The notes below the pieces were generated by a model. The model had not been told where the DNA came from, did no database searches, and worked only from the letters and a program-made list of their open reading frames with translations. A stretch of 62,313 nucleotides of DNA, filler included, from Sphacelaria rigidula (taxonomy: Eukaryota): NCBI GenBank assembly GCA_964200075.2. It is 7 parts of 7 records of this genome, joined end to end, with 100 filler letters (N's around TTAATTAATTAA, not from the genome) between each part and the next. Parts side by side here need not be neighbours in the genome. Positions count along the whole stretch, not along the records: positions 53,500 to 62,313 come from CAXNAA020010034.1; 6 more parts are not named here. One strand, 5' to 3'. Below are positions 1 to 62,313 of the stretch, piece after piece. Made by a program: the position numbers and the translations under genes. Numbering within the stretch: the stretch's first letter is position 1; every line of letters begins with the position of its first letter.

Positions 1-1289
1 TTGGACCGCGGTGTTGGTAGTCGATCTGGACCACGAGTACTTTTCCCAAGTGAATATTGATGCCGATTCAGCAGGTGACCTACTCTCGCGGTCTGACGGT
101 CAAGCCCTGCTGCGGAGTTTGGGGGGGGGAGATACTTTCGCTCTGTGTTACTCTTTCGTATCTTCCCTGCACTAGAGAAATGGGACTTCAACCTCATTTT
201 ATGTTTCAACCCCAAAAATTAGGATCGGCTGTTTAATGCAGCCCGGGTAGGGTTCGAAGTCCAACACTGTCCCTGGGGGCTGTACAACAGTGTGCTTCAA
301 ATCATGTGGAAAGAAAGCGACCCCCTTCGGAGGGAACGTCCCGGCGCTAAGCACACAACATACAAATCACTTTCAAACCCAAGGCGGAAACAACCACCAG
401 GCAGTAAGATGACAAAGCGTTCGACATCAGCGCACTACGCTTTTTCCATCAGTGACCAGCGTACATGTCAGTGCGTTCTACTGCGTCCTAGCAGCGAACG
501 TGCGTCGGACTCCCCGTTGTTGGGCGATGGGTGTCCAGGTTAGGTGACAGTACAGTGCTTTGAGATGCCGACAAAAAACACTGAATTGCTGGAATGAGTG
601 CAGTTCGTCGTATTCGTAGTCTCGGGAAAATGGGGTTTTCAAATTTATTGGTATAGATACAACTTGACCGTATACCCCGGAATATCTTCCGCCCTGTGTT
701 TGCAGGCCGATCGAGAAGAGTGACCGTTCTCTCCTTTTCAGTCCGTGCGTGTGGCGTAAATTACTGTTCCGAGAAGGATCACACGACTTACTTGAATCCA
801 GTACGAAGCGGGGGATCATGTAGGCTAATAATATTTTGGATTGGAATTGGATGCGGATCATGGGCCAACTCGTCTATGTTGATGAGAAATTGCTTTTAGA
901 GCTCAAATCCATTTTTAGGCTGGCCCAGCTCGTTCTCTCCTGGCGATTCCAAAGCGAAATGGAGCAATCTGATCGGTAGTTACCGAGCATATATATCCCG
1001 CTCCAAATGCAGTCTGCCAAAACGTATGTGCGATCTAGGTGTACCACCCGCATCGCGGTCAAAGAGTTGAGAGTATACCGGTACTACAGATGATCGACGC
1101 TGGGGTGAGTGACACTTGTGCGTGTATTCGAGAGGGACAAGCTCAAGTCGAAGCGGACGGAGGCAACGGAGGTAGTACAGCGAACATGGCGGTGCCACTC
1201 TAATCAACACAACAGATGAAGAGAAGGGTATAAGCGGCAGCGCTTTTCTCAACATAATTCCTTTTGGTGGGAGGCACGACAGCTATTTT

Positions 1290-1475
1290 GACTGCTGCCG
1301 AGATAGCCCCCCCCCCCCCCTAAACCGGCCAAAAACGTGCACGGAGGCGATGATCATAACTGCCGTTAAAGCTGATTTCGTGCTGCACGATGCGACTGAT
1401 TTGGGCGTTGTAGCTGATTTCATACTGCTACACTCCTCTCATGTGGGCGAAATTGCTGCAAACGAGCCCAGTAGT
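1290..1475. repeat. Dispersed repeat shared in reverse orientation with 53500-53678; probably a degenerate retroelement
   Basis: gactgctgccgagatagcccccc...aaaaacgtgcacggag...gctgcaaacgagccca matches the reverse complement of 53500-53678. Confidence 0.7.
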
Positions 1476-4048
1476 GGGATCGCAGCCGGGTCGTTGGATG
1501 GTGCCGGTGCACTTCTTGTGGGGGGGCTATCTTTGGCATTAGTCTTGTCACTTTCGTCCTCCATGTCACCAACGCAGCGAAGCCTTGGGTGTATAGACAT
1601 TATGTCGTTACTTCAGCTGCGATACCCCGAAGCGCAGGTCCCAACAAGCAGTAAGAAAAACTTCTCATTCTCGATGGTAGCAAGCAGCTAATGCATACTG
1701 TATACAGTCCGTGTTCAGGTTTCGAAAAGTTCTAAAAACACTGTAGGACTCATGTGTTGTCTTCATTGTAATACTCTGTACTGCTGTATATATACACATA
1801 TATACATACTGTAGGATTCGCGTATTTCAACAGGAGGGATCCAAGTATCTGGAAGGGGTCACGTTTTGGGCAGGTTCTTGGAAAGTTCTGATTGGTTCTA
1901 AAAATACATTCTGAAAAAACGAAACACTTTTCTGTCACAGAAATCCGATGCTGAATTTGAAATGGCCCGAGACAACAGCCAATTGGAAAATTGGAAAAGT
2001 ACGCCAGGATTATTAGTTCAATGTGCAAGGGGTATCTCGAATGAATCTGCGAACGGGGATGCCCTGACCCATTTTCCTGTGCATCTGGAATCCTCAGGGG
2101 CCCTTGAACCAGACAAGATTAATATTTTGTGCAAAAGGTGCACCCCTACCTTGGCATTCGCAAAAATATTGTTTCATGGCTTCAGAGGTGAAACAGTTTC
2201 TTACGCGACAAGCACATCGACTACCACATACCCAATGAGAAGAAAAAAAGGAGTAAATATATTGCAACTCGGCTATTTGAACACACCACTTGTACTGGGT
2301 AAAAACTCTCACCCTCGAACCGCACGGAAAGCGAGGCACCAAACCGCGACTTGCTCCCAACAGGAATAAAGGAGCATATTGGGAGAGAGACCCTGTGACC
2401 ACAATTTCCCGTGCCTATTTACTCATGAAGGATGATATCTCGACGTTCACATCCTGGGAAATATATATTTTTTCTTCATCTTTCGCCCAAATGCGCCCAG
2501 CGGGGCTGATATCTCCCGCTTTTTCTAGCGGATGAGAGGCAATCCAGACATACATACAGGCATCGAAAATGCCCACCCTCACGATGACCTTGTACCAAAG
2601 AAAGCGTGATCAATGCGCGGGGCAAATTTACACAAGTCGCTATTCCCTGAACTACACTACAGCATACCCTATTCCAAAGGATCACATCGTCTCATGCGTT
2701 ACAGCGCAGCCTCCAAGATACGAAGCTTTCGAGTGCCGGCACTACTACAGAAGGTACACGTTCTATTAAATAGTTGCCGATTAATTTCTACCCAATCCTT
2801 GAAAAAGCGGTTTTGTCAAGCTCGACAAAGCAGGGTGGCTCAAGTTACACAGAAGGTCTGCATTTAAGTTGCCTCAAACATCTCCATGAAGATGCCATAG
2901 TTCGAACAACCAAGTAGTTCGGCTCGATACATCCCCACTTGCCATCATTTAGAGACAGTACATCTTTTATACTCTTTGAAGGAGGAAACCTCACCCCATT
3001 TCAATTCACGGTGTGTCGGGTCCTTTTTGCCTCTGCTTCGTTTCCGACACGCTTATTTGACTTTCTTGCTTTTTAGTCATCAACGGAAATATCAGCCAGG
3101 CGCCCCCCCCAGGTAAAAATCACAACCATAACCACAGCTACTGCTGAACGCTTCTCGCGATAACAGAGAGTTTCGGAAAACACTCATTTGTCATTTCAGA
3201 GTGCAAATATCGCAGGATCAGAGTGCAGAGTGAAGAAAAAACTCATCGAAACAAAGGTGAGGGGGTATGACATTCGAAGGAGAGAGGAACAACTTTTCTT
3301 TACACTCTGATCCTGAGATTCTTACACTTTAAAATGATGAAAAATCGTGTTCCGAAACTCTCCAACAAGTAAGGCGAGCATGGTAGAAGGAAGGTGGAGT
3401 ACTAAGAGCAAATAAACATACGCCAGTGTGGACCTTCCTCCTGTGTGACCCCGGCGGATGCACCCACATGTACCGAAAGATGTATATTGGCGTCCAGAAT
3501 AAACGGGATGGCAAACACAACACACAGCTTACACACTGCTACCGACTACTGTCATTCCGAGCACCGGCCGCCAGCCCCGCCCAATAGCTGTCGATAGCCT
3601 CCCTCATCAAGTGTGCGGTAAAACACGCCTGCTGGAAGTAAACTTTCCCATCTTCCGGTGACACCATGACTGCAGGCCGTGCCCCCAAGGCGTAGGAACA
3701 CCAAACCGGCTGTATCAAGTCGCTGTATGGATTTCCTGGGAGATAGTCCGGTAAAATCACCTGCTTGGGTTCGTCAGACGAGGGTGATACTTGTGGTGAG
3801 CGTACGACATTCTTATTTCCTTCTTTACATCCTCGAGTCAACGGTGTGTTGGGTAGGGTGAATACCCGGGTATTACTTACTCTCCCGAATTTCGTGTCCA
3901 CCGTGGTCCGATCTTCAAACTAGAGCTACCCAAATATTGGGTGAAGGTAGGTACGATTTTACTACTTTACTCAATTTCTAGATTGTGTTCGAATTCGATT
4001 TTCATGTCATCTATCCAAATTTTGGGCGCTCGGGCTACTCCTCATGTC

Positions 4049-4490
4049 AACACAGCATCTTACCAATTGGGGATGGGTCTTTCGTTGGGGATGAGAACCC
4101 GGAGGATTAAAATCTTTGTATCCACATCAAATCTTCGGAATATGGTTCCATTCCTTCACCTACTGATAGCTAGTGACAACTGCTACACGCCATAGAAATT
4201 TGGATTCCACTCACCGAAGTGCTGGGGTCTTAGATGAAAAACCAATTTCGGAACCATTTTAGCGTCCGTTCGGACACCCGGAACTCACCAAAATTGGTTT
4301 TTCCCCGAGGACCACAACACTTCGATGATCGAAATCCAAATTTCTACGGCATGTAGCAGTTGCCAATAGCTATCAGTAGGTCAAGAAATGGAATCATATT
4401 TTGAAGACTTGGTGTGGACACGAAGATTTTAATCCTCCGGGTTCTCATCCCCAGTAAAAGATCCATCCCCAATTTGTAAGATCCCGTGTT
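4049..4490. mobile_element. Fold-back MITE-like element, almost entirely an imperfect inverted repeat
   Basis: aacacagcatcttaccaattggggatgg...ggggatgagaacccggaggattaaaatct pairs with agattttaatcctccgggttctcatcccc...ccatccccaatttgtaagatcccgtgtt; arms about 200 bp. Confidence 0.8.
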
Positions 4491-4928
4491 TATATCAAAA
4501 GGTAAAACTTGTTGAAAAGTGCATTTTTGACTCTTCTCCGTCGTTTTTAGCCCAAAACAAGGGTTGCAGCCGCCGTGGGATGACTTGCTCTACTCGCTGA
4601 GACGGTTCCAGAGCACCTTGACGCTTCCAGTAGGTTATGGTTTCATTTTCGGCCAAGCTTGGATTTTCAGTAACAGACGGTCAAGTTACCAAAAAATGTC
4701 AGTATTCCCCCTGCTTTCAGATAACTTGACCGCTTGTTATCGAAAATGCAAGTTTGGCCAAAAACGAATCCATGACTTACGAGAAACGCAAAGGTGCTCT
4801 GGAACCGTCTCAGCGAGTGAAGCAAGTCATGCCAAGGTGTCAACAGCCACCTAGCCCTCGTTTCGGGGGGAACCAACGGAGGAGGGCCAAAAATGTACTT
4901 TTCAACAAGTTTTACTTCTTGATACATA
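4491..4928. mobile_element. Fold-back MITE, internally related to the element at 7836-8307
   Basis: tatcaaaaggtaaaacttgttgaaaagt pairs with acttttcaacaagttttacttcttgata; ctcgctgagacggttccagagcacc pairs with ggtgctctggaaccgtctcagcgag; shares atgacttgctctactcg with 7836-8307. Confidence 0.8.
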
Positions 4929-6547
4929 AGAAGTAGCCTTATAGTAGGTGTACCGACTTTTCAAAATACTGAAATGTAGAAAACAAACGACTGTACCTAC
5001 TCAACACGCCCTCTTCTATTGATTGACGTTCCGAAATTCAACGAACCTTGCAAATAACTCAAGGTTAGACCGCAGTGTACCAAAAGAAAGACGGCCAGGA
5101 TAGAGACAATTAAAGTCGGCTCCAAAATTCACCGAACCGCGGCAAATCGGCTGTTAATTTCACCGAACCCAGAAACCCGGGAAATCGAATCTAAGAAACA
5201 CAGAAACGCCGACGAACAAAGCGCCCTGCGGAAGGCTGCAAACTGGCAACAACAACCGCAGCGTCTATGATTGTTGTTGATTGGAATCACGTTGATATTA
5301 CCCACGCATATGTCACGCTTACACGAGCCATTCAGACGCCTCTATGGTGTCAGAAAATATAATCGTGTAACCGTTTGAACGTGGTGCGTTGCACATACAC
5401 AAGAAAGGCTGCGATTGCCAAATAATAGACAACCCAGAAAGAGACAAGAAAAAAGAGAAAACTGCGAGTGAAAGATTCACCCAACTCCGAGAAAATGACG
5501 CATTTGTTTCGTTGTTGTTGCATACGCTCTTACTCATTGATTGTGTGGTGTGTTATCCAACAGTACTCAAGAGGGCTCCTCAGCAAACAAACGACCTCCC
5601 GCGATTTACGCTGGTTACACACCAACTATTATAGTGTGGATTCGAACTTTCCTGCTCCGCCCAACCCGGGCGGTGACGGACCGATGATGTACAAATGTCA
5701 CCACGTTGGTGAAATTGAACGGGTTAATCCATGGTTGACACCACACCCTGAATGATGGCAAATTTATTACGTCGTCAGAAAGTGCGCTGCATATAGTATC
5801 GACTATTGCGTCTGTTGAAATCGACAACAGATTCCATAATCTATGTAGTGAACTTTTTTTGTCGACGTCACATGCTGTACAGGTTGTGATCCATTTTCAA
5901 GAAGCGAGAAGCAAAGCGCGCTGGAGTGCGGGAAGCGGCAATGCTTGTTCGCACAAGTCATACTCCACTCTACCGTGACTTGCACCGACCCCTTCCCCAC
6001 GGGACTGATTTGAACATTGCATCACTTTTACTACTCTCGTAATAAACCTAACCCTTCCATTTTGTGAAAGGGAGAAATAGTGCGGAGGGTGTGCACCACA
6101 CGGGGCGGGGAGGTATGAAAAGGACAACTATTAATAGCAAGAATCTGATGCCACTCTGTTCGGTGACTGAGCGACCGAAAGCTAACCCTGAGCCAGCGTC
6201 GAACCTCTCAAAACGTTCGTGGTGTTTATCCCAGACATTTCTTCTCCACATCCCTACAAGAAGCGAGCGGCCTTACCCTGGAAAGGGGGGCATCGATTAA
6301 TAATTACCAGCTACTGAATCACCTGCTGAACCCTGTGCGCAGCTCCTGCGGGGGAGAAGTAGACGGGTGGTGTGGCTACAGTGGCTACCTACACACACAA
6401 TACAAATCGCAGTCTTCACTGTTACTTCGTAGCGTCATGCTTGTAGTTCGGCACAATGTCCCGTGGATCAGTAAAAAAACATTTGATCGCTGGGGCCTGA
6501 AAATCAAAACCGGTCACCCGTATGGAGAAGCAATTTGTGATTCGACA

Positions 6548-6581
6548 TGTTGTTGTAGTTGTTGCTGCTGCTGCTGCTGCT
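6548..6581. repeat. (TGT/TGC)n microsatellite; other short microsatellites at 16341-16361 (CAA), 20552-20580 (TTG), 36978-37000 (GAC), 58517-58541 (CTG)
   Basis: Seen directly. Confidence 0.9.
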
Positions 6582-7319
6582 TGTCTCCACATTGAAAATC
6601 GTTCCGATATCTGCCACCCCCTGGACAAGAGCATATACTGTAAAGAAGTGTACTGTGTACAGTATTGACTATTGCGCCTCTTGCAGCAGACAAGATTGCA
6701 TACTGCACGCAGTACATTTGTTTACAAAAGAATGTATTGTCCATGGTGTGATGTCTGCACAGTACTCTGTACTGCGCATCTAATGCGGACGCCTTCCTTG
6801 GTCACAGGCTAACTACCCCAATCTAGGGTAAAAGAAAATCATAACATGGCACGAAGAAATAACGGTCCCTTCAAGAAACGGATGTTTTGGCATACTTCTG
6901 TTCTTCGTGTCATCTTGACATCAAAAGCCCTTCCGATATCTGTGTTCGTCGTGCTCCGTACTTGGCATCTAATGCGGACGCCGTCTATGGTCACAGGCTT
7001 GCCACCCAAAATGAGGTATAAGAAGTACCAAGAGTAAAATAAAATTGGACCAAGAAAAATTCACACGGGTGCAATACGATGTAAAGAGGAATACTGCTAG
7101 TCTCATACGTTCCGGTCCCACAGGCGGAAATTCGCATTACTGGGAGGAGAGCCCAACATTTCCCCTCGACATGCAAAGCAAGCAGAAGTGGAGCCAAACT
7201 CGGGAACCAAAGATGACCAACCTAGCCATAAGAATATCATCTACTACATCAATTTATTTCACGCACAAACCCTACTTTAACTTCGTGGAATTCATGAACG
7301 TCTGCCCCCCTCCCATCTC

Positions 7320-8341
7320 CAAACGGGTGGTTGAGAGAGGGGATAGGGATGAAAGCATTATTTACATGGCCCAAAGGGCGCTGCGAAAAATATGAAACCA
7401 CTATTTCGGGTGGGGGACCTAGACCTGCCAGAAAGAAGGAAGGAGATATACCAGTCGTCGAAAGGAGGAGGGGGTAGATAGACAGAACCTCCTCTGTGGC
7501 AAAGGAATAGAGAGCACAAGTCGTATAGTGGCAGAATGTGAACTACACAAGGAGGAACGGGATGTGCTAGGGGGGGAGATGCGAGACGTGAACGAAGGTG
7601 GCATGAAATCGTTTGATGCATTAGACAGTACAGTAGGGAGCAAACCATGGCTATACTAGGAGATAGATGGTGGCCACAGACGGCGAAACAGGACGGGGAA
7701 AAGATATGTAAAAGTTTTTGTGTATAATCTATGGAAGAAATGTAATGAGCGCTGGAATGTTGAAGGTGTCTCTAATAGGAGTAGGAACGGTGCTTCGTCT
7801 CGAAAGGGATTCGTGGTCAATGGTCAAACGACTAAGGCCAATTCTAACGGCACCCGTTCAAAATTCCTCTTCAAAACTGCCTTTTTGGCCCTCCTCCGTC
7901 GATTTACGCCCGAAAAGAGGGCTAGGCGGATGTTGACGCCTTAGCATGACTTGCTCTACTCGTTGAGGCCGTTCTAGGGCAACTTTTGCATTTCCCGCTG
8001 GCCGCACTTGTGTTTTTAGCCAAATGGGGCGAGATACGGTTTTTCAATAAAAAGTAGTCAGGTCATCAAAATTTCCCCCTGTTTTCTGATCGCTTGACCG
8101 TTTTTTGTTTGAAATCCGTGTTTGACCAAAAATGAAAGTGCGGCCAGCGGGAATTGCAAGGTTGCCCTGGAACGGCCTCAATGAGTAGAGCAAGTTATTC
8201 CGAGGTGTCAACATCCGTCTGCCCTCTTTTCAGGCGTAAAACGACAGAGAGGGGACAAAGAGGCAATTTTGAACAGGAATTCTAAACGGCTCGCATTAGA
8301 GTCGGTCTAAGGCAAGCAATAAATGAGTACGCCCCCCCCCC
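7320..8341 (+). mobile_element. 5'-truncated, degenerate LINE 3' end (family A tail), interrupted by a MITE
   Basis: Frameshifted translation FRVGDLDLPERRK/RYTSRRKEEGVDRQNLLCGKGIESTSRIVAECELHKEERDVL resembles the C-terminal Cys/His knuckle region of LINE ORF2; followed by the recurrent tail cgtctcgaaaggga...gtggtcaatggtcaaacgactaaggcaagcaa.aaatgagtacg-(C)n. Confidence 0.7.
7836..8307. mobile_element. PIF/Harbinger (Tourist-like) fold-back MITE with TAA target-site duplication
   Basis: Ends GGCCAATTCTAA / TTAGAGTCGGTC; TAA at 7833-7835 and 8308-8310; removing it restores the family A tail seen intact at 26754 and 55012; long internal inverted arms. Confidence 0.88.
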
Positions 8342-8492
8342 GCTCCCCAAATCTAGTATGTTTTTTTACCCTTCAACCCTTTTGGAACCCACTGACGATT
8401 CCTGTTTTTGTGAATCGGCATCATTTTCATCTGAAAGGGGTAGGTGAGACGCTTGGTGTCGTCCTTTGGGGGGGGAGAGCACGCGCGCGTCA

Positions 8493-8574
8493 GGGGGGGC
8501 GGGGGGCGTACTCATTTGTTGCTTGCCTTAGTCGTGTGACCATTGACCACGCATCCCTTTCGAGACGGAGCACT
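8493..8574 (-). mobile_element. Family A non-LTR 3' tail copy; other copies at 17893-17943(-), 26754-26811(+), 35670-35738(-), 55012-55097(+)
   Basis: gtgctccgtctcgaaagggatgcgtggtcaatggtcacacgactaaggcaagcaacaaatgagtacg followed by a C-run; variable 5' truncation, constant 3' end. Confidence 0.85.
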
Positions 8575-8818
8575 GGGGAGGCGGGGGTGTACTCATCATC
8601 ATGCATGCCATAGTCATAAGACCTTTGACCTCGCATCCCTACAAAGCCGGGACGGAGCACGCCGGGTTTCCGCCGGACCAGGCTCGCACTCAAACCACCA
8701 AGCGCGAAGCGCTCGGCGAGTCGCATGAAGGGTGAGCTGCATCCTGCTAAGGTTGTTCGGCCCGAAGCCTACTGATTATCTTGCATTTGGGTGACAGCCG
8801 ACAAGGAGTTGCTTTATT
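8575..8818 (-). mobile_element. Family B non-LTR element (LINE-derived or SINE-like) with a tail homologous to family A; copies at 8919-8975, 27615-27690, 28335-28633, 45210-45300(-), 53255-53399, 62250-62298
   Basis: Shared aataaagcaactc...gggccgaacaa.cttagca...agctcacccttca...gcctggtccggcg.aaacccggcgtgctccgtcccggctt.gtagggatg.gaggtcaa.ggt...atgagtaca-(C)n. Confidence 0.8.
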
Positions 8819-8918
8819 NNNNNNNNNNNNNNNNNNNNNNNNNNNNNNNNNNNNNNNNNNNNTTAATTAATTAANNNNNNNNNNNNNNNNNNNNNNNNNN
8901 NNNNNNNNNNNNNNNNNN
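8819..8918. other. Artificial contig spacer (44N + TTAATTAATTAA + 44N); identical spacers at 17737-17836, 26654-26753, 35570-35669, 44485-44584, 53400-53499
   Basis: Six identical 100-nt spacers with an all-frame stop linker; the pieces between them are 8818, 8818, 8817, 8816, 8815, 8815 and 8814 bp. Confidence 0.98.
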
Positions 8919-9184
8919 TTGTAGGGATGCGAGGCAATGGTCATATGACTGTGGCATGCAAGATCATGAGTTAGCGATGCGCATATGGGAGTTCAAAATT
9001 CGCCGCCTGTCGGTACCGTTATGGAGAAACTCCGAATCGCCACAACGATGGACTTTTTGTGGCCGTAGAGGCAGTTTTCAAGCGTTACGAAACTACTTAG
9101 TTGTTATTATGGCATTAGAATTTTAACGTGAATTCTCCAGTTTAAGCGGGTATGAACCAACGTGGGGATGTGGAATGTTTCAGC

Positions 9185-9440
9185 GGTCGGACGGAAAATG
9201 ATGAGTCTGATGATCATTTGCCTTGAATGTAATTGATTCGTATCGTACGAATCAATCCTTGGGCTTTTTTTCCAAAGTTGCACCCTCAGGTATATGTACC
9301 TCAGGCACGTGGAATAGCAAAAATGCTACTTACTCGTAGAGACTGTTGTTACCCGCGGTCAACTTTTCTTCCCTCATTCGAGCAATCAGGCCTGAGGAAT
9401 TGCAGATGTGGTGATTCGAACCAGCAATGATCCGTCTTAC
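9185..9440 (-). repeat. Unclassified dispersed repeat; copies at 18945-19205(+) and 41223-41482(+)
   Basis: Shared cggttcggacgaatca..gccggttcgaat...gattgctcgaa...gggttgcaacgctgaaaaca...ggattgatt.gtacg..cgaa blocks. Confidence 0.75.
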
Positions 9441-10014
9441 CTTGGAAGAATTCTGAAAATATCACCAAAGGCACCACGTTTTGTCAATATTCTGTTGAAT
9501 TTCGGGCAAGTAGCCGTTTGCATAGCTGATGGGACCCTAACGCAACAGTAAAAGTGGACTGGGCTCCTATTGGCGAGGTGATGCGTAGTGTCACGCGCAT
9601 CTTCTTTGCCTATCTCGTCACTCCTTCAAAACGTCTTCCTTCTTGGCACGGATTCGTGGTTTCTCAAGGGGTCGACGCATCTCAGCATTGGTAGGGGAAC
9701 ACGCTTTTTTTTTAACCCGTCTCCCTTCTCGAGACGAGTCCGTGGTCTCTAAGGGATCGATGCAATCTCGTCCCTGGTCGAGAGCACGCTTTGCATTTCG
9801 GTACAAACCCGGGGATTGGATCGGTAGTCACGCACGCACGCACTCAGTGTGTCGCCTCTCGCCAAAACATTATGTGTTCTATATTTTTTACTCGCGTCTT
9901 CAGAAACTTCTCAATGAAGGAAAGAAAATGATGTAAATGATGTAAGTGATGTAAAAAGAAAATTGCATCTGCAAAAAATCGAAACCCGTACTATTCCGAC
10001 CTCCCCCCCCTGTC

Positions 10015-10180
10015 TTTCCTTCAAGGAAGAAGAACACCTCACCCCAACATTTACCCCGCGAACGGGTTCTCGTGCTGACTGATTACCCGGAGGCTCGGTT
10101 AGACCACCTCGCGGCAGTCATGTGTGTTAGACGCCTCGAGCGTTCGGAAAGCTTCACTCACGGCAGTGATGAAATGGATT
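10015..10180 (+). repeat. Unclassified dispersed repeat; copies at 20712-20950 and 42298-42500
   Basis: Shared gattacccggaggctcgg...cctcgcggcagt.atgtg...cgcct.gagcg. Confidence 0.7.
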
Positions 10181-10811
10181 GATTGATTGATTGTCGCACT
10201 TTAACCGACCCCCCTGTGACCGATCCAGCCGTGGTCACATGGTCGACTTACCCGAGATAAATGGGAAGTGAAACAATTGCTGAAGAACAAACAAAAAAAC
10301 ATGAAAGCTAGAGCAGAACAGAGTAGACCAACATAAAAGAAGAAGAATAAATAAGTGAAGATAGTTGGAAGAAGAGAAATGGCTTGCCTCTGCCACAGGG
10401 CTCCGGAAAAAAAAAATTGCGCGGAACCACACTCATACCCAGTTATAAAACGCAAAAGGTAGCATGGGAGTTGAACCGACTAAACCCCCCCCCGGTCAAC
10501 TTTGCAAACGGCACCCGCCGCCCTACTCTCATGAGCTTCGGCACTAGGCCCGATCTAACTTCTTATAGTTGTAAGCGTTGACCATGGGACAATCGGGGCG
10601 CGGCGGCCATGCGGTCAAAATGTTTCGTGTTCCGGGTCGAAAGCGGTGTCGAATGTCCCAACACTCAAAACCTCCTATCGAGAAATCATTATGCATCCCT
10701 ATGATAAGGGGCCATTGATTGCCGCACATTAACTGCTCCGCAAGGAAACCAGCCGTGGACATGTATAATGGCCGAGGTACGGGGCTGTTTGAGGTTAAAC
10801 TTCCTCAAATA

Positions 10812-11113
10812 CACTCATCCGCAAAACCTCACGCCGCTTTTTGGAGTCGGACTCTGAAAATTTGCACACATGTACCCTAGGTTATTATCAAGTTCAAATC
10901 TTGAAATTTTAATTATTTCGCTGGTTATTGGAGATCCCAGGATTTTTCGGGGAATTTTTTGGATCACCTGCCGTTATTGAACTCCCGATAACCGGCGAAA
11001 TTAGAGGAAAATAAAACTTCGTCCTTGCGCAAAAATGCAATGACCTCAAGTACATGTGTGCATTTTTTCAGAGTCTAACTCCCAAAACCGGTGGGAGGTT
11101 TTGCGGATGAGTG
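10812..11113. mobile_element. MITE-like element with ~75-bp imperfect terminal inverted repeats
   Basis: cactcatccgcaaaacctc...ggagtcggactctgaaaatttgcacacatgtac pairs with gtacatgtgtgcatttttcagagtctaactcc...gaggttttgcggatgagtg. Confidence 0.75.
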
Positions 11114-12105
11114 CGCGGGAGCGTACAGTGCTGAAACAAGCTTCCCACTAGTTGAATTTGGTGTAGAACGCTTTTTTCGACGACAGAACGATCCCCTTGC
11201 ACCAGTTTCCGGGTTTCGCGAGCGATTATCCAGCATGTGACCTTTGGACTTTCCCGGTACCAACGGATGTACAAATTGCTTTGAGGCGTTCAGTACCGGC
11301 TTCCGGGGGACTCCACGCCTGGACCTCCCGGAGGCCGATAAAGAGCGGAGGAACTTCGAAATATCCTCCAACGATAACTTGCACCAATACCATCGACCTG
11401 CCGAGTTCGAGGGTTGTCTGAGCTCGCCTATGACACATGTGAGGGAAAACGTCTGGAGGCTCTCTGGGTCTTCTAGTGCAAATCATCGGTGGAAATGCGA
11501 CGACGCCAAAATTCCACGTCACCGACATACCACGGTTTTGAGTATATTTTGATCCCATAGTAACCGTTTTTAAATGTGTTTCTGTGAGATATGGCGGCTA
11601 CTACGATTTGAAGCATGCCCACAGAGGGTAAACATGGAGTTAGAACATTATATACTTCATTTCACAACAATTCAAAAGCCGCTGATTGGTCGAGGTATAT
11701 TTTCGTCCTTATCGCCACTGTCATGGCCTTGAACACAAATCCGAATACGTCACCTTCTTGAGTTGTCCATGGCGGTCAGTGTAAGACCCATGTATGTGAC
11801 TAATGGATAAAACACTGTGGAAGGCACTCGCTGATGGATAGATTTTAGGCGTTCACGCTGCACGACCAACCTGTAAATGTAAACAAACCGGAAACGCTCG
11901 CTCAAGAAAAATAAGAGTGAAAAAAGCGAAGTACAGAACAAGCGAAAGGAGTAAACTGAAACAAAAACACCAACACACACAAAATATAGAGAGGAACAAA
12001 ACAAGGACGAAGCGAAGCGAGGCAGGATAGAAGCGATACAAGGGCATTGCATGACTCTCATCTCTGCTTTTCCCACCGGTTATGTGCCATCATCCAAAAA
12101 TTCAG

Positions 12106-12244
12106 GGTGCTGCGAGTCGTAAACCCCAAGCCATACATGGTGATGCAAATAGAGGTGGGCATACCAGATGAGCCTCCCGTCGAGGGGGAGGGGTCACAGT
12201 GGGGCGTGCCGGAGGGTACTACGCTCGAGGATCTCGAGATGCAG
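12106..12244 (+). CDS. Internal exon of a Lon protease N-terminal (substrate-binding) domain protein
   Basis: ttcag| ... |gtcggt; (R)VLRVVNPKPYMVMQIEVGIPDEPP...LEDLEMQ resembles the RF.V......PY segment of Lon-N domains; phase 0 join to the next exon. Confidence 0.75.
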
Positions 12245-14940
12245 GTCGGTTCGCCATTTTTCGAATATATATGTATGGTCCGAAATAGCTTAGCCCCAGT
12301 CTACTCCCATGACCTTGTTTTATTTTGTGCATGTATGCATGTACTTTTTGCGCACGGCCTTTTTTTCTCTCCCGAAGACATGCCGCAGGGGTCGGCTATT
12401 TCTAGATGTAATTCGTTCTCTGTTTTCTGTTTTTTTTTTCTTCTAGTTCGTCTCCGCTCTTCTTTTCCTCGTCTCGTTTGTTCTGGTGTTGGGTGTTGGT
12501 TCTTTCTTCCTCAGTTCATTCCGGTCGTTTGTTTGATCTTTTCATTTTCCTGCTACTTGACTTGTTCTAGAGCAAGTATTCCCGTTTCGTATACCTTGGG
12601 TACGTACGCCTGTGTTGTGATCGTGGCTGACTCCCTCTGGGATCTGTTTCGTGCGGCAATCAAATGCGGCCACCCCGACCTGGTGGTCTAATTTAAAATG
12701 TTACATGCGTGAAACCGGTCAGGGTGACGTTGAGGGTGCAAACCACAGCAGCTGCCTTTTTTTTTCCTCGCCTGAGGAGTACAAGGATCTCGTGTTCCCC
12801 GTCGGAATCGTGATGACGTTTGCGAGTGGCAAGGGAAGAACAACCGTCGAAAGTCGGCAGGGTGCGGCAGTGCGGGTCCAATCCGCGATACCAAAATGTC
12901 TGTCAGGCATGTTCATTGCCGGGGGTGAGATTGTTCAGTGCCGGGGGTGAGATGGGTTGATGCTGTGAAACTCCGGACTGGTCATCTACAGAAAGGGAGG
13001 ATGAAAGGGGAAATATTGAGAGTATGGCGAGAAGAAAGGACAAAAAAGCAAATAAAATATCCCCATCATTTTTTTCGTCCTTGTTTTCAAGTATAGTCTT
13101 TTCATTTTAGTGAATGATGGGTTTGAACACTCTGACCACCCGGGCCGTAGGTCGTCCGTTGAATCGGCATCACGTTCACCTAAAGAATGAATGCATGACC
13201 TAGATGACCTACCCTAGGGGTCAAAAGGGTTAACCCGAGTTCGTCATGTCATCCAGATATTGTTTTTTCTTTCCCTTGCCTCTTGCATTTCGTGCGAGTT
13301 GCTCCTGAGATCCGAATCTTCATGTAGGGTTGAAGAGTATGAAGAGTCTCAAGCGCTCGCCAGGGCGCGCAGCGCGCGCTTTTTGCTGGAGTCGGCGCCG
13401 CAGGGCGCCGAGCCGAGTTGGGTCCTCCCCCCCTCTCTCCGCCAACGCGCACTTTGGAACACCTATTTCTCCGCAGCTGGGGCGTGGGTCACGGTTGCTC
13501 GTTGGAGCTCAGCATTTGTAGAGGGTCTCAACCATTGAGAAGTCTTCGCCGGTTGTAGAGAGTCCAGCGCGGAAGGATGTTCTGCTTTTCTACGTAGCCA
13601 GCTGGCTTTGCGCTTGGCAGGAAGGGGGTGTTTATGTTCCGCATCTTGTCTTCCTCCATGTAGTTCGGGCTCGCTTTCGACTCCTCTATCCTTGGCAAGG
13701 GTTTTTGCATATTTTGCCCCATGCAGTAGCAACCGCGTCCAATCCGTAACACACAAGTGGGGGTGAACCTGCGGTCGTGGGCTTGAATGGACTGCTTGGC
13801 GATCAGGCAGTGAATCAATCCAGCGTTGGCCCATTGGAAACCGAACGCTTTTTACTAACAAGACTGAGAAGCCTATGAGTTTGCCACGGTTTTGTTCAGA
13901 GGGAATTAGGCACGTATTGTTACCACCTGTCGTCGCTGCTCCAAATCGTGTGCAATTTACCACAGTGCAGATTGATTCAGACGTAGCCCCCTACCAACAC
14001 CCTCTGTACGTTTCGCCCTTCGATTACGAGTCAGGCTTCATGTTAGCTGTAGACTTCGAGCTAGACAACGGAAGGAGCAGGGTTAAGCGATGCAGAGTCT
14101 CGTAGCTTAGGCGCTTCTCACGGTTATGCAACAGTTCAAACACCACGGCCACCTTTCGGTGGAGGCGGCGTATTGATCCGTACACAGCAAGAGTGGATCA
14201 TTTGTTGGATCGGCATCTATCTCACTCGAAAAAAAAAGTCCGATCCAAATGGATCTCCCTCGCGGTCTTAGGGTCAACGCGAGTTGACCGCCAGGCTCCA
14301 TGGTTGAGATGTGACTATTTCTTGTCCTACGCAAGCCGTCCCTCCGACGAGAGGCATCGCTGTAATCCTCGCGGAGGATTATTTTTCAGAGGGTGTTCCC
14401 CGCTGGCGAAGTGTACGGTTGGAGCGAAAATCGTGCCCTGCCCACGCTTGTGAGCATCTGAGACTGACAGCCAGCCCCCAGAAGATCCGACTGTGATGGT
14501 CTACGCCAAAACAGAGTATTCTTTCAACCATGGGATTTTTCAGCCACCACCTCGCGTAAACTCTTCGCAGTTTCGGTTTGTTACCTGTAGATAACGACAA
14601 TTAGTGGTACTGTACAAAAGTATGCACAGTTAGCCACCCCACCCCCCCCCCCTCCTTCCCACAAAACAGTAGTACAGTAGTAACAACATCGCCGCTGCAA
14701 CCTGGTGAGGAGTGAAATTTGTTGAGGCGGGAGAACGCGGCTTCGTAATTTCGGTCGATGCATGCGAAGATTTTTCTTCGAGTTTCTTGTCTCCGTCATT
14801 GGAAACGTGGAGGCATGAGGTAGCCAAGGAAATTTAATTGAGGAGGTTGCCGCCGTGCACTTTGGCTGTTGTCCACACATGAAAAGAAGAACCCTTGAGA
14901 AATTTGGAAGTGCGTGTGACAATCCATGGCCCTACTGCAG

Positions 14941-15038
14941 GTGTATGACACCGTGCACAACGTGGTGATGCTCATGAACAAGCTAGCGCCGCCTGCCGAC
15001 GTCAATGAAAAGCGCACCCTGTCCGAGTGGTTCAAGAG
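14941..15038 (+). CDS. Internal exon of the Lon N-terminal domain protein
   Basis: ctgcag| VYDTVHNVVMLMNKLAPPADVNEKRTLSEWFK(R) |gtgagg; phase-compatible with both neighbours; absent from the ORF track. Confidence 0.75.
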
Positions 15039-16079
15039 GTGAGGACTCTCGATTCTAAGCGTTTTGCGGCTCTCAACGTTCGGTTCCGTGTTTTAGTTCC
15101 GTTTATGATTGTTATTTTCATCGATAAGATATGGCATAGTTGATGTACTGCGGGAGTATCCCTCGTCGCTTCTCGTAATAGCCGCAAAGTGGGGGCGAAA
15201 CCCGATCATCAGGTCATAACCCATTGAATAATGACGTGTACATCGTGTACTTTCATGGCCGGCGAAGGCAAACTGGCGATATTGTTACAAATCACCGATA
15301 CGAAACGATACAATGCGATATTATATGATATTATTATCTCAGTACAATGAGCCAATATTGTCGGCGCCAATACTGTTCCATTAAGAAACGTTTTGATTCC
15401 AGTTTTCGGGTTATTTGAATGTGACCAGTATTGTTGCTGCACTATCCGTTGTCTGAGCGTTTTTCAGTGATGACCCTTCTTGGGCCACGACGCCCGACTA
15501 GAGGGACCTCGAAAACAACGTCGAGAATATGTCGAGAGCAGTGATCGATCAGGTTGGAAAGTGTTGAATCTTCAACGGCTGGAGGGCACGAAATACGCGA
15601 AATGTTTGTTGTGACAGGGGGCGTTAGCCACGAGGAGGGAGGAGGTGCTTAGCTATACAACTGTGGGAATACTACGCGTGTTACTGGGTGAACGAAAAAA
15701 GCGACTCAGACAATCGCAACAACACGTGATGGACAGCGGGGAGATTATATTTGTAGCGCTGATTGATTGGTCACTGAGTGCGGCACATCAGCTGAGCTGC
15801 TAACAAATTCAATTATGACTCTGTGATGATTGGAACTGATTGATGAATCGTTGCACATGAAGTAATCCAGTGGAAATCCAACCGTCAAGCGTGGTCACGA
15901 GAGATATGCGTACCACACACCATACAAAATACGAACGGAAACGCTCACATTCATCTTAATAATGGATAATGGTATTTTGAGTAGTAGTCGAAGATACAAA
16001 ATGATTCACGGCAGCGTTCGAGTAGGGCACGACGAAAATGATTTAGGGATGCGTGACGACATTCCGATGTGGCCGCCAG

Positions 16080-16227
16080 GTACGCACCGAAGAAGAGGCT
16101 TGATGAGGGCGCGGATGGGTTGCCACCAACGGATGCGGCGAGCGAGAACGAGCGGAGAATGAAGTTTTCCTACGCTGTCGCGGAAATGATTTCCATGGAT
16201 CCGCACACCAAGCAGTTACTTTTGCAG
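16080..16227 (+). CDS. Internal exon of the Lon N-terminal domain protein
   Basis: gccag| YAPKKRLDEG...ERRMKFSYAVAEMISMDPHTKQLLLQ |gtgtgt; the FS..VA......KQ.LL pattern is typical of the Lon-N helical part. Confidence 0.8.
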
Positions 16228-17727
16228 GTGTGTACTGTACATCAGGGTTGGAAAAAAACAGTCGTCAGCGCATCTGCGCTAGTGCAGATATTTGGCCTAA
16301 ATCTCGGGCAGCGCAGTATGTTGGGAGGGCGGCCTGGCGCACAACAACAACAACAACAACACAATTCGAGGCGAGGCGAAAACAACGTGTAGAGGTGTTT
16401 CCGCCGGTGGGCGCAAAACATTGCCGGCGGCTGTTTGTATAACCCAAGACGTTTGTTGTTTTTGAGGTAACCCGTATATTTTTTCATTTCTTTGCGCATC
16501 TGGATGTAACAACACCATACATTTTGGCGGCAGCGGCCCCTACGCGGGGGACGGCCCTACCCGGGCGGCATCCGGGGGCTCTTCCGGGGGGGTGCATATC
16601 GTTTCCTACTTTGGTCTGCGCTAGCGCAAGCGGCGCCTCCGGAACTTCTGAAAACGGTGTACAGTAGAGTTTGTGAACCGACGATTTACGACCTGAGGTA
16701 CCTACGAGATACCAAGGGCAGGTTGGATAGGGTAAACCTGATATTGTGGTATTTTGAGAAGTGGAGATCCGACCCATGCCCACAGCAGCAGCCAGCCCAG
16801 TGCTGTTCTGTTGCTTCCCTCTCCGAAGCCCTCGTAAGTCACTGTGACTGAGCTGGGCAGGTGATGTGCGACTTTCCAAAATATCACATAATCGGATATA
16901 CCCTACCGCACACGCCCTTTCAAAATGCGTTTGAAATCGGCAGCTGATTAGCCTCGTCAGTGTGGCATGAAATGATGAGCGTACTCGTACATCGCCGTTT
17001 CTTTCTTTTGTTCGAATGATTTTTCTCGTCCCGCGGGAGGCAGAAGACAGTAACCCCCCACAACACTTGAGTGTTTGCTCCTTCTATGCTAACTTGCTAT
17101 TTAAGAGTAGACGTGGATGGGCGAACATCGGACAATCAAATTTGGACACGAGTCGGTTTTATTTTACTTCTGGTTCCATTAAGGTTCTGTCAAGATATCC
17201 TCACACACACGTACAGACGCTACAAAATTTACTTCGTGTAGATTGTTTGGAATAGCATGGTAAATGAGCATCCACCATCGAGCTGGTCCCAGCGTGTTAC
17301 ATGGGCGAAAACATGACTTGGTGTTGAGAGAGCGACGGGTTAAATGTGTCCAATCACGTTGATCGATTGATCGATTTATTGCCGCGCTTGAACCCTTTGA
17401 CGGCGAGAGCAGGTCAGTTGTTGAATCAGCATCAATTTCACTCGAAAAAGTATGCATGAACGAGACGAACTACCTTCGCGATCCAAGGGTTGAGCCGAGA
17501 GTTTCCAGGCGTACGCGCGGGGTGTGTGGAGGGTGTGGGGAGTGTGGGGGGGTTGTTCGGGGGGGTGAAGACCTATTTGCAGGGCAGCCGAAAAGCTCAT
17601 CAAGTCAGCCATATGCATTACGAAGTTTCCGACGGACAAGTGTGAAGCAGGAACGAGGCCCGAGATAAGCGCAGTGACCATTCTGACGGATCACGGCTAT
17701 CAAAATGGCCACTTTGTTCTCCTACAG

Positions 17728-17736
17728 GTGGACTCT
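17728..17736 (+). CDS. Probable start of the next Lon-N exon, truncated by the contig end
   Basis: Pyrimidine tract ttgttctcctacag| GTG GAC TCT (VDS) in phase 0, matching the expected LL..S/T..RL continuation. Confidence 0.5.
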
Positions 17737-20244
17737 NNNNNNNNNNNNNNNNNNNNNNNNNNNNNNNNNNNNNNNNNNNNTTAATTAATTAANNNNNNNN
17801 NNNNNNNNNNNNNNNNNNNNNNNNNNNNNNNNNNNNATTTTTCACCTGGTTGGGGCCGGTTTAAGCTGGACCCTGTCACTTCTGCCATGGGTGGGGGGGT
17901 GGCGTACTCATTTGTTGCTTGCCTTAGTCGTGTGACCATTGACTTATACCATGGTGGAGAGGGCGATTTCATGTTCGGACGATAGGGCGAACCGCAACAT
18001 TTTACACCCAGATCACCTGCCATACGAATCTTCCTGATCCGTAGTTCTCGCTTGTGATTGTTGCGGCGTGAAGTTTTACTTGATGCTTTGTCCACCTTTG
18101 GTCCGAACAGTATGACTCGTCTGCACTTTTCCCCGCAAAACGTCATTTTACACGGGACAAACTTGGTCTCTCGAGTTGTGAACTATGACGATGAGTAAAC
18201 TCTTGAATTGTCGCCGCCATTTCTCATGGCTGGGTTTGGTTTTGGCATCTCGAGTGCTGTTCGTTTTTTGGGATTACCCAAGCTTCAGTATTACTTGCAG
18301 TGGAGTTGAAAGTTGTAACCACTGGGCTTCCATCCCTCCTCAGCCCCCAGATCGCCTGTGGTCAACTCGGATTTGCAACTGTTGGTCTTAAGTGATTGAC
18401 ATAGCACGTCTATTTACATGAGCAGGTGGATGCTGATCATTTGTACACAAGTTGATGCAAGAGAACCCCTGAACGGCTTTAAGCGAAGTCAGGTGTATCT
18501 ACGTTCTCACTGAACGATTGTGGTCGCATAGCTCTCCATGCTTTCGTGCTCTTCACGTGGTGTACGCCAGTCACCACTACAGCCCCAATTTTCACAAACA
18601 TCCTCTTTGCCTAATGCGTTCGTATTCTTGGGACTTTGGCGGAAGTGTTGACACACGTCGAGATTTTGATGCTCTGCATGTACATCGTCTCCACTGCTCC
18701 GTTCTGTACTGCACTGCTGCTGTACCGCCGTATGAAGACTACCACTAAACATACGGACTACCGTCGTACATGCGGATTTTTTTCACCGGCGGCTGGATAC
18801 CGCGGTGCAGAGAATATCTAGTGCGCTATTATCCTTTTCTGCACATAGTCAGCGCTCTTTTCATCTCTGCTTCATTTTTACAGTACTCGTAGTGTGGAGC
18901 TGTTTTGGTAACACAACAGGGGGCAGGCAGGTTGCAAAGATTGCACGGTTCGGACGAATCATCGCCGGTTCGAATAACCAAATCCACGATTTCTTAGGCC
19001 TGATTGCTCGAACGAAAGAAAAAAGTCGTTCGCTGGCCGAAAAGTTCTTCACGCAAATCTTGCGCCATTGCATGCGCCTGGGCTGCGCGCACCTGGGTTG
19101 CAACGCTGAAAACAAAGCCTGAGGATTGATTCGTACGGTACGAACCAACTACACTAAAATCACGTAACTTCCAGACGAAACATTAGAATTCGTCCGACCC
19201 TTGAAAGATTGCGCGAAGAGCTAAAAAGTATCTGAGTATCCCAGTGATTTCTCCAGCTCGAGTAAAACGCTGCTCGACCACGACGTGCGCGAAGATGAGC
19301 GATCTGAACGGCAACGTTATGGACCAAGTGATCAATCGGTCTCACCATGGTGGTCACTCCCATCCCCTCTAGGTCTGTCGCTCGATTGACAATTACCTGC
19401 AGGCGCGCATGGTTGATCTGGAGGGCATGTCGCTTTGGCTTGGAACTTGCGCCTCCTCTCCCCGCTCAAGCACCCTCTTTCTCCACGCTGCCGCCCTTGA
19501 AACCCAGAGCTGTCAGTGAGCGACGCTATTCCTAGCAAAAGCCCGCAGTCAAATAGTGAACTCGTTGGCTACGAAGGTTTTGGGATATTCACTGTGGCAG
19601 GTTCATTGTATTGATATTGAAGTTGGCAACATGGACCTAAGTATCAACGTCTGAAGTTGGCCTTTTGAATACGTTTTTGTCTAGTTTTCTCTATTTGCTC
19701 CATGGTTTCTTTCTTCGTCGTCTCCATTTCTCTACTTTCCTTTAGACAGAGTTTCAAATTTTTTCATCGTGGGTACAGTGCGTTTATCTTATGGATAATG
19801 ACCGCGGCTGCATCCCTCGGGGACCAGTCAATATTCGGTAATCAATCAATCAACCAATCAATCAAAGGTCGAGTTATCCTACAAAATAGCGGGGACGGTG
19901 GGTGGGGATCGGGGATCGGGGGGGCGGGGGCGGGGGCGGGATGGGTAACCGCCTTCTACAGATAGATCCTTTGAAGCGTCGACGCAGGCAGCAAGTTCCA
20001 CTCCAGCGGTACAGCATCACCATGAAGCATTTGTTTATTCAACCTGGCAACATTTCCCACCCGTGCACAGGCCCCAAGTGAGTGTGCGGGGTCGTGTAGC
20101 ACGCCCATCAACTCCCCCCATCCCACCCACCCCTCCTTATCATAGGATCACTCAGGATCACAGCTTACCTGTGTCGTTTGTTTTTCAACGCCTTTCTGAT
20201 GATGGTCTGTCTGTGTGTGCGTGTGTGTGTTGTGTTTGAGATAG

Positions 20245-20430
20245 GTGGAGCGAGAAGCGCGACCGGTGGAGGTGTATAGCCTCAAACAGGTGGATCCGCC
20301 ACCGCCACTTCCCAAGATAGCGCTGAAAGTAAGATGCGGAGGGGGCTTTTACGTCCGCACTTTGATAGAGGACCTGTCCAAGGCTGTTGGTTCGAGGGGG
20401 CATATGACCTCCTTGGAGAGGACAAAACAG
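20245..20430 (+). CDS. truB: tRNA pseudouridine(55) synthase TruB/Pus4 family, internal exon; upstream exons not on this contig
   Basis: atag| VEREARPVEVYSL...LKVRCGGGFYVRTLIEDLSKAVGSRGHMTSLERTKQ |gtgtgc; TruB motifs C..G.YVR.L..D and H...L.RT. Confidence 0.93.
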
Positions 20431-21280
20431 GTGTGCAAAAATACATACAGTACACACTTGCAAATGCCTTTACACCTGATGGTTATCTTGTTTGCGAGAA
20501 ACACCACCGTAGCTTTCTCTTTTTGCTTTTGAGTTTGTTCTTGACCGTCTTATTGTTGTTGTTGTTGTTGTTATTGTTGTCATATTTTCTGTCTACATTC
20601 CTCTTTCTCCTCTCTTTTTCCTCCCAAGCCTGCCGTATTCGTGTCTGTGTCTGCTTCCTGTGAAGTTTACCGCTGGGGCTTCCTGCATAACGGGTTGGTC
20701 TCCGGATAGTTCAATCGCACTCCGCTTTCACGACCGTGCTTTTTTTTCTTTTTTCCTTGAAGGAAGGGGGAGACCTGACCCAACACTTCCCCCGCAAGCG
20801 GGTTCGTGTGCTGATTACCCGGAGGCTCGGCAATATTGCCTCGCGGCAGTTATGTGGGGTAGGCGCCTTGAGCGTTCGCAAGCTTTTGCTGAAGCTAGTG
20901 TGGGGGTCTGACCGACTCGAATCTCCTGTCAACTTGGCGCATTGCACGCGCTGTCCTACTTTTCAGAGCTTCGGCCCTGGACTGTGCTCTTTTTGGTACC
21001 TCCTTATCTCGAACCATCGCAGGGACCTATCAGGATTTTGCTCGGGGCCGGTACTACGTTTCAGCCTAGTATTCATGTCAAGTCTATTCTCTTTTCTGTT
21101 TTCTATTTCTACATGCCCATTTCCTCGAAGTCTCTTTGGCTATTGTTTTCGTACATTGACTCGGGGACGTCTTTGTTGTGCGACGAACTCTTGTTCTGAA
21201 CGCAATTGATCCGCGACACGGGTGTTTTCGTGCGAGCGGTTCATGCTTGAACAATTCCTGCGGCGGTAAACCGGGATATA

Positions 21281-21470
21281 CTTGTAGTGCTTGAGAGGAC
21301 CGCGTGCTTAGAGGACCGCATCTGGATTTGAACGTCCCTATGGTTGGGGTTAGGGTCAGGGGCGTGGTTCCTGCAGGGACCGGTCCGATTGGTTTCGAAA
21401 AACGTCGATCCTGGGGTGTTTTGGACCACGGCGCGGTCTTCTAAGCACGCGGTCCTCTCACGCATTACAG
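21281..21470. mobile_element. MITE with ~37-bp TIRs and internal telomere-like (TTAGGG/TTGGGG) motifs; partial copies at 24297-24440 and 26544-26653
   Basis: tgtagtgcttgagaggaccgcgtgcttagaggaccgc pairs with gcggtcttctaagcacgcggtcctctcacgcattaca; internal ggttggggttagggtcagggg; the 26544 copy has (ggttag)4. Confidence 0.85.
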
Positions 21471-22462
21471 TACTGAGCAAATTTCGCCAGTTGCAGATAT
21501 CGTCAACCAACTTGAAGCTGAGGTGCCTCCTCAGCACAGGCATTATACTGGAGAAGAGACCAAGCGACAGAGCATACTATCTGTGGCACAGTACACTATA
21601 AATGGCGCAATGACTGGGAGGCGGATAGCTTACTCTCAACACTACAGCAACCGTGGTGGGCATACGAAAACAATATTGATTCAGTCGCCATTCTTGGATA
21701 CAAAAGGCGAAACAAAGTGGGCATCGGGCTAGCTAAGTTCCTGAGGCCAAGTAGAACGATCCTGAGGCCTCAGGGTGAAGAGGCTAGGGGCTTGTGTCCA
21801 GCAACTTCATGGCCGCCAACACAACCACACGTCTCCTGGACATGTAGCACCGAACCATCGTCACAGTGGCTGCCGCTTGCTCCTTCATATGCGTGGGTGG
21901 TGGGGCAGCGCGGGCAAACGTCACGCTGGTTGGACCTACCTTGTTGGGCTTTCGGATATTGAGTAGGGCATGACTTGCGCTGTTTTTTTATTGTGGCAAT
22001 ACGTTCTTGTACTTTTGAACGGCCTGCGCTCTTCAACACAAGTTCGCCCCCACATTCGTGTGGATTTTCAACGACGAGGAGCTCTACCTTTTGTCAGCGG
22101 TGGTATTATTTCCAGTTTCGTGTCATGAGAAATGGTCGCTGGCGAAAGCCTCACGAAGATGCCGAAAAATAGTTTTCGTGTGACCAGTTCCTGGCCGGTA
22201 CGACTTGGTCTAACTACCGCGGCTTCATCTGTTTCGGGTCGTATCCATACTTCGACCCACGCTTGGCGTAGTTTTCAGCACGTAGCGTTCCCCCCTGCAG
22301 TATATTCTGCAACCTCGACGCGCGGAACTGTTGTTATTGTTTTTGTTATTGTTGTTATTTTTATCCGGAAAGACCTGAGCACTAGTAACCCTCTCTCTTT
22401 GTTGCCTTTCTCGTTTCTTTCTTGTGTTGATACTCTGCTTTTCACGCCAAAAAATGATTCAG

Positions 22463-22660
22463 GGACCGTTTGAGTTGCAGCACGCACTCCGAGAAGAAGA
22501 CTGGAACTATGAGCGATTATGTCGGCATATTCAGGAAGCGAGGGTGTTTTTGCCGCTACCGAACTTGAGCAAAAATGAGACGACAGAGAATGCAGCCGAA
22601 CCGAAACATGCCGCGGCACTGCCGCCAGTTCGCGAGCCTGTAACTGCGAATCGGGAGTGA
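22463..22660 (+). CDS. truB: TruB family, terminal exon with stop codon
   Basis: ttcag| GPFELQHALREEDWNYERLCRHI...NRE*; completes the RTKQ-GPF.L..AL motif in phase 0. Confidence 0.9.
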   Translation, partial: GPFELQHALREEDWNYERLCRHIQEARVFLPLPNLSKNETTENAAEPKHAAALPPVREPVTANRE

Positions 22661-25124
22661 CCAGCCTTGGTGGGCACGTCTGTAAGGATACCTTGTGTGT
22701 GCGATCTCTTCCGCCTTTTGTTTTGGATAATTCGAGTCAATCGCTCTTGTCAGCTCTTGGGAGACATGAGCGTTGGGGTGGATGTCGGAAACGGCTATCA
22801 ACATAAATTAGATGAAGCTAAGTCATTCTTCAAGTAGCGCAGTACAAATGGCTATCAAGACTCGAAATTTTGGAGCAATCTACAGTGGAGTTCATGCGGA
22901 TCAATGAACGTCCATGCAGTTCGAGCATAGAAAATGCTGCCTGCCGAGAATCCGGGGATCGACGACATGAATCCACCACCATTTCATGGTCAGGCATCAA
23001 TTGCAAAAAGCTGGCGTCAGAAGTACAGAAATGATTCCCATTGACGCAGGGAAGCTGCGGTAGATGGCAACGATATTTCTAGTAGAGTTTCAAGATAATG
23101 TGCGCGTACTGAAGACGTACAGAGTGCTCATTGTACCCGAGTGTGTGTGATGAGAGAGCCACGTGCGAAAGAATGGACCTGGCACAAGAATAAACTGTTG
23201 TGCACACGAATTAATGCGTTGATATCGCTTGCAAACGTTGAAGCCTTGACTGGACCGTGTTATGTAGCTTATCTCAGGAGCGTGGCCATGCCTTTCGTGA
23301 AGTCCAAGTGACAGCGACCGGGCCTCCACAAGAAAAACAGGTTGTGTTTTGAATCCAGGATGGAAGCCTGCTTGAGTTCTCCAACTCGGGAAGGCGGTCG
23401 ATGCATCACGGAAACCTCGCCAACACTTCCTGATGCGGTCCTCTCACGCATCACACCGTGTAGAAGAGTAGATGGGTAGCAGTTGGCTCGTGTGGCGCAT
23501 TCACCAAACTACTGGGGTCTAGTCGTCGTGGAGGTGCTGTGTTCTCATACTTCAAAGCCCTCTCCTTCCTCGGAACCAGTACGTGGTTCAAGGGGATCAA
23601 CCCATCTTTCCCTTGCTACATTCTTGACGATTTGATGTATACGTTTCGATTTATCGTGGATTGGGTTAGCACTCCCAGACCGCGTCGACTTCCGTCAACG
23701 TTTGCCTTTTCATTCACGCTCTCGCGTTTTCAACGTCGATGTTCAGATACTTTCAGAAAACACGCGTCATCTACCGGGATTCGGTTCCCCTCAAGCTTCC
23801 GGTCCTACCGGCAAACAGATGTAACCAGTAGGTAAGTAGGTATATTTAGGTATATCGCAACGCTTCACGTTTTGTTGGGGTTGTCAACGCTCACACAAAG
23901 TGTTGATACGTTGTGCGCGCATCAGACAACCTCTTGTTGACCGGTACGTTGTACACAATTTGACAACCCCACGGAAGTGTGAAACGTTGCAATAATCATA
24001 TACTTCGAAGTACAAGTGTTCACCTCGTGCTAACCCTCTGGCCACCCGTGTATGAGTCAAGCTACATAGTCGCAATGCGATATTGCAGTTTATCCGCAGC
24101 ACGCTCTTCGTCGCCCATGGATTTACACGCATCCCCGAACAAGCTGCTCAGCCGGCAATCGCTTCCTTCTCATGACTGTATATTGTCTGTGGCGATGCAC
24201 ATAATGAGTATCTCGGTGACAAACTCGTTCTGCTGCGAATAAAGACGTCAAAACCAACCATATCGAGCGTTGAAGGGATATCAGTAAATGTTTATGTCAG
24301 GGTTAGGGTTAGTGTTGGGGTTAGGGTCAGGGGCGTGGTACCTACAGGAACTGATCCGATTGGTTTCGAAAAACGTCGATCCTGAGGTATTTTGAACTTC
24401 GGCGCGGTCCTCCAAGCACGCGGTCCTCTCACGCATTACACACGGTATAGGCAGCAGTACTTATTATGGGTGGCCAGAGGTTAGTGTTGAGGCAGTTTTT
24501 GCAACGCCCCCCCCCCGCGTGGTTGCGTAAGCAACGTGTATACAACGGACCAGTTGTTATGGTGATGGAATTTGTATCTCCACCATGCGCACAACGTATA
24601 CATCTTCTGTACGCGTTGGCGTTCTCTTCAGCACATGAGATGTTGCATTGTCCACAGATGCCCCTCTGACCAATGGTGTAGATACCAACACCCATACTAA
24701 AAACCACAGCAATACTCAACGACGTGTTTTGTCTGTTTGGCGCGCACAAACGTTACGCACACACCACGTCATTCGTTGTTGACCCCCAAGTGCCGACAGC
24801 AACAGCTACGGCGAAACCCACTGATCTAACGCAAGTGTACATACGGTTGGGAGTTTACATATAATAGGTGTCCCCTACTTTACACAGCCCCACTCTCCTC
24901 CTCGAAACCCTGTCGCAAGCATTGCAGTAAATGCAGTGTTGCTTCTGACCTATAGGGTTTGCAGTATGAATACTCGTAAAATCTTCACCTGAACCGTGCT
25001 ATCCAAACCCCTGAGTGAAACATACGAAGTGAAACATACGAAGTATGCTTCTTTGGAAGCTCCTTACCGTATTCGAATCTTGATAGGGTTCACAGACCCA
25101 ACGGTTGGCCGAGCGTGCTCAGCG

Positions 25125-25270
25125 AGCGTTTTTGCTCAAATCGATTCCTGCAGCGCTGATTTGAGCTCTGCCAACGCAAGCTGTGCCTAGAGCACTGCAT
25201 GCATTACCCTTGCCCAGGGATTTTCGGTCTGCCTCGGGTTGGGGTTGGGGTTTATGGACGTGGTCTCAGG
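25125..25270 (+). repeat. Second dispersed family ending in telomere-like GGGTT(G/A) repeats; copies at 43515-43665(-) and 61150-61306(+)
   Basis: Shared aaatcg...gatttgag.tctg.c.acgca...cac.t.gca..ccccttg.cc.aggg.t.tcggt.tg followed by ggttggggtt(a/g)ggg. Confidence 0.7.
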
Positions 25271-25862
25271 GTTCGCGAAAGACAAGTATGCATACTGTTC
25301 AGTCGTGGACTTGGGAGCAGGGTGGGGTACTGGGGTAGAATCCATTCCTTGACGATGTCCTTGCGGAGAAACAAGCGCTGTGCGACGAGCAAACATGAAA
25401 CCCACGCCGAAACAACGCCGAACTGCAACGCATATACCATCTCGATATTTCGCCAATGCTCGTCGTACTCTACTTCCAAAAGTTTTGGTGGTTATGATGT
25501 GAGCGGTCCACTTGTTTCGTTTGGAACGTCTCTCTCTCGCAACGCCCATAACCTGTTGTATGAAACATGAAACATCCCTCTCATGCTTGCGAGATACAGT
25601 AAAATAGCAGTTGTTATTTTCGGCGATCCATCGCATCTCACCCCGCCATCCCCGGCGCGCACCGCCCCACCCCTCTCACAATCAACGCTACCACCTTTCA
25701 TCACACCATCTCCATACATCTCACGACGTTTGCTGACAAGCTTCATAGCCAAACAAGACGCCACGCACGGACAGCAACTACAGTACACAGACGGAGTGGG
25801 ACAGCTTCAACGCCCTCTCTGCCACAGCATCAGCGACTGCAGTAGTAGTAGACATCATCAGC

Positions 25863-26026
25863 ATGGCTCAACGATCTATAAGTAAGCCTGTGTCAGCGTG
25901 GGTGCAAGTCGCGGTCTGCACCAGCGGATTCTTCCTAGGATCACTTTTTCATCAAGTCGAGGGTCACGCCTTCATGATGGCCCCTGTCAGCCGCACCTTC
26001 TACTACACCCCGGTCTTTCAGCAGGC
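25863..26026 (+). CDS. Candidate first exon of a secreted LPMO-like (His-brace) protein
   Basis: MAQRSISKPVSAWVQVAVCTSGFFLGSLFHQVEG-HAFMMAPVSRTFYYTPVFQQ then |gtgagt; hydrophobic stretch, V-E-G cleavage-like site and H-x-x-M-x-x-P-x-S-R as in AA10/AA15-type N-termini; next exon not confidently identified. Confidence 0.55.
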
Positions 26027-26916
26027 GTGAGTATTTCACGAAGTTGTTTCAGTACAGACGGGCCGATCCGTCGATACGTGCCTGTCATGATCTTATCCGG
26101 TTGCGGTGTGTGTTCACGGTCTCTTCGCCAGTCTGCATTATCTCAACATTGACTATATATGTTGTCGCTTGATAACAGGTGACGGATTCGCGTGGTACGG
26201 CACACCAGAGGGCCAACGATGTTGATCAAATGTACCTCGGCAAGAGCACCGTGACTAGATAATAATGGCCCTCAGTTGCAAAGAATACGGCGAACGACCT
26301 CTTCGATTCAATAATACGAGCATTATTGCATGGTAAACATAAGAGATCGGGGACCGCGAAATATATGCGGTAACTTGTCGTTGAGGGGGGTGCGTGTAAA
26401 CAGAGAGAGAGAGGAGATGACTGCTCAGCTGCACCGTTGATGATAATTGCGTTGTTGGTTGGTCGGCGATACTTTCCCAAAAGCCGACCTCGCTCCTCAA
26501 GAGTGTCAAGATTATTACAACGTATCGATTGTCTGGTTGTATGTGTAATGCGTGGAGGACCGCGTGCTTAGAGGACCGCATCGGAATTCGAACATCCCTA
26601 TGGTTAGGGTTAGGGTTAGGGTTAGTAGTCGAGTTATGGTCAGAGGCGTGGTANNNNNNNNNNNNNNNNNNNNNNNNNNNNNNNNNNNNNNNNNNNNTTA
26701 ATTAATTAANNNNNNNNNNNNNNNNNNNNNNNNNNNNNNNNNNNNNNNNNNNNTGCGTGGTCAATGGTCAAACGAGTAAGGCAAGCAACAAATGAGTACG
26801 CCCCCCCCCCCAGTTGGTACAAACCAAACCTTCAACTTGTGAAGGCTCTGCCGTCTTGTCACCAGTGTGCACCAATCTTGATCGAATGTATTTGCTCCAC
26901 TGCCCTCAACAAACAG

Positions 26917-27060
26917 GCATGCAACAGCTACTGCGCGGGAATGCAGGCCGCATACATGGGGCTGCAGTACGGAAACGAATGCTGGTGCAGCATGGACGCA
27001 GCAAAGGACTTCGAGCGCCACGGCGTTGGTCTCTGCGACGAGCCTTGCGGTGGCGATTCG
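26917..27060 (+). CDS. WSC-expansin-like gene, exon a (second half of a WSC domain); 5' part of the gene is off-contig
   Basis: aaacag| ACNSYCAGMQAAYMGLQYGNECWCS...CDEPCGGDS |gtgagg; WSC Cys pattern and QYG.ECWC motif. Confidence 0.92.
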
Positions 27061-27904
27061 GTGAGGATCTTGCCTCAGAAATATGGAAGCGGCGTCCTTT
27101 GGTTGAAATAGGATAGCACATACTCCGGAGTACATGAATGTACATTGCTCAAATCAAGCCGTGGGCTAACACGTGCATCGATTTAGTTGCCGTTCGAATG
27201 GTACAATACTTTGCGAACTACATTTTCTACACGTTTCCCGGAAAACTGCAGCTAACTACTGTTATCGTATCGCCTTTTAGACTATGGTTTGAGGTGGTTT
27301 GAGGTGTAGTGCGTGGTCTGTGTTCGTCTTGACAACGGTATTTCGTGGTATGCACTCCCGAATGAAGTGCCGATGAGAGTCCAACCCCTTGACCGCCTTT
27401 CACACGGTGGGTAATCCTCTGGATAGACATCAATTTCACTGAGCACAAACCATATTACCAGCCACCCAAGAGTCGAAGATTTCGTGTTGTTCACGTAGCC
27501 ATTCTACTCGTACCTTCATCTCGCGTACTCTGACGTAACGGGAGTATCACAAGAAAGCAAGTACTCCCGCGCTACCCCCTCGCCCCCCTCCTTCTCGCCC
27601 CGCACCCCACGCCTCCTCCCGACTTTGTAGGGATGCGAGGTCAATGGCCTTATGACTATGACACGCATGATCTTAAGTACACCCACGCTCGTCCCCGCCC
27701 TCAACATTTTTCTTCCAACAGCGGTCAATCAACTACAAAACGGAGGACATTCCAAACTTGACTCTGCTTTGACGCGCATCGCCGTGGGCGAAACGAGCCG
27801 CACGTGGCAACCGCAGGTGCATGATTAGATGCATGGTACAGATCGCCCCTGTGTGAAGATGCGCCTCCTTCCCCTCGAACCCTCGCTCGGTGCCGTACAT
27901 GCAG

Positions 27905-28099
27905 ATGACGACGTGCGGCGGGGACTACGCTTTCGAATTGTACGCACTTGAGTGTATCGAGGAGACGCACTCTGAATACGTAGGCTGCTATCGCGACATG
28001 AAGAGCATGAGGCTGCTGAGCAACATGGTGGGGGATGAGGAGATGACGACGTCTATGTGCCGTACGCACTGCGACGGCTATAACGTCTACGCAACCCAG
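27905..28099 (+). CDS. WSC-expansin-like gene, exon b (end of one WSC domain, start of the next)
   Basis: tgcag| MTTCGGDYAFELY...YVGCYRDMKSMRLL...MTTSMCRTHCDGYNVYATQ |gtactt. Confidence 0.92.
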
Positions 28100-28809
28100 G
28101 TACTTCACTTATTAGAGTGCCGAGCAATCCCTCGCCGAGGGAAGTTGTTGAGTCCGTCCAATCAGCATCACGGTTGGTTGAATACACGATTACGTTGTGT
28201 GTTTTTTGCGGTAACCATGATGGTGGTCGAGCTAGATCTCTCTTGTGCGGGGTGGAAGTACCTCAATCCCGCGCGAAGGAGATGATTACTACGTAGTGTT
28301 TCAATGATGAGACACCAATGCGGCAGTGTTGGACGCGCGTGTCTGTCTCTGGAAGTGGTGACATCAAAAAATAAAGCAACTCTTTTGAGGCTGTCATCCG
28401 AATGCAAGATGATCAATACGCTTCGGGCCGAACAATCTTAGCAAGGTCCAGCTCACCCTTCATGCGGCTGGCCTAACACATCGCGGCGCTTCACGCTTGG
28501 TGATCGATTGCGAGCCTGGTCCGGCGAAAACCCGGCGTGCTCCGTCCCGGCTTCGTAGGGATGGGAGGTCAATGGTATTTCCGACCACGACCTGCGAGAC
28601 CATGAGTACACCCCCCCCCCCCTCCCCCCCACCCAGCGCGGGGCGGCTCTACGCCGCGATTTTTGTTGTACGGACAAAAGTGAATAATCGTGATCGTCGT
28701 ACGGTACACGTTAGTTCTCGTTTCTCGAACATGGTGTTCCATGATCCCTCATTGCGAAAAGTATTCCTCGTCTGCTCCTGCCGTCCGATACGCCGCCTCG
28801 TGTGTGCAG

Positions 28810-28912
28810 TACGGTAACGAGTGCTGGTGCGGCAATTCAGATCCGTCCGCCTACGAGGAAACCCTCGGAGTGTGTCACATGCAGTGCGCCGGTGATTCGA
28901 CCAGTCCCTGCG
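28810..28912 (+). CDS. WSC-expansin-like gene, exon c (WSC)
   Basis: tgcag| YGNECWCGNSDP...CHMQCAGDSTSPC-G |gtgagt, phase 1. Confidence 0.92.
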
Positions 28913-29195
28913 GTGAGTGTCTAGATGATTTGCCCGTCGAGCGCAGTGTTTTCGTTGCGTTTCCGTCGCGAGCGTCGCAGTTGTTGCAGTTGTCGCATAC
29001 TCCCTGCTCTTCGAAACTCCGTTGTCGCCTCGATCCACTCGAGGGTGGCGTGGGTGAGCCAACAAGTTTCTCCGTGGTTCCGGTTTCCACAGCCAAAGTA
29101 ACCGAAGTATCGAGATATTTTATGCACTACTTTCGATATTTCCTCCTCTCCTCGGTCCTCCTCCCACTGTCCGCCACACCTGGTACCTTATGCAG

Positions 29196-29494
29196 GTGGA
29201 TACCTGGCATTTAGTCTTTACGAGTACAGCGACGGAGTGACAGCCGAGCCGACCGACACGCCTGTCGCCCAGCCAACTCCCGAGCCGGCCTCCGCGTCAA
29301 GTGGGGGATCCACCACTGGAGCAGAGGCACTGTCCGATGACGACGATGACGCAACTCCCCTTCCTGCTCCTTACGATGGTGCAAGAACGGGAGACGGAAC
29401 CTACTACGGTACAACGTCTGGCGGCAACTGCGGGTTCAAGGGCGACTACCCTGTCAAGACTGATGGATATATACCCATGGCGTATAGCTACGGT
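29196..29494 (+). CDS. WSC-expansin-like gene, exon d (WSC end, P/T/S/D-rich linker, start of the DPBB domain)
   Basis: tgcag| GYLAFSLYEY...TAEPTDTPVAQPTPEP...DDDDD...RTGDGTYYGTTSGGNCGF...AYSYG |gtaagt. Confidence 0.88.
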
Positions 29495-29929
29495 GTAAGT
29501 GATTATTATGTGCTGAGATATGGCAGTAGTCCTACCTTTCATCGTAGTCATTCTGCCAGTATCGCCATTTTTTTTCTCCTGTTCATTTCTTCTGTGGGTT
29601 GCTGCACCTGTAGAAAAGGGTATTTCTCTTGCTCAATGTGCCTATGGGCATATCATGAGTAGATCTCGTTCCGGCATTCGTGCATGTGGTGTCTGCCGCG
29701 ATTTGCATTGTTTGCTCCCTATTGGAAGCGTACGCATCGAAAATTGGGTGCGCGGAATCGAACACCATCGGTGTTCAACCCAACATGCAGAAGGAGGGCT
29801 GCAGCCGACACATGCCCGGGAGAGAGAGAGGTGGCCTGCAGTGTTGGGCTGATCCCATCAGTCAGCTCACCTCGTACTAGTTCCGTTCAACATCCTCTTG
29901 TACCCTCCCTCCCTTTCCTCCCATACTAG

Positions 29930-30355
29930 GGAAACTCCGAGATATGCGGAGCGTGCGTGCAAGGCTCCGGCTCGGGAAGTGGAGCCGGTGCAGACCCGAT
30001 AACGGGCGATTTCAAAGGGTTCATCATGGACAAGTGCTCAGAGTGCGCTACAAGTGACCTCGACTTCTCGAAATCTGGTGACGGCCGTTGGGACATTGAA
30101 TGGGAATTCGTCGAGTGCCCCTATGAAGAAGAACCCTATTTCGTGTTTGAGGGTAGCAACAACTTTTACTGGAAGATCAGCCCTCGCGCTTTTCTGGTCC
30201 CCGTCACGAACTTGTACGTGAACGGTGTAGAGTTCGAACGCACTGACGACAACTATTTCGAGGGAGAGTTCGATTCTGAGACGACGGGCAGTCAAGTCGT
30301 GAAGTGTGATCTGCTGGTCGGAAATTCTCAAGAATATGACGTTTCTCGAACTTGA
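29930..30355 (+). CDS. WSC-expansin-like gene, last exon (DPBB remainder plus CBM63-like domain)
   Basis: Polypyrimidine tract and ctag| GNSEICGACV...MDKCSECATSDLDFSKSGDGRWDIEWEFVECP...EGSNNFYWKI...RTDDNYF...*. Confidence 0.9.
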   Translation, partial: GNSEICGACVQGSGSGSGAGADPITGDFKGFIMDKCSECATSDLDFSKSGDGRWDIEWEFVECPYEEEPYFVFEGSNNFYWKISPRAFLVPVTNLYVNGVEFERTDDNYFEGEFDSETTGSQVVKCDLLVGNSQEYDVSRT

Positions 30356-31112
30356 GACGAAGGGCGTGGTGCGGAGCTATGCTGACGAGGGTGATACGGA
30401 TGGGATGACAAGTGTTTCCGTGTTCTCCCACTCCCCAGATGGTTGGAGGGCCAGCACATTAGCTTCCCCCCCCTCCTCTTGGCGTTTCCTTTTTTTTGCT
30501 AAAACTGTAGTTTCGTTTCCTCGTTTTGTTTGTCAGCGCCGCAGAAACAGATCATCGTAATACACGTCTCCCGCTGTCAATTTTCAAAATGTCCCAGAAG
30601 CAACTCTATCTTGCTGCTGTTATTGCACCACAGTAGTCACACACAAATGCCTGTGATCGACAGACCGGTGGGATGATGGATTCGGATCATTGTTGCGGTT
30701 GCGGTCACACCACGCGACCCGCACATATGAATGCCTCGCGCGGCTGTAGGGTCGTGCAGTGAGATGAATCCGCTTTGAGGCCGGGGTGAAGCTCGCTGCA
30801 CCCCGGGCCTCAGCCTCGATGGCGTGTATTTTGTTGCTCGTATGGTTTCGTGGCTGAGGGGTTGGGGTGGGAAGGTGACACATGGCCTTGTTGCAGGGAC
30901 TTCCGTCGCCCTGTTGTAGCTGCATTGTTCATCTTGGCGTAACGATTTTGTCTTTCCTGTCTTTTGTGCTGACTTTTCTTTGCTTCGGGGTCCAAGAGAA
31001 CGAGCGGGTGGTGTGTGAGTGTATTGATGACGCTGTGACGGTATACATCAGACCTTGATGACCCTCCGAGCGGCGGATCACGTTGACTAATGAAGTGCTC
31101 TAGCACGTTTAC

Positions 31113-31190
31113 GCTAGTGTGACCCGATGGAATATACAGCTAGTGTGACCCGATGGAATATACAGCTAGTGTGACCCGATGGAATATACA
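31113..31190. repeat. Perfect 26-bp tandem repeat x3
   Basis: gctagtgtgacccgatggaatataca three times. Confidence 0.97.
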
Positions 31191-32365
31191 ATTACACGAA
31201 GAGTAAAGGTCGCGCCTTGGAGATGCGATGGCAGTATGGTGTGCGGAAGAGACGCAGAGTAGTAGCCCTGCCCTTGTATTGTCTATGGGTGTAGCCGAGG
31301 CTGGCGTGTTGATCATCCGGGTAATGCTTTTCTCAAATAGCCCTGTGCAGAATATGGACGGTAGGATTGTTCGTGTTGAATTAACTCGAGCAAACGATGT
31401 ATAACAGTGTTTTCGTGAGATCAATCAGTGAATTAATCGTTTCAGTTCCGAAATGCATTTCCACGAGGCCCAATATGCTTTCTGCAATAGCTGGCCACTG
31501 AGGCCCTTAATATCCCTGGGTAGGATATCGACGTGCAGCTGTAAGCACACGCAAGTGATAAAGGTAAAGAAGAGCACACGTGGAATAAGAAAATGACTCA
31601 CTTGAAGCGAATGATCAAAGCCACTCTCAATCGTATCATCTACTCTCAATCTCACGAAAACACTGTTGTATGTTGTGCGCGAGCGAAAGGGTGTGGGGGA
31701 GCAGGAATTCAGTGTTTTTAGGATTGGAGGGGGAGGGGGTGATTGGACTGAAATAAGGGGTTAAAGACTACGCACGCTTTCATGAGCGTTTATGTGGGTC
31801 AAACGTTGTCAACGGATCAACTAAATGTGAAAATATGCGATACGTTGATACGGGAAGCATCCGAACCGAATTTACTGTCTTCGACGACTCTTTCGAGTTG
31901 ATTCTACCCCTTCGCGCAAGGAGTGGCTTCAAATATCCCATTTCACAGGGTAAGGGTTGGGTATACGAGAGTATTGCAACGAATCAGGTTGAAATTACTT
32001 GTAGTCTCGTGGAGAAGGGGCTGGTGATGTCACCAAGTCCGCCCCCCGTACCGTTCCGTACCATTGGAATACTTGGTCGCTTTTGGCTTGTTTTTAGTTG
32101 AAAATAAAGAGATGGGAGGTTATTTTTCCCGTACATGGTGCTTTGGTGTTGTGGGTTCGTGATGTTCCGCTACTTTAGGCTCTCTGCTTTGTTTCGACAA
32201 GAAGGTATACTCTCCCCGAGTACAATAAACGTTTTCCCACGTTTTTTTTTTTATGAATGGCGTCATTCAGCGAGCTAGCGCTCCGAGGTGTACGCTGGCG
32301 ATTAAACGGATTGATCAGCCAGTTCGACAGAGGGTTCGTCTCACCTCGAGGGCGGCAAGAAAAGT

Positions 32366-33883
32366 CAGGGATGTGTACGGAGGACAATCCGCTCCGCGCT
32401 GTTTTACTTTTTTCGAAACTTCACGGAGCGGATATCCGTCTGTGTGGAAAATTACGGAATATGACGGAGCGGATATTCGCCACTGAAAATGTCACGGATT
32501 ATTGAGGAGCGGATATCCGCCAACGAAAATGTCCCGGTGCGGTGCGGATTTTTCGAATATGGCACGGAGCGGATATCTGCCCGCTACAAATGTACGGATT
32601 ATTGCGGAGCGGATATCCGTGTCATGGAATTTTAGTCAATTCAATTTTTCACGGAGCGGTTTGCCCACCTCCATCGAATAAACCGCGCGTCCCGCGGTGC
32701 ACCGTTGCAGTAATCCGTTAAAACAATACGGTTATCCGCGAAAGACGTATGGTTATCGGCGGATAAATACCAAAAAGTACGAAATGGGTTGTTTTGCTTT
32801 GACTTCCAGCTGTTATACAGGGGGGACGGCGGGTTAAATGGCGCACATGTAAGGTCGAATCCCTGGAGAAGAAATAAAAAATCAATAGAGAATAATGAAC
32901 AGTACAGATCTGAATTTTGAATGTCACCCTACAGGACAGGGTGACGGGGAGCGGGGTGGCAGACGCGCAACAGCAGCAGCGCTTGATCCAGGACGAAGGC
33001 TATCTACCACAAGAAAAAACATGGAATACATTCCTCAAGAATGACGTCAACAGCAGCACAGTAGCCTTCAACTGAAAACAAAGGAAGATTTTCGTAGTGT
33101 TTTCGTAGTTGAGGATATTCGAAAGTGATTTCGCGTGCCACCGTTTATCCCAGTGGACATTTGAGTTTGGGGGTCTACCAGGCATCTCCTCCACATTCCA
33201 AGAAACGATCATATCTGCGCTCATCATTGAACGACTTACAGGCTGACCGGCTTTCGGGGGTCCTGACACTGCCCAGCCCCAGGTTCTGACCCTTGAGTAT
33301 TTTTGCACTTCGAATTCAAACGTACCCGGCATTCGGAACAATTTATCCGTGGGATTTTGTGGCTCTTCAGCGGTTTGATCTGAGTGATGCTACGGAGAAC
33401 GCACGGATGAAGTGCGGGATGCAGACTTTCAGAACCGTATCGGCGAATTGCTTTACCAGAACGATATTTTTATTCTTCGAATTCTAAGTTATCCGGCATT
33501 CAGAACAAATTCGTCCGGGGAAATCCGTGCCTTTTCAGCGGTTCGATCCGTAAGTTATGCCACAGAGGACGCACGGATTACCTACGGAGTGGATAGAAAA
33601 GCACAGTAGAAAACCGCGTATCACGGTTCCAACCGCGTAGCTGTGATCTATACGGAGCGGAGCGTTGTTTTTTGAAATTGTCACGGATCGGAGCGGAGCG
33701 GATATCCGTACATCGGAATATTCATGGATTATTGCGGAGCGGATATCCGCCAACAAGATCACGGTGCAGAGCGGAGCGGAGAGGATATCCGCCCCCTACA
33801 AATGCCACGAAGCGGTGCGGATTGACAAACCGCATCGCACTAATCCGCACCGCGGATTTGTTCTTATTCCGTGCACATCCCTG
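32366..33883. mobile_element. Non-autonomous hAT element (1518 bp) with a perfect 8-bp TSD
   Basis: TIR CAGGGATGTGTACGGA / TCCGTGCACATCCCTG; AGAAAAGT at 32358-32365 and 33884-33891; subterminal arrays of CGGAGCGGATATCCG at both ends. Confidence 0.93.
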
Positions 33884-34623
33884 AGAAAAGTTTGCTCGGT
33901 ATCCAGAAATGGGTTTGCTGTAATCCTTCGACTGCGAAGATAGGTCACCTGCTGAATCGACAACCACAAAAAAAACAAAAGAGTATGGCCGAGCAGATGC
34001 ACAGAACACAGCCGATTGGAGGTGGACATTCGTCTTCAACTGCAGGGTCGAAGGGAGAACACCCTGTCAAGGTTGATTTTTGAGACGACCTTGGAAGTTG
34101 CTACCACCTACAGTACTAGGGTATCCAAATGTGTGGACGCTGCACAGCAGGAGACCTTGCACAAGGTCTCATCTTTTATTAACCCTGTGCAAGGATGGAC
34201 CCTTTCCGGGAATAGGGCATAGTACCCTGCCAAGATTGCGTTTGTCACAAGACCCCGATGGACTGTGTCATCTACCAAGGTGTCCGAGAATGCGGACCGT
34301 GGATAACGTGGAACGTTGTGCCGGGTGAAAGATATACAGGAACCCCGATCAAGGATGGACCCTGTTATGGATATCCCAAAGTCGGAACCCGTGCAAGGTC
34401 GACTCTTGTCCTCCGTAATAACCACGGATGCCATTTACAACGCTAGAACATGAACAGCTCCCGTTTGGCGGACCACAAACAAGGTGTAAAACTTGGATAT
34501 GGCAACCGCTGCTGAGACGTGCCGCCCCATGCAATATGGTTCAGCCGTGACTGTGTACGTATTTACGTCTAACTAAGATTTAGTGTGAACGCTCCCGTGC
34601 AAGCGGGTCGATTAGATATACTC

Positions 34624-35059
34624 TTAAAACAGTACACTTCACAAAACCCTTCAGCTCTACTTCACCCTGCGAAATTTTTCATTTTCGGAAGCTTGATGAG
34701 ATAGTGCAATGTTTTTCCATCATCGTTCACGTTCGACGAGGGCGAGATTCGACCTTCGACTCAAGCAGTCAGTGCCTGAAAGTGTGCGCGTAATAGGCAA
34801 TACGCGGAGACTTGATGGTGGATCTGACACTTTGATTCTAGTTAAAACAGTACACTTCACGAAACCCTTCAGCTCTACTTCACCCTGGGACATTTTTCAT
34901 TTTCGAAAGCTTGATGAGATGGTGCAATATTTTTCCATAATCGTTCACATTCGACGAGGGGGAGATTCGACCTTCGACTCAAGCAGTCAGAGCCTGAAAG
35001 TGTGCGCGTAATAGGCAATACGCGGAGACCTGATGATGAATCTGACACTTTGATCCTGA
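34624..35059. repeat. Direct tandem duplication, ~218-bp unit x2
   Basis: ttaaaacagtacacttcac...tctgacactttgat starts at 34624 and 34842 with few mismatches. Confidence 0.92.
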
Positions 35060-35336
35060 GAAACGGAAATTTCACGTATGCATGCATACCTCACGCGATG
35101 AACGAGGTGACACCAGACTGCAGAACGATTTCTTGGAGTTCGGTGAATTTTGGTGTCGCAGGTTTTTTGTATTTTCTTCGTCTTTCTGGATTGTCTATTA
35201 TTTGGCAATCGCAGCCTTTTGTCGGGAATACATCTTTGCAGTGACATACCAGAGACTGAGACCACACGTGTATAAAGAGCCAGAGCAAGCAGGTACAAGT
35301 AGGAAAGGTCCGAATGGACCAGATTCCCGAGGAACC

Positions 35337-35568
35337 TGTAATGCCGAAGTAACTAGACAACTTGGGGTGATGCCAGGAAGAGCCCAATATAGGACGGCCC
35401 AACATCCCCCAAGGTCTGGGTCGCCCCTGGCGCCCACTTCTCGTCTGACCCCCTTCTTGCCTATATATACAAGAGGAAATCATCGCCGGCCTCGGAGTTC
35501 CTTCGGCATCAGGATGGCAGTCTCCCCCCGTAGGTCTCTGATTACACTAGCGATACGCCTTCCTTACA
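35337..35568. mobile_element. Candidate short LTR (solo or contig-truncated)
   Basis: TGTAA...TTACA ends and internal TATATATA; right flank lost in the spacer, so no TSD test is possible. Confidence 0.4.
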
Positions 35569-37002
35569 TNNNNNNNNNNNNNNNNNNNNNNNNNNNNNNN
35601 NNNNNNNNNNNNNTTAATTAATTAANNNNNNNNNNNNNNNNNNNNNNNNNNNNNNNNNNNNNNNNNNNNGGGGGCACTTATTTGTTGCTCGCCTTAATCG
35701 TGTGACCATTGACCACGCATCCCTTTCGAGACGGAGCAACCCGGTTGGGGGGGAGGTCAAGTTGTTCGAGAAAAACTGGAAATTATTCTGAAAAAGATTG
35801 TATTTCAGCAGAATCATATATTTTCCTGTCTTGTCTTATTTTTTGAAATTTTATTCCTTGATATCGTCCGCAGGGTGGAACATACGCGTGGAGCTTGGGC
35901 AGCATCACACCGGCGACCACAATAGCGGTGTATTTTGAAGTGACCAACAACCAGTCGGAGCCGCTACCGGTGCACAAACGCCGCTTTTTACAGGTGGGTG
36001 GTTATTTTCCATCTAGATGAACGAATATTATTCCGACCTCTTGAAGTGGTACCTACATGCTCCTTGATGCATTTTTGAATGTTTTCATCCTGTATTTCCA
36101 TATATTCGAAGTGTTTCATACTTGGAGTATGACGTGGAAAATGAGACATTTTTATCAGTGCATCAAGTGACCATTTCAATTCGGCATTGGTGCAGCGTGT
36201 GTATGTGTGTATGTGTATTGCGTGGTACCGGAACTGTGCGATGTGCTTAACCCATTCCTTGACTTATCAGACCTCTTTTTTGCAAGCGAAAATGTCATAC
36301 CTTTCCCAGTGGACGGACTCACACGACCCTCATAAACGAGCCAATATCTGAGTGTGCTCCGCGTTGGTGCCTGCATACCCGTGCACCGAATCAGCAGTCA
36401 TGACGGATTTGCTCAACCCGAGAACCAAAGGTTATAGCATATATACATCGATAGTGCACTCGCTGGGATATTCGTCATCATTTGTGACAGTCAGACGGTG
36501 CAGTTGGGATTGTTTTCATATATACATTTGTATGGGACACAATCGGAACAGAAACAAGTGTGCTATCTATGTATATATATCATAACCTTTGCCGAGAACG
36601 AGAAGTGGCTAAGGGGATGCCTATACCGTCAGTATATGCCCATATTTCTCCACGTATGTTCCATATAATGCGTCACGAACCAACGGAAACTCATTTAATC
36701 GCGCGCCGAGTTCGAGAGGAGAGAGAAAGCGACATAGACAGCACACACGCGCGCGCTTACGCACACAGAGAGAAACGGGGGGTAGGCCGTGAGAATGATG
36801 GGGCGCCCTTTGTGGATGCTAGCGGCACGCCCGCTGCAGTCCCCGGCGGTGTTCCGCCTCATCCCGAACCCGCGGCGTCAGCAGCATCAAACAGCCGACG
36901 ATCGAAAATGAGGACGGAGCCTTTCATTTTCTCCATCCTCAATTTCGATGACCGGCTGTCATCAGGAGCGTCAGCTGTTGACGACGACGACGACGACGAC
37001 AA

Positions 37003-37867
37003 TGATGACGTGGTGGCAGTGTCCGGCGCTGAGCCTGAAGTGTGGCTGAGCGACAAAAATTGCACGGAGAAGTTGCGCACGCTGAAGAAACAGCGGCGGA
37101 AGCCGAAGGTACCCGGAGCCTCCGAAACCCCCCGGAAGGACTTCCGATGCTACGTCCAAATTCACCTCCCACGGAAGTGGGATCGGGCGGAGATGAGGTG
37201 CAGCCCGTCTCCGACCAACATGCTGAAGCATCTCGTCACCGGCTTCCCCGGCCACCGAGAGGCACAGGACGACTGTTTAGCCCGTAAGAACATTGGCAAA
37301 CGAAAGCGTCAGCATGAAGCTGAGACAACCAGAGATGAAATGACCAGTGGCGCGGAGTAACAGCGCCAGGAGATCGACGGCTACGTCAGGAAAAATAACT
37401 TGGCCTGGCAGCTGCCAGGCCAAGATGTTTTTTGCCGAAGTAGCCGTCGATCTCCTGACGCTGTTACTCCGAGCCACTGGTCGTTTCATCTCTGGTTGTC
37501 TCAGCTTCATGCTGACGCTTTCGTTTGCCAATGTTCTTACGGGCTAAACAGTCGTCGTGTGCCTCTCGGTGGCCGGGGCAGCCGGTGACGCGATGCTTCG
37601 GCAGCTTTGTTGGAGATCAGCTGTACCTTGTCTCCGCCTGATCGGACTTGCGCTCTTCCGCCGAAACTTGCAGATGACATACACGTACAGCTGGAGGGTG
37701 CATTTGGACGTGGCGATGAGAGGTAGTTCTGGTTGTGTGCAGAGAAACTCCAGACGGTTTCGACTTCCCCCGCTGTTTCTTCAGCGTGTGCGACTTCTCC
37801 GTGCGCGTTATCTCGCTTAGCCACTTGTCGAGCGCGGCGGGGGGTACTCCCGCCACATCATCGTCGT
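37003..37867. repeat. Long inverted duplication centred at 37411/37412 with no loop
   Basis: Perfect 26-bp core cttggcctggcag|ctgccaggccaag; near-identical arms about 37225-37385 vs 37440-37600; diverged outer arms (gcacggagaagt.gc.cacgctgaagaaacagcgg). Confidence 0.93.
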
Positions 37868-38784
37868 GAAAGAAGAACACACCTTGGACATGATGGTATA
37901 TTGAGAAAAAAACGGTTTTACCGCGTGATTTATCGACTGTTGCGATAGAGAATAGATTCTATGCTGTACGCAGTACACTTTCTTTAATCATGGAATCTAT
38001 CGTCCAGCGTGTGATGGGTATCCCGTTTGATGTGCATGTCCCAAAACTCACTATCCATGCGTGGTAATGACTGGAGATTCGTTTAACCCGAGCTACGAAC
38101 GGAGCAGAAGACGTCCGTATCGCTAAACTTGAAGCTGAATCACTTATTATACGCCATAGCACCCATCAGAACATGTCGGAAAAGCATGAGTCTTTATCCA
38201 GAAGTAATATCGATGGCGGGGGCATCGTGCGTTCACGTACCGTAGGCATGTATCCCGTGTGCAGGTACGCCACTCCTGCCCAGTTGGAGTCCTACCGATC
38301 CGCAGAGCTACCGCACTTGTACAGAACATCCGTAAACCCTTCAGGTAGCCCGGAGATACTCTGAATGTCCTGTAGATGTGCAGGGACCCTGTATACGGGC
38401 AGGGCTTGAGCTGGCCAGGTGTGCGCACTTCGCTCAGGTCATCGTGGCTGCAGTGCTGTGATACGTACGAATTTGCTCCGTGTTTTCTTGTTGCTGTAGA
38501 GTCATGCCGCGGTAGGGGTGGCACATTTGGGCTCAGAGGTTGTTCAACCCGGGCTTCTATAAGTTAGGAGCTACGTGGAATATTGGTTGGGACATTTCCG
38601 TGTCAAGTCATGCGAGACGTGATCTGGCCCCCAATAGGATGTTACTCGTGACGTGCTCCTTCACATATTATATATTTTATTTTTTGTTGGATGGGCGGGG
38701 ATGAGTTCTCCTAACAATTCCGTGCTTGGCAACTAATAATACTATTTGTGCACCCCACCCGTCGCACCACTCTTGCGATCATTT

Positions 38785-40793
38785 CACACTCTGGACAGTG
38801 ACGATATATTGCCTTGGCGAAGAATGCAATGCTTGCAGTATCGATTATTACCTCTATTACAATAGACAGGGAGATCCCATACTGTACTCAGTACATTTTT
38901 TGACAAGGTAATCTATTTGTCATTATCCAGGGTGAAAATCATTTCATGTGGCTTTGACTCGGAACTCGGGCAACCAATCTTGGAGAAAAATGCTCAATTT
39001 TGCACACCCTGGACAACAGACGGCATTCATTGCAATAGCAATAGAATCTGCTGCAGTAGATGCTAATGTTGTCGTCCTTAATGGCGATCGATCGGCAAGT
39101 TTCTCTTCCTTTTGTCGTTGGCAATGTCTACCGATAGATCAATTCCCCACACTCTTGTCTGGGTAGCAGTCTGCTGTGGCCGTACGCCGAAATCTATTGC
39201 GGCCGACCACATGTATCCATCGATAGCTTCCCATATCCGTTGATGACGGCAATGGCTATCGATAGACGGCGTGCCAAATCTGTCGATGACGACGATGGCT
39301 ATTGACAGGTTGTATACCAAATCTATTGATGACGGCAATAGCTATCGATAGATTGCGTATAAATCTATGCATGGCGGCAATGAGTATCGATAGATACATA
39401 CCAGAATCTACTCTGGTTTACGATGCCTACCGGTAGATATTCTCTGCCGTCGATTGCCACACCTACATCGCAACATACTACGTACAGAGCGTATTGTACT
39501 CCGTTAAGGTACGGTCGAGAAGCCGCAGATAGACATGCAGTGGATATTTTATGATACTACCTGTGAATGTATGACATCACGTTCCGCAAATTGTGTGGAC
39601 AGAAGTTTACAACTTTTGTTGTTGGTGTGGTGTTGGTTCTTATGGTTGTCCCGCTGATGGACATGAGCGCTTATAGTACTTTTGTGTGTGGGCGAGATGT
39701 GCTCATACCCTGGACAATAGACTATGTAATAGAACATTGGCGCTGCAATAGCCCCGGAAATTTGACCGTCAACATTCATCGTCAGTCATAATCGACTGTC
39801 ATCAATGTCTATCGAAAGCTGTTGTAGGCGACAATAGATTCGGGACACGGGACAGAATGTATCATCGCCGTGACAATGGAGGGACCAAGTTGTCTATCGA
39901 TCCATTTTATCTGTTGCAATAGGGTCTGGATTGTGGCCACCAATGTATATTGCTAATTGCAATAGGATCTGCCACGCGGCCATCAATACATATTGTTGGT
40001 TAAAAAAGGATATCAATTGCGCCCAGCAATGTCTATTGAGGGTCACAATATAATCGGAATCGCGTCCACCAATTTTTACCGCTGGTCACAATGCAATCTG
40101 AATCACGGGCACGAATGTCTGTTGCTGACCACCAAAGTAGCTGAATGGCGTCGATTACTAGCTTTATGTATGCACATATTTCGATGTATGCTTCCACCTT
40201 ATTCCACAGAAGCTATGATCAGCTATCGCCTCAGGTCGTTGCGTGTTCATGTGTAAGGGGTATTGCCGTTGATGTCATAAGACCACTGCAGTGAGCAATC
40301 TATTTATCAAAACCTATCGTTGGCGTCACTGGCTATCGATAGGTGCTCCCGAGAAAAATGGACTGCTGACGGCAATGTCCATATTGATGGATACCAAAAA
40401 ATGCGTTGTTGGCGGCAGAGGCTACCGGTAGGTGGCTCACGAAATCTATTGATGACGATAACAGGTATTGATAGATGGCTCACCTAATTCATTGATGACG
40501 GCAATGGCTATCAATGGATGGCTCACAAAACCTATTGATGACGGCAAAGGCTATCGACATTATCCCCCAAAATCTATTGCGGTACACGACGTCCATCGAT
40601 GGCGAGTGACCCTTATCTATTGTAACTGCCATAGGTTATCGATCGACTATTGCAACATCTATCGTCCCTTGCAATACATATCAACATTTGTGTTTCACCA
40701 TCTATCGTGTTTCGATAGTATATATCGATACATTTTCTCCCATGTCTATTGCTGAAGCGATGGACTAGTAATGTGTCCATTGTCCAGAGTGTG
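38785..40793. mobile_element. Cluster of non-autonomous TIR elements with CACAC(C/T)CTGGACA ends and ATCGAT-rich interior
   Basis: Left-type ends at 38785, 39003 and 39704; right-type ends at ~38924-38934 and 40781-40793; many ctatcgat / aaatctattgatgacg motifs. Confidence 0.7.
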
Positions 40794-42075
40794 CAATTTT
40801 GTCGAATGGGTTCCCGCCCCCTGTTTTTTTATAATGGGTCTGCTGCAACCATTTGCGTGCATCGGCATCAGGCCCCGTCTAATCGCGTAAAAAACAGAAG
40901 TGAGAAATGAAACAAGAATCCAGAAGCTGCATGTTGATTAGTCGCCGCGCCCATAGACCCGCCCGGCGACCAATTAACGTGTTGGCTTCTCTAAATTGTT
41001 CATGGTTGACATATGAAACAAAAACACATGCTGCCAGCTAGTAGTAGGCTCTTATCGATTATGCTAGTTGGATATTTTTATATCGATTATTATCGGATAT
41101 AAAAACTTCGGTAAGAGCATAACCTGTTGAAGAGCGTACTGCTGCCAGCAGCTGGGCCGTCTCAAACCATGACGGAACTTCCACCGAACAGATCTCGAGA
41201 AACACGGCCGAGATATCTCTCCACGGTTCGGACGAATCAACGCCGGTTCGAATCGCGGAATCTACGTTTTTTCAGGCGCGATTGCTCGAAAGAGAGAAGA
41301 AATTGACCGCTGGTCATAGAAAGGTCTCGACGCAATTTTTGCGCCGTTCCACGTCCCTATGCCGCCCGTACCTGGGTTGCAACGCTGAAAACAATGCTCA
41401 AGGATTGATTTGTACGGTGCGAATCAATTACACTAAAATCAAATGATTTACAGACGAATCATTAATTCGTCCGACCCTTGAATACCTCAAAGTAAACATT
41501 AATCTGTTATCGGGAGATCGCCATGCGTGTGCTCCGACAGCTCTTGGTGTACTGGAGGGCTTTCACACACAAGAGGAGGTCGCGTGCCCATACTATACTG
41601 GGTTCAGTACAAGGTAAAATTACAAAACGTGCGGGTGGAATTAGGGTTCGAAAGTGCGCCTCTTTTTTTGTTCTTGTGGGTCTGGTGCGGCCGTTTGCTT
41701 GCATCACCATTATGCCCGCTCTTATTACCGAGTGAAAAAACAGAAGTGATGGCACGAAACAAGAATCCGAAAGCAGCATGTTGATTGGTCGCCGCAACCA
41801 TGAACCCGCCCGGCGGCTAATCGACACGCTGCTTGTGGAAGTTTGTTTCGTTTCTCGTTTTTTTTTTTTTTCTTGTCTCGACGAGACAAACCCTTAGCAC
41901 GCTACTCACGCTCTCCAAGAGATGAGTGATGGGAGAGGAGGAACTCTGTCCTACCATATATAAAGATAAGGATGTTCCACTTGGTGGCTGCTGAGACTAC
42001 AGTACACAAGATTAAAGGCGCGCCCTGTCCGGTGCGCCTCGCAACTACTCGCCTCTCGCGCGGATGCTGAGGCTT

Positions 42076-42251
42076 TGTCTCAGCACATTGGTTTTCAATC
42101 GAAATTGTGCGCTGGGAAGCAAAAATCCCGATCTGATAGGTCATAATTTCAACCATCGTTAATGTTGAAGATGGTTGAAATTATGACCTATGTGATGGAG
42201 ACTTTTGCCTTCCATCGCACAGTTTTGATCGAAAACTAGTGTGCCAAGACA
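42076..42251. repeat. ~175-bp imperfect hairpin
   Basis: ataggtcataatttcaaccatc pairs perfectly with gatggttgaaattatgacctat; outer arms gcaca.tggttttc.atc.aaa.tgtgcg also pair. Confidence 0.85.
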
Positions 42252-44904
42252 GGCACTGAGGTGAGCCCTCACTCATGACGCCTTATTATTTTTTTTGTTC
42301 CCTTGATGGAAGGAGGAACCCAACTCATCGCAGGCGATCGCTAGCGAGTTCGTGTGCCGATTCCCAGAAGGCTCGGCTAGACCACCTCGCGGCAGTCATG
42401 TGGGGAAGGCGCCTCGAGCGGTGGCTCATGGCAGTGTGAGGGATGCTCCCACTGAAACCCCCTGTCAACTTGGCGCAGTACACGCGCCGCCCTGCTCTGA
42501 ACAGCTTCGGCGCTAGATGGCGGCTGAGTTGGAAAATAGGGTAACGCGGGGATCCCATGGAGGCGATGAGTCCTGACAAGCAACCGGGTATCTGTCGGCG
42601 TCATCTGCATCTACATGCACGATCTCCACACTCCCACCAATTGCGTTGTACTTACAGTCTATTCTCTCTTTCACTCTCTATATATGTAGCCCTTCGGTGC
42701 GAGGTCTCATTTCGGAACAAAAATATTGTGGGGTATTTCTGGCAAGCGCTAACCATGGCGCAATAAAGTTGCTTGAGTTGTACCGTAGCAACCTGTATCG
42801 CTATATTTGCCGTGCTGTTGGCAACTCATGTGGGTATGCTACGCCGGGTTTTCACCGGCGCGAGAAGGATCTTGCGAGAAAATTGTCTGAAGTAGGCATG
42901 GTGCCCAAGAGGTTGCTATGTGTAGTACAGATGGCACAATGCACCTGGTGGGAGTGTGAGACTTGTGCATACGGATGTCGCCAACTCAGTGTCTACCCTC
43001 ACGCTCCGCAGAGGGTCAAGATATTTCACCGTCTTATCAAAGCTACCATACTCGGCAAAATCGCAGGCACTTTCCTCATGGCGAGTATTTGGGCATCCGC
43101 TCTACGAAACCTAGTATATTATCGGCGCACGGCAAATCTCTGGTATACCGACGGGAAAGATTTCATGCGGGGGGCAATTTTTCGATTTCCGGGGTGAATT
43201 ATTGATATATAATGGACAAAAAAAAGTGCGTAGGCCTATGATCTCCTGAGGATCAGCATTTTTTGTCCTCTCTCTATTTGCAAGGGAACCGAAGGCAGAA
43301 AAAACGAGGAAAATGGTGGTAGCATGTTGAATTTAAAAAACTTGTGGATCGCGACAGTCATTCACCAGTCAAGTCAGTCAGTCAGTCCGTGGGTAAAATG
43401 GCAGTGCGATGTCCTGGTAACTTACCTGGTTGTCATTATCCACGAATGCGTCGGCGATAGAAACGAGGGGACCTAAAGAAATGTACGTGAACAGTGGTTG
43501 GTACTATAGGGATGCCGCCAACCCTAACCCCAACCCTAACCCCAACCCCGGCCAAGTCATACCGAGAACCCTCGGGCAAGGGGTTGCAAAGTGTTTCTTG
43601 AGCTAATTGTGCGTTGCCAGAGCTCAAATCGACGCCTTTTTTTAGCCGATTTTGGCCCAAAACACGTTCTGGACGAGCCGGGTCAAGTGCTCACCACTGC
43701 TAACCTGCCCCAAATCATCAATTTTCTTAGCACTTTCTTCAGTCTAATGTCAACTAAAATCGAGTACCAACCATTATTTACGTACGTTTGTGTAGGTCTA
43801 CTGATGGAAACACGATGCCAAAAGATCTGCCGCTGAAGTAAAAACTCTGGTCCTACTGACGGCCAGGGTGGGCAATCTGTTGAACTTGCGCTCACGTGCA
43901 CTTTGAAGAATGTCGTACGAACTGACTGAGACCCTACATGACTTACTCCGATGGCGAAAGGGTTAACTGCCGTTTAGTCATCGATGTTGTCCCAAGTCAT
44001 GTGCAAAGATCGTTGAGATCATGCGAGAATATGTTGCGTACGGTATATCCGATTCCCAGGTATTCAGAAAAAGTCGTACTCTCTAGTACTCGAGACATTG
44101 AAGATAATATTGAAATCATGAGCAGATTATACCCCGAAAATATAAGTAGAAAATGAATATTGAGATCGTAGCCAAATTATCCGGAACTTGAGTATGAGAC
44201 TGAAGTTATACCTAATTGATATTCCTTACCCGGGTTATACCGAGAGTACTTACCCAAAATTTGGGTAGTCTGAAGATCGTGCCCAGCTCTACCTATTCTT
44301 TGGTTAGACTGATGAGGTAGTACCCAATCTACCCAAAACTAGGGTGAAATACTCACCCGGGTGTTATATCCCAGTATTCGAAAGAGTCATCCTACGATAG
44401 CGGGGGGGGTATTCTAAGTCATTTGTTGCTCGAGATTTCGAGTCAGATCGTCGTTGAAAGAAGCAACGGTTGTTCGAACAAGCTNNNNNNNNNNNNNNNN
44501 NNNNNNNNNNNNNNNNNNNNNNNNNNNNTTAATTAATTAANNNNNNNNNNNNNNNNNNNNNNNNNNNNNNNNNNNNNNNNNNNNCCAATCCCCCTCCTCC
44601 CCGCCTGGTCTCCTGACCTCCTGGCCCCTCACTCATCCCAGAGGCTCAAAATATCTCATCCGCTTTATATAGTTTTCCTCCATCGCTGCTCCATTTTCCA
44701 CTCGTATCCTATATTGTCCGGATATGTTGTTTCCGTCCTGCACAACTACTTGCGTAATTCACCTGCACTGTTCATGGTGACTGCGTTGTGACCTGGTTCT
44801 TTGATGACTACAACTGATCACCAGGATTGATTCTTGCTTACGCACGGGTGTATACGTCAAAGGTAAAAAGGATGATGATCGAGATGTATGATGCACAACA
44901 ACAG

Positions 44905-47900
44905 TCAGCGACACCAACGCATCGATGCAGAAGACATTTCGCATCGCTGACGTTCCTGTAGTCTACGTCAACGCAGACTTATGGACAAGCAGAGTCTCCG
45001 GGCTCAAGTACCTCGGTGAGTTTTGGTGGGTGCTGGACTCATTACAGGGTAAGCCGTTGCCGTCACATGCACGTTGATCCTCCCCGACTAGAACCCGTCT
45101 TGGAGCCGGTCCTGCCTTCAGCACCCAGTCGTGACGATTCTCCTGTGTACTACATTTTTGTATCGCCGACCATGTGAGGTAACCTATTGTGCCGTCCCCG
45201 TTGTGTGAACATGATCCTGTATGCGACCGTCGTGCGACAATTGACCTTGCTCCCCTACAAAGCCGTGACGAAGCACGCGGGGTTTTTACGGGCCCGCGCT
45301 CAAGAGTGGGGGTAGAGACTCCCCGAAAGTGTGTGCCGCTTCGAGAGTCGCAACCTTCAGTGTTTTTGTGTTGAAGCGGAGGAGAGTATTTTTTACGGTG
45401 TGGACCACCAGCATCGCGGTTGCCGATGCAGATAACGACCGCACGAGTGGGGGAGAGACAAGCGCTCAGCCGAGTCGATTTCCAAGAACACTTTGTATCA
45501 TCGTATATCACCATTGATCCATATCGCCGTTCCGCGCTTCTGCTTTACGTCGAATACCTGCAGGTGTCCGTGTTTTTGTCCTCCATCAAAAAATGGACGT
45601 GAAGACGCATCTCCTCGCGCTAAAGCTGTTTCGGCCTCATCGATATTTCGACAAGCACGGCGGTGACGTGGTCTTCAAGTGGATCATACAAGTGCTGGCG
45701 CGGCATGGTATACGCGATGAGGATATCGCCGGCGCGGTGACGGATGCCGGGTCCGACGTTCGGAGTGGGGTGGTGTCGGCTTGGTTTTGGGAATGATGCT
45801 TTGCCCACCTCCTGAACCGCGCGACCATTGACGCCACGGGAATGTCGCCCGCGAAGGATCGATAAAAAAAAAAACAGTGTCACAAGCTGATCAAAGGGAT
45901 CGTGGAGCACTTCAACAAGTCCGCCGTCGACAAGGTTAGATATCATGAAATGAGGATGACAACCTGGGTGCCCCATGTACCATTGCCACCTTCAGCCGCT
46001 GGGAAGTCACGTTTATTCATGCATGACTAGTTGTTGCATTCGTAGTCGACACCTCCAACTACTCCTTCAAAATATTTTTCGAGTACGAATGGTAGTTACA
46101 GTGACATTCGCGAATTACCAATCGTTCCCGGTCTGCGATGCGTATGCACCACCTCATCACTGAAGTTGCCTCGACGCTGACTCCTCCGTTTTTTCTCGGG
46201 AATCCTTTGCGCGTAACCACTGCTATGAGCAGATTGCCCTGGAGGATTTCATCGACGAAATGTCGGGAGGAGAGGGCTTCAAGGCAAAGCTGTCGCAAGC
46301 CGTTGCCCAGCGCTGGATAAGCGTCGGCCAGATGCTGCTGCGTGTTCTGGAGAGATGAGATGCCCTGAGGACATTCTACTTGGCCAAGGGGAAACCTTTT
46401 CCCTTGACCGGCAAGAAGGATGAGGTGAGCCGAAGATCAGTGTGTCCGTGCCTGGTATATCGGCGGCGCACATACGAAGTTGCTGTTCAATGCTTCGCGG
46501 ACGCTGGCCGCTATACGTTGACAAAGCGTGATCCATGTGAACCGTGATTCTTGGAACACCCCCACCCACCGTGGTGGCAAAATCCTCATCCCGCCCCTCT
46601 CCTTGATCGAGTCATGACGAGATTATTGTCTTGTTCGAGCGTCACTGAACGTCTGTTTGAACCGCCTGACAACAATCTTACGTTCTCAGGTCGAGGAGGT
46701 GTACAGTATCGTCAATGAGGTGAACGGGGTTATTGTACATTCACAAACGACGTACGAGTCAACCGCGCAGGGTGGACTACAACGCCTGGTCCTAGTCGCC
46801 ACCACCGCCTTGGACCCGGAAAAACCACTCAAGATGAGCCATGTGCGGGCAGTCGGGCAGGGTACAGAGGACGTGGAACCGGAGGTACGACCCTCCGCCG
46901 ACTTGACAAGTGTCGCGAAAGTCACTCGCGAGGCGTTTGCACGGGGCGTGGCCAGGCGGTTTGTATCACCGCGTTATGGGAAAGGCCTCTCGCCACACAG
47001 CCACAGGTATGACATGGCCATCTTCTTGACTCCAGGCGGGCGTGCTCTGAAGTATCTCAATAAGCTGAAGAATTCGACCATCGGAACGCTGGGAGGCTTC
47101 ACGAAGCCAGTAGAGGACGTGAGGACAGTAATTATTGGCCAGGTGGAGGATCTCCTCGCGGGAGCGATCACTGAGAGCAGGGCCAGGCCGAAGACGACTC
47201 CCGTCGTGGTGAACGTCGAGCCGCGAGTGGTGAAGCGGTTTAAAACCGCCACCGGCGCCGCTGTCGATCCGCGGCGGGAGGAGTTCGGCGCGGAGGGCAT
47301 CATGGACTCAAGCAGCGACGAGGAGGGGGAAGCTGCGAGCACCCCCGACACCACTCCCAAGAAAGAAGCCGCCGTCCTCATCAAGGCATGGAAAAACGCC
47401 AAGGTGTGTGCGTTGCGATGTATTACTATTTCTGCACCGCACGTTCCTGTTCTATGACTCATCTCCATGAAGAAAAAAAGCGACGCCAAGCATTGGGATT
47501 GTTCCCCCAGCATTTCAACGCAGCATAACGCACACATCACCATCACTTCACCGCATTGACTCATCGTCTTTTTTCTTCACAGACGCATGTACCGAGCAGT
47601 TCAAATACATACCAAAAATCAGACTGTGATCATGGTGAGAATGTTGTAGAAACGTAAGACGCTAGAGTGAAGGTCGCTGGCGAACCGTATGCCACTGCCA
47701 TGCGTTCAATATCATATTTGTTTTCGTCGCTCCGGGTTACAGATCGGGAAAGAGGAGAAGAAACTGGACGGTGTCGAGTATTGGCGGGCCCACGGCAAAG
47801 AACACTCGCCTCACCTTCGGTCCCTGGCGCAGGCGGTGTTTGGTGCACCTTCCTCCGCGGGAGTAATGGAGCGTGACTTCTGTGTCGCGGATATGTTTCA

Positions 47901-48156
47901 GCCCCGCAAGCGTGGTGGCGTCGACCCCGCCAATCTCGAAATGGCCTGGTTTGTGCGGGGCCAGTTCGACAACATCCCTGTAGACATCCCACAGCTAACG
48001 GATGAGCAGGCATCGAAAGCCGTGCCAGGTCGGTTCACCGACAGAAAAATGCTAGAAGAGGTTGAGGTGTTGAACGTTTCTCCTGAGCCCGAGACTGATA
48101 TGGGGGAGGAGGAAGATTTTTCGTGGGAGAACGAGTACGGAATGGCTCTGAATTAG
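44905..48156 (+). pseudogene. Spliced hAT-superfamily transposase, 5' truncated, with in-frame stops; exons 44905-45015, 45564-45934, 46233-46424, 46690-47403, 47743-48156
   Basis: Phase-compatible GT-AG exons give NADLWTSR (first D), AVTDAGSD (second D), CFAHLLN (CxxH), QRWISV (RW) and EYW...LAQAVFGAPSSAGVMERDF (catalytic E, hATC domain); stops TGA 45794, TAA 45863, TGA 46356. Confidence 0.9.
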
Positions 48157-48231
48157 CTTGTTGGACTTCGTCTGATCCAAACGTGCAGTGCGAGGGTTCA
48201 TTTCTGTTTCGAATGGGAAACTAGGGGTGTC

Positions 48232-48520
48232 GCGCCCTGGCGGTCCAGTGGTCACCATTAGAGGGTGCTGATGACGAGTGTTGGAATTCCGATGCGGTGA
48301 GCTTCTCCAAAATAATTAATTTTCACCGTGGAAAGCGTGAGAACATAAGTAAACAGAGTAGTTGACTGAGTTTGTTTGACGACAGTTGACGTGGGGCGGA
48401 AGTGCAGACCCAATACGCAGGATCAACATGCAAGGTGTAACGGGGGGAAGTGGGTTGATCCCTCGAGACCGGTCTGGTCGCGCAGAAGGGGAGAGGTTCG
48501 AACCGTGACAAGGAGTAAAG
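48232..48520 (+). mobile_element. tRNA-derived SINE, diverged copy; other degenerate copies at ~9700-9995(-) and ~23540-23830(-)
   Basis: Homologous to the 57170-57436 and 60446-60739 copies (gagtttgtttgacga.agttgacg, gttgatccc, aaggggag.ggttc). Confidence 0.75.
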
Positions 48521-48640
48521 TTGGGGTAAAACACAAGGTGACACATACAATAGTGGAGTGATGGTGTGCTGATAACGTGATGGTTGTTCAAAAACAGGTT
48601 GTAATGAAGCGTGCCCCTGCGACAAGTGTCTTTGGTCTAA

Positions 48641-49337
48641 CACACACTGGATATCGATGAATTTTCGTAGAACTAGACGGCATGTCGTCCCTGGGAACGG
48701 CGATGGACAACAAATATATGTTGGTCCTTTGCCGATGCCATCAATCGCCACAATTTGAAGTCAGTCCCGGTTCGCATGGGTCATGAAGGAAATTGGCTAC
48801 CGTGCTCGATTTTCTCGCATGTTGTCGTCTACCGCAGTGTACAATGACGGAACCCCATGAACTCTATTGGCATGAACCATGCATATCGATGGAAAAGTCC
48901 AAAATATATCGCTACCGGCCGTGTCTATCGGTGAATAATGCAAAAATCTATTGCCGTTGGCCATGTATATCGATGGAACGTTTCGAATATTCATTGTCAC
49001 ATACCATTTATGTTGATGGAAATTTGCGGAATCTATGGCGAAGGACCATGTGTATTGACATGAACTTTTCATTGTCCATTTCTATGCACGATGTGCACCG
49101 GTGGCATGAACCAGAATTTATCGTTACCGACCAGTGCCCATCGGTGGAGTATTTCACACATCATTGCCAGTAAAAATATATATATCGACGAAAAGATCAC
49201 CCAGTACATTGTTGCAGCAATGAATATGGCCAAATATATGTTGCAGTCATTGTTTTCCACAATAGATATCAATATGATCATCACCGTAACTATTGGTGCA
49301 GCAATAGACCATTACCATATCTATTGTCCAGGGTGTG
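48641..49337. mobile_element. Non-autonomous TIR element, same family as 38785-40793
   Basis: cacacactggata ... tattgtccagggtgtg; ATCGAT/TCTAT-rich interior; flanks ctaa / ctat. Confidence 0.65.
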
Positions 49338-51636
49338 CTATGATGACCCAAGCTTGTATGTCGAACAATACCTACGGCGAAAATATTTCACATCCTGTAC
49401 TACACTTGTATGCGACGAGTGTGCCATGCAGCTGTGACTGTACCAACGCGGGTGCGGTGTGCGAGGAGTGTGTGATGGAACGTCAAATCCCAGACAAAAA
49501 ACAATCGCTGGAAATCGGTTCCTCTTCCCGGAGATATTTGGAAGAATCGCAGTCTGAGGGTTTACATCAGTTTTCCCCATGCAGCTTTTCCTTTGAATTG
49601 GCCCTATAACGTCGCATTGTTGCTGAAGTCTCTGGAAATTGACCGCAACGACTCGACTCAGACACTTTCGTCAGTCTACAAGAAGCGGCTTCAATAGCAA
49701 AATCCATCTCCAATTTGGGAAATGCCGTGTTTTGTGACGACCGGTGACGGCCTAAAACGCCCCACGTGAACACGGCACTTACTCCGTATGACCCTGACAA
49801 CACGAATTCAGCAGCATGTGGTGGGCCCCATCTCCTTCTCTTTCCCATACCGCTTGACGCCAGCACTTTGAACCGCCTGCAACACAAGAGATAACACTAC
49901 CGCATATCCCCTGACTACCCAAAACGTACACCGGACACATTTTGTGTGCCGCGGCAATGTCAGAAAACTACCCCAAAGGACAAGAAACGAGCACTCAACT
50001 GCGGGAAAATTGCGGCACAGCGTACTGTACTCGCTGCGGCAGGTTGTGCTCGTTTCGAGCAGTGCCTGGCGCTCACCTCCTGCGTCGATGTTCCGTTTCT
50101 CTTGGCCCTTCGCCGCTCCGGAAACATCGTGGCGGGCCTCTTCCATGGTCGACGGACGCTCCACCTCTTCGGCCGGAATGACTTCCATCCGCACCCACCG
50201 CCTACTAGTACGCAGACTCTGTAGACTTTGACATAAATTTGACGGTGCGGGGCAAGAACAAGTGGGGAATACCTGAATTGCCTCTACTCTGTGTGACGTC
50301 GATGTCCATAACACGCGAGTGCCATGCACATGACAACCCCTACAAGAGAGCAACCGCACACCTGGATTAGATTGTACTCTGACGGGTAACGCCGATGATT
50401 GCTCCCAAGCGTCGTCATTGTCGGCCACAATACGGCACCGTGCCCTCTCCATGCCATGTGGGCATTTCTGTACGGTGCATCCTAACGAGACAACACACGA
50501 TTATTTCAAACGCAAGTGCGCAAACGTAGCTGCACGAGTCTTTGATGTTACGCGACTAAGGACAGCCCAACACCTAACGTCGCTGCAAGACGGTCGGGTT
50601 ACGAAAATCTGGACCTGCGACGGGTGGTATTCCCCATACACATGAACGGCAGCAGAAGCGTCTGGGTACATGTTGTGGTGAACAGCGGAAGATAGGTGGA
50701 AATCACTGCGGGGCAGAGATAAACGAAGGATGTTACGTTCTACGGTGTGCCATATCACCTTGCACGTTGCTGCTGTGCATCGAGCACGTTGTGCAGCTAC
50801 AGGCATCACTGATGCGGGTGGTGCGTAGTCTCTACCGCAGGCGGCCCGCAGTATATGATGTTCTGTACTGAATCACATGTGTTCAGACCAGTGCAGACGG
50901 GATGGGGTCGCATGTACATAACCTTTCACGAACTGCGTCGTGCACTACTGAGCCGGCACGTTTTCTCAGTAGAAATCACTTGCAATTTATGCTGTTACAT
51001 ACCTTGCAAGCGATGCAGCTTTCTTCTCGTCCGCAGACCGCCCGTGAGGCGAGCTCTTGATGGCGGAAGTTCCCGCCCATCTTCCCGTGATGATCCCCAG
51101 CCTTGGTCTCAGACAATTGAAACCTTCGGAATATGACAAGATCTACTGGAAGTTACACGTCTCGTGCCCTAACCCCTCCATTTTATCGAAAAGGAACAAC
51201 ACTGACACATCAGGTTCCTGTACACTACGGGAAATACAACGGTACGAGTACACATACTCTGCACCCAAAAAGACCCTATTCGGCAGCGGTGTTGTCGCCA
51301 ATGTCTGTACTTCTACACCGTCTAACGGCAGAACTTACCGTCATATATGTTGGTATCGATTTCCTGGCCGATTCGTGATTGCTCTCTCCTCTATTTCTAC
51401 GTAAAGCTTCACGGGTGAAAGAACCGGGGAGTCGCTTACGTACTTCAACACCCCCTCCCACCTGTTCCACGGACGGCGTCGGCACGAACAAGCGAAGACA
51501 ATGAATGAGCAGTGCTATGATAGGGGTTGCACGTTTTGTTTCTGGGCCTCGTTTTTGTAGGAGCCCAAATATATGGGAGTTGCTGTGCAACCCAAATCTC
51601 CGGGAACAGGGCATGGAGATGCACACAGGGGCCTTT

Positions 51637-51693
51637 TCGTGAATCGGCATCATTTTCAGTATTTTTCAAGTGAAAATGATGCCGATTCTCAAA
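51637..51693. repeat. Short hairpin; arm motif also near 8410 and 13160
   Basis: gaatcggcatcattttca pairs with tgaaaatgatgccgattc. Confidence 0.8.
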
Positions 51694-54600
51694 GTGATCC
51701 CTGCAACACCCCGAGAAACACTTTCGCTTAAAAAGTGCCACCCTACCGTAGCATCACTCGAAGAAGGCAGCAATGAAGCTGAACCTTTTTGACGGTGTTT
51801 ACAGTGATTCGGAGGGCCGGTTGGTGCGTGTGATGCCTCCAATCTCAAAACGTGCCTCGTTTGAAGTTGCGACAATCAAGTCTGAGAAGTTCGATCAAGA
51901 CTCGCTCTGGTCAAAAGGAGTCGAAATGGGGGTGGACTCGTGTGCGCCCCGAGACAGCAGCAAAACACAACGTCATGAGCACCAATGAAGCTGGACTTGT
52001 TGAGGGTGCCTCGATCAATGTTGGAAGAGCAATGAGATGGTTTTCTCGCGCAGCGCGGCTTCGAATCAACTCGGTAAAAAAAAATGCGTGGTTCGGAGCT
52101 TCATAATGAGGCACGAACGGGCAGAGGGACGGACGGACACTTTTTGAATTTCATTTCAGTAAAAGCCTCTTCAGTCCTATGAGCCTCAAAGGAAAAAAAG
52201 CCACAAAATTCACCAAACAAAAAGAGTAATGACAACTTTCGAAAACTTGCCCCCCGGGAGAGCGGGGGGGGTCTCCGCGTCCAAAATGTTAATACGGCAG
52301 ACCCTTGGGCTAGCTGCAAGTAGATTCAGAGTGAGGATTCCAATTGTGTATACAACCGTAAACATTTCTGGCGGGTGCGAACGACACTTGTACTGCTTAT
52401 TTTTTTTCAACCACATCTACACAAGACATATCTGGTATGCAGTATACCTGACAGCAACAAGCCGATTGCTACAAGCTGGAGCTAGCAGATAAACTGAGCA
52501 GGGAGCAGAGGACATACACGAGATTCAGCTATTTGATTGATAGTAGTAGTATCTATTCCTCTGGTTGCATGAATATTACTCATAGATTGTGATAGCTGGT
52601 ACAAGCCTAGTAATTTCTCGATGTGAATTGTGTAGATATCACCAAACATGCTGCTCCCGCACATGCAGCGTGGAGCATCTTTATAGCACTGCTTCGGTAT
52701 ACCTCCATAGACTGCCCTGTGCCCAGGGCGCTTCCAGTTTCAATTTATTTCGGTGTGTGTGACGTTGGCCTTGGATTGCGGCGGTAAAACTGGAGTGGTC
52801 TCGGCTGGGTCTTTGTTAGAAGTATCTCTAAAATGAAGCCCTGTCGCACGCACCCGGGGTATGGTGATTCGTCGTTGCACGGAAGCGTAAAGTTCTATTG
52901 AAGCGTAAAGTTGTATTGAAGCATACACGTGTTCGTGTTATCGTCGTCGCCCTACATTCGCAAGGGCCCGCAGCAAGCCGGCGCTGAGACACGAGCCGTC
53001 CCCGGCGAATTCCCGCTAGGTTGTTCCGCACTAGTCTCAGCCACCACCATATGCCTGTTTTCAAGTACACATACAGGACTCCCTTCCCAGTATACCAGAG
53101 ACGAAAAGTTGCACACTGCTGTTTCTTGGACAGACAGGAGACAGCATCAAGCGTTAAGCAGCTGCACGCTAGGTAGAGGGGGCCCATATCGGAAAATGAC
53201 AGAACCACCCCTCCCTCTCTCTGGTTAGACAACCATGACGCAGGGTAAAGGCCGTGGCTGTCTCTGGAAGCGGCGATACCACAGAATAAAGCAACTCAGT
53301 GTTGGCTGTCATCCAAATGAAAGATAATCAGTAGGCTTTGGGCCGAACAATCTTAGCAGGATGCAGCTCACCCTTCAGGCGCCTCGCCGAACACACTACN
53401 NNNNNNNNNNNNNNNNNNNNNNNNNNNNNNNNNNNNNNNNNNNTTAATTAATTAANNNNNNNNNNNNNNNNNNNNNNNNNNNNNNNNNNNNNNNNNNNNC
53501 TATTGGGCTCGTTTGCAGCAATTCCGCCCACATGAGAGGCGTGCATCAGTCCAAAACTAGCTATAACGCCCAAATGAGTCGCATCGTGCAACACGAAACC
53601 AGCTCCGACGGCATTTATGATCATCACCTCCGTGCACGTTTTTGGCCGGTCCGTGGGGGGGCTATCTCGGCAGCAGTCTTCCGTGATCGATCGCGTGAGG
53701 GAGGATGCACACCAAAAACATCCTGCATGCTCCCGGTCATATGATGTGACGCCTTCATGTCTGCTATCCACTTCTCGGTACCGTTACTCAAGTCCAAAAG
53801 AGTCTTTCCTTGTGAAGCAATGTAGATCCTCCTGAATAAAAATGTCCGAGCCGGAAAGTGAACAATTGTTGGTGTGGAATGCGGTTTGCACAGCTGAACA
53901 TGCTCCGAAAATGTAGCATCAGCGGAGGACGACTCGGTAAATTTCGGGGCATGGGAGGGTGCATCTTGAGACTGGTGATGATCGGGTGTGAACGGCGGGT
54001 AGTGAGGTTGGTGGTAAAATGGATGAGGTTAGTGGTATGTCGGGGTCGGTCAAGAATAAAGTGGAGTTGGGTATTGAGGTGGATATTGTTGGTAATAGTA
54101 TATGAGTATATAAAAGAGCAGTGGGTGTGCGGTGGCTGCTGCTGAAGTTGACGTTGGGGTGGCGACGACTGTTGGTATCAATGCGTGGGCGAGGATGGCG
54201 ATTGCTGCACGCAATGAGCAAATCCGGTGCCGTCGAAAGCGTGACGATCGTTGGAGATTAATTCACCGCCGTTTCCCGTGTACGTTGCGGTCGATGGAGC
54301 GGAAGTGGCGTGGGCGTGTGATGATGAAGAATCATGAAGGGATGATGTCCTCCGTGAGGTGCTGCGTGAGGTCCTGCGGCATACGTGTTTGGCGTGTGTC
54401 TGAAACATCAATCGTCTTGCTGGCGTTCGACTTCTCTGCACTCTTTTCCACGCGATTGGGCATAGTGGTGGCCACCAGCTACGTCATGACATACACATGT
54501 AACACAAGACGATTCCTGAGGTTGATGGAGCTGACCCGAATAGTGTGGGGATGCAGGGCCGTGACCATCACCTCTACCCCCTCAGAATCTTACACCTCGG

Positions 54601-54782
54601 CTGCTGGTGGCCCTGAGCAGGGTTTGAGTACTGGTGACCCCTCCCACGCCCCTGACCACCGTTCACCCCCTTGGTTACCACAGCCATCGTGGTGTTGATG
54701 ATGGGGGCTGTGGTGTGTGGGATGGCTGGGGCAGCATGGATTCACGTACGGTTTTCCTCTGCCCCCCCCCCCCGCCCCCCTA

Positions 54783-54896
54783 GATCAACGGGAAATCCCT
54801 TTAACACCTGTAGAGCAACCTCGTTCATTAGATATATTAGAAAATGAAGCCTCTGATTTAGCTAGATTTCTAAATATTAATTTAAAGGGACTATAA
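54783..54896 (+). pseudogene. ycf4: Nuclear plastid DNA insert (NUPT): 3' end of ycf4; AT-rich presumed plastid spacer continues to ~55010
   Basis: Translates DQREIPLTPVEQPRSLDILENEASDLARFLNINLKGL*, matching the Ycf4 C-terminal pattern R.IPLT...P....E..A..LA.FL; abrupt switch to very AT-rich, plastid-like codon usage. Confidence 0.88.
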
Positions 54897-55149
54897 CTAA
54901 CTTAGTTAATTAATACAAATGTAAGTAAAATAAATATTATTTAATTCAGATATCAAATTAGAGAATATTTATTTTACTTTATCAAATTTATAATTTCTTT
55001 GTGTTTTGTTTGTGCTCCGTCTCGAAAGGGATGCGTGGTCAATGGTCAAATGACTAAGGCAAGCAACAAATAAGTNNNNNNNNNNCCCCCCCCCCCTCCC
55101 CCCGCCCCCCTAGGTCACCTGCCCGCTGCACGATGCCTCCGGGGCCCCC

Positions 55150-55800
55150 AGATGCAGTAGCGACGAGCGCTTAAAGTTGCCCCTGCTTTTTCTCTAGATG
55201 CCTCTGGCGCAGCATGCGCGGTCTTTATAGTCCGCTCTAGCGTCTGAGTGTCAACTTCATCCATCGCTATAGTAGTAACAGACCGCCTTGAGAGTCGTAA
55301 TCTGCGAAGAACAACGGACACAATACCGATTCGTATCTGCATCCGACATCACGAAAGTAAATCGTGCGCGTGTCTGCGGAATCGAATTCGGCCTGCTTCA
55401 GACAACTCAAGGGGGTTTTCCGAGACTCTTCTCCAGATTCTGCCACCCTTGTTTCAGCTTGACCTTTTCAGTAGCTGGTGAAATGGTATAGTCTTCTACC
55501 AGACACTTCCACGCTTCACTGGAGCTCCTGAATATGGTCATTCATTCCACTGTATGAGGTACTGTCACTCTCTCGATAATCATCTCCTAAGCTCGCATTG
55601 CTTGGTAGAACATATTTTCATCATAGTGTCCCCTGGTTCTCCTCTGGGTCAAAGAGCACCGTGATGGGTTCAGCAGCTAAAAGGGCGTGGATGGGGGCAT
55701 TTTTCTTGCCTATAACTCGCGATCATCTGCACCCGAAAGACTCAAAACTTGGACTTAATCAAGGGTCTCGCCTGCGTTTACAGGGCCATCCCATGAGGGA
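55150..55800 (-). mobile_element. Degenerate gag-like (possibly Copia) remnant
   Basis: Interrupted translation SSSEAWKCLVEDYTISPATEKVKLKQGWQNL resembles the Copia gag AW..L...Y......L...W/F..L segment; many stops. Confidence 0.35.
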
Positions 55801-56559
55801 ATGCTGCTGTCGTTACGTACACGAAACAAATCTGTGTGAGCTGTTACCTTTTCGGTTCTGTGGGATGAAACCGCTCCTTACGGCTACATGATCTCCTATT
55901 TGCAGGCATAACCTGCTCCGATCTCTAGCTTCATTTTCCCCAAGTTTGTCACGTTCATACTCTGTCATTTATTGCTTGGTGCCTTGCGGTTTCTAGCTTC
56001 TGCTCTTCAACTGCCTGGAATTATTTCCTCAAATGGTCTCTCAATCTGTCGTCAGTAATCATCTTGGTGTTCAGGTCCATGGCTTGAATGTTCCTCTGTT
56101 CGAACTTTTGTTGACTCTATTCTTACTCTTGTTGACTGTATTCTAATCTTCCCAAATTTCGCAATGCATTCTTCTAACGCCCTATGTACCAGCCTATTTA
56201 CCCGCTCTGAGAACGCATGAGATCTCAGGGAACGCCCACACAGTGGGGATAGGGTGTTTACTCTTCCATCATTCACTCAATGCCAACATATACCATGCAC
56301 CCAGCCAACAAACAAAGGCACACGTATTGAGTGCTCCCGCAGCCTGCACCGCGCCCTTACGCCAAAAGCCGTAACCGGAATAAATAGTTGCCGTTCTACG
56401 AGATACTGCTGCTGCTGTCGCCATATCCATATGATTCGAAACATGGAGGTTCGAAGGCTGACGTATTACATGGCACATGGCACATGCACGTGATACCCGG
56501 CTACTGCGTGTAGCACAACGACGTCGCGTTTCTCGTTTGCTACAGAGCAATTCGTACCG

Positions 56560-56855
56560 TACGATTGCTTCGAGGATGGGCAGGGAATGTGTAGGTGTGT
56601 CCCGGGTGTTGCTGTGTCCACACGAGGCTCATTGGGCGAACGCAAGAGGTACTACTGTAAAATCAAAAGAGACATAACTAGATCCCTCGCGGGTGCGGTA
56701 CTTATTGACATTTCTGTAGCATGCACGCTTCTCGTGTGCGATGGAGCAGTGTGCACCATGAGATGGCTTGGGCGATGGCTAGGTGTACGAGCGTATTCCG
56801 GGTGTTGCAGTGTCCATACGAGGCTCATGGGACGATCGCCAAGCGGTACGGTTAT
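56560..56855. repeat. Diverged direct repeat, ~195-bp period
   Basis: ccgggtgttgc.gtgtcca.acgaggctcat.gg.cga.cgc.a..ggtac near 56600 and 56797. Confidence 0.7.
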
Positions 56856-57169
56856 ATCGTCGGAGGTTGAACTAAATCCCCCGTGCACGGGGATTTGGCA
56901 TTGCCCTACAAACTATGATATATCTAGACGCCAACCACAAAGCTTAAAATGTGCCTTTCGTTTGGAGACACAACGCGCCGGATAGTGCGGTAGACTAATC
57001 GAGAAGAGATCCGAGACAACGTAGTTGTTTTCCCTTATTTTCACTTCAAGTATTGACGTTTGCTGCTGATCAAGGATGATATGACGATTGGGCGAAGGGG
57101 ATCTACAAAAGTGGGAGAGTGATACCCCATAACCCTCTCCGCTAAATTTATTTATTATCATTTTATTTT

Positions 57170-57436
57170 ACATTTGTCGCACTTTGAACCCCTCCCCTTC
57201 CTTGGGACGAGTCCGTGCTCTCAGGGGATCAACACATCCCTCCTACACGCCTTGCATTTTGGTCTCGCGGACTGGGCCAGCATTCCCGCACCGCGTCAAC
57301 TCTCGTCAAACAAACTCGGTCTACTACTTCGTTCACTCACGTTCTCCAGCGAAGAAAAAACCCGACACATCGGAAATCGAACTCCCGTTCTCTCCGCCCT
57401 CATGATGACAGTCGGACCATTACACCACCGGGGCGC
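57170..57436 (-). mobile_element. tRNA-derived SINE, full-length-like
   Basis: Minus strand starts GCGCCCCGGTGGTGTAATGGTCCGAC (A-box) ... GAGTTCGATTTCC (B-box-like); ends ggttcaaagtgcgac plus A-rich tail. Confidence 0.82.
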
Positions 57437-60400
57437 GCCAGCTAAGCATGCCTCAATTATCAATTTCGACTAAAAGCAGTCCAGAATATTCAAACCTTCA
57501 TTCAGTGTAAACACCTCCAAGCTACACATTTCCATTAATCATTCTCCGGATATTACCACCTACACCGACCATCACCATAGGCCACGGCAACGTACATCTG
57601 GTGAGCAGTATCTTCGATGGTAATAACGACGACTACAGTGTAGTTCAATCGGTACCATACGGATCTTTCGTAGTGTGGGTGCCCTTTTTTTCGTGTAGAT
57701 GTTTTGGTTTCTTGCCTTCTTCTGCGGGCTGTTTCGGTTATGGGTATATTGGGGGTATGCTACTCGCACTCTGTGACCACAGGTTTGAGAGATCGGGCTA
57801 ATGTGATGGATATAATGAAATAATAAAAATTATAGAGACGTAAACCAACTTCTCAGAGGCCCAACGACGTCTGGAAGTCTGTGGCACATCGCCTCCCGGA
57901 TATCTGGAGGAAGAAAAAAACTATTGTACAGCCCTTCTAAATATCTCAGAGCACTCGTTTGCAAACGTTCAGGATCCACGTCAAAGTATACGGCGTGAGT
58001 AATCGCTGGGAAGTAAACCTGAACCAGCCTATATTGCCTACAATGAAGCTAGCATTTCTGTTTGACCTAGCGCCCGAGGGCCAAAATACGGTCATTTCCG
58101 TATATAGTTACCATACCTTGCGCGTGATTGCCGGCCTGTAGAAATCACTCCTCTGTTCGTGTGATACCGTCACTGCATTTTCAGTACATATCACGTTTCA
58201 TTCTCCACCGATAGGAATGGCGTCTCATTTCATGTGATGATGAAGCTGTGAACCGTCATTTCACCATGACTCTCACGGCATGAATATCATTTTCTTGCTC
58301 TTCTTGTCAAAACACGGCCTTCTGCCACCCAACACTTTCTGTTTTTAGAAGTACGTCGTGACACTCCTGCGGACATTTGGAGAGGCATGGACACTGCCGC
58401 AGGTCAAAACGCGGATCGCCTCCTGCACGAGAAGAAGCAGTAGCAGCAGCAGTAGCATCTTTACCACCAGCAGATGTGAACGGTTGCGGGTGGGGCTGAA
58501 TCAGCCCGTGCCGATACTGCTGCTGCTGCTGCTGCTGCTGCTCTTCCTTGTGCGAGAGACGGTCAGCATTGCGACCGTGCGACAACACCCACGCACCTCG
58601 CGCAGGATTGCTACACTGCTGGGAATCGCTGGTCTGAACGATACTACACGCCGATGGATCCACGCTTGCTCACTCGGCGCAGTGCTAGGAGACAGCTGTG
58701 TACGTCGGGTGTGTATCCCACGCGTGGCTACTCATGGTAACGGGAGAGCCAACTGTGCCCCCCATGAAGAGCCCAACAACCCACGCCTTGCAATCATGTG
58801 ACGTTCCTTGATTATCGTGAGAGTGACTTCGGGTGGGAGATGATAATCTGGCATCAAGTGACAGCCAATAGGCAACACCGAAATAAAAAATAACTCGCCA
58901 AAATCACTGTCACTCTCACGTCGCGTTCTCACTGTTCTGGTCTCGTTGGAATGGGACCTAGGGCCGTGTCTTAGCAAGTCATTTCTCCATCGAAAACGTG
59001 CGGTGGACAAAACGATCTGATAGCTCCTGGTTCATCAAAAATGACCATGGTTAAATTCACAATCTATCAGATCGGGGTTTCCCTTTTCAACCGCACATTT
59101 TCGATCGAGAAAAAAAGGTGCTATGACTCGCTCTAAGAACCCTTCTTGTGGAAGGGATTCTCCCCTTTTCCAAACTCCTTATTTTGAAACGAGTGCTAAG
59201 TGGTCGCTGCGATACCACCTCCCAAAAATATGTTCAGAAATCCCATTTGGGCGGGGGGCGGGGGGGGGGGGGGTCAGGAAGTGAAAAAACACTTCCCAAA
59301 ATCCCTCGTTCCAAAGGGGATTTCCGGACGCCTCGAAGGGGAACATACATGTCCCGTTGACAGGGGCGCATGCAAAGTGTCACCACACAACCTAACACAA
59401 TCAGAGCTGAACCTGAGGAACTTGATGCCCCTGCGAACCAAAAACATCCAGCTCGAGACGTAGCTGCCCATCAGGTAAGAACGTTGTGGGTGACCTTGCT
59501 CAATCTGTTCAGAATTCATTGAGAAATGATTTCTGTGAGACGCGCGCACAGCACATGCGTACACACGGTCAGCAACGACACGTTTCCGTCTGTTTTTGAC
59601 ACTCGCACGGCCGCCATTCATCCAATACAGAACGGATTTCCGTCAAACGAAGAGTGCCGTGTGTCGGTTAGCAAGGGCTAGCGTTGGCACTAACGCGCGT
59701 GGGTGGTGAGTACCTGCATGTTTTTTCCGTGCTGAGTGTGTACGTGTTGTGTTGCTCAGTTGCGTCTTGTCTGTAGCATTACATAGACCTTAGACCAACG
59801 ACCACTTCGAGACTCGCCGCATTCCTGAACCCATGTGCAGCTCCGGGGTTCGATTTTTATAAAAGTGCTTCTCGATACAGTGGAGATTCCCCCAAGTGTC
59901 AAGAGGGAAAATAAGCACTGAACCGGGCACCCTCGCTGAACCGGTTTAGCGGTTAATAACCGCTATTCTGCTATCTGGTTTACCGGATATTCGGAATAAG
60001 GCAAGCGTTACTGTAAGAAGGTCCGAGAGCTGGATAACCTCCAGTTTCTAACTAAGCGTGAGACGCATGCGGAGCCCGCCCTGTTTTTATTTTGGACCCA
60101 CCCTGTAGAAAGCCCTCTCCCTCTAGATTTTTGCGCTTGGTCGCACTCGAGCTGTCACTTGGAGCGTCAGTCGTTTGTGCAGGGCAGAACCGGCAGAGCG
60201 ATTCATCTCGTTTGCCTCAGGATCCTCTATCTCGCCACAACTACCGTGGGGGTGGCCTCCACACCCACCGTGACACGGATGCCCGTCGGTGGCAGCTGAT
60301 GTCATGTGTTGATATTTGCAGAACTCTAAGGCCACACACGGCATGATTTGAGCACGTAGCTGCAGCCCGCAGAGCCAGAGTGTGTGCCGTGTATTTACAG

Positions 60401-60445
60401 CAAAAGGGGCTCCGTTGCTGCTGTACTGTTGCTGTATTAAGGGGT

Positions 60446-60739
60446 ACTTTTTTTTGTCGCACTTTGAACCCCTGCCCTTCCTTGGGACGAGCCCGTGGTC
60501 TCCGAGAATCATTCCATCTCTCCCCCGGTACACGTCTTGCATTTTGATCTTGGGGATTGGGTTAGCGCTCCCGCACCGCATCAACTCACGTAAAACAAAG
60601 TCAGTCGACTACTTTGTTTACTCACGTTCTAACGCTTTCCACGGTGGAAATCACATACTACGAAGAAAAAACCCAACACATCGGGAATCGAACCCTCGTT
60701 CTCTCCACCCAAATGGCGACAGTCGGACCACCGGGGCGC
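60446..60739 (-). mobile_element. tRNA-derived SINE copy
   Basis: GCGCCCCGGTGGTCCGAC...GGGTTCGATTCCCGATGT head; tail ggttcaaagtgcgacaaaaaaaa. Confidence 0.82.
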
Positions 60740-61145
60740 GGCACACAGCCGCCATACCACCTGAAGCCGTTCTAAATAACCGCTGTAGCGGTAACCATCC
60801 ACTGAACCGGGGCCAACCCCCCCTGTACAGCAGAGCTCATCACTTGATGATAATTTCTGACTTGGTTTTAGTATGGATCCCGAAATCCGAATCTTTAATG
60901 GGGGGGCTGTGCTCCTGGCGTGCACCATTACACTACCGGGGCGCGGCACACAGCTGTTATACCGCCTGAAACCGCTCTAAATAACCGCTGAACCGGCCAT
61001 CCAATAAACCGGGCCCAACCGCTGAAAAGGGAACCACTAAACTGTACCGTAGAATTCACCACTTGGTAGGAATGAAATTTCTGACTTGGTTTAAGTGTGG
61101 GCCCCGAAATCCGGATCTTTAATTGGGGCTATGCTCCTGGCGTGC
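60728..61145. repeat. Diverged ~205-bp tandem duplication including the SINE 5' tip
   Basis: accggggcgcggcacacagc...ctaaataaccgctg...atttctgacttggttt...ccgaaatccg.atctttaat.gggg...gctcctggcgtgc occurs twice. Confidence 0.8.
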
Positions 61146-62313
61146 GCAGAACGCGTTTTCGTCGAAATCGACGCTGCCGGCGCCGATTTGAGGTCTGCCG
61201 ACGCACGCTTTGCCTACGGAACACTTTGCACCCGCCCCCTTGTCCTAGGGTTCTCGGTTTGCCTTCGTTGGGGTTAAGGATAGGGTTGAGGTGAGAGTTA
61301 GGGTCAAAGATATTCGAAATCACGAATTTCCGAGAAAGTTTCATACCTACCAAGCGGGTAAACTAACCTCTCTCGATAAGACCCAAAACTGGTTGTTGTG
61401 ACGGCGATCCCGCTTCAAAAGGGGATTTTGAAAAAAGGGCAAATCCCCTTCGATAAGAAGGGCATGAAGTGTTGAAAAACTAGGGGTGGTAATCGCCGGA
61501 ATCCCCATCATTTTCGTTTCAGACCGAGCTGGGCCAGCAGTAAATTCTGCATTCGCTTTCCACACCACAACTTTCCAAGTTTTCCAAATCAGCGCGACTT
61601 GAGCATTCCGCTGTGCAGTCCAGACCAACCTGGTAACACACGGCACCGCCGCTGAACAAACAAAGACAATGAAAAAAATGTACTGCATAATATATGACCT
61701 TAACGACGAACGAAAAAAAGAAGAGAGTATGTCGGGATTCGAACTCATAGACCTCCATAATTGCAGTCTCCTATATAACTTCTCCTGTATCACTTGAATT
61801 GAACGAGCGCAGCCATGTCACACGAAAAGTGCGACGCAAAGCCCAATTTGAGGTATTCATGGTCGAAACGTTTCCAGGATATTGTTGACGCGAGTGCCCG
61901 CATGTGTTGGAGCGTGGTCGTCGTTTTGATCATTTTTTATTGTATTTTTCCGAGAGCAGGTCGAGCAGAGTATGTACTTCCGAGTACTCGAGTGAAATAG
62001 ATCGCTCTGCTTCGCATTGCGGTTCCAATTTTCCTATCCTTTCTAACATTGGAAATGTAATGGAAAAGGGACAGAGGAGACAGACGCCTTCAATAAAGAG
62101 TGATGGGACTCGCCTTCTTTGGCGGCATCTGAGCCGCCGGCGTGAAGGAGAGAGAGTGCTAGAGCTGTTAAGGCCTTTTTTAACGAAGAGGATTCCCCTT
62201 TTTCACAATCCATTTCAACCCTTAGACAGCGACCCCCCTGTTGGTAGACTAGCCTGGTCCGGCGAGAACCCGGCGTGCTCCGTCCCGGCTTTGTAGGGGC
62301 GGACCCCCGATGG

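Follow-up and report, generated by a model that had tools for sequence, protein, structure and literature searches.

Does the locus at 26917-30355 in Sphacelaria rigidula encode a single host protein in which WSC domains are joined to an expansin, and what could such a protein do in the wall of a brown alga? The locus lies on the plus strand of contig CAXNAA020010031.1 (assembly GCA_964200075.2), which occupies positions 26754-35569 of the window, that is, of the whole 62,313-nucleotide stretch that was analysed, made of seven separate contigs joined by N-linkers. A first-pass annotation of this DNA had described five clean exons, and we recovered all five, at 26917-27060, 27905-28099, 28810-28912, 29196-29494 and 29930-30355. 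The four introns are all GT-AG, with pyrimidine tracts ahead of the AG, and the reading frame runs through 388 codons to a TGA with no internal stop. It encodes, in order, a WSC domain that lacks its N-terminal third, a second WSC domain, then an acidic Pro/Thr linker and finally an expansin of the EXLX type with two domains. Expansins are proteins with which plants loosen their cell walls.

The WSC-expansin is one real, spliced host gene. Contigs from two studies, X1 record 1 (study P1) and X8 record 19 (study P2), join all five exons in order and exactly at the predicted junctions, with no other letters. Because they skip the introns, we take the X1 and X8 contigs to be processed transcripts, no run being on record as RNA. 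In the DNA-type run X5, which is colinear with the genome, the introns are present, and the DNA-type depth over the gene's contig is even, at ~70 outside repeats. We also looked for a splitting of the WSC and double-psi beta-barrel (DPBB) exons between two genes and found single transcripts that span both; the earlier argument that the introns speak against bacterial contamination is supported by spliced contigs from two studies. Downstream, the 3′ untranslated region occupies 30356-31142: X8 record 19 spans 29930-31142 and X1 record 1 reaches 30896, an extent that is a minimum since contigs of the DNA-type run also break there.

At its other end the gene runs off the contig. Only 163 bases (26754-26916), made of an interspersed repeat and an intron end, precede exon A, so that translation starts outside the window, which also lacks any signal peptide and ~28 residues at the head of WSC1. 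The missing 5′ exon or exons, at least 320-344 nt of mRNA, are on some other contig. That the transcript contigs add only 320-344 bases upstream of exon A favours exactly two WSC domains, unless these contigs are cut at their 5′ end. Searching the genome with a degenerate pattern that describes the first half of a WSC exon returned 62 matches; none of the 20 inspected could be assigned to the gene, and about half of them had no second-half WSC exon on the same stretch. A signal-peptide-like exon at 25863-26027 was rejected as part of the gene, since it belongs to a different contig, beyond an N-linker.

The N-terminal part was said to hold at least two WSC domains, and two are resolved. Exon A (26917-27060) covers profile positions 29-76 of WSC1, the first third of which is off the contig; exon B (27905-28099) carries the end of WSC1 (to ~27949) and the first half of WSC2 (from 27977); exon C (28810-28912) holds the second half of WSC2, which ends in exon D at ~29227. 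These three exons each match Pfam WSC (PF01822), with E-values of 5.1e-8, 1.8e-5 and 1.9e-6, and exons A and C singly exceed the 27.8-bit cut-off while exon B scores 25.3. All eight cysteines of the WSC pattern are found in WSC2 and seven in the portion of WSC1 that is present, so that cysteines and Pfam match together identify WSC domains. The Pro/Thr/Ser/Asp linker (~29228-29368) and the sequence motifs quoted in the first-pass annotation are likewise present. Pfam matched no CBM1 in the five exons, which therefore lack the N-terminal CBM1 of a swollenin. The WSC ligand data come from fungi only, with xylan, chitin/beta-1,3-glucan and long beta-1,3-glucan as the glycans bound (work cited in PMC9224591), and the walls of brown algae are described as containing beta-1,3 and mixed-linkage glucans together with WSC proteins (PMC8307928). 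In brown algae WSC proteins abound (444 and 320 in two Ectocarpus genomes), so that a WSC fusion says little about specific targeting.

Expansin domain 1 starts at 29369 in exon D (29196-29494) and continues through the first part of exon E (29930-30118); domain 2 and the TGA take up the second part (30119-30355). A structure model of the last exon (pLDDT 93.6) retrieves an expansin in each of its 12 best Foldseek rows; model residues 1-141 align with expansins with a VIA Z of 12.6 (rmsd 2.9 over 131 residues), and residues 66-141 with Phl p 2 with a Z of 7.8. This exon holds ~60% of domain 1, the first 42 residues of the domain being compared by sequence only. For the Ascophyllum homologue P0163, residues 212-393 of the model match expansins with a Z of 19.6 and an rmsd of 2.2 over 170 residues; the WSC part of this model (pLDDT below 50 over residues 29-91 and 129-174) was left uninterpreted. 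Furthermore, the family profile finds six EXLX sequences in the PDB (E 9e-30 to 3e-17). Profile and models thus give a domain 1 that is a double-psi beta-barrel related to GH45, and the model places a CBM63/group-2-allergen beta-sandwich directly after it, which separates the protein from loosenins, restricted to domain 1. The DPBB plus CBM63-like architecture proposed earlier is borne out, and the C-terminal region, checked for a failure to fold as CBM63, does fold as the domain 2 beta-sandwich. Pfam reports no family on the last exon and, among 87 relatives, the DPBB_1 cut-off is reached by one and the Expansin_C or EXPB1_D1 cut-offs by none; this silence is a limit of sensitivity and not an absence of the fold. 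No fold in a viral library matched at E 0.001 or below, and ESM Atlas matches, at most 0.92, serve as leads only.

Several residues associated with expansin activity are retained. The GDGTYYG motif of exon D contains the Thr12 equivalent, the Asp71 and Asp82 equivalents lie at 30029-30031 and 30062-30064, and all six cysteines of the module are kept. By sequence comparison, the gene thus has the acidic residue at the Asp82 position, together with Thr12 and Asp71, that is expected of EXLX proteins and that had been singled out as the needed Asp in D.C.EC...DLDFS; the Asp82 equivalent is also found in 123 of the 125 family rows. In BsEXLX1, Asp82 is described as needed for creep (PMC5072189). 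The order of a DPBB domain 1 and a beta-sandwich domain 2 is that of the microbial EXLX proteins of Bacillus subtilis (EXLX1/YoaJ; 2bh0, 3d30), Clavibacter (4jcw), Streptomyces (9ms5) and Talaromyces (7wvr), with which the gene shares the Thr12, Asp71, Glu75 and Asp82 equivalents and two aromatics at the Trp125/Trp126 positions. Domain 1 has Cys at the Tyr73 position, as does Clavibacter EXLX. However, identity to these proteins is only 19-25%, about eight residues are missing after the Asp82 equivalent, and the gene differs from them by its N-terminal WSC pair and by its introns. It departs from the family at seven positions where 70% or more of the rows agree; these departures include the loss of Asn and Gln in the short exon D loop of domain 1 ahead of CGAC, a Pro-to-Ser and a Gln-to-Ser change.

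The aromatic platform of domain 2 is only partly kept. The Trp125/Trp126 positions are Phe/Tyr (30164-30169), the Tyr157 position is Asp (30248-30250), and Lys119 is replaced by Glu or Phe, depending on the alignment, so that the triad and lysine of the BsEXLX1-type subfamily (Trp125, Trp126, Tyr157, Lys119) are incomplete. Of the EGSNNFYW and RTDDNYF aromatic motifs put forward earlier, both are present, but it is the second Asp of RTDDNYF, and not its Tyr, that aligns with Tyr157. Asp at this position is the rule in the family (116 of 125 rows). Together with the loss of Lys119, it suggests that domain 2 may bind cellulose only weakly. By score too, the gene falls outside the bacterial subfamily of NCBIfam NF041144 (cut-off 100 bits) when scored as the last exon alone rather than as the whole module (32.7 bits); five one-module relatives reach 58-77 bits.

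The WSC-expansin fusion is a conserved brown-algal architecture and is not peculiar to S. rigidula. We retrieved nine proteins with WSC and expansin. Four genera, all belonging to the Fucales or Ectocarpales, are represented by name (Ascophyllum, Scytosiphon, Hapterophycus and Nemacystus), and one further source contributes as well. Ascophyllum nodosum CAN0347440.1, Scytosiphon CAM9495915.1, Nemacystus g12092/g12093 and Ectocarpus CBN77792.1 (UniRef D8LRN1) all fall in the same clade as the gene. Ascophyllum has the identical layout of WSC-WSC-linker-expansin, whereas several other brown-algal relatives have one WSC; the Nemacystus fusion proteins add two CBM1 cellulose-binding domains and up to four expansin repeats, and the Ectocarpus protein lacks WSC and carries another N-terminal module, rich in Cys. 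These relatives are unstudied automatic records, mostly named "unnamed protein product", the Ectocarpus member being auto-named "Expansin-like EG45 domain-containing protein".

In the phylogeny, the gene sits within a brown-algal clade (99 SH-aLRT), itself nested among eukaryote-type relatives in a 40-row clade (99 SH-aLRT) in which 25 rows are non-brown and fused modules vary among members. The nearest non-brown relative with an organism name, which only one of those 25 rows bears, is that of the red alga Porphyra umbilicalis (OSX68463.1), which shares the short loop and the Asp at Tyr157 and has no WSC. At 1.28, compared with a median of 0.48 over the whole tree, no end branch among the brown-algal ones is longer than that of the gene; by this measure the S. 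rigidula copy is fast-evolving and the most divergent of the brown-algal ones compared. A relative 65% identical to it, P0152, shares its Gln-to-Ser and Gly-to-Ser changes. A pattern-limited scan of 185,579 prokaryote genomes yielded two relatives among 146 pattern matches, at 24-26% identity; a separate plasmid match stands at 29%. The recruitment of a microbial-type expansin, taken as direct transfer from a bacterial donor, is accordingly unsupported: the tree recovers the brown-algal clade among eukaryote-type relatives, and the pattern-limited scan found no close prokaryotic one. As to a viral source, the WSC-expansin P0018 had no relative in IMG/VR and two WSC-only matches in JGI metagenomes.

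The earlier remark that no canonical expansins were reported in early brown-algal genomes agrees with the older literature: a 2016 paper states that none were reported and that walls must be disrupted there by novel mechanisms (PMC5100021). It is outdated, as Chase et al. 2019 (bioRxiv 10.1101/637728) already list expansins in Phaeophytes. The fusions that they describe (fungal swollenins with CBM1; bacterial CBM2-, CBM32- and GH5-expansins) place a carbohydrate module and linker ahead of the expansin, as in our gene; WSC is not among the fusions of their section 8, and the word is absent from their main text. "Expansin" is absent from the main text of the 60-genome brown-algal paper, and our literature searches, which also looked for a prior characterisation of this architecture, found no description of a WSC fusion and no study of brown-algal expansins.

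From the gene and its splicing, the domain order, the fold and the Thr12, Asp71 and Asp82 equivalents, we infer secretion, tethering and loosening. The protein may be secreted, anchored to glucan and able to loosen the wall of the alga itself without hydrolysis, a reading drawn from sequence and models whose chances we consider evenly balanced. Two WSC domains on a flexible acidic stalk would carry the expansin in the cell wall and would tether it to beta-1,3- or mixed-linkage glucan, compensating for a domain 2 with two of the three platform aromatics. Having a strongly acidic surface, the protein would avoid alginate and sulfated fucans and stay with neutral glucans. Domain 1 would then grip a glucan chain via the Asp82 equivalent, non-covalent glucan-cellulose contacts would break without hydrolysis, and the wall would slip locally in growth or remodelling. 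Against this reading, cellulose is a minor component of brown-algal walls. More tentatively, the gene could belong to an overlooked subfamily of expansins that spans the brown-algal lineage, that red algae either share or gave rise to, and that lies mostly below Pfam cut-offs. In this subfamily, domain 2 would have lost part of its cellulose platform, targeting would have been handed to WSC or CBM1, and loosening of beta-1,3/mixed-linkage glucan tethers on cellulose would make its members the wall-loosening agents said to be missing; we regard this broader proposal as possible and still doubtful.

It is somewhat unlikely that the protein is instead a wall-binding or cross-linking, lectin-like one, in which the expansin module of a fast-evolving copy no longer loosens and mainly bridges glucans. 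The long branch, the seven departures and the incomplete aromatic triad would fit such a change, and several paralogues could provide the ancestral activity. However, Thr12, Asp71, Asp82 and the six cysteines are kept, the gene is transcribed and intact, and the changes shared with P0152 point to a conserved sub-lineage rather than to decay. A role in defence or interaction, aimed at foreign walls with much beta-1,3-glucan and cellulose (those of epiphytes or of oomycete or fungal parasites) or at callose-like infection papillae, seems unlikely to us: while beta-1,3-glucan is a ligand of fungal WSC lectins, which have a role in confrontation (cited in PMC9224591), oomycete infection is described as inducing beta-1,3-glucan papillae in kelp (PMC8307928) and the family shows tandem duplication and fast evolution, transcripts occur in runs of two studies (no conditions on record) and the family is conserved across orders, with relatives in a red alga. 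A true enzyme of GH45 or lytic-transglycosylase type, cutting or transferring glucan chains, is very improbable. In the homologue model, domain 1 does have a double-psi barrel like that of GH45 (Z 8.3) and MltA (Z 7.5), but expansins score far higher (Z 15-20). This copy probably has Thr, and not Asp, at the position of the second catalytic residue of GH45 (Asp10). Domain 2 is present, moreover, and expansins are reported as non-hydrolytic (PMC5072189). Finally, an artefact (two adjacent genes, contamination or a pseudogene) is scarcely credible despite the fragmented assembly and missing 5′ end, given that in each of two studies a single spliced contig runs through both the WSC and the expansin exons, that DNA-type depth is even, that Ascophyllum has the same architecture and that the gene sits inside the brown-algal clade.

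An expansin family that is transcribed, has several copies, spans orders and repeatedly shows a WSC fusion provides named candidates for the question of brown-algal wall loosening. Should the wall-loosening reading be true, expansin-type slippage growth would extend to a third independently multicellular lineage, and the protein would offer a handle on what brown-algal WSC domains bind; if the protein is inactive, it is one more among hundreds of brown-algal WSC fusions.

The S. rigidula genome also contains several stand-alone expansin paralogues. A tblastn search of nine stretches of six paralogue contigs (without the first 4 kb of C1699) found no WSC match near them, and four begin, by eye, with a hydrophobic, signal-peptide-like stretch immediately ahead of domain 1. 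Tandem duplication is also seen in this expansin family.

The gene joining WSC domains to an expansin in S. rigidula is composed of five exons on the plus strand (A, 26917-27060; B, 27905-28099; C, 28810-28912; D, 29196-29494; E, 29930-30355, ending with TGA), separated by introns of 844, 710, 283 and 435 bases that are all GT-AG. A single frame of 388 codons plus TGA runs across them, in agreement with the exons placed here by the first-pass annotation. At least two WSC domains had been proposed, and Pfam WSC is found separately in each of exons A, B and C; WSC2 is complete, with eight cysteines, and WSC1 is present from profile position 29. After WSC2 come an acidic Pro/Thr/Ser linker of about 45 residues and a 183-residue expansin-like module extending to the stop, the first 42 residues of its domain 1 being carried by exon D. 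The whole expansin module is strongly acidic (pI about 4.05).

The window consists of seven contigs of about 8.8 kb each, with identical 100-base N-linkers at 8819, 17737, 26654, 35570, 44485 and 53400. As the contigs on either side are unrelated, neighbourhood across the linkers carries no meaning. Exon E maps to contig G000:C10031 (assembly of 244 Mb, 27,214 contigs), which begins 163 bases upstream of exon A, so that the gene's 5′ end is absent from the window. A genome pattern search for an upstream exon gave 62 matches, and none of the 20 examined could be assigned to the gene. A signal-peptide-like exon at 25863 is ruled out as its 5′ exon, since it belongs to a different contig. That exon (25863-26027, plus strand, preceding contig) has an ATG and a 34-residue signal-peptide-like stretch, then His and a PxSR-type motif, which we take to resemble the N-terminal His brace of AA10/AA15 lytic polysaccharide monooxygenases; searched alone, it matched nothing in Pfam or PDB. 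A short high-copy interspersed repeat also lies in introns and at the contig start (26754-26811, ~27620-27700, ~28500-28630, and ~8920), and its depth is very high in each of the four runs compared.

For transcripts, four of eight sequencing runs were compared with the gene. One contig of run X1 (record 1, 2,028 nt, study P1) and one of run X8 (record 19, 2,298 nt, study P2) hold exons A to E consecutively with no extra letters between them, and record 5 of run X2 holds three junction-bounded pieces of the gene. Contigs of run X5 are colinear with the genome, for example across 28602-31142. Because introns are skipped, the X1, X2 and X8 contigs are processed transcripts from runs whose records bear no RNA label. 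A single transcript joining WSC and expansin exons is thus found in both studies, and the single X1 and X8 contigs rule out two neighbouring genes. Contamination is also ruled out, this being a spliced host gene whose introns are skipped. Upstream of exon A, the contigs hold 320 (X1), 344 (X8) and 328 (X2, by arithmetic) bases, of which the start of WSC1 needs about 85; they fit a 5′ UTR and a signal peptide but hardly a third WSC, unless all three contigs are 5′-cut. At 30079-30428, contig depth is 41-61 in X2 and X8, the rest of the transcript having about 8, with no excess in X1.

Exon E alone matches no Pfam family, and a PDB sequence search gives three matches only, all EXLX proteins (non-plant two-domain expansins; E 0.17-0.44), while NCBIfam NF041144 reaches E 4e-8, under the family cut-off. 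A profile built from 83 relatives retrieves six EXLX structures from PDB (E 9e-30 to 3e-17). The AlphaFold model of exon E (pLDDT 93.6) finds only expansins among its 12 best Foldseek rows, and it aligns to an expansin with Z 12.6 and rmsd 2.9 over 131 residues, the best row outside the family having Z 6.6. Since exon E lacks the opening 42 residues of domain 1, which sit in exon D, the full module was modelled on the Ascophyllum homologue P0163, whose residues 212-393 align to an expansin with Z 19.6 and rmsd 2.2 over 170 residues (GH45, 8.3). By predicted fold, the C-terminal module is an expansin, and the reading as DPBB plus a CBM63-like domain, CBM63-type folding included, was borne out by profile and models. 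Its domain structure places the gene product in the EXLX class of the expansin superfamily. It lies outside the BsEXLX1-type subfamily, since exon E scores below the NF041144 cut-off and the aromatic triad is incomplete. The WSC-expansin feature is real, and its first description was correct in outline.

Compared with BsEXLX1 from Bacillus subtilis, the equivalents of Thr12, Asp71, Glu75 and Asp82 are kept, the last being the Asp rightly recognised as needed in EXLX proteins. The Tyr73 position holds Cys, as in the Clavibacter expansin (available text of PMC5072189). In domain 2, Trp125 is replaced by Phe, Trp126 by Tyr and Tyr157 by Asp, and Lys119 is not kept; these four form the cellulose-binding set described in the accessible part of PMC11040781, Tyr157 overlapping glucan only inexactly according to the same portion of PMC5072189. 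Of the aromatic motifs claimed for domain 2, Phe/Tyr at Trp125/Trp126 stand and RTDDNYF, with Asp at the Tyr157 position, does not. This Asp is a family trait, occurring in 116/125 family rows, and both bacterial outgroup rows have it too. A four-residue loop follows the Asp82 motif in 150 of the 156 sequences with a readable pattern (187 examined), in sets gathered by similarity to the query and hence biased towards it. Within its family this copy is unusual: it departs from 7 positions that at least 70% of family rows conserve, one change being a shortened loop, backed by a transcript junction, in which the conserved Asn and Gln are missing. In the IQ-TREE quick tree (54 rows), its end branch measures 1.28, the median being 0.48.

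The exon E search gave 397 cluster representatives at E <= 0.001, the best 150 of which were retrieved. WSC and this expansin are joined in Scytosiphon promiscuus, in three Ascophyllum nodosum proteins with two WSC stretches each, in two Hapterophycus canaliculatus proteins (one under the Pfam cut-off) and in two Nemacystus decipiens proteins with two CBM1 domains each, one having four expansin repeats. Two partial A. nodosum models start at the same WSC1 point as exon A. The architecture is conserved in at least two brown-algal orders. Among 87 representatives scanned, WSC was found only in P0018, which also has this expansin; others carry CBM1, CBM2, CBM14, GH8, GH9 or CAP. P0018 combines a signal-like leader with a single WSC domain and an expansin that groups in the brown-algal clade, and its source contigs reach 40,157 bases. 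The Nemacystus models g12093 and g12092 (P0001, P0161) are adjacent, with WSC, two CBM1 and one to four expansin modules, and share a brown-algal design that resembles swollenins. Ectocarpus CBN77792.1 (P0162) is without WSC; UniRef gives it the automatic name 'Expansin-like EG45 domain-containing protein'. The S. rigidula genome holds six domain-2 exons on six contigs, and four paralogues begin with a hydrophobic leader, domain 1 coming straight after it. These stand-alone copies with signal-like leaders (G000:C1699, C6298, C5119, C15254; stretches L011, L015, L017, L019) differ from the WSC-expansin gene in intron positions, and three of them have Asp at the position of the second GH45 catalytic residue.

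The early absence of expansin reports from brown-algal genomes is stated in PMC5100021, which in its accessible text cites Michel et al. 2010; Chase et al. (10.1101/637728), in the part available, later name Phaeophytes among lineages with expansin genes. The fusions listed in that part are CBM1, CBM2, CBM32 and GH5 only, and the main text of Chase et al. contains neither 'WSC' nor 'Ectocarpus'. The word 'expansin' is absent from the main texts of the 60-genome paper (10.1101/2024.02.19.579948), PMC8307928, 10.1101/307165, PMC11333212 and 10.1101/2021.08.21.457218, and brown-algal expansins are not mentioned in the accessible parts of PMC12223506, 10.1101/135806 and PMC5294986. A brown-algal WSC-expansin fusion was not found in the literature searched, mostly open articles and the main texts of preprints; within this scope the architecture is not already characterised. 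Brown-algal expansin genes are known at survey level, yet seem unstudied.

The gene, its transcript, the domain order, the fold and the key domain 1 residues being established, we can propose the following mechanism. The protein would be secreted, by analogy with the paralogues bearing leaders. Its WSC pair may tether it to beta-1,3- or mixed-linkage glucan, as proposed because of the analogy with fungal WSC domains (studies cited in PMC9224591) and because brown-algal walls hold these glucans and WSC proteins (PMC8307928, available text). Its negative charge could, by analogy, keep it off alginate and fucans, and the Asp82 equivalent would drive non-hydrolytic slippage of glucan-cellulose contacts. 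We give loosening of the alga's own wall an even chance of being its role, and the gene turns brown-algal wall loosening into a directly testable question. WSC and CBM1 have repeatedly been added to this module, whose aromatic platform is reduced, and this is consistent with accessory domains having taken over binding. Such fusion is not required, since many family members stand alone, and brown algae have WSC fusions in abundance, two Ectocarpus genomes holding 444 and 320 WSC proteins (10.1101/307165). A binding-only role is less likely than wall loosening, and a role in defence is unlikely. Catalysis is very improbable.

In a FastTree phylogeny of 128 rows, the brown-algal rows form one clade (100) with P0018 and P0009, within a 54-row clade (95). 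In the IQ-TREE quick tree, whose 54 rows were chosen from the 128, the brown clade (99 SH-aLRT) lies inside a 40-row clade (99) that includes 25 non-brown rows, Porphyra umbilicalis OSX68463.1 among them. These trees make a red-algal link plausible, and Chase et al. (10.1101/637728, available part) likewise found a red-algal expansin placed among Stramenopiles. Scanned by pattern, 185,579 prokaryote genomes yielded 2 relatives only, at 24-26% identity, leaving a direct bacterial donor, as one form of the microbial-type recruitment suggested at first, unsupported. IMG/VR contigs yielded seven relatives, six domain-1-only and one two-domain, with no WSC among six scanned. The two-domain expansin (L056:3872-5287, on a 548 kb contig of 23% GC) comes with a Thr/Pro stalk and, at the C-terminus, a Cys-rich module that has no Pfam match and is 42% identical over 64 residues to the N-terminal module of Ectocarpus P0162 (pairwise E 2e-9). 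The other six contigs (L050-L055, near 3950-4450), five of them named giant-virus MAGs, code for small secreted proteins that consist of domain 1 only, as in loosenins, and share the GDGRW motif of this clade.

Follow-up and report, generated by a model that had tools for sequence, protein, structure and literature searches.

A plastid ycf4 fragment joined to a retroposon tail inside one C-rich duplication in Sphacelaria rigidula: a candidate for capture of plastid sequence during retrotransposition

A nuclear scaffold of the brown alga Sphacelaria rigidula carries the 3' end of ycf4, a plastid gene, fused to the tail of an RTE-X-like retroposon, with one C-rich direct repeat around the two. 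We consider the locus very probably real. It is also probable that both parts entered together by one TPRT event, a reading supported by the single direct repeat that encloses both of them. The full statement goes further, to one TPRT event carried out by RTE-X-like machinery and including a plastid RNA as a template. Here we infer the single event, the reverse transcriptase (RT) and the RNA template, and we put the statement forward as possible and tentative.

Anatomy of the locus and its duplication

The window (the whole stretch of DNA that was analysed, 62,313 bases) consists of seven scaffold pieces, each about 8.8 kb long and arranged with the longest first. These pieces are unrelated scaffolds of the draft assembly, and six linkers of the form N44-TTAATTAATTAA-N44 stand between them. 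The locus described here lies in the last piece (53500-62313), about 1.3 kb from its start. The GC content is about 46–55% throughout the window, which contains three AT-rich islands of less than 30% GC. The locus segment is one of these and is the most AT-rich of all, with a minimum of 13% GC per 100 bp.

The locus begins with a single-copy nuclear flank (54400-54761) that has no second copy within the window. All of the following features are on the plus strand. The 5' copy of the target site, C12-G-C6-TAG, occupies 54762-54783 and includes the exact 16-mer CCCCCCGCCCCCCTAG at 54768-54783. Homology to the plastome starts at 54782, and the 3' end of ycf4 extends from there to 54896, followed by 115 bp of plastid spacer with a GC content of about 15% (54897-55011). 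Directly adjacent are positions 1-64 of the 3' unit of a retroposon family, designated family A, at 55012-55075; the unit reads GTGCTCCG...AATAAGT. A scaffold gap of 10 Ns comes next (55076-55085), where family copies have ACG and the start of a (C)n run. The remainder of this run, C11 T at 55086-55097, is present in the right-flank contig of two public sequencing runs (X1 and X3), starting at 55086. The 3' copy of the 16-mer (55098-55113) leads into a right nuclear flank that is again single copy (55114-55500) and whose first bases, GTCA, resemble the ATCA of the plastid piece. Read as a whole, the right side is C11-T-C6-G-C6-TAG at 55086-55113 and then unique sequence, and the left junction of the scaffold is the flank, the C-run, TAG and ATCAACGG. 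The order of parts given by the first-pass annotation (16-mer, ycf4 end, spacer, tail, C-run, 16-mer) is borne out by this read-out, and so is the 10-N gap that it had placed within the tail.

The claim of a single duplication around both parts likewise holds. The 16-mer is identical at 16 of 16 positions on the two sides, and the repeat can be extended to 24 of 26 positions (54762-54787 vs 55092-55117), which fits one insertion. Both C-runs have a G six bases before TAG, and three of the four bases that follow are also identical (ATCA vs GTCA). Exact direct repeats of at least 16 nt at a spacing of 30-600 bp are rare in the window, with only 10 cases, the repeat at this locus among them. As in template-switch chimeras, both parts are in the same sense, on the plus strand, within a single target-site duplication (TSD), here one of low complexity.

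The low complexity of the 16-mer had been noted as a caveat, and the caveat proved stronger than originally stated. In the 16-mer, 13 letters (C6GC6) form a C-run such as family members carry at their own 3' ends, and the family copy at 8514-8573 ends in C6GC7. Because C6GC6 recurs in a family tail, what points specifically to a duplication is the TAG that follows and the G that stands at the same place in both copies. Only three family copies in the window have two readable flanks, and all three lie in C-rich duplications: the present locus, the copy at 17910-17943 and the A unit at 8514-8573, which stands between two similar C-runs. The first of the latter two is preceded by CCACCATGG and followed by CCACCCATGG, and its 5' junction holds five extra bases (TATAA). 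C-rich TSDs are usual for RTE-X-type elements, so that a duplicated C-run is to be expected here rather than regarded with suspicion.

The plastid piece as a probable nuclear copy

The middle part of the locus had been claimed to be the last 37 codons and stop of ycf4 plus an AT-rich spacer, with ycf4 and the tail in one orientation, and reading frame, Pfam profile, protein matches and strand all agree with this. The open frame spans 37 codons on the plus strand (54783-54893) and ends with TAA at 54894-54896. Its translation matches positions 144-170 of the 170 positions of the Pfam Ycf4 profile (PF02392, E=3.8e-4), with a score under the gathering threshold because the piece is short. A 42-aa query against a large protein collection gave 52 candidates. 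All 42 proteins with E<=1 contain PF02392, and the named ones among them come from Phaeophyceae. The best of them is 97% identical over 88% of the query, and its source name is that of a Sphacelaria rigidula product. A search for brown-algal plastome DNA with a full Ycf4 (P0001) returned from metagenome contigs only a 48%-identical locus of non-brown-algal origin, and there was no match in viral contigs or genome contigs. The gene order around ycf4 is not stated in two plastome papers.

We then turned to Logan contigs of four public runs, aligned on 54400-55500. The plastid region (54770-54991) is covered at 13,000-72,000x in X1 and X3, vs about 72x and about 30x on the flanks, a depth that identifies the plastome. 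The plastome-depth contigs of these two runs agree with the plastid piece except for two G-to-A changes in the scaffold, at 54885 and 54936; every contig aligned at the two sites has G. The change at 54885 affects the first base of a codon and gives K in the scaffold, where all six fetched brown-algal Ycf4 proteins have E. Had a plastome contig been misplaced, G should stand at both sites, so the scaffold was probably not built from plastome reads. This suggests that the plastid piece is a separate and slightly decayed nuclear copy and not a misplaced plastome contig. It resembles a NUPT in two respects: it is homologous to the alga's own plastome from 54782 to about 54991 with two differences, and it has evolved apart from it (A for G at 54936 and at 54885, where E becomes K). 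With two substitutions relative to the plastome in about 230 bp, the insertion is young within the best explanation of the locus.

The two ends of the plastid piece can be placed with different precision. On the left, the plastome contigs run on upstream of 54782 with ...TGTTATTTATCTTTGTACTAA, which corresponds to the ...V I Y L C T K that ycf4 should encode there; thus the AG of TAG is common to the target and the plastid DNA. The microhomology at this junction amounts to 2 nt if exact matches are required and to 5 of 6 in AG(A/G)TCA. On the right, plastome-level depth can be followed up to the bin 54955-54991, and the next bin is swamped by tail contigs. Judged by its composition (18% GC), the stretch 54992-55011 is probably plastid as well, in which case the fusion to the tail would be direct. 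The spacer contains a hairpin (54923-54946 / 54956-54979) whose arms of 24 nt are 92% complementary and enclose a 9-nt loop. It is predicted to fold with an MFE of -20.3 kcal/mol (z -2.96), and three of 200 shuffles folded equally well. The fusion point lies 32 nt 3' of this hairpin, not at its foot.

Short-read assembly may conceivably have made a false join at the C-runs or within the high-copy repeat, involving the plastid piece, the tail or the bridge over the N10 gap. The gap itself lies in the tail, the C-runs are of low complexity, and the tail is hyperabundant, with tens of thousands of copies. The plastid piece is contiguous with the left flank in the scaffold, with the N10 gap on the right side. 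Among the matches listed, no contig bridges from a flank to the plastid piece or from the tail to a flank; those of the flanks end within the C-runs or short of them. Nor did any contig with the scaffold's A at 54885 or 54936 align, an observation that does not imply absence of the variant, since contigs drop rare variants, but lends it no independent backing either. Against a mis-join stand the two sites at which the scaffold differs from plastome contigs of the same runs, and the 16-mer, a copy of which is found in each of the separately assembled pieces left and right of the gap. From the left junction to the first variant, on to the second and then to the right junction, the distances are 103, 51 and 75 nt, which long k-mers or single reads could plausibly link. 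Moreover, both flanks are at equal single-copy depth in three runs (left vs right: 71.7 vs 72.5 in X1, 32.5 vs 27.7 in X3, 11.6 vs 14.9 in X4). The left flank is represented by one contig each in X1 and X3 with no other letters, and in X4 only to 54680; the right flank shows no other letters in X1, X3 and X4. Taken with the arguments for a mis-join, this leaves an assembly artefact improbable.

Some further contig observations concern the coverage of the locus. X4 has no cover over 54807-54991, and its flank contigs end at 54680 and start again at 55136; we take this neither as an empty allele nor as a missing plastome. A putative RNA run (X6) covers the tail bins only and not ycf4, which has no bearing on expression. 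Other family copies align across the N10 gap with indels of 0-3 nt. Nineteen X1 contigs join the C-run to the tail (54778-54781 to 55012-55016) and were considered as a possible plastid-free allele. Their sides match over only 18-25 letters, and they were read as other copies of the family.

The retroposon family and its recurrent boundary

The 64-nt unit at the locus is one copy of a dispersed repeat. A 28-mer from the tail has four matches in the window at up to 3 mismatches vs none in 100 shuffles, and the 64-mer retrieves six window copies at E<1e-9, itself included. Copies of the unit are found on five of the seven scaffolds. In X1, 35,470 contigs align to the tail, with a summed depth of up to 1.9e7. 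The copies start at positions 1, 2, 27 and 43 of the unit on different scaffolds (position 27 in 17910-17943 and position 43 in 8307-8324). The copies are dispersed, share their 3' end and are truncated to varying degrees at the 5' end, as in a non-LTR retroposon.

Family copies end with ...AACAAATGAGTACG and a C-run of about 11-20 letters that is interrupted by an occasional G, T or A. GAGTAC(G/A) followed by a C-run is present in the copies at 8514-8573, 17910-17943, 26754-26793 and 8307-8324 and in a family B copy near 28557. The loose-end consensus of four runs agrees with this (C)n 3' terminus, a trait of RTE-X elements. Given the (C)n ends published for RTE-X, the C-run is best seen as a family trait and not as an oddity. 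Sister family B is represented by copies at 8606-8684, near 28513-28622 and near 62251-62298, and has GTGCTCCGTC...GGGATGCG.GGTCAA.GGTC...ATGAGTAC plus the C-run in common with family A. Units also occur in tandem with short C-rich linkers between them, and there are contig joints that go back by 64.

The first-pass annotation had called this sequence a LINE tail. A dispersed retroposon family with varied 5' truncation is indeed what we find; the LINE label finds no counterpart in the open reading frames, as none of the 136 window ORFs of at least 100 aa contains an RT or endonuclease domain. Translations revealed no coding frame upstream of the family A and B tails. We provisionally file the tail as RTE-X-like because its traits resemble those in published notes on such elements.

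Rfam covariance models matched none of the tail copies, at E values of up to 1-10. The idea that the unit is a hammerhead or HDV-like ribozyme was dropped, as there is no Rfam match and the conserved cores appear misplaced by eye. The tail core pattern gave 120 bacterial matches in genome contigs that are confined to the pattern itself and were put down to chance, and no matches in viral contigs. The first six bases of the unit, GUGCUC, can pair with the GAGUAC just before the C-run, and this pairing is partly present in the predicted fold. It would bring position 1 and the end of the tail together. Another AT-rich island beside a tail copy (35761-35870) was inspected as a second chimera; it lies outside the C-run and looks like ordinary flank.

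The plastid piece adjoins position 1 of the 64-nt unit. Four window copies reach this position, and three of them stop there, joined to a C-run of family B in one case, to a C-run and 8 further nt in another and to the plastid DNA in the third; the fourth runs into the element body. Such a body is seen upstream of the copy at 7790-7838 (...GGAGTAGGAACG), and the same sequence is the loose-end consensus of about half the contigs at 55012. Among the matches listed for X1, loose ends at 55012, 55013 and 55015 number 594, 250 and 114 contigs, and the consensus at the latter two is a C-run. Position 1 is thus a recurrent boundary of family A.

This boundary bears on two further accounts of the locus. 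One assumes two events: a unit-only copy was inserted first with its duplication, and plastid DNA was later end-joined exactly where the 5' target copy meets position 1. A plastid-free state of this kind is ordinary, as there are thousands of copies with a C-run directly before position 1, and NUPTs tend to co-localize with retrotransposons according to the text of a review (PMC12863932). The later break would have had to fall at one exact phosphodiester bond, without any loss on the side of the unit. Even if a landing in such a copy is granted, we put the chance of that at roughly 1 in 75-100, and two successive events seem very unlikely. The reverse order, plastid piece first and tail second, is excluded, since the duplication encloses more than the tail.

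The other account is a 5' transduction, in which an older NUPT and the unit and (C)n downstream of it were read through into one transcript, whose retrotransposed copy was cut short at its 5' end within ycf4. It would yield the same sense, the direct fusion and the single duplication with no need for plastid RNA in the cytosol or nucleus, and the family is highly active. However, it leaves the fusion at unit position 1 unexplained, requires a second locus with the same junction, and has to fit two rounds into the little time suggested by two differences in about 230 bp. We rate it the least likely of the explanations considered here.

Route of insertion and its meaning

A single TPRT event, which we consider probable, could have proceeded in four steps. 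The C-run end of the element RNA would first pair with the G-run of a nicked C-rich target (C12GC6TAG). The RT would then copy the structured 64-nt 3' unit back to position 1, where many family copies end and are joined to other sequence. From there, a jump may have taken it onto a ycf4 transcript of the plastid, at a 3' end some 32 nt beyond the 3' hairpin, and about 230 nt would have been copied. Finally, the cDNA end would join the upstream target end via AG(A/G)TCA, leaving a C-rich TSD of 16-22 nt.

The template of the third step could have been RNA or DNA. An RNA template is favoured by the sense orientation and by the general look of an mRNA 3' end, with the end of a coding sequence, a hairpin and a terminus soon after it. 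This support is limited, since a sense orientation has a 1-in-2 chance of arising at random and the junction lies 32 nt beyond the hairpin. Furthermore, the RNA would have to exit a plastid with four membranes and meet the RT, which speaks against this route. It is also possible that the single TPRT event captured the plastid part as a DNA fragment, a filler attached by end-joining via AG(A/G)TCA. The anatomy of the locus is predicted equally well in this case, and the left junction has the corresponding microhomology (2 nt exact and 5 of 6). Fillers are also known at 5' junctions of the family, namely the TATAA (5 nt) of the copy at 17910-17943. NUPT and NORG integration is described as proceeding mainly by end-joining with microhomologies, sometimes with flanking duplications, in the text of two papers (PMC12129026, PMC12863932). 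However, a random fragment would rarely be in sense and end just past a 3' hairpin (by a rough estimate not computed on the plastome, in less than 10% of cases), and 230 bp is long compared with the 5-nt filler of the other copy. We regard a DNA filler as somewhat less likely and tentatively favour the template jump onto a plastid transcript.

LINE template switching is a known source of retrocopies, of which mammalian U6-L1 chimeras are an example. The present locus is like such chimeras in its same-sense 5' partner, its LINE-like 3' part and its one direct repeat, with position 1 as the putative switch site. It differs from them in that the partner is organellar (the ycf4 3' end), the tail is (C)n and not poly(A), a single locus is known, and an RNA origin is only a tentative reading. 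In Magnaporthe, chimeras of WEIRD, Mg-SINE and MGL are attributed to LINE template switching at specific positions with one 14 bp direct repeat (PMC2104539). This precedent of specific switch sites and one TSD fits a single TPRT event at our locus.

For the tail, the closest counterparts that we met are in Ectocarpus. Supplementary file 1 of PMC12477816 gives the autonomous RTE-X LINEs RTEX-1/2_Ec32 a '(C)n 3'' end and a 'C-rich' TSD, and says of the non-autonomous RTEX-N1/N2_Ec32 that the last 60-100 bp are common and that they 'can be present in tandem'. According to the same paper, RTE-X elements are the most abundant TEs of the Ectocarpus genome. Families A and B are like these entries in their (C)n terminus, C-rich TSDs, conserved 3' end, tandems and very high copy number. 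Unlike them, they belong to another brown-algal lineage and often have the 64-nt unit alone as a discrete module, and the window shows no EN-RT ORF; the likeness is one of traits.

The locus also has features of NUPTs and NORGs that arise from double-strand-break repair, as characterized in the text of PMC12863932 and PMC12129026: a short nuclear piece nearly identical to the plastome, microhomology and a retroelement neighbour. Unlike end-joined NUPTs, it has a base-to-base fusion (as far as can be seen) at a unit boundary, inside a long C-rich duplication of the retroposon type. L1 has been proposed to make retrocopies of mitochondrial RNAs in mammals (RetroSeeker, in the text of PMC11727581), and another idea, that of Tsuji et al. 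(2012), cited in PMC9338431, is that its endonuclease assists the insertion of numts. With the former, as far as that text describes them, our locus has in common an organellar sequence probably inserted via non-LTR machinery, with a TSD and an element-type tail. The mammalian cases given there are whole polyadenylated mitochondrial transcripts, whereas here the plastid piece has no tail of its own and is joined to a LINE/SINE 3' unit, and the plastid of the alga has four membranes.

In the model of SINE genesis, a cellular RNA provides the head and a LINE the 3' tail. The ycf4 chimera is similar in having a foreign head and a LINE tail of about 60 nt that is recognised by the RT. It is unlike a SINE in that no promoter is known in its head and nothing points to amplification.

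Our literature searches found no paper on a plastid-LINE chimera (the supplements of bioRxiv preprints being outside their reach) and none on poly C-tailed non-LTR elements. The terms 'NUPT' and 'plastid DNA' do not occur in the accessible text of a brown-algal genome preprint (10.1101/2024.02.19.579948), and the accessible text of a retrocopy review (PMC5470649) names no organellar partners. An RNA route for NUPTs is called uncertain in the text of a 2026 review (PMC12863932). LINE template-switch chimeras, NUPTs and (C)n-tailed RTE-X elements are already known; a plastid partner at a LINE/SINE tail was not met in the literature searched.

As one locus in a gapped draft scaffold, the chimera is a good lead rather than a result. 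It makes the choice between RNA and DNA countable, because there are tens of thousands of tail copies in which organellar 5' partners, strand bias and transcript ends can be scored. Transfer from organelle to nucleus is usually explained by DNA fragments and end-joining. A plastid piece at a template boundary, inside a duplication of the retroposon type, would tie plastid transfer to the retroposon machinery. It may be, and this we hold more cautiously still than the template jump itself, that mRNA leaked from the secondary, four-membrane plastid and became the template of an RTE-X-type RT, which jumped onto it end-to-end from tail position 1, in the cytosol or the nucleus. This would be a working RNA-mediated route from plastid to nucleus in brown algae, and the same jumping would also build the tandem arrays of the unit.

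Make-up of the window

The window consists of seven scaffolds, sorted by decreasing length from 8,818 down to about 8,814 bp, and adjoining pieces are not adjacent in the genome. They are joined by six artificial linkers (8819-8918, 17737-17836, 26654-26753, 35570-35669, 44485-44584 and 53400-53499), each of the form N44-TTAATTAATTAA-N44.

Other repeats, ORFs and a candidate hairpin

Three telomere-type repeats (TTAGGG) lie at 26600-26625, a few dozen bases from the end of scaffold 3. A tandem duplication with a period of 218 bp occupies 34624-35030, and the exact blocks in common measure 19-38 nt. We also observed a repeat, unrelated to the retroposon tail families A and B, that is present as inverted copies with 85% identity at 53500-53678 and 1290-1474; its internal C-run differs in length (C7 vs C14). 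WSC carbohydrate-binding domains (E values from 8e-8 to 2e-5) occur in three plus-strand ORFs at 26755-29211, and copies of the family B tail interrupt these ORFs near positions 27629 and 28557. A long palindromic hairpin is suggested at 58411-58570, where the plus and minus strands give coinciding weak Rfam matches to isrG and miRNA models, every one of them far below the gathering score.

Family A tail copies

On the minus strand, 8514-8684 holds a composite tandem: a tail unit of family B and its C-run, with a full unit of family A and a C6GC7 run immediately after. Insertion into a C-tail could account for this arrangement, as could a template jump from one retroposon RNA to another. Among the islands of the window, the one at 35761-35870 (GC 27%) ranks second in AT content; it is located immediately upstream of another tail copy, which begins at position 2 of the unit. 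Since a C-run separates the two, the island looks like flanking sequence of this neighbouring copy.

In the tail copy fused to the plastid ycf4 fragment, window position 55072 is an A, whereas 121 aligned contigs from the public sequencing run X1 have a G. The family consensus at the tail end (...AAATGAGTACG) likewise has G at this place. The A would weaken the pairing of GAGUAC, just before the C-run, with the first six bases of the tail unit (GUGCUC).
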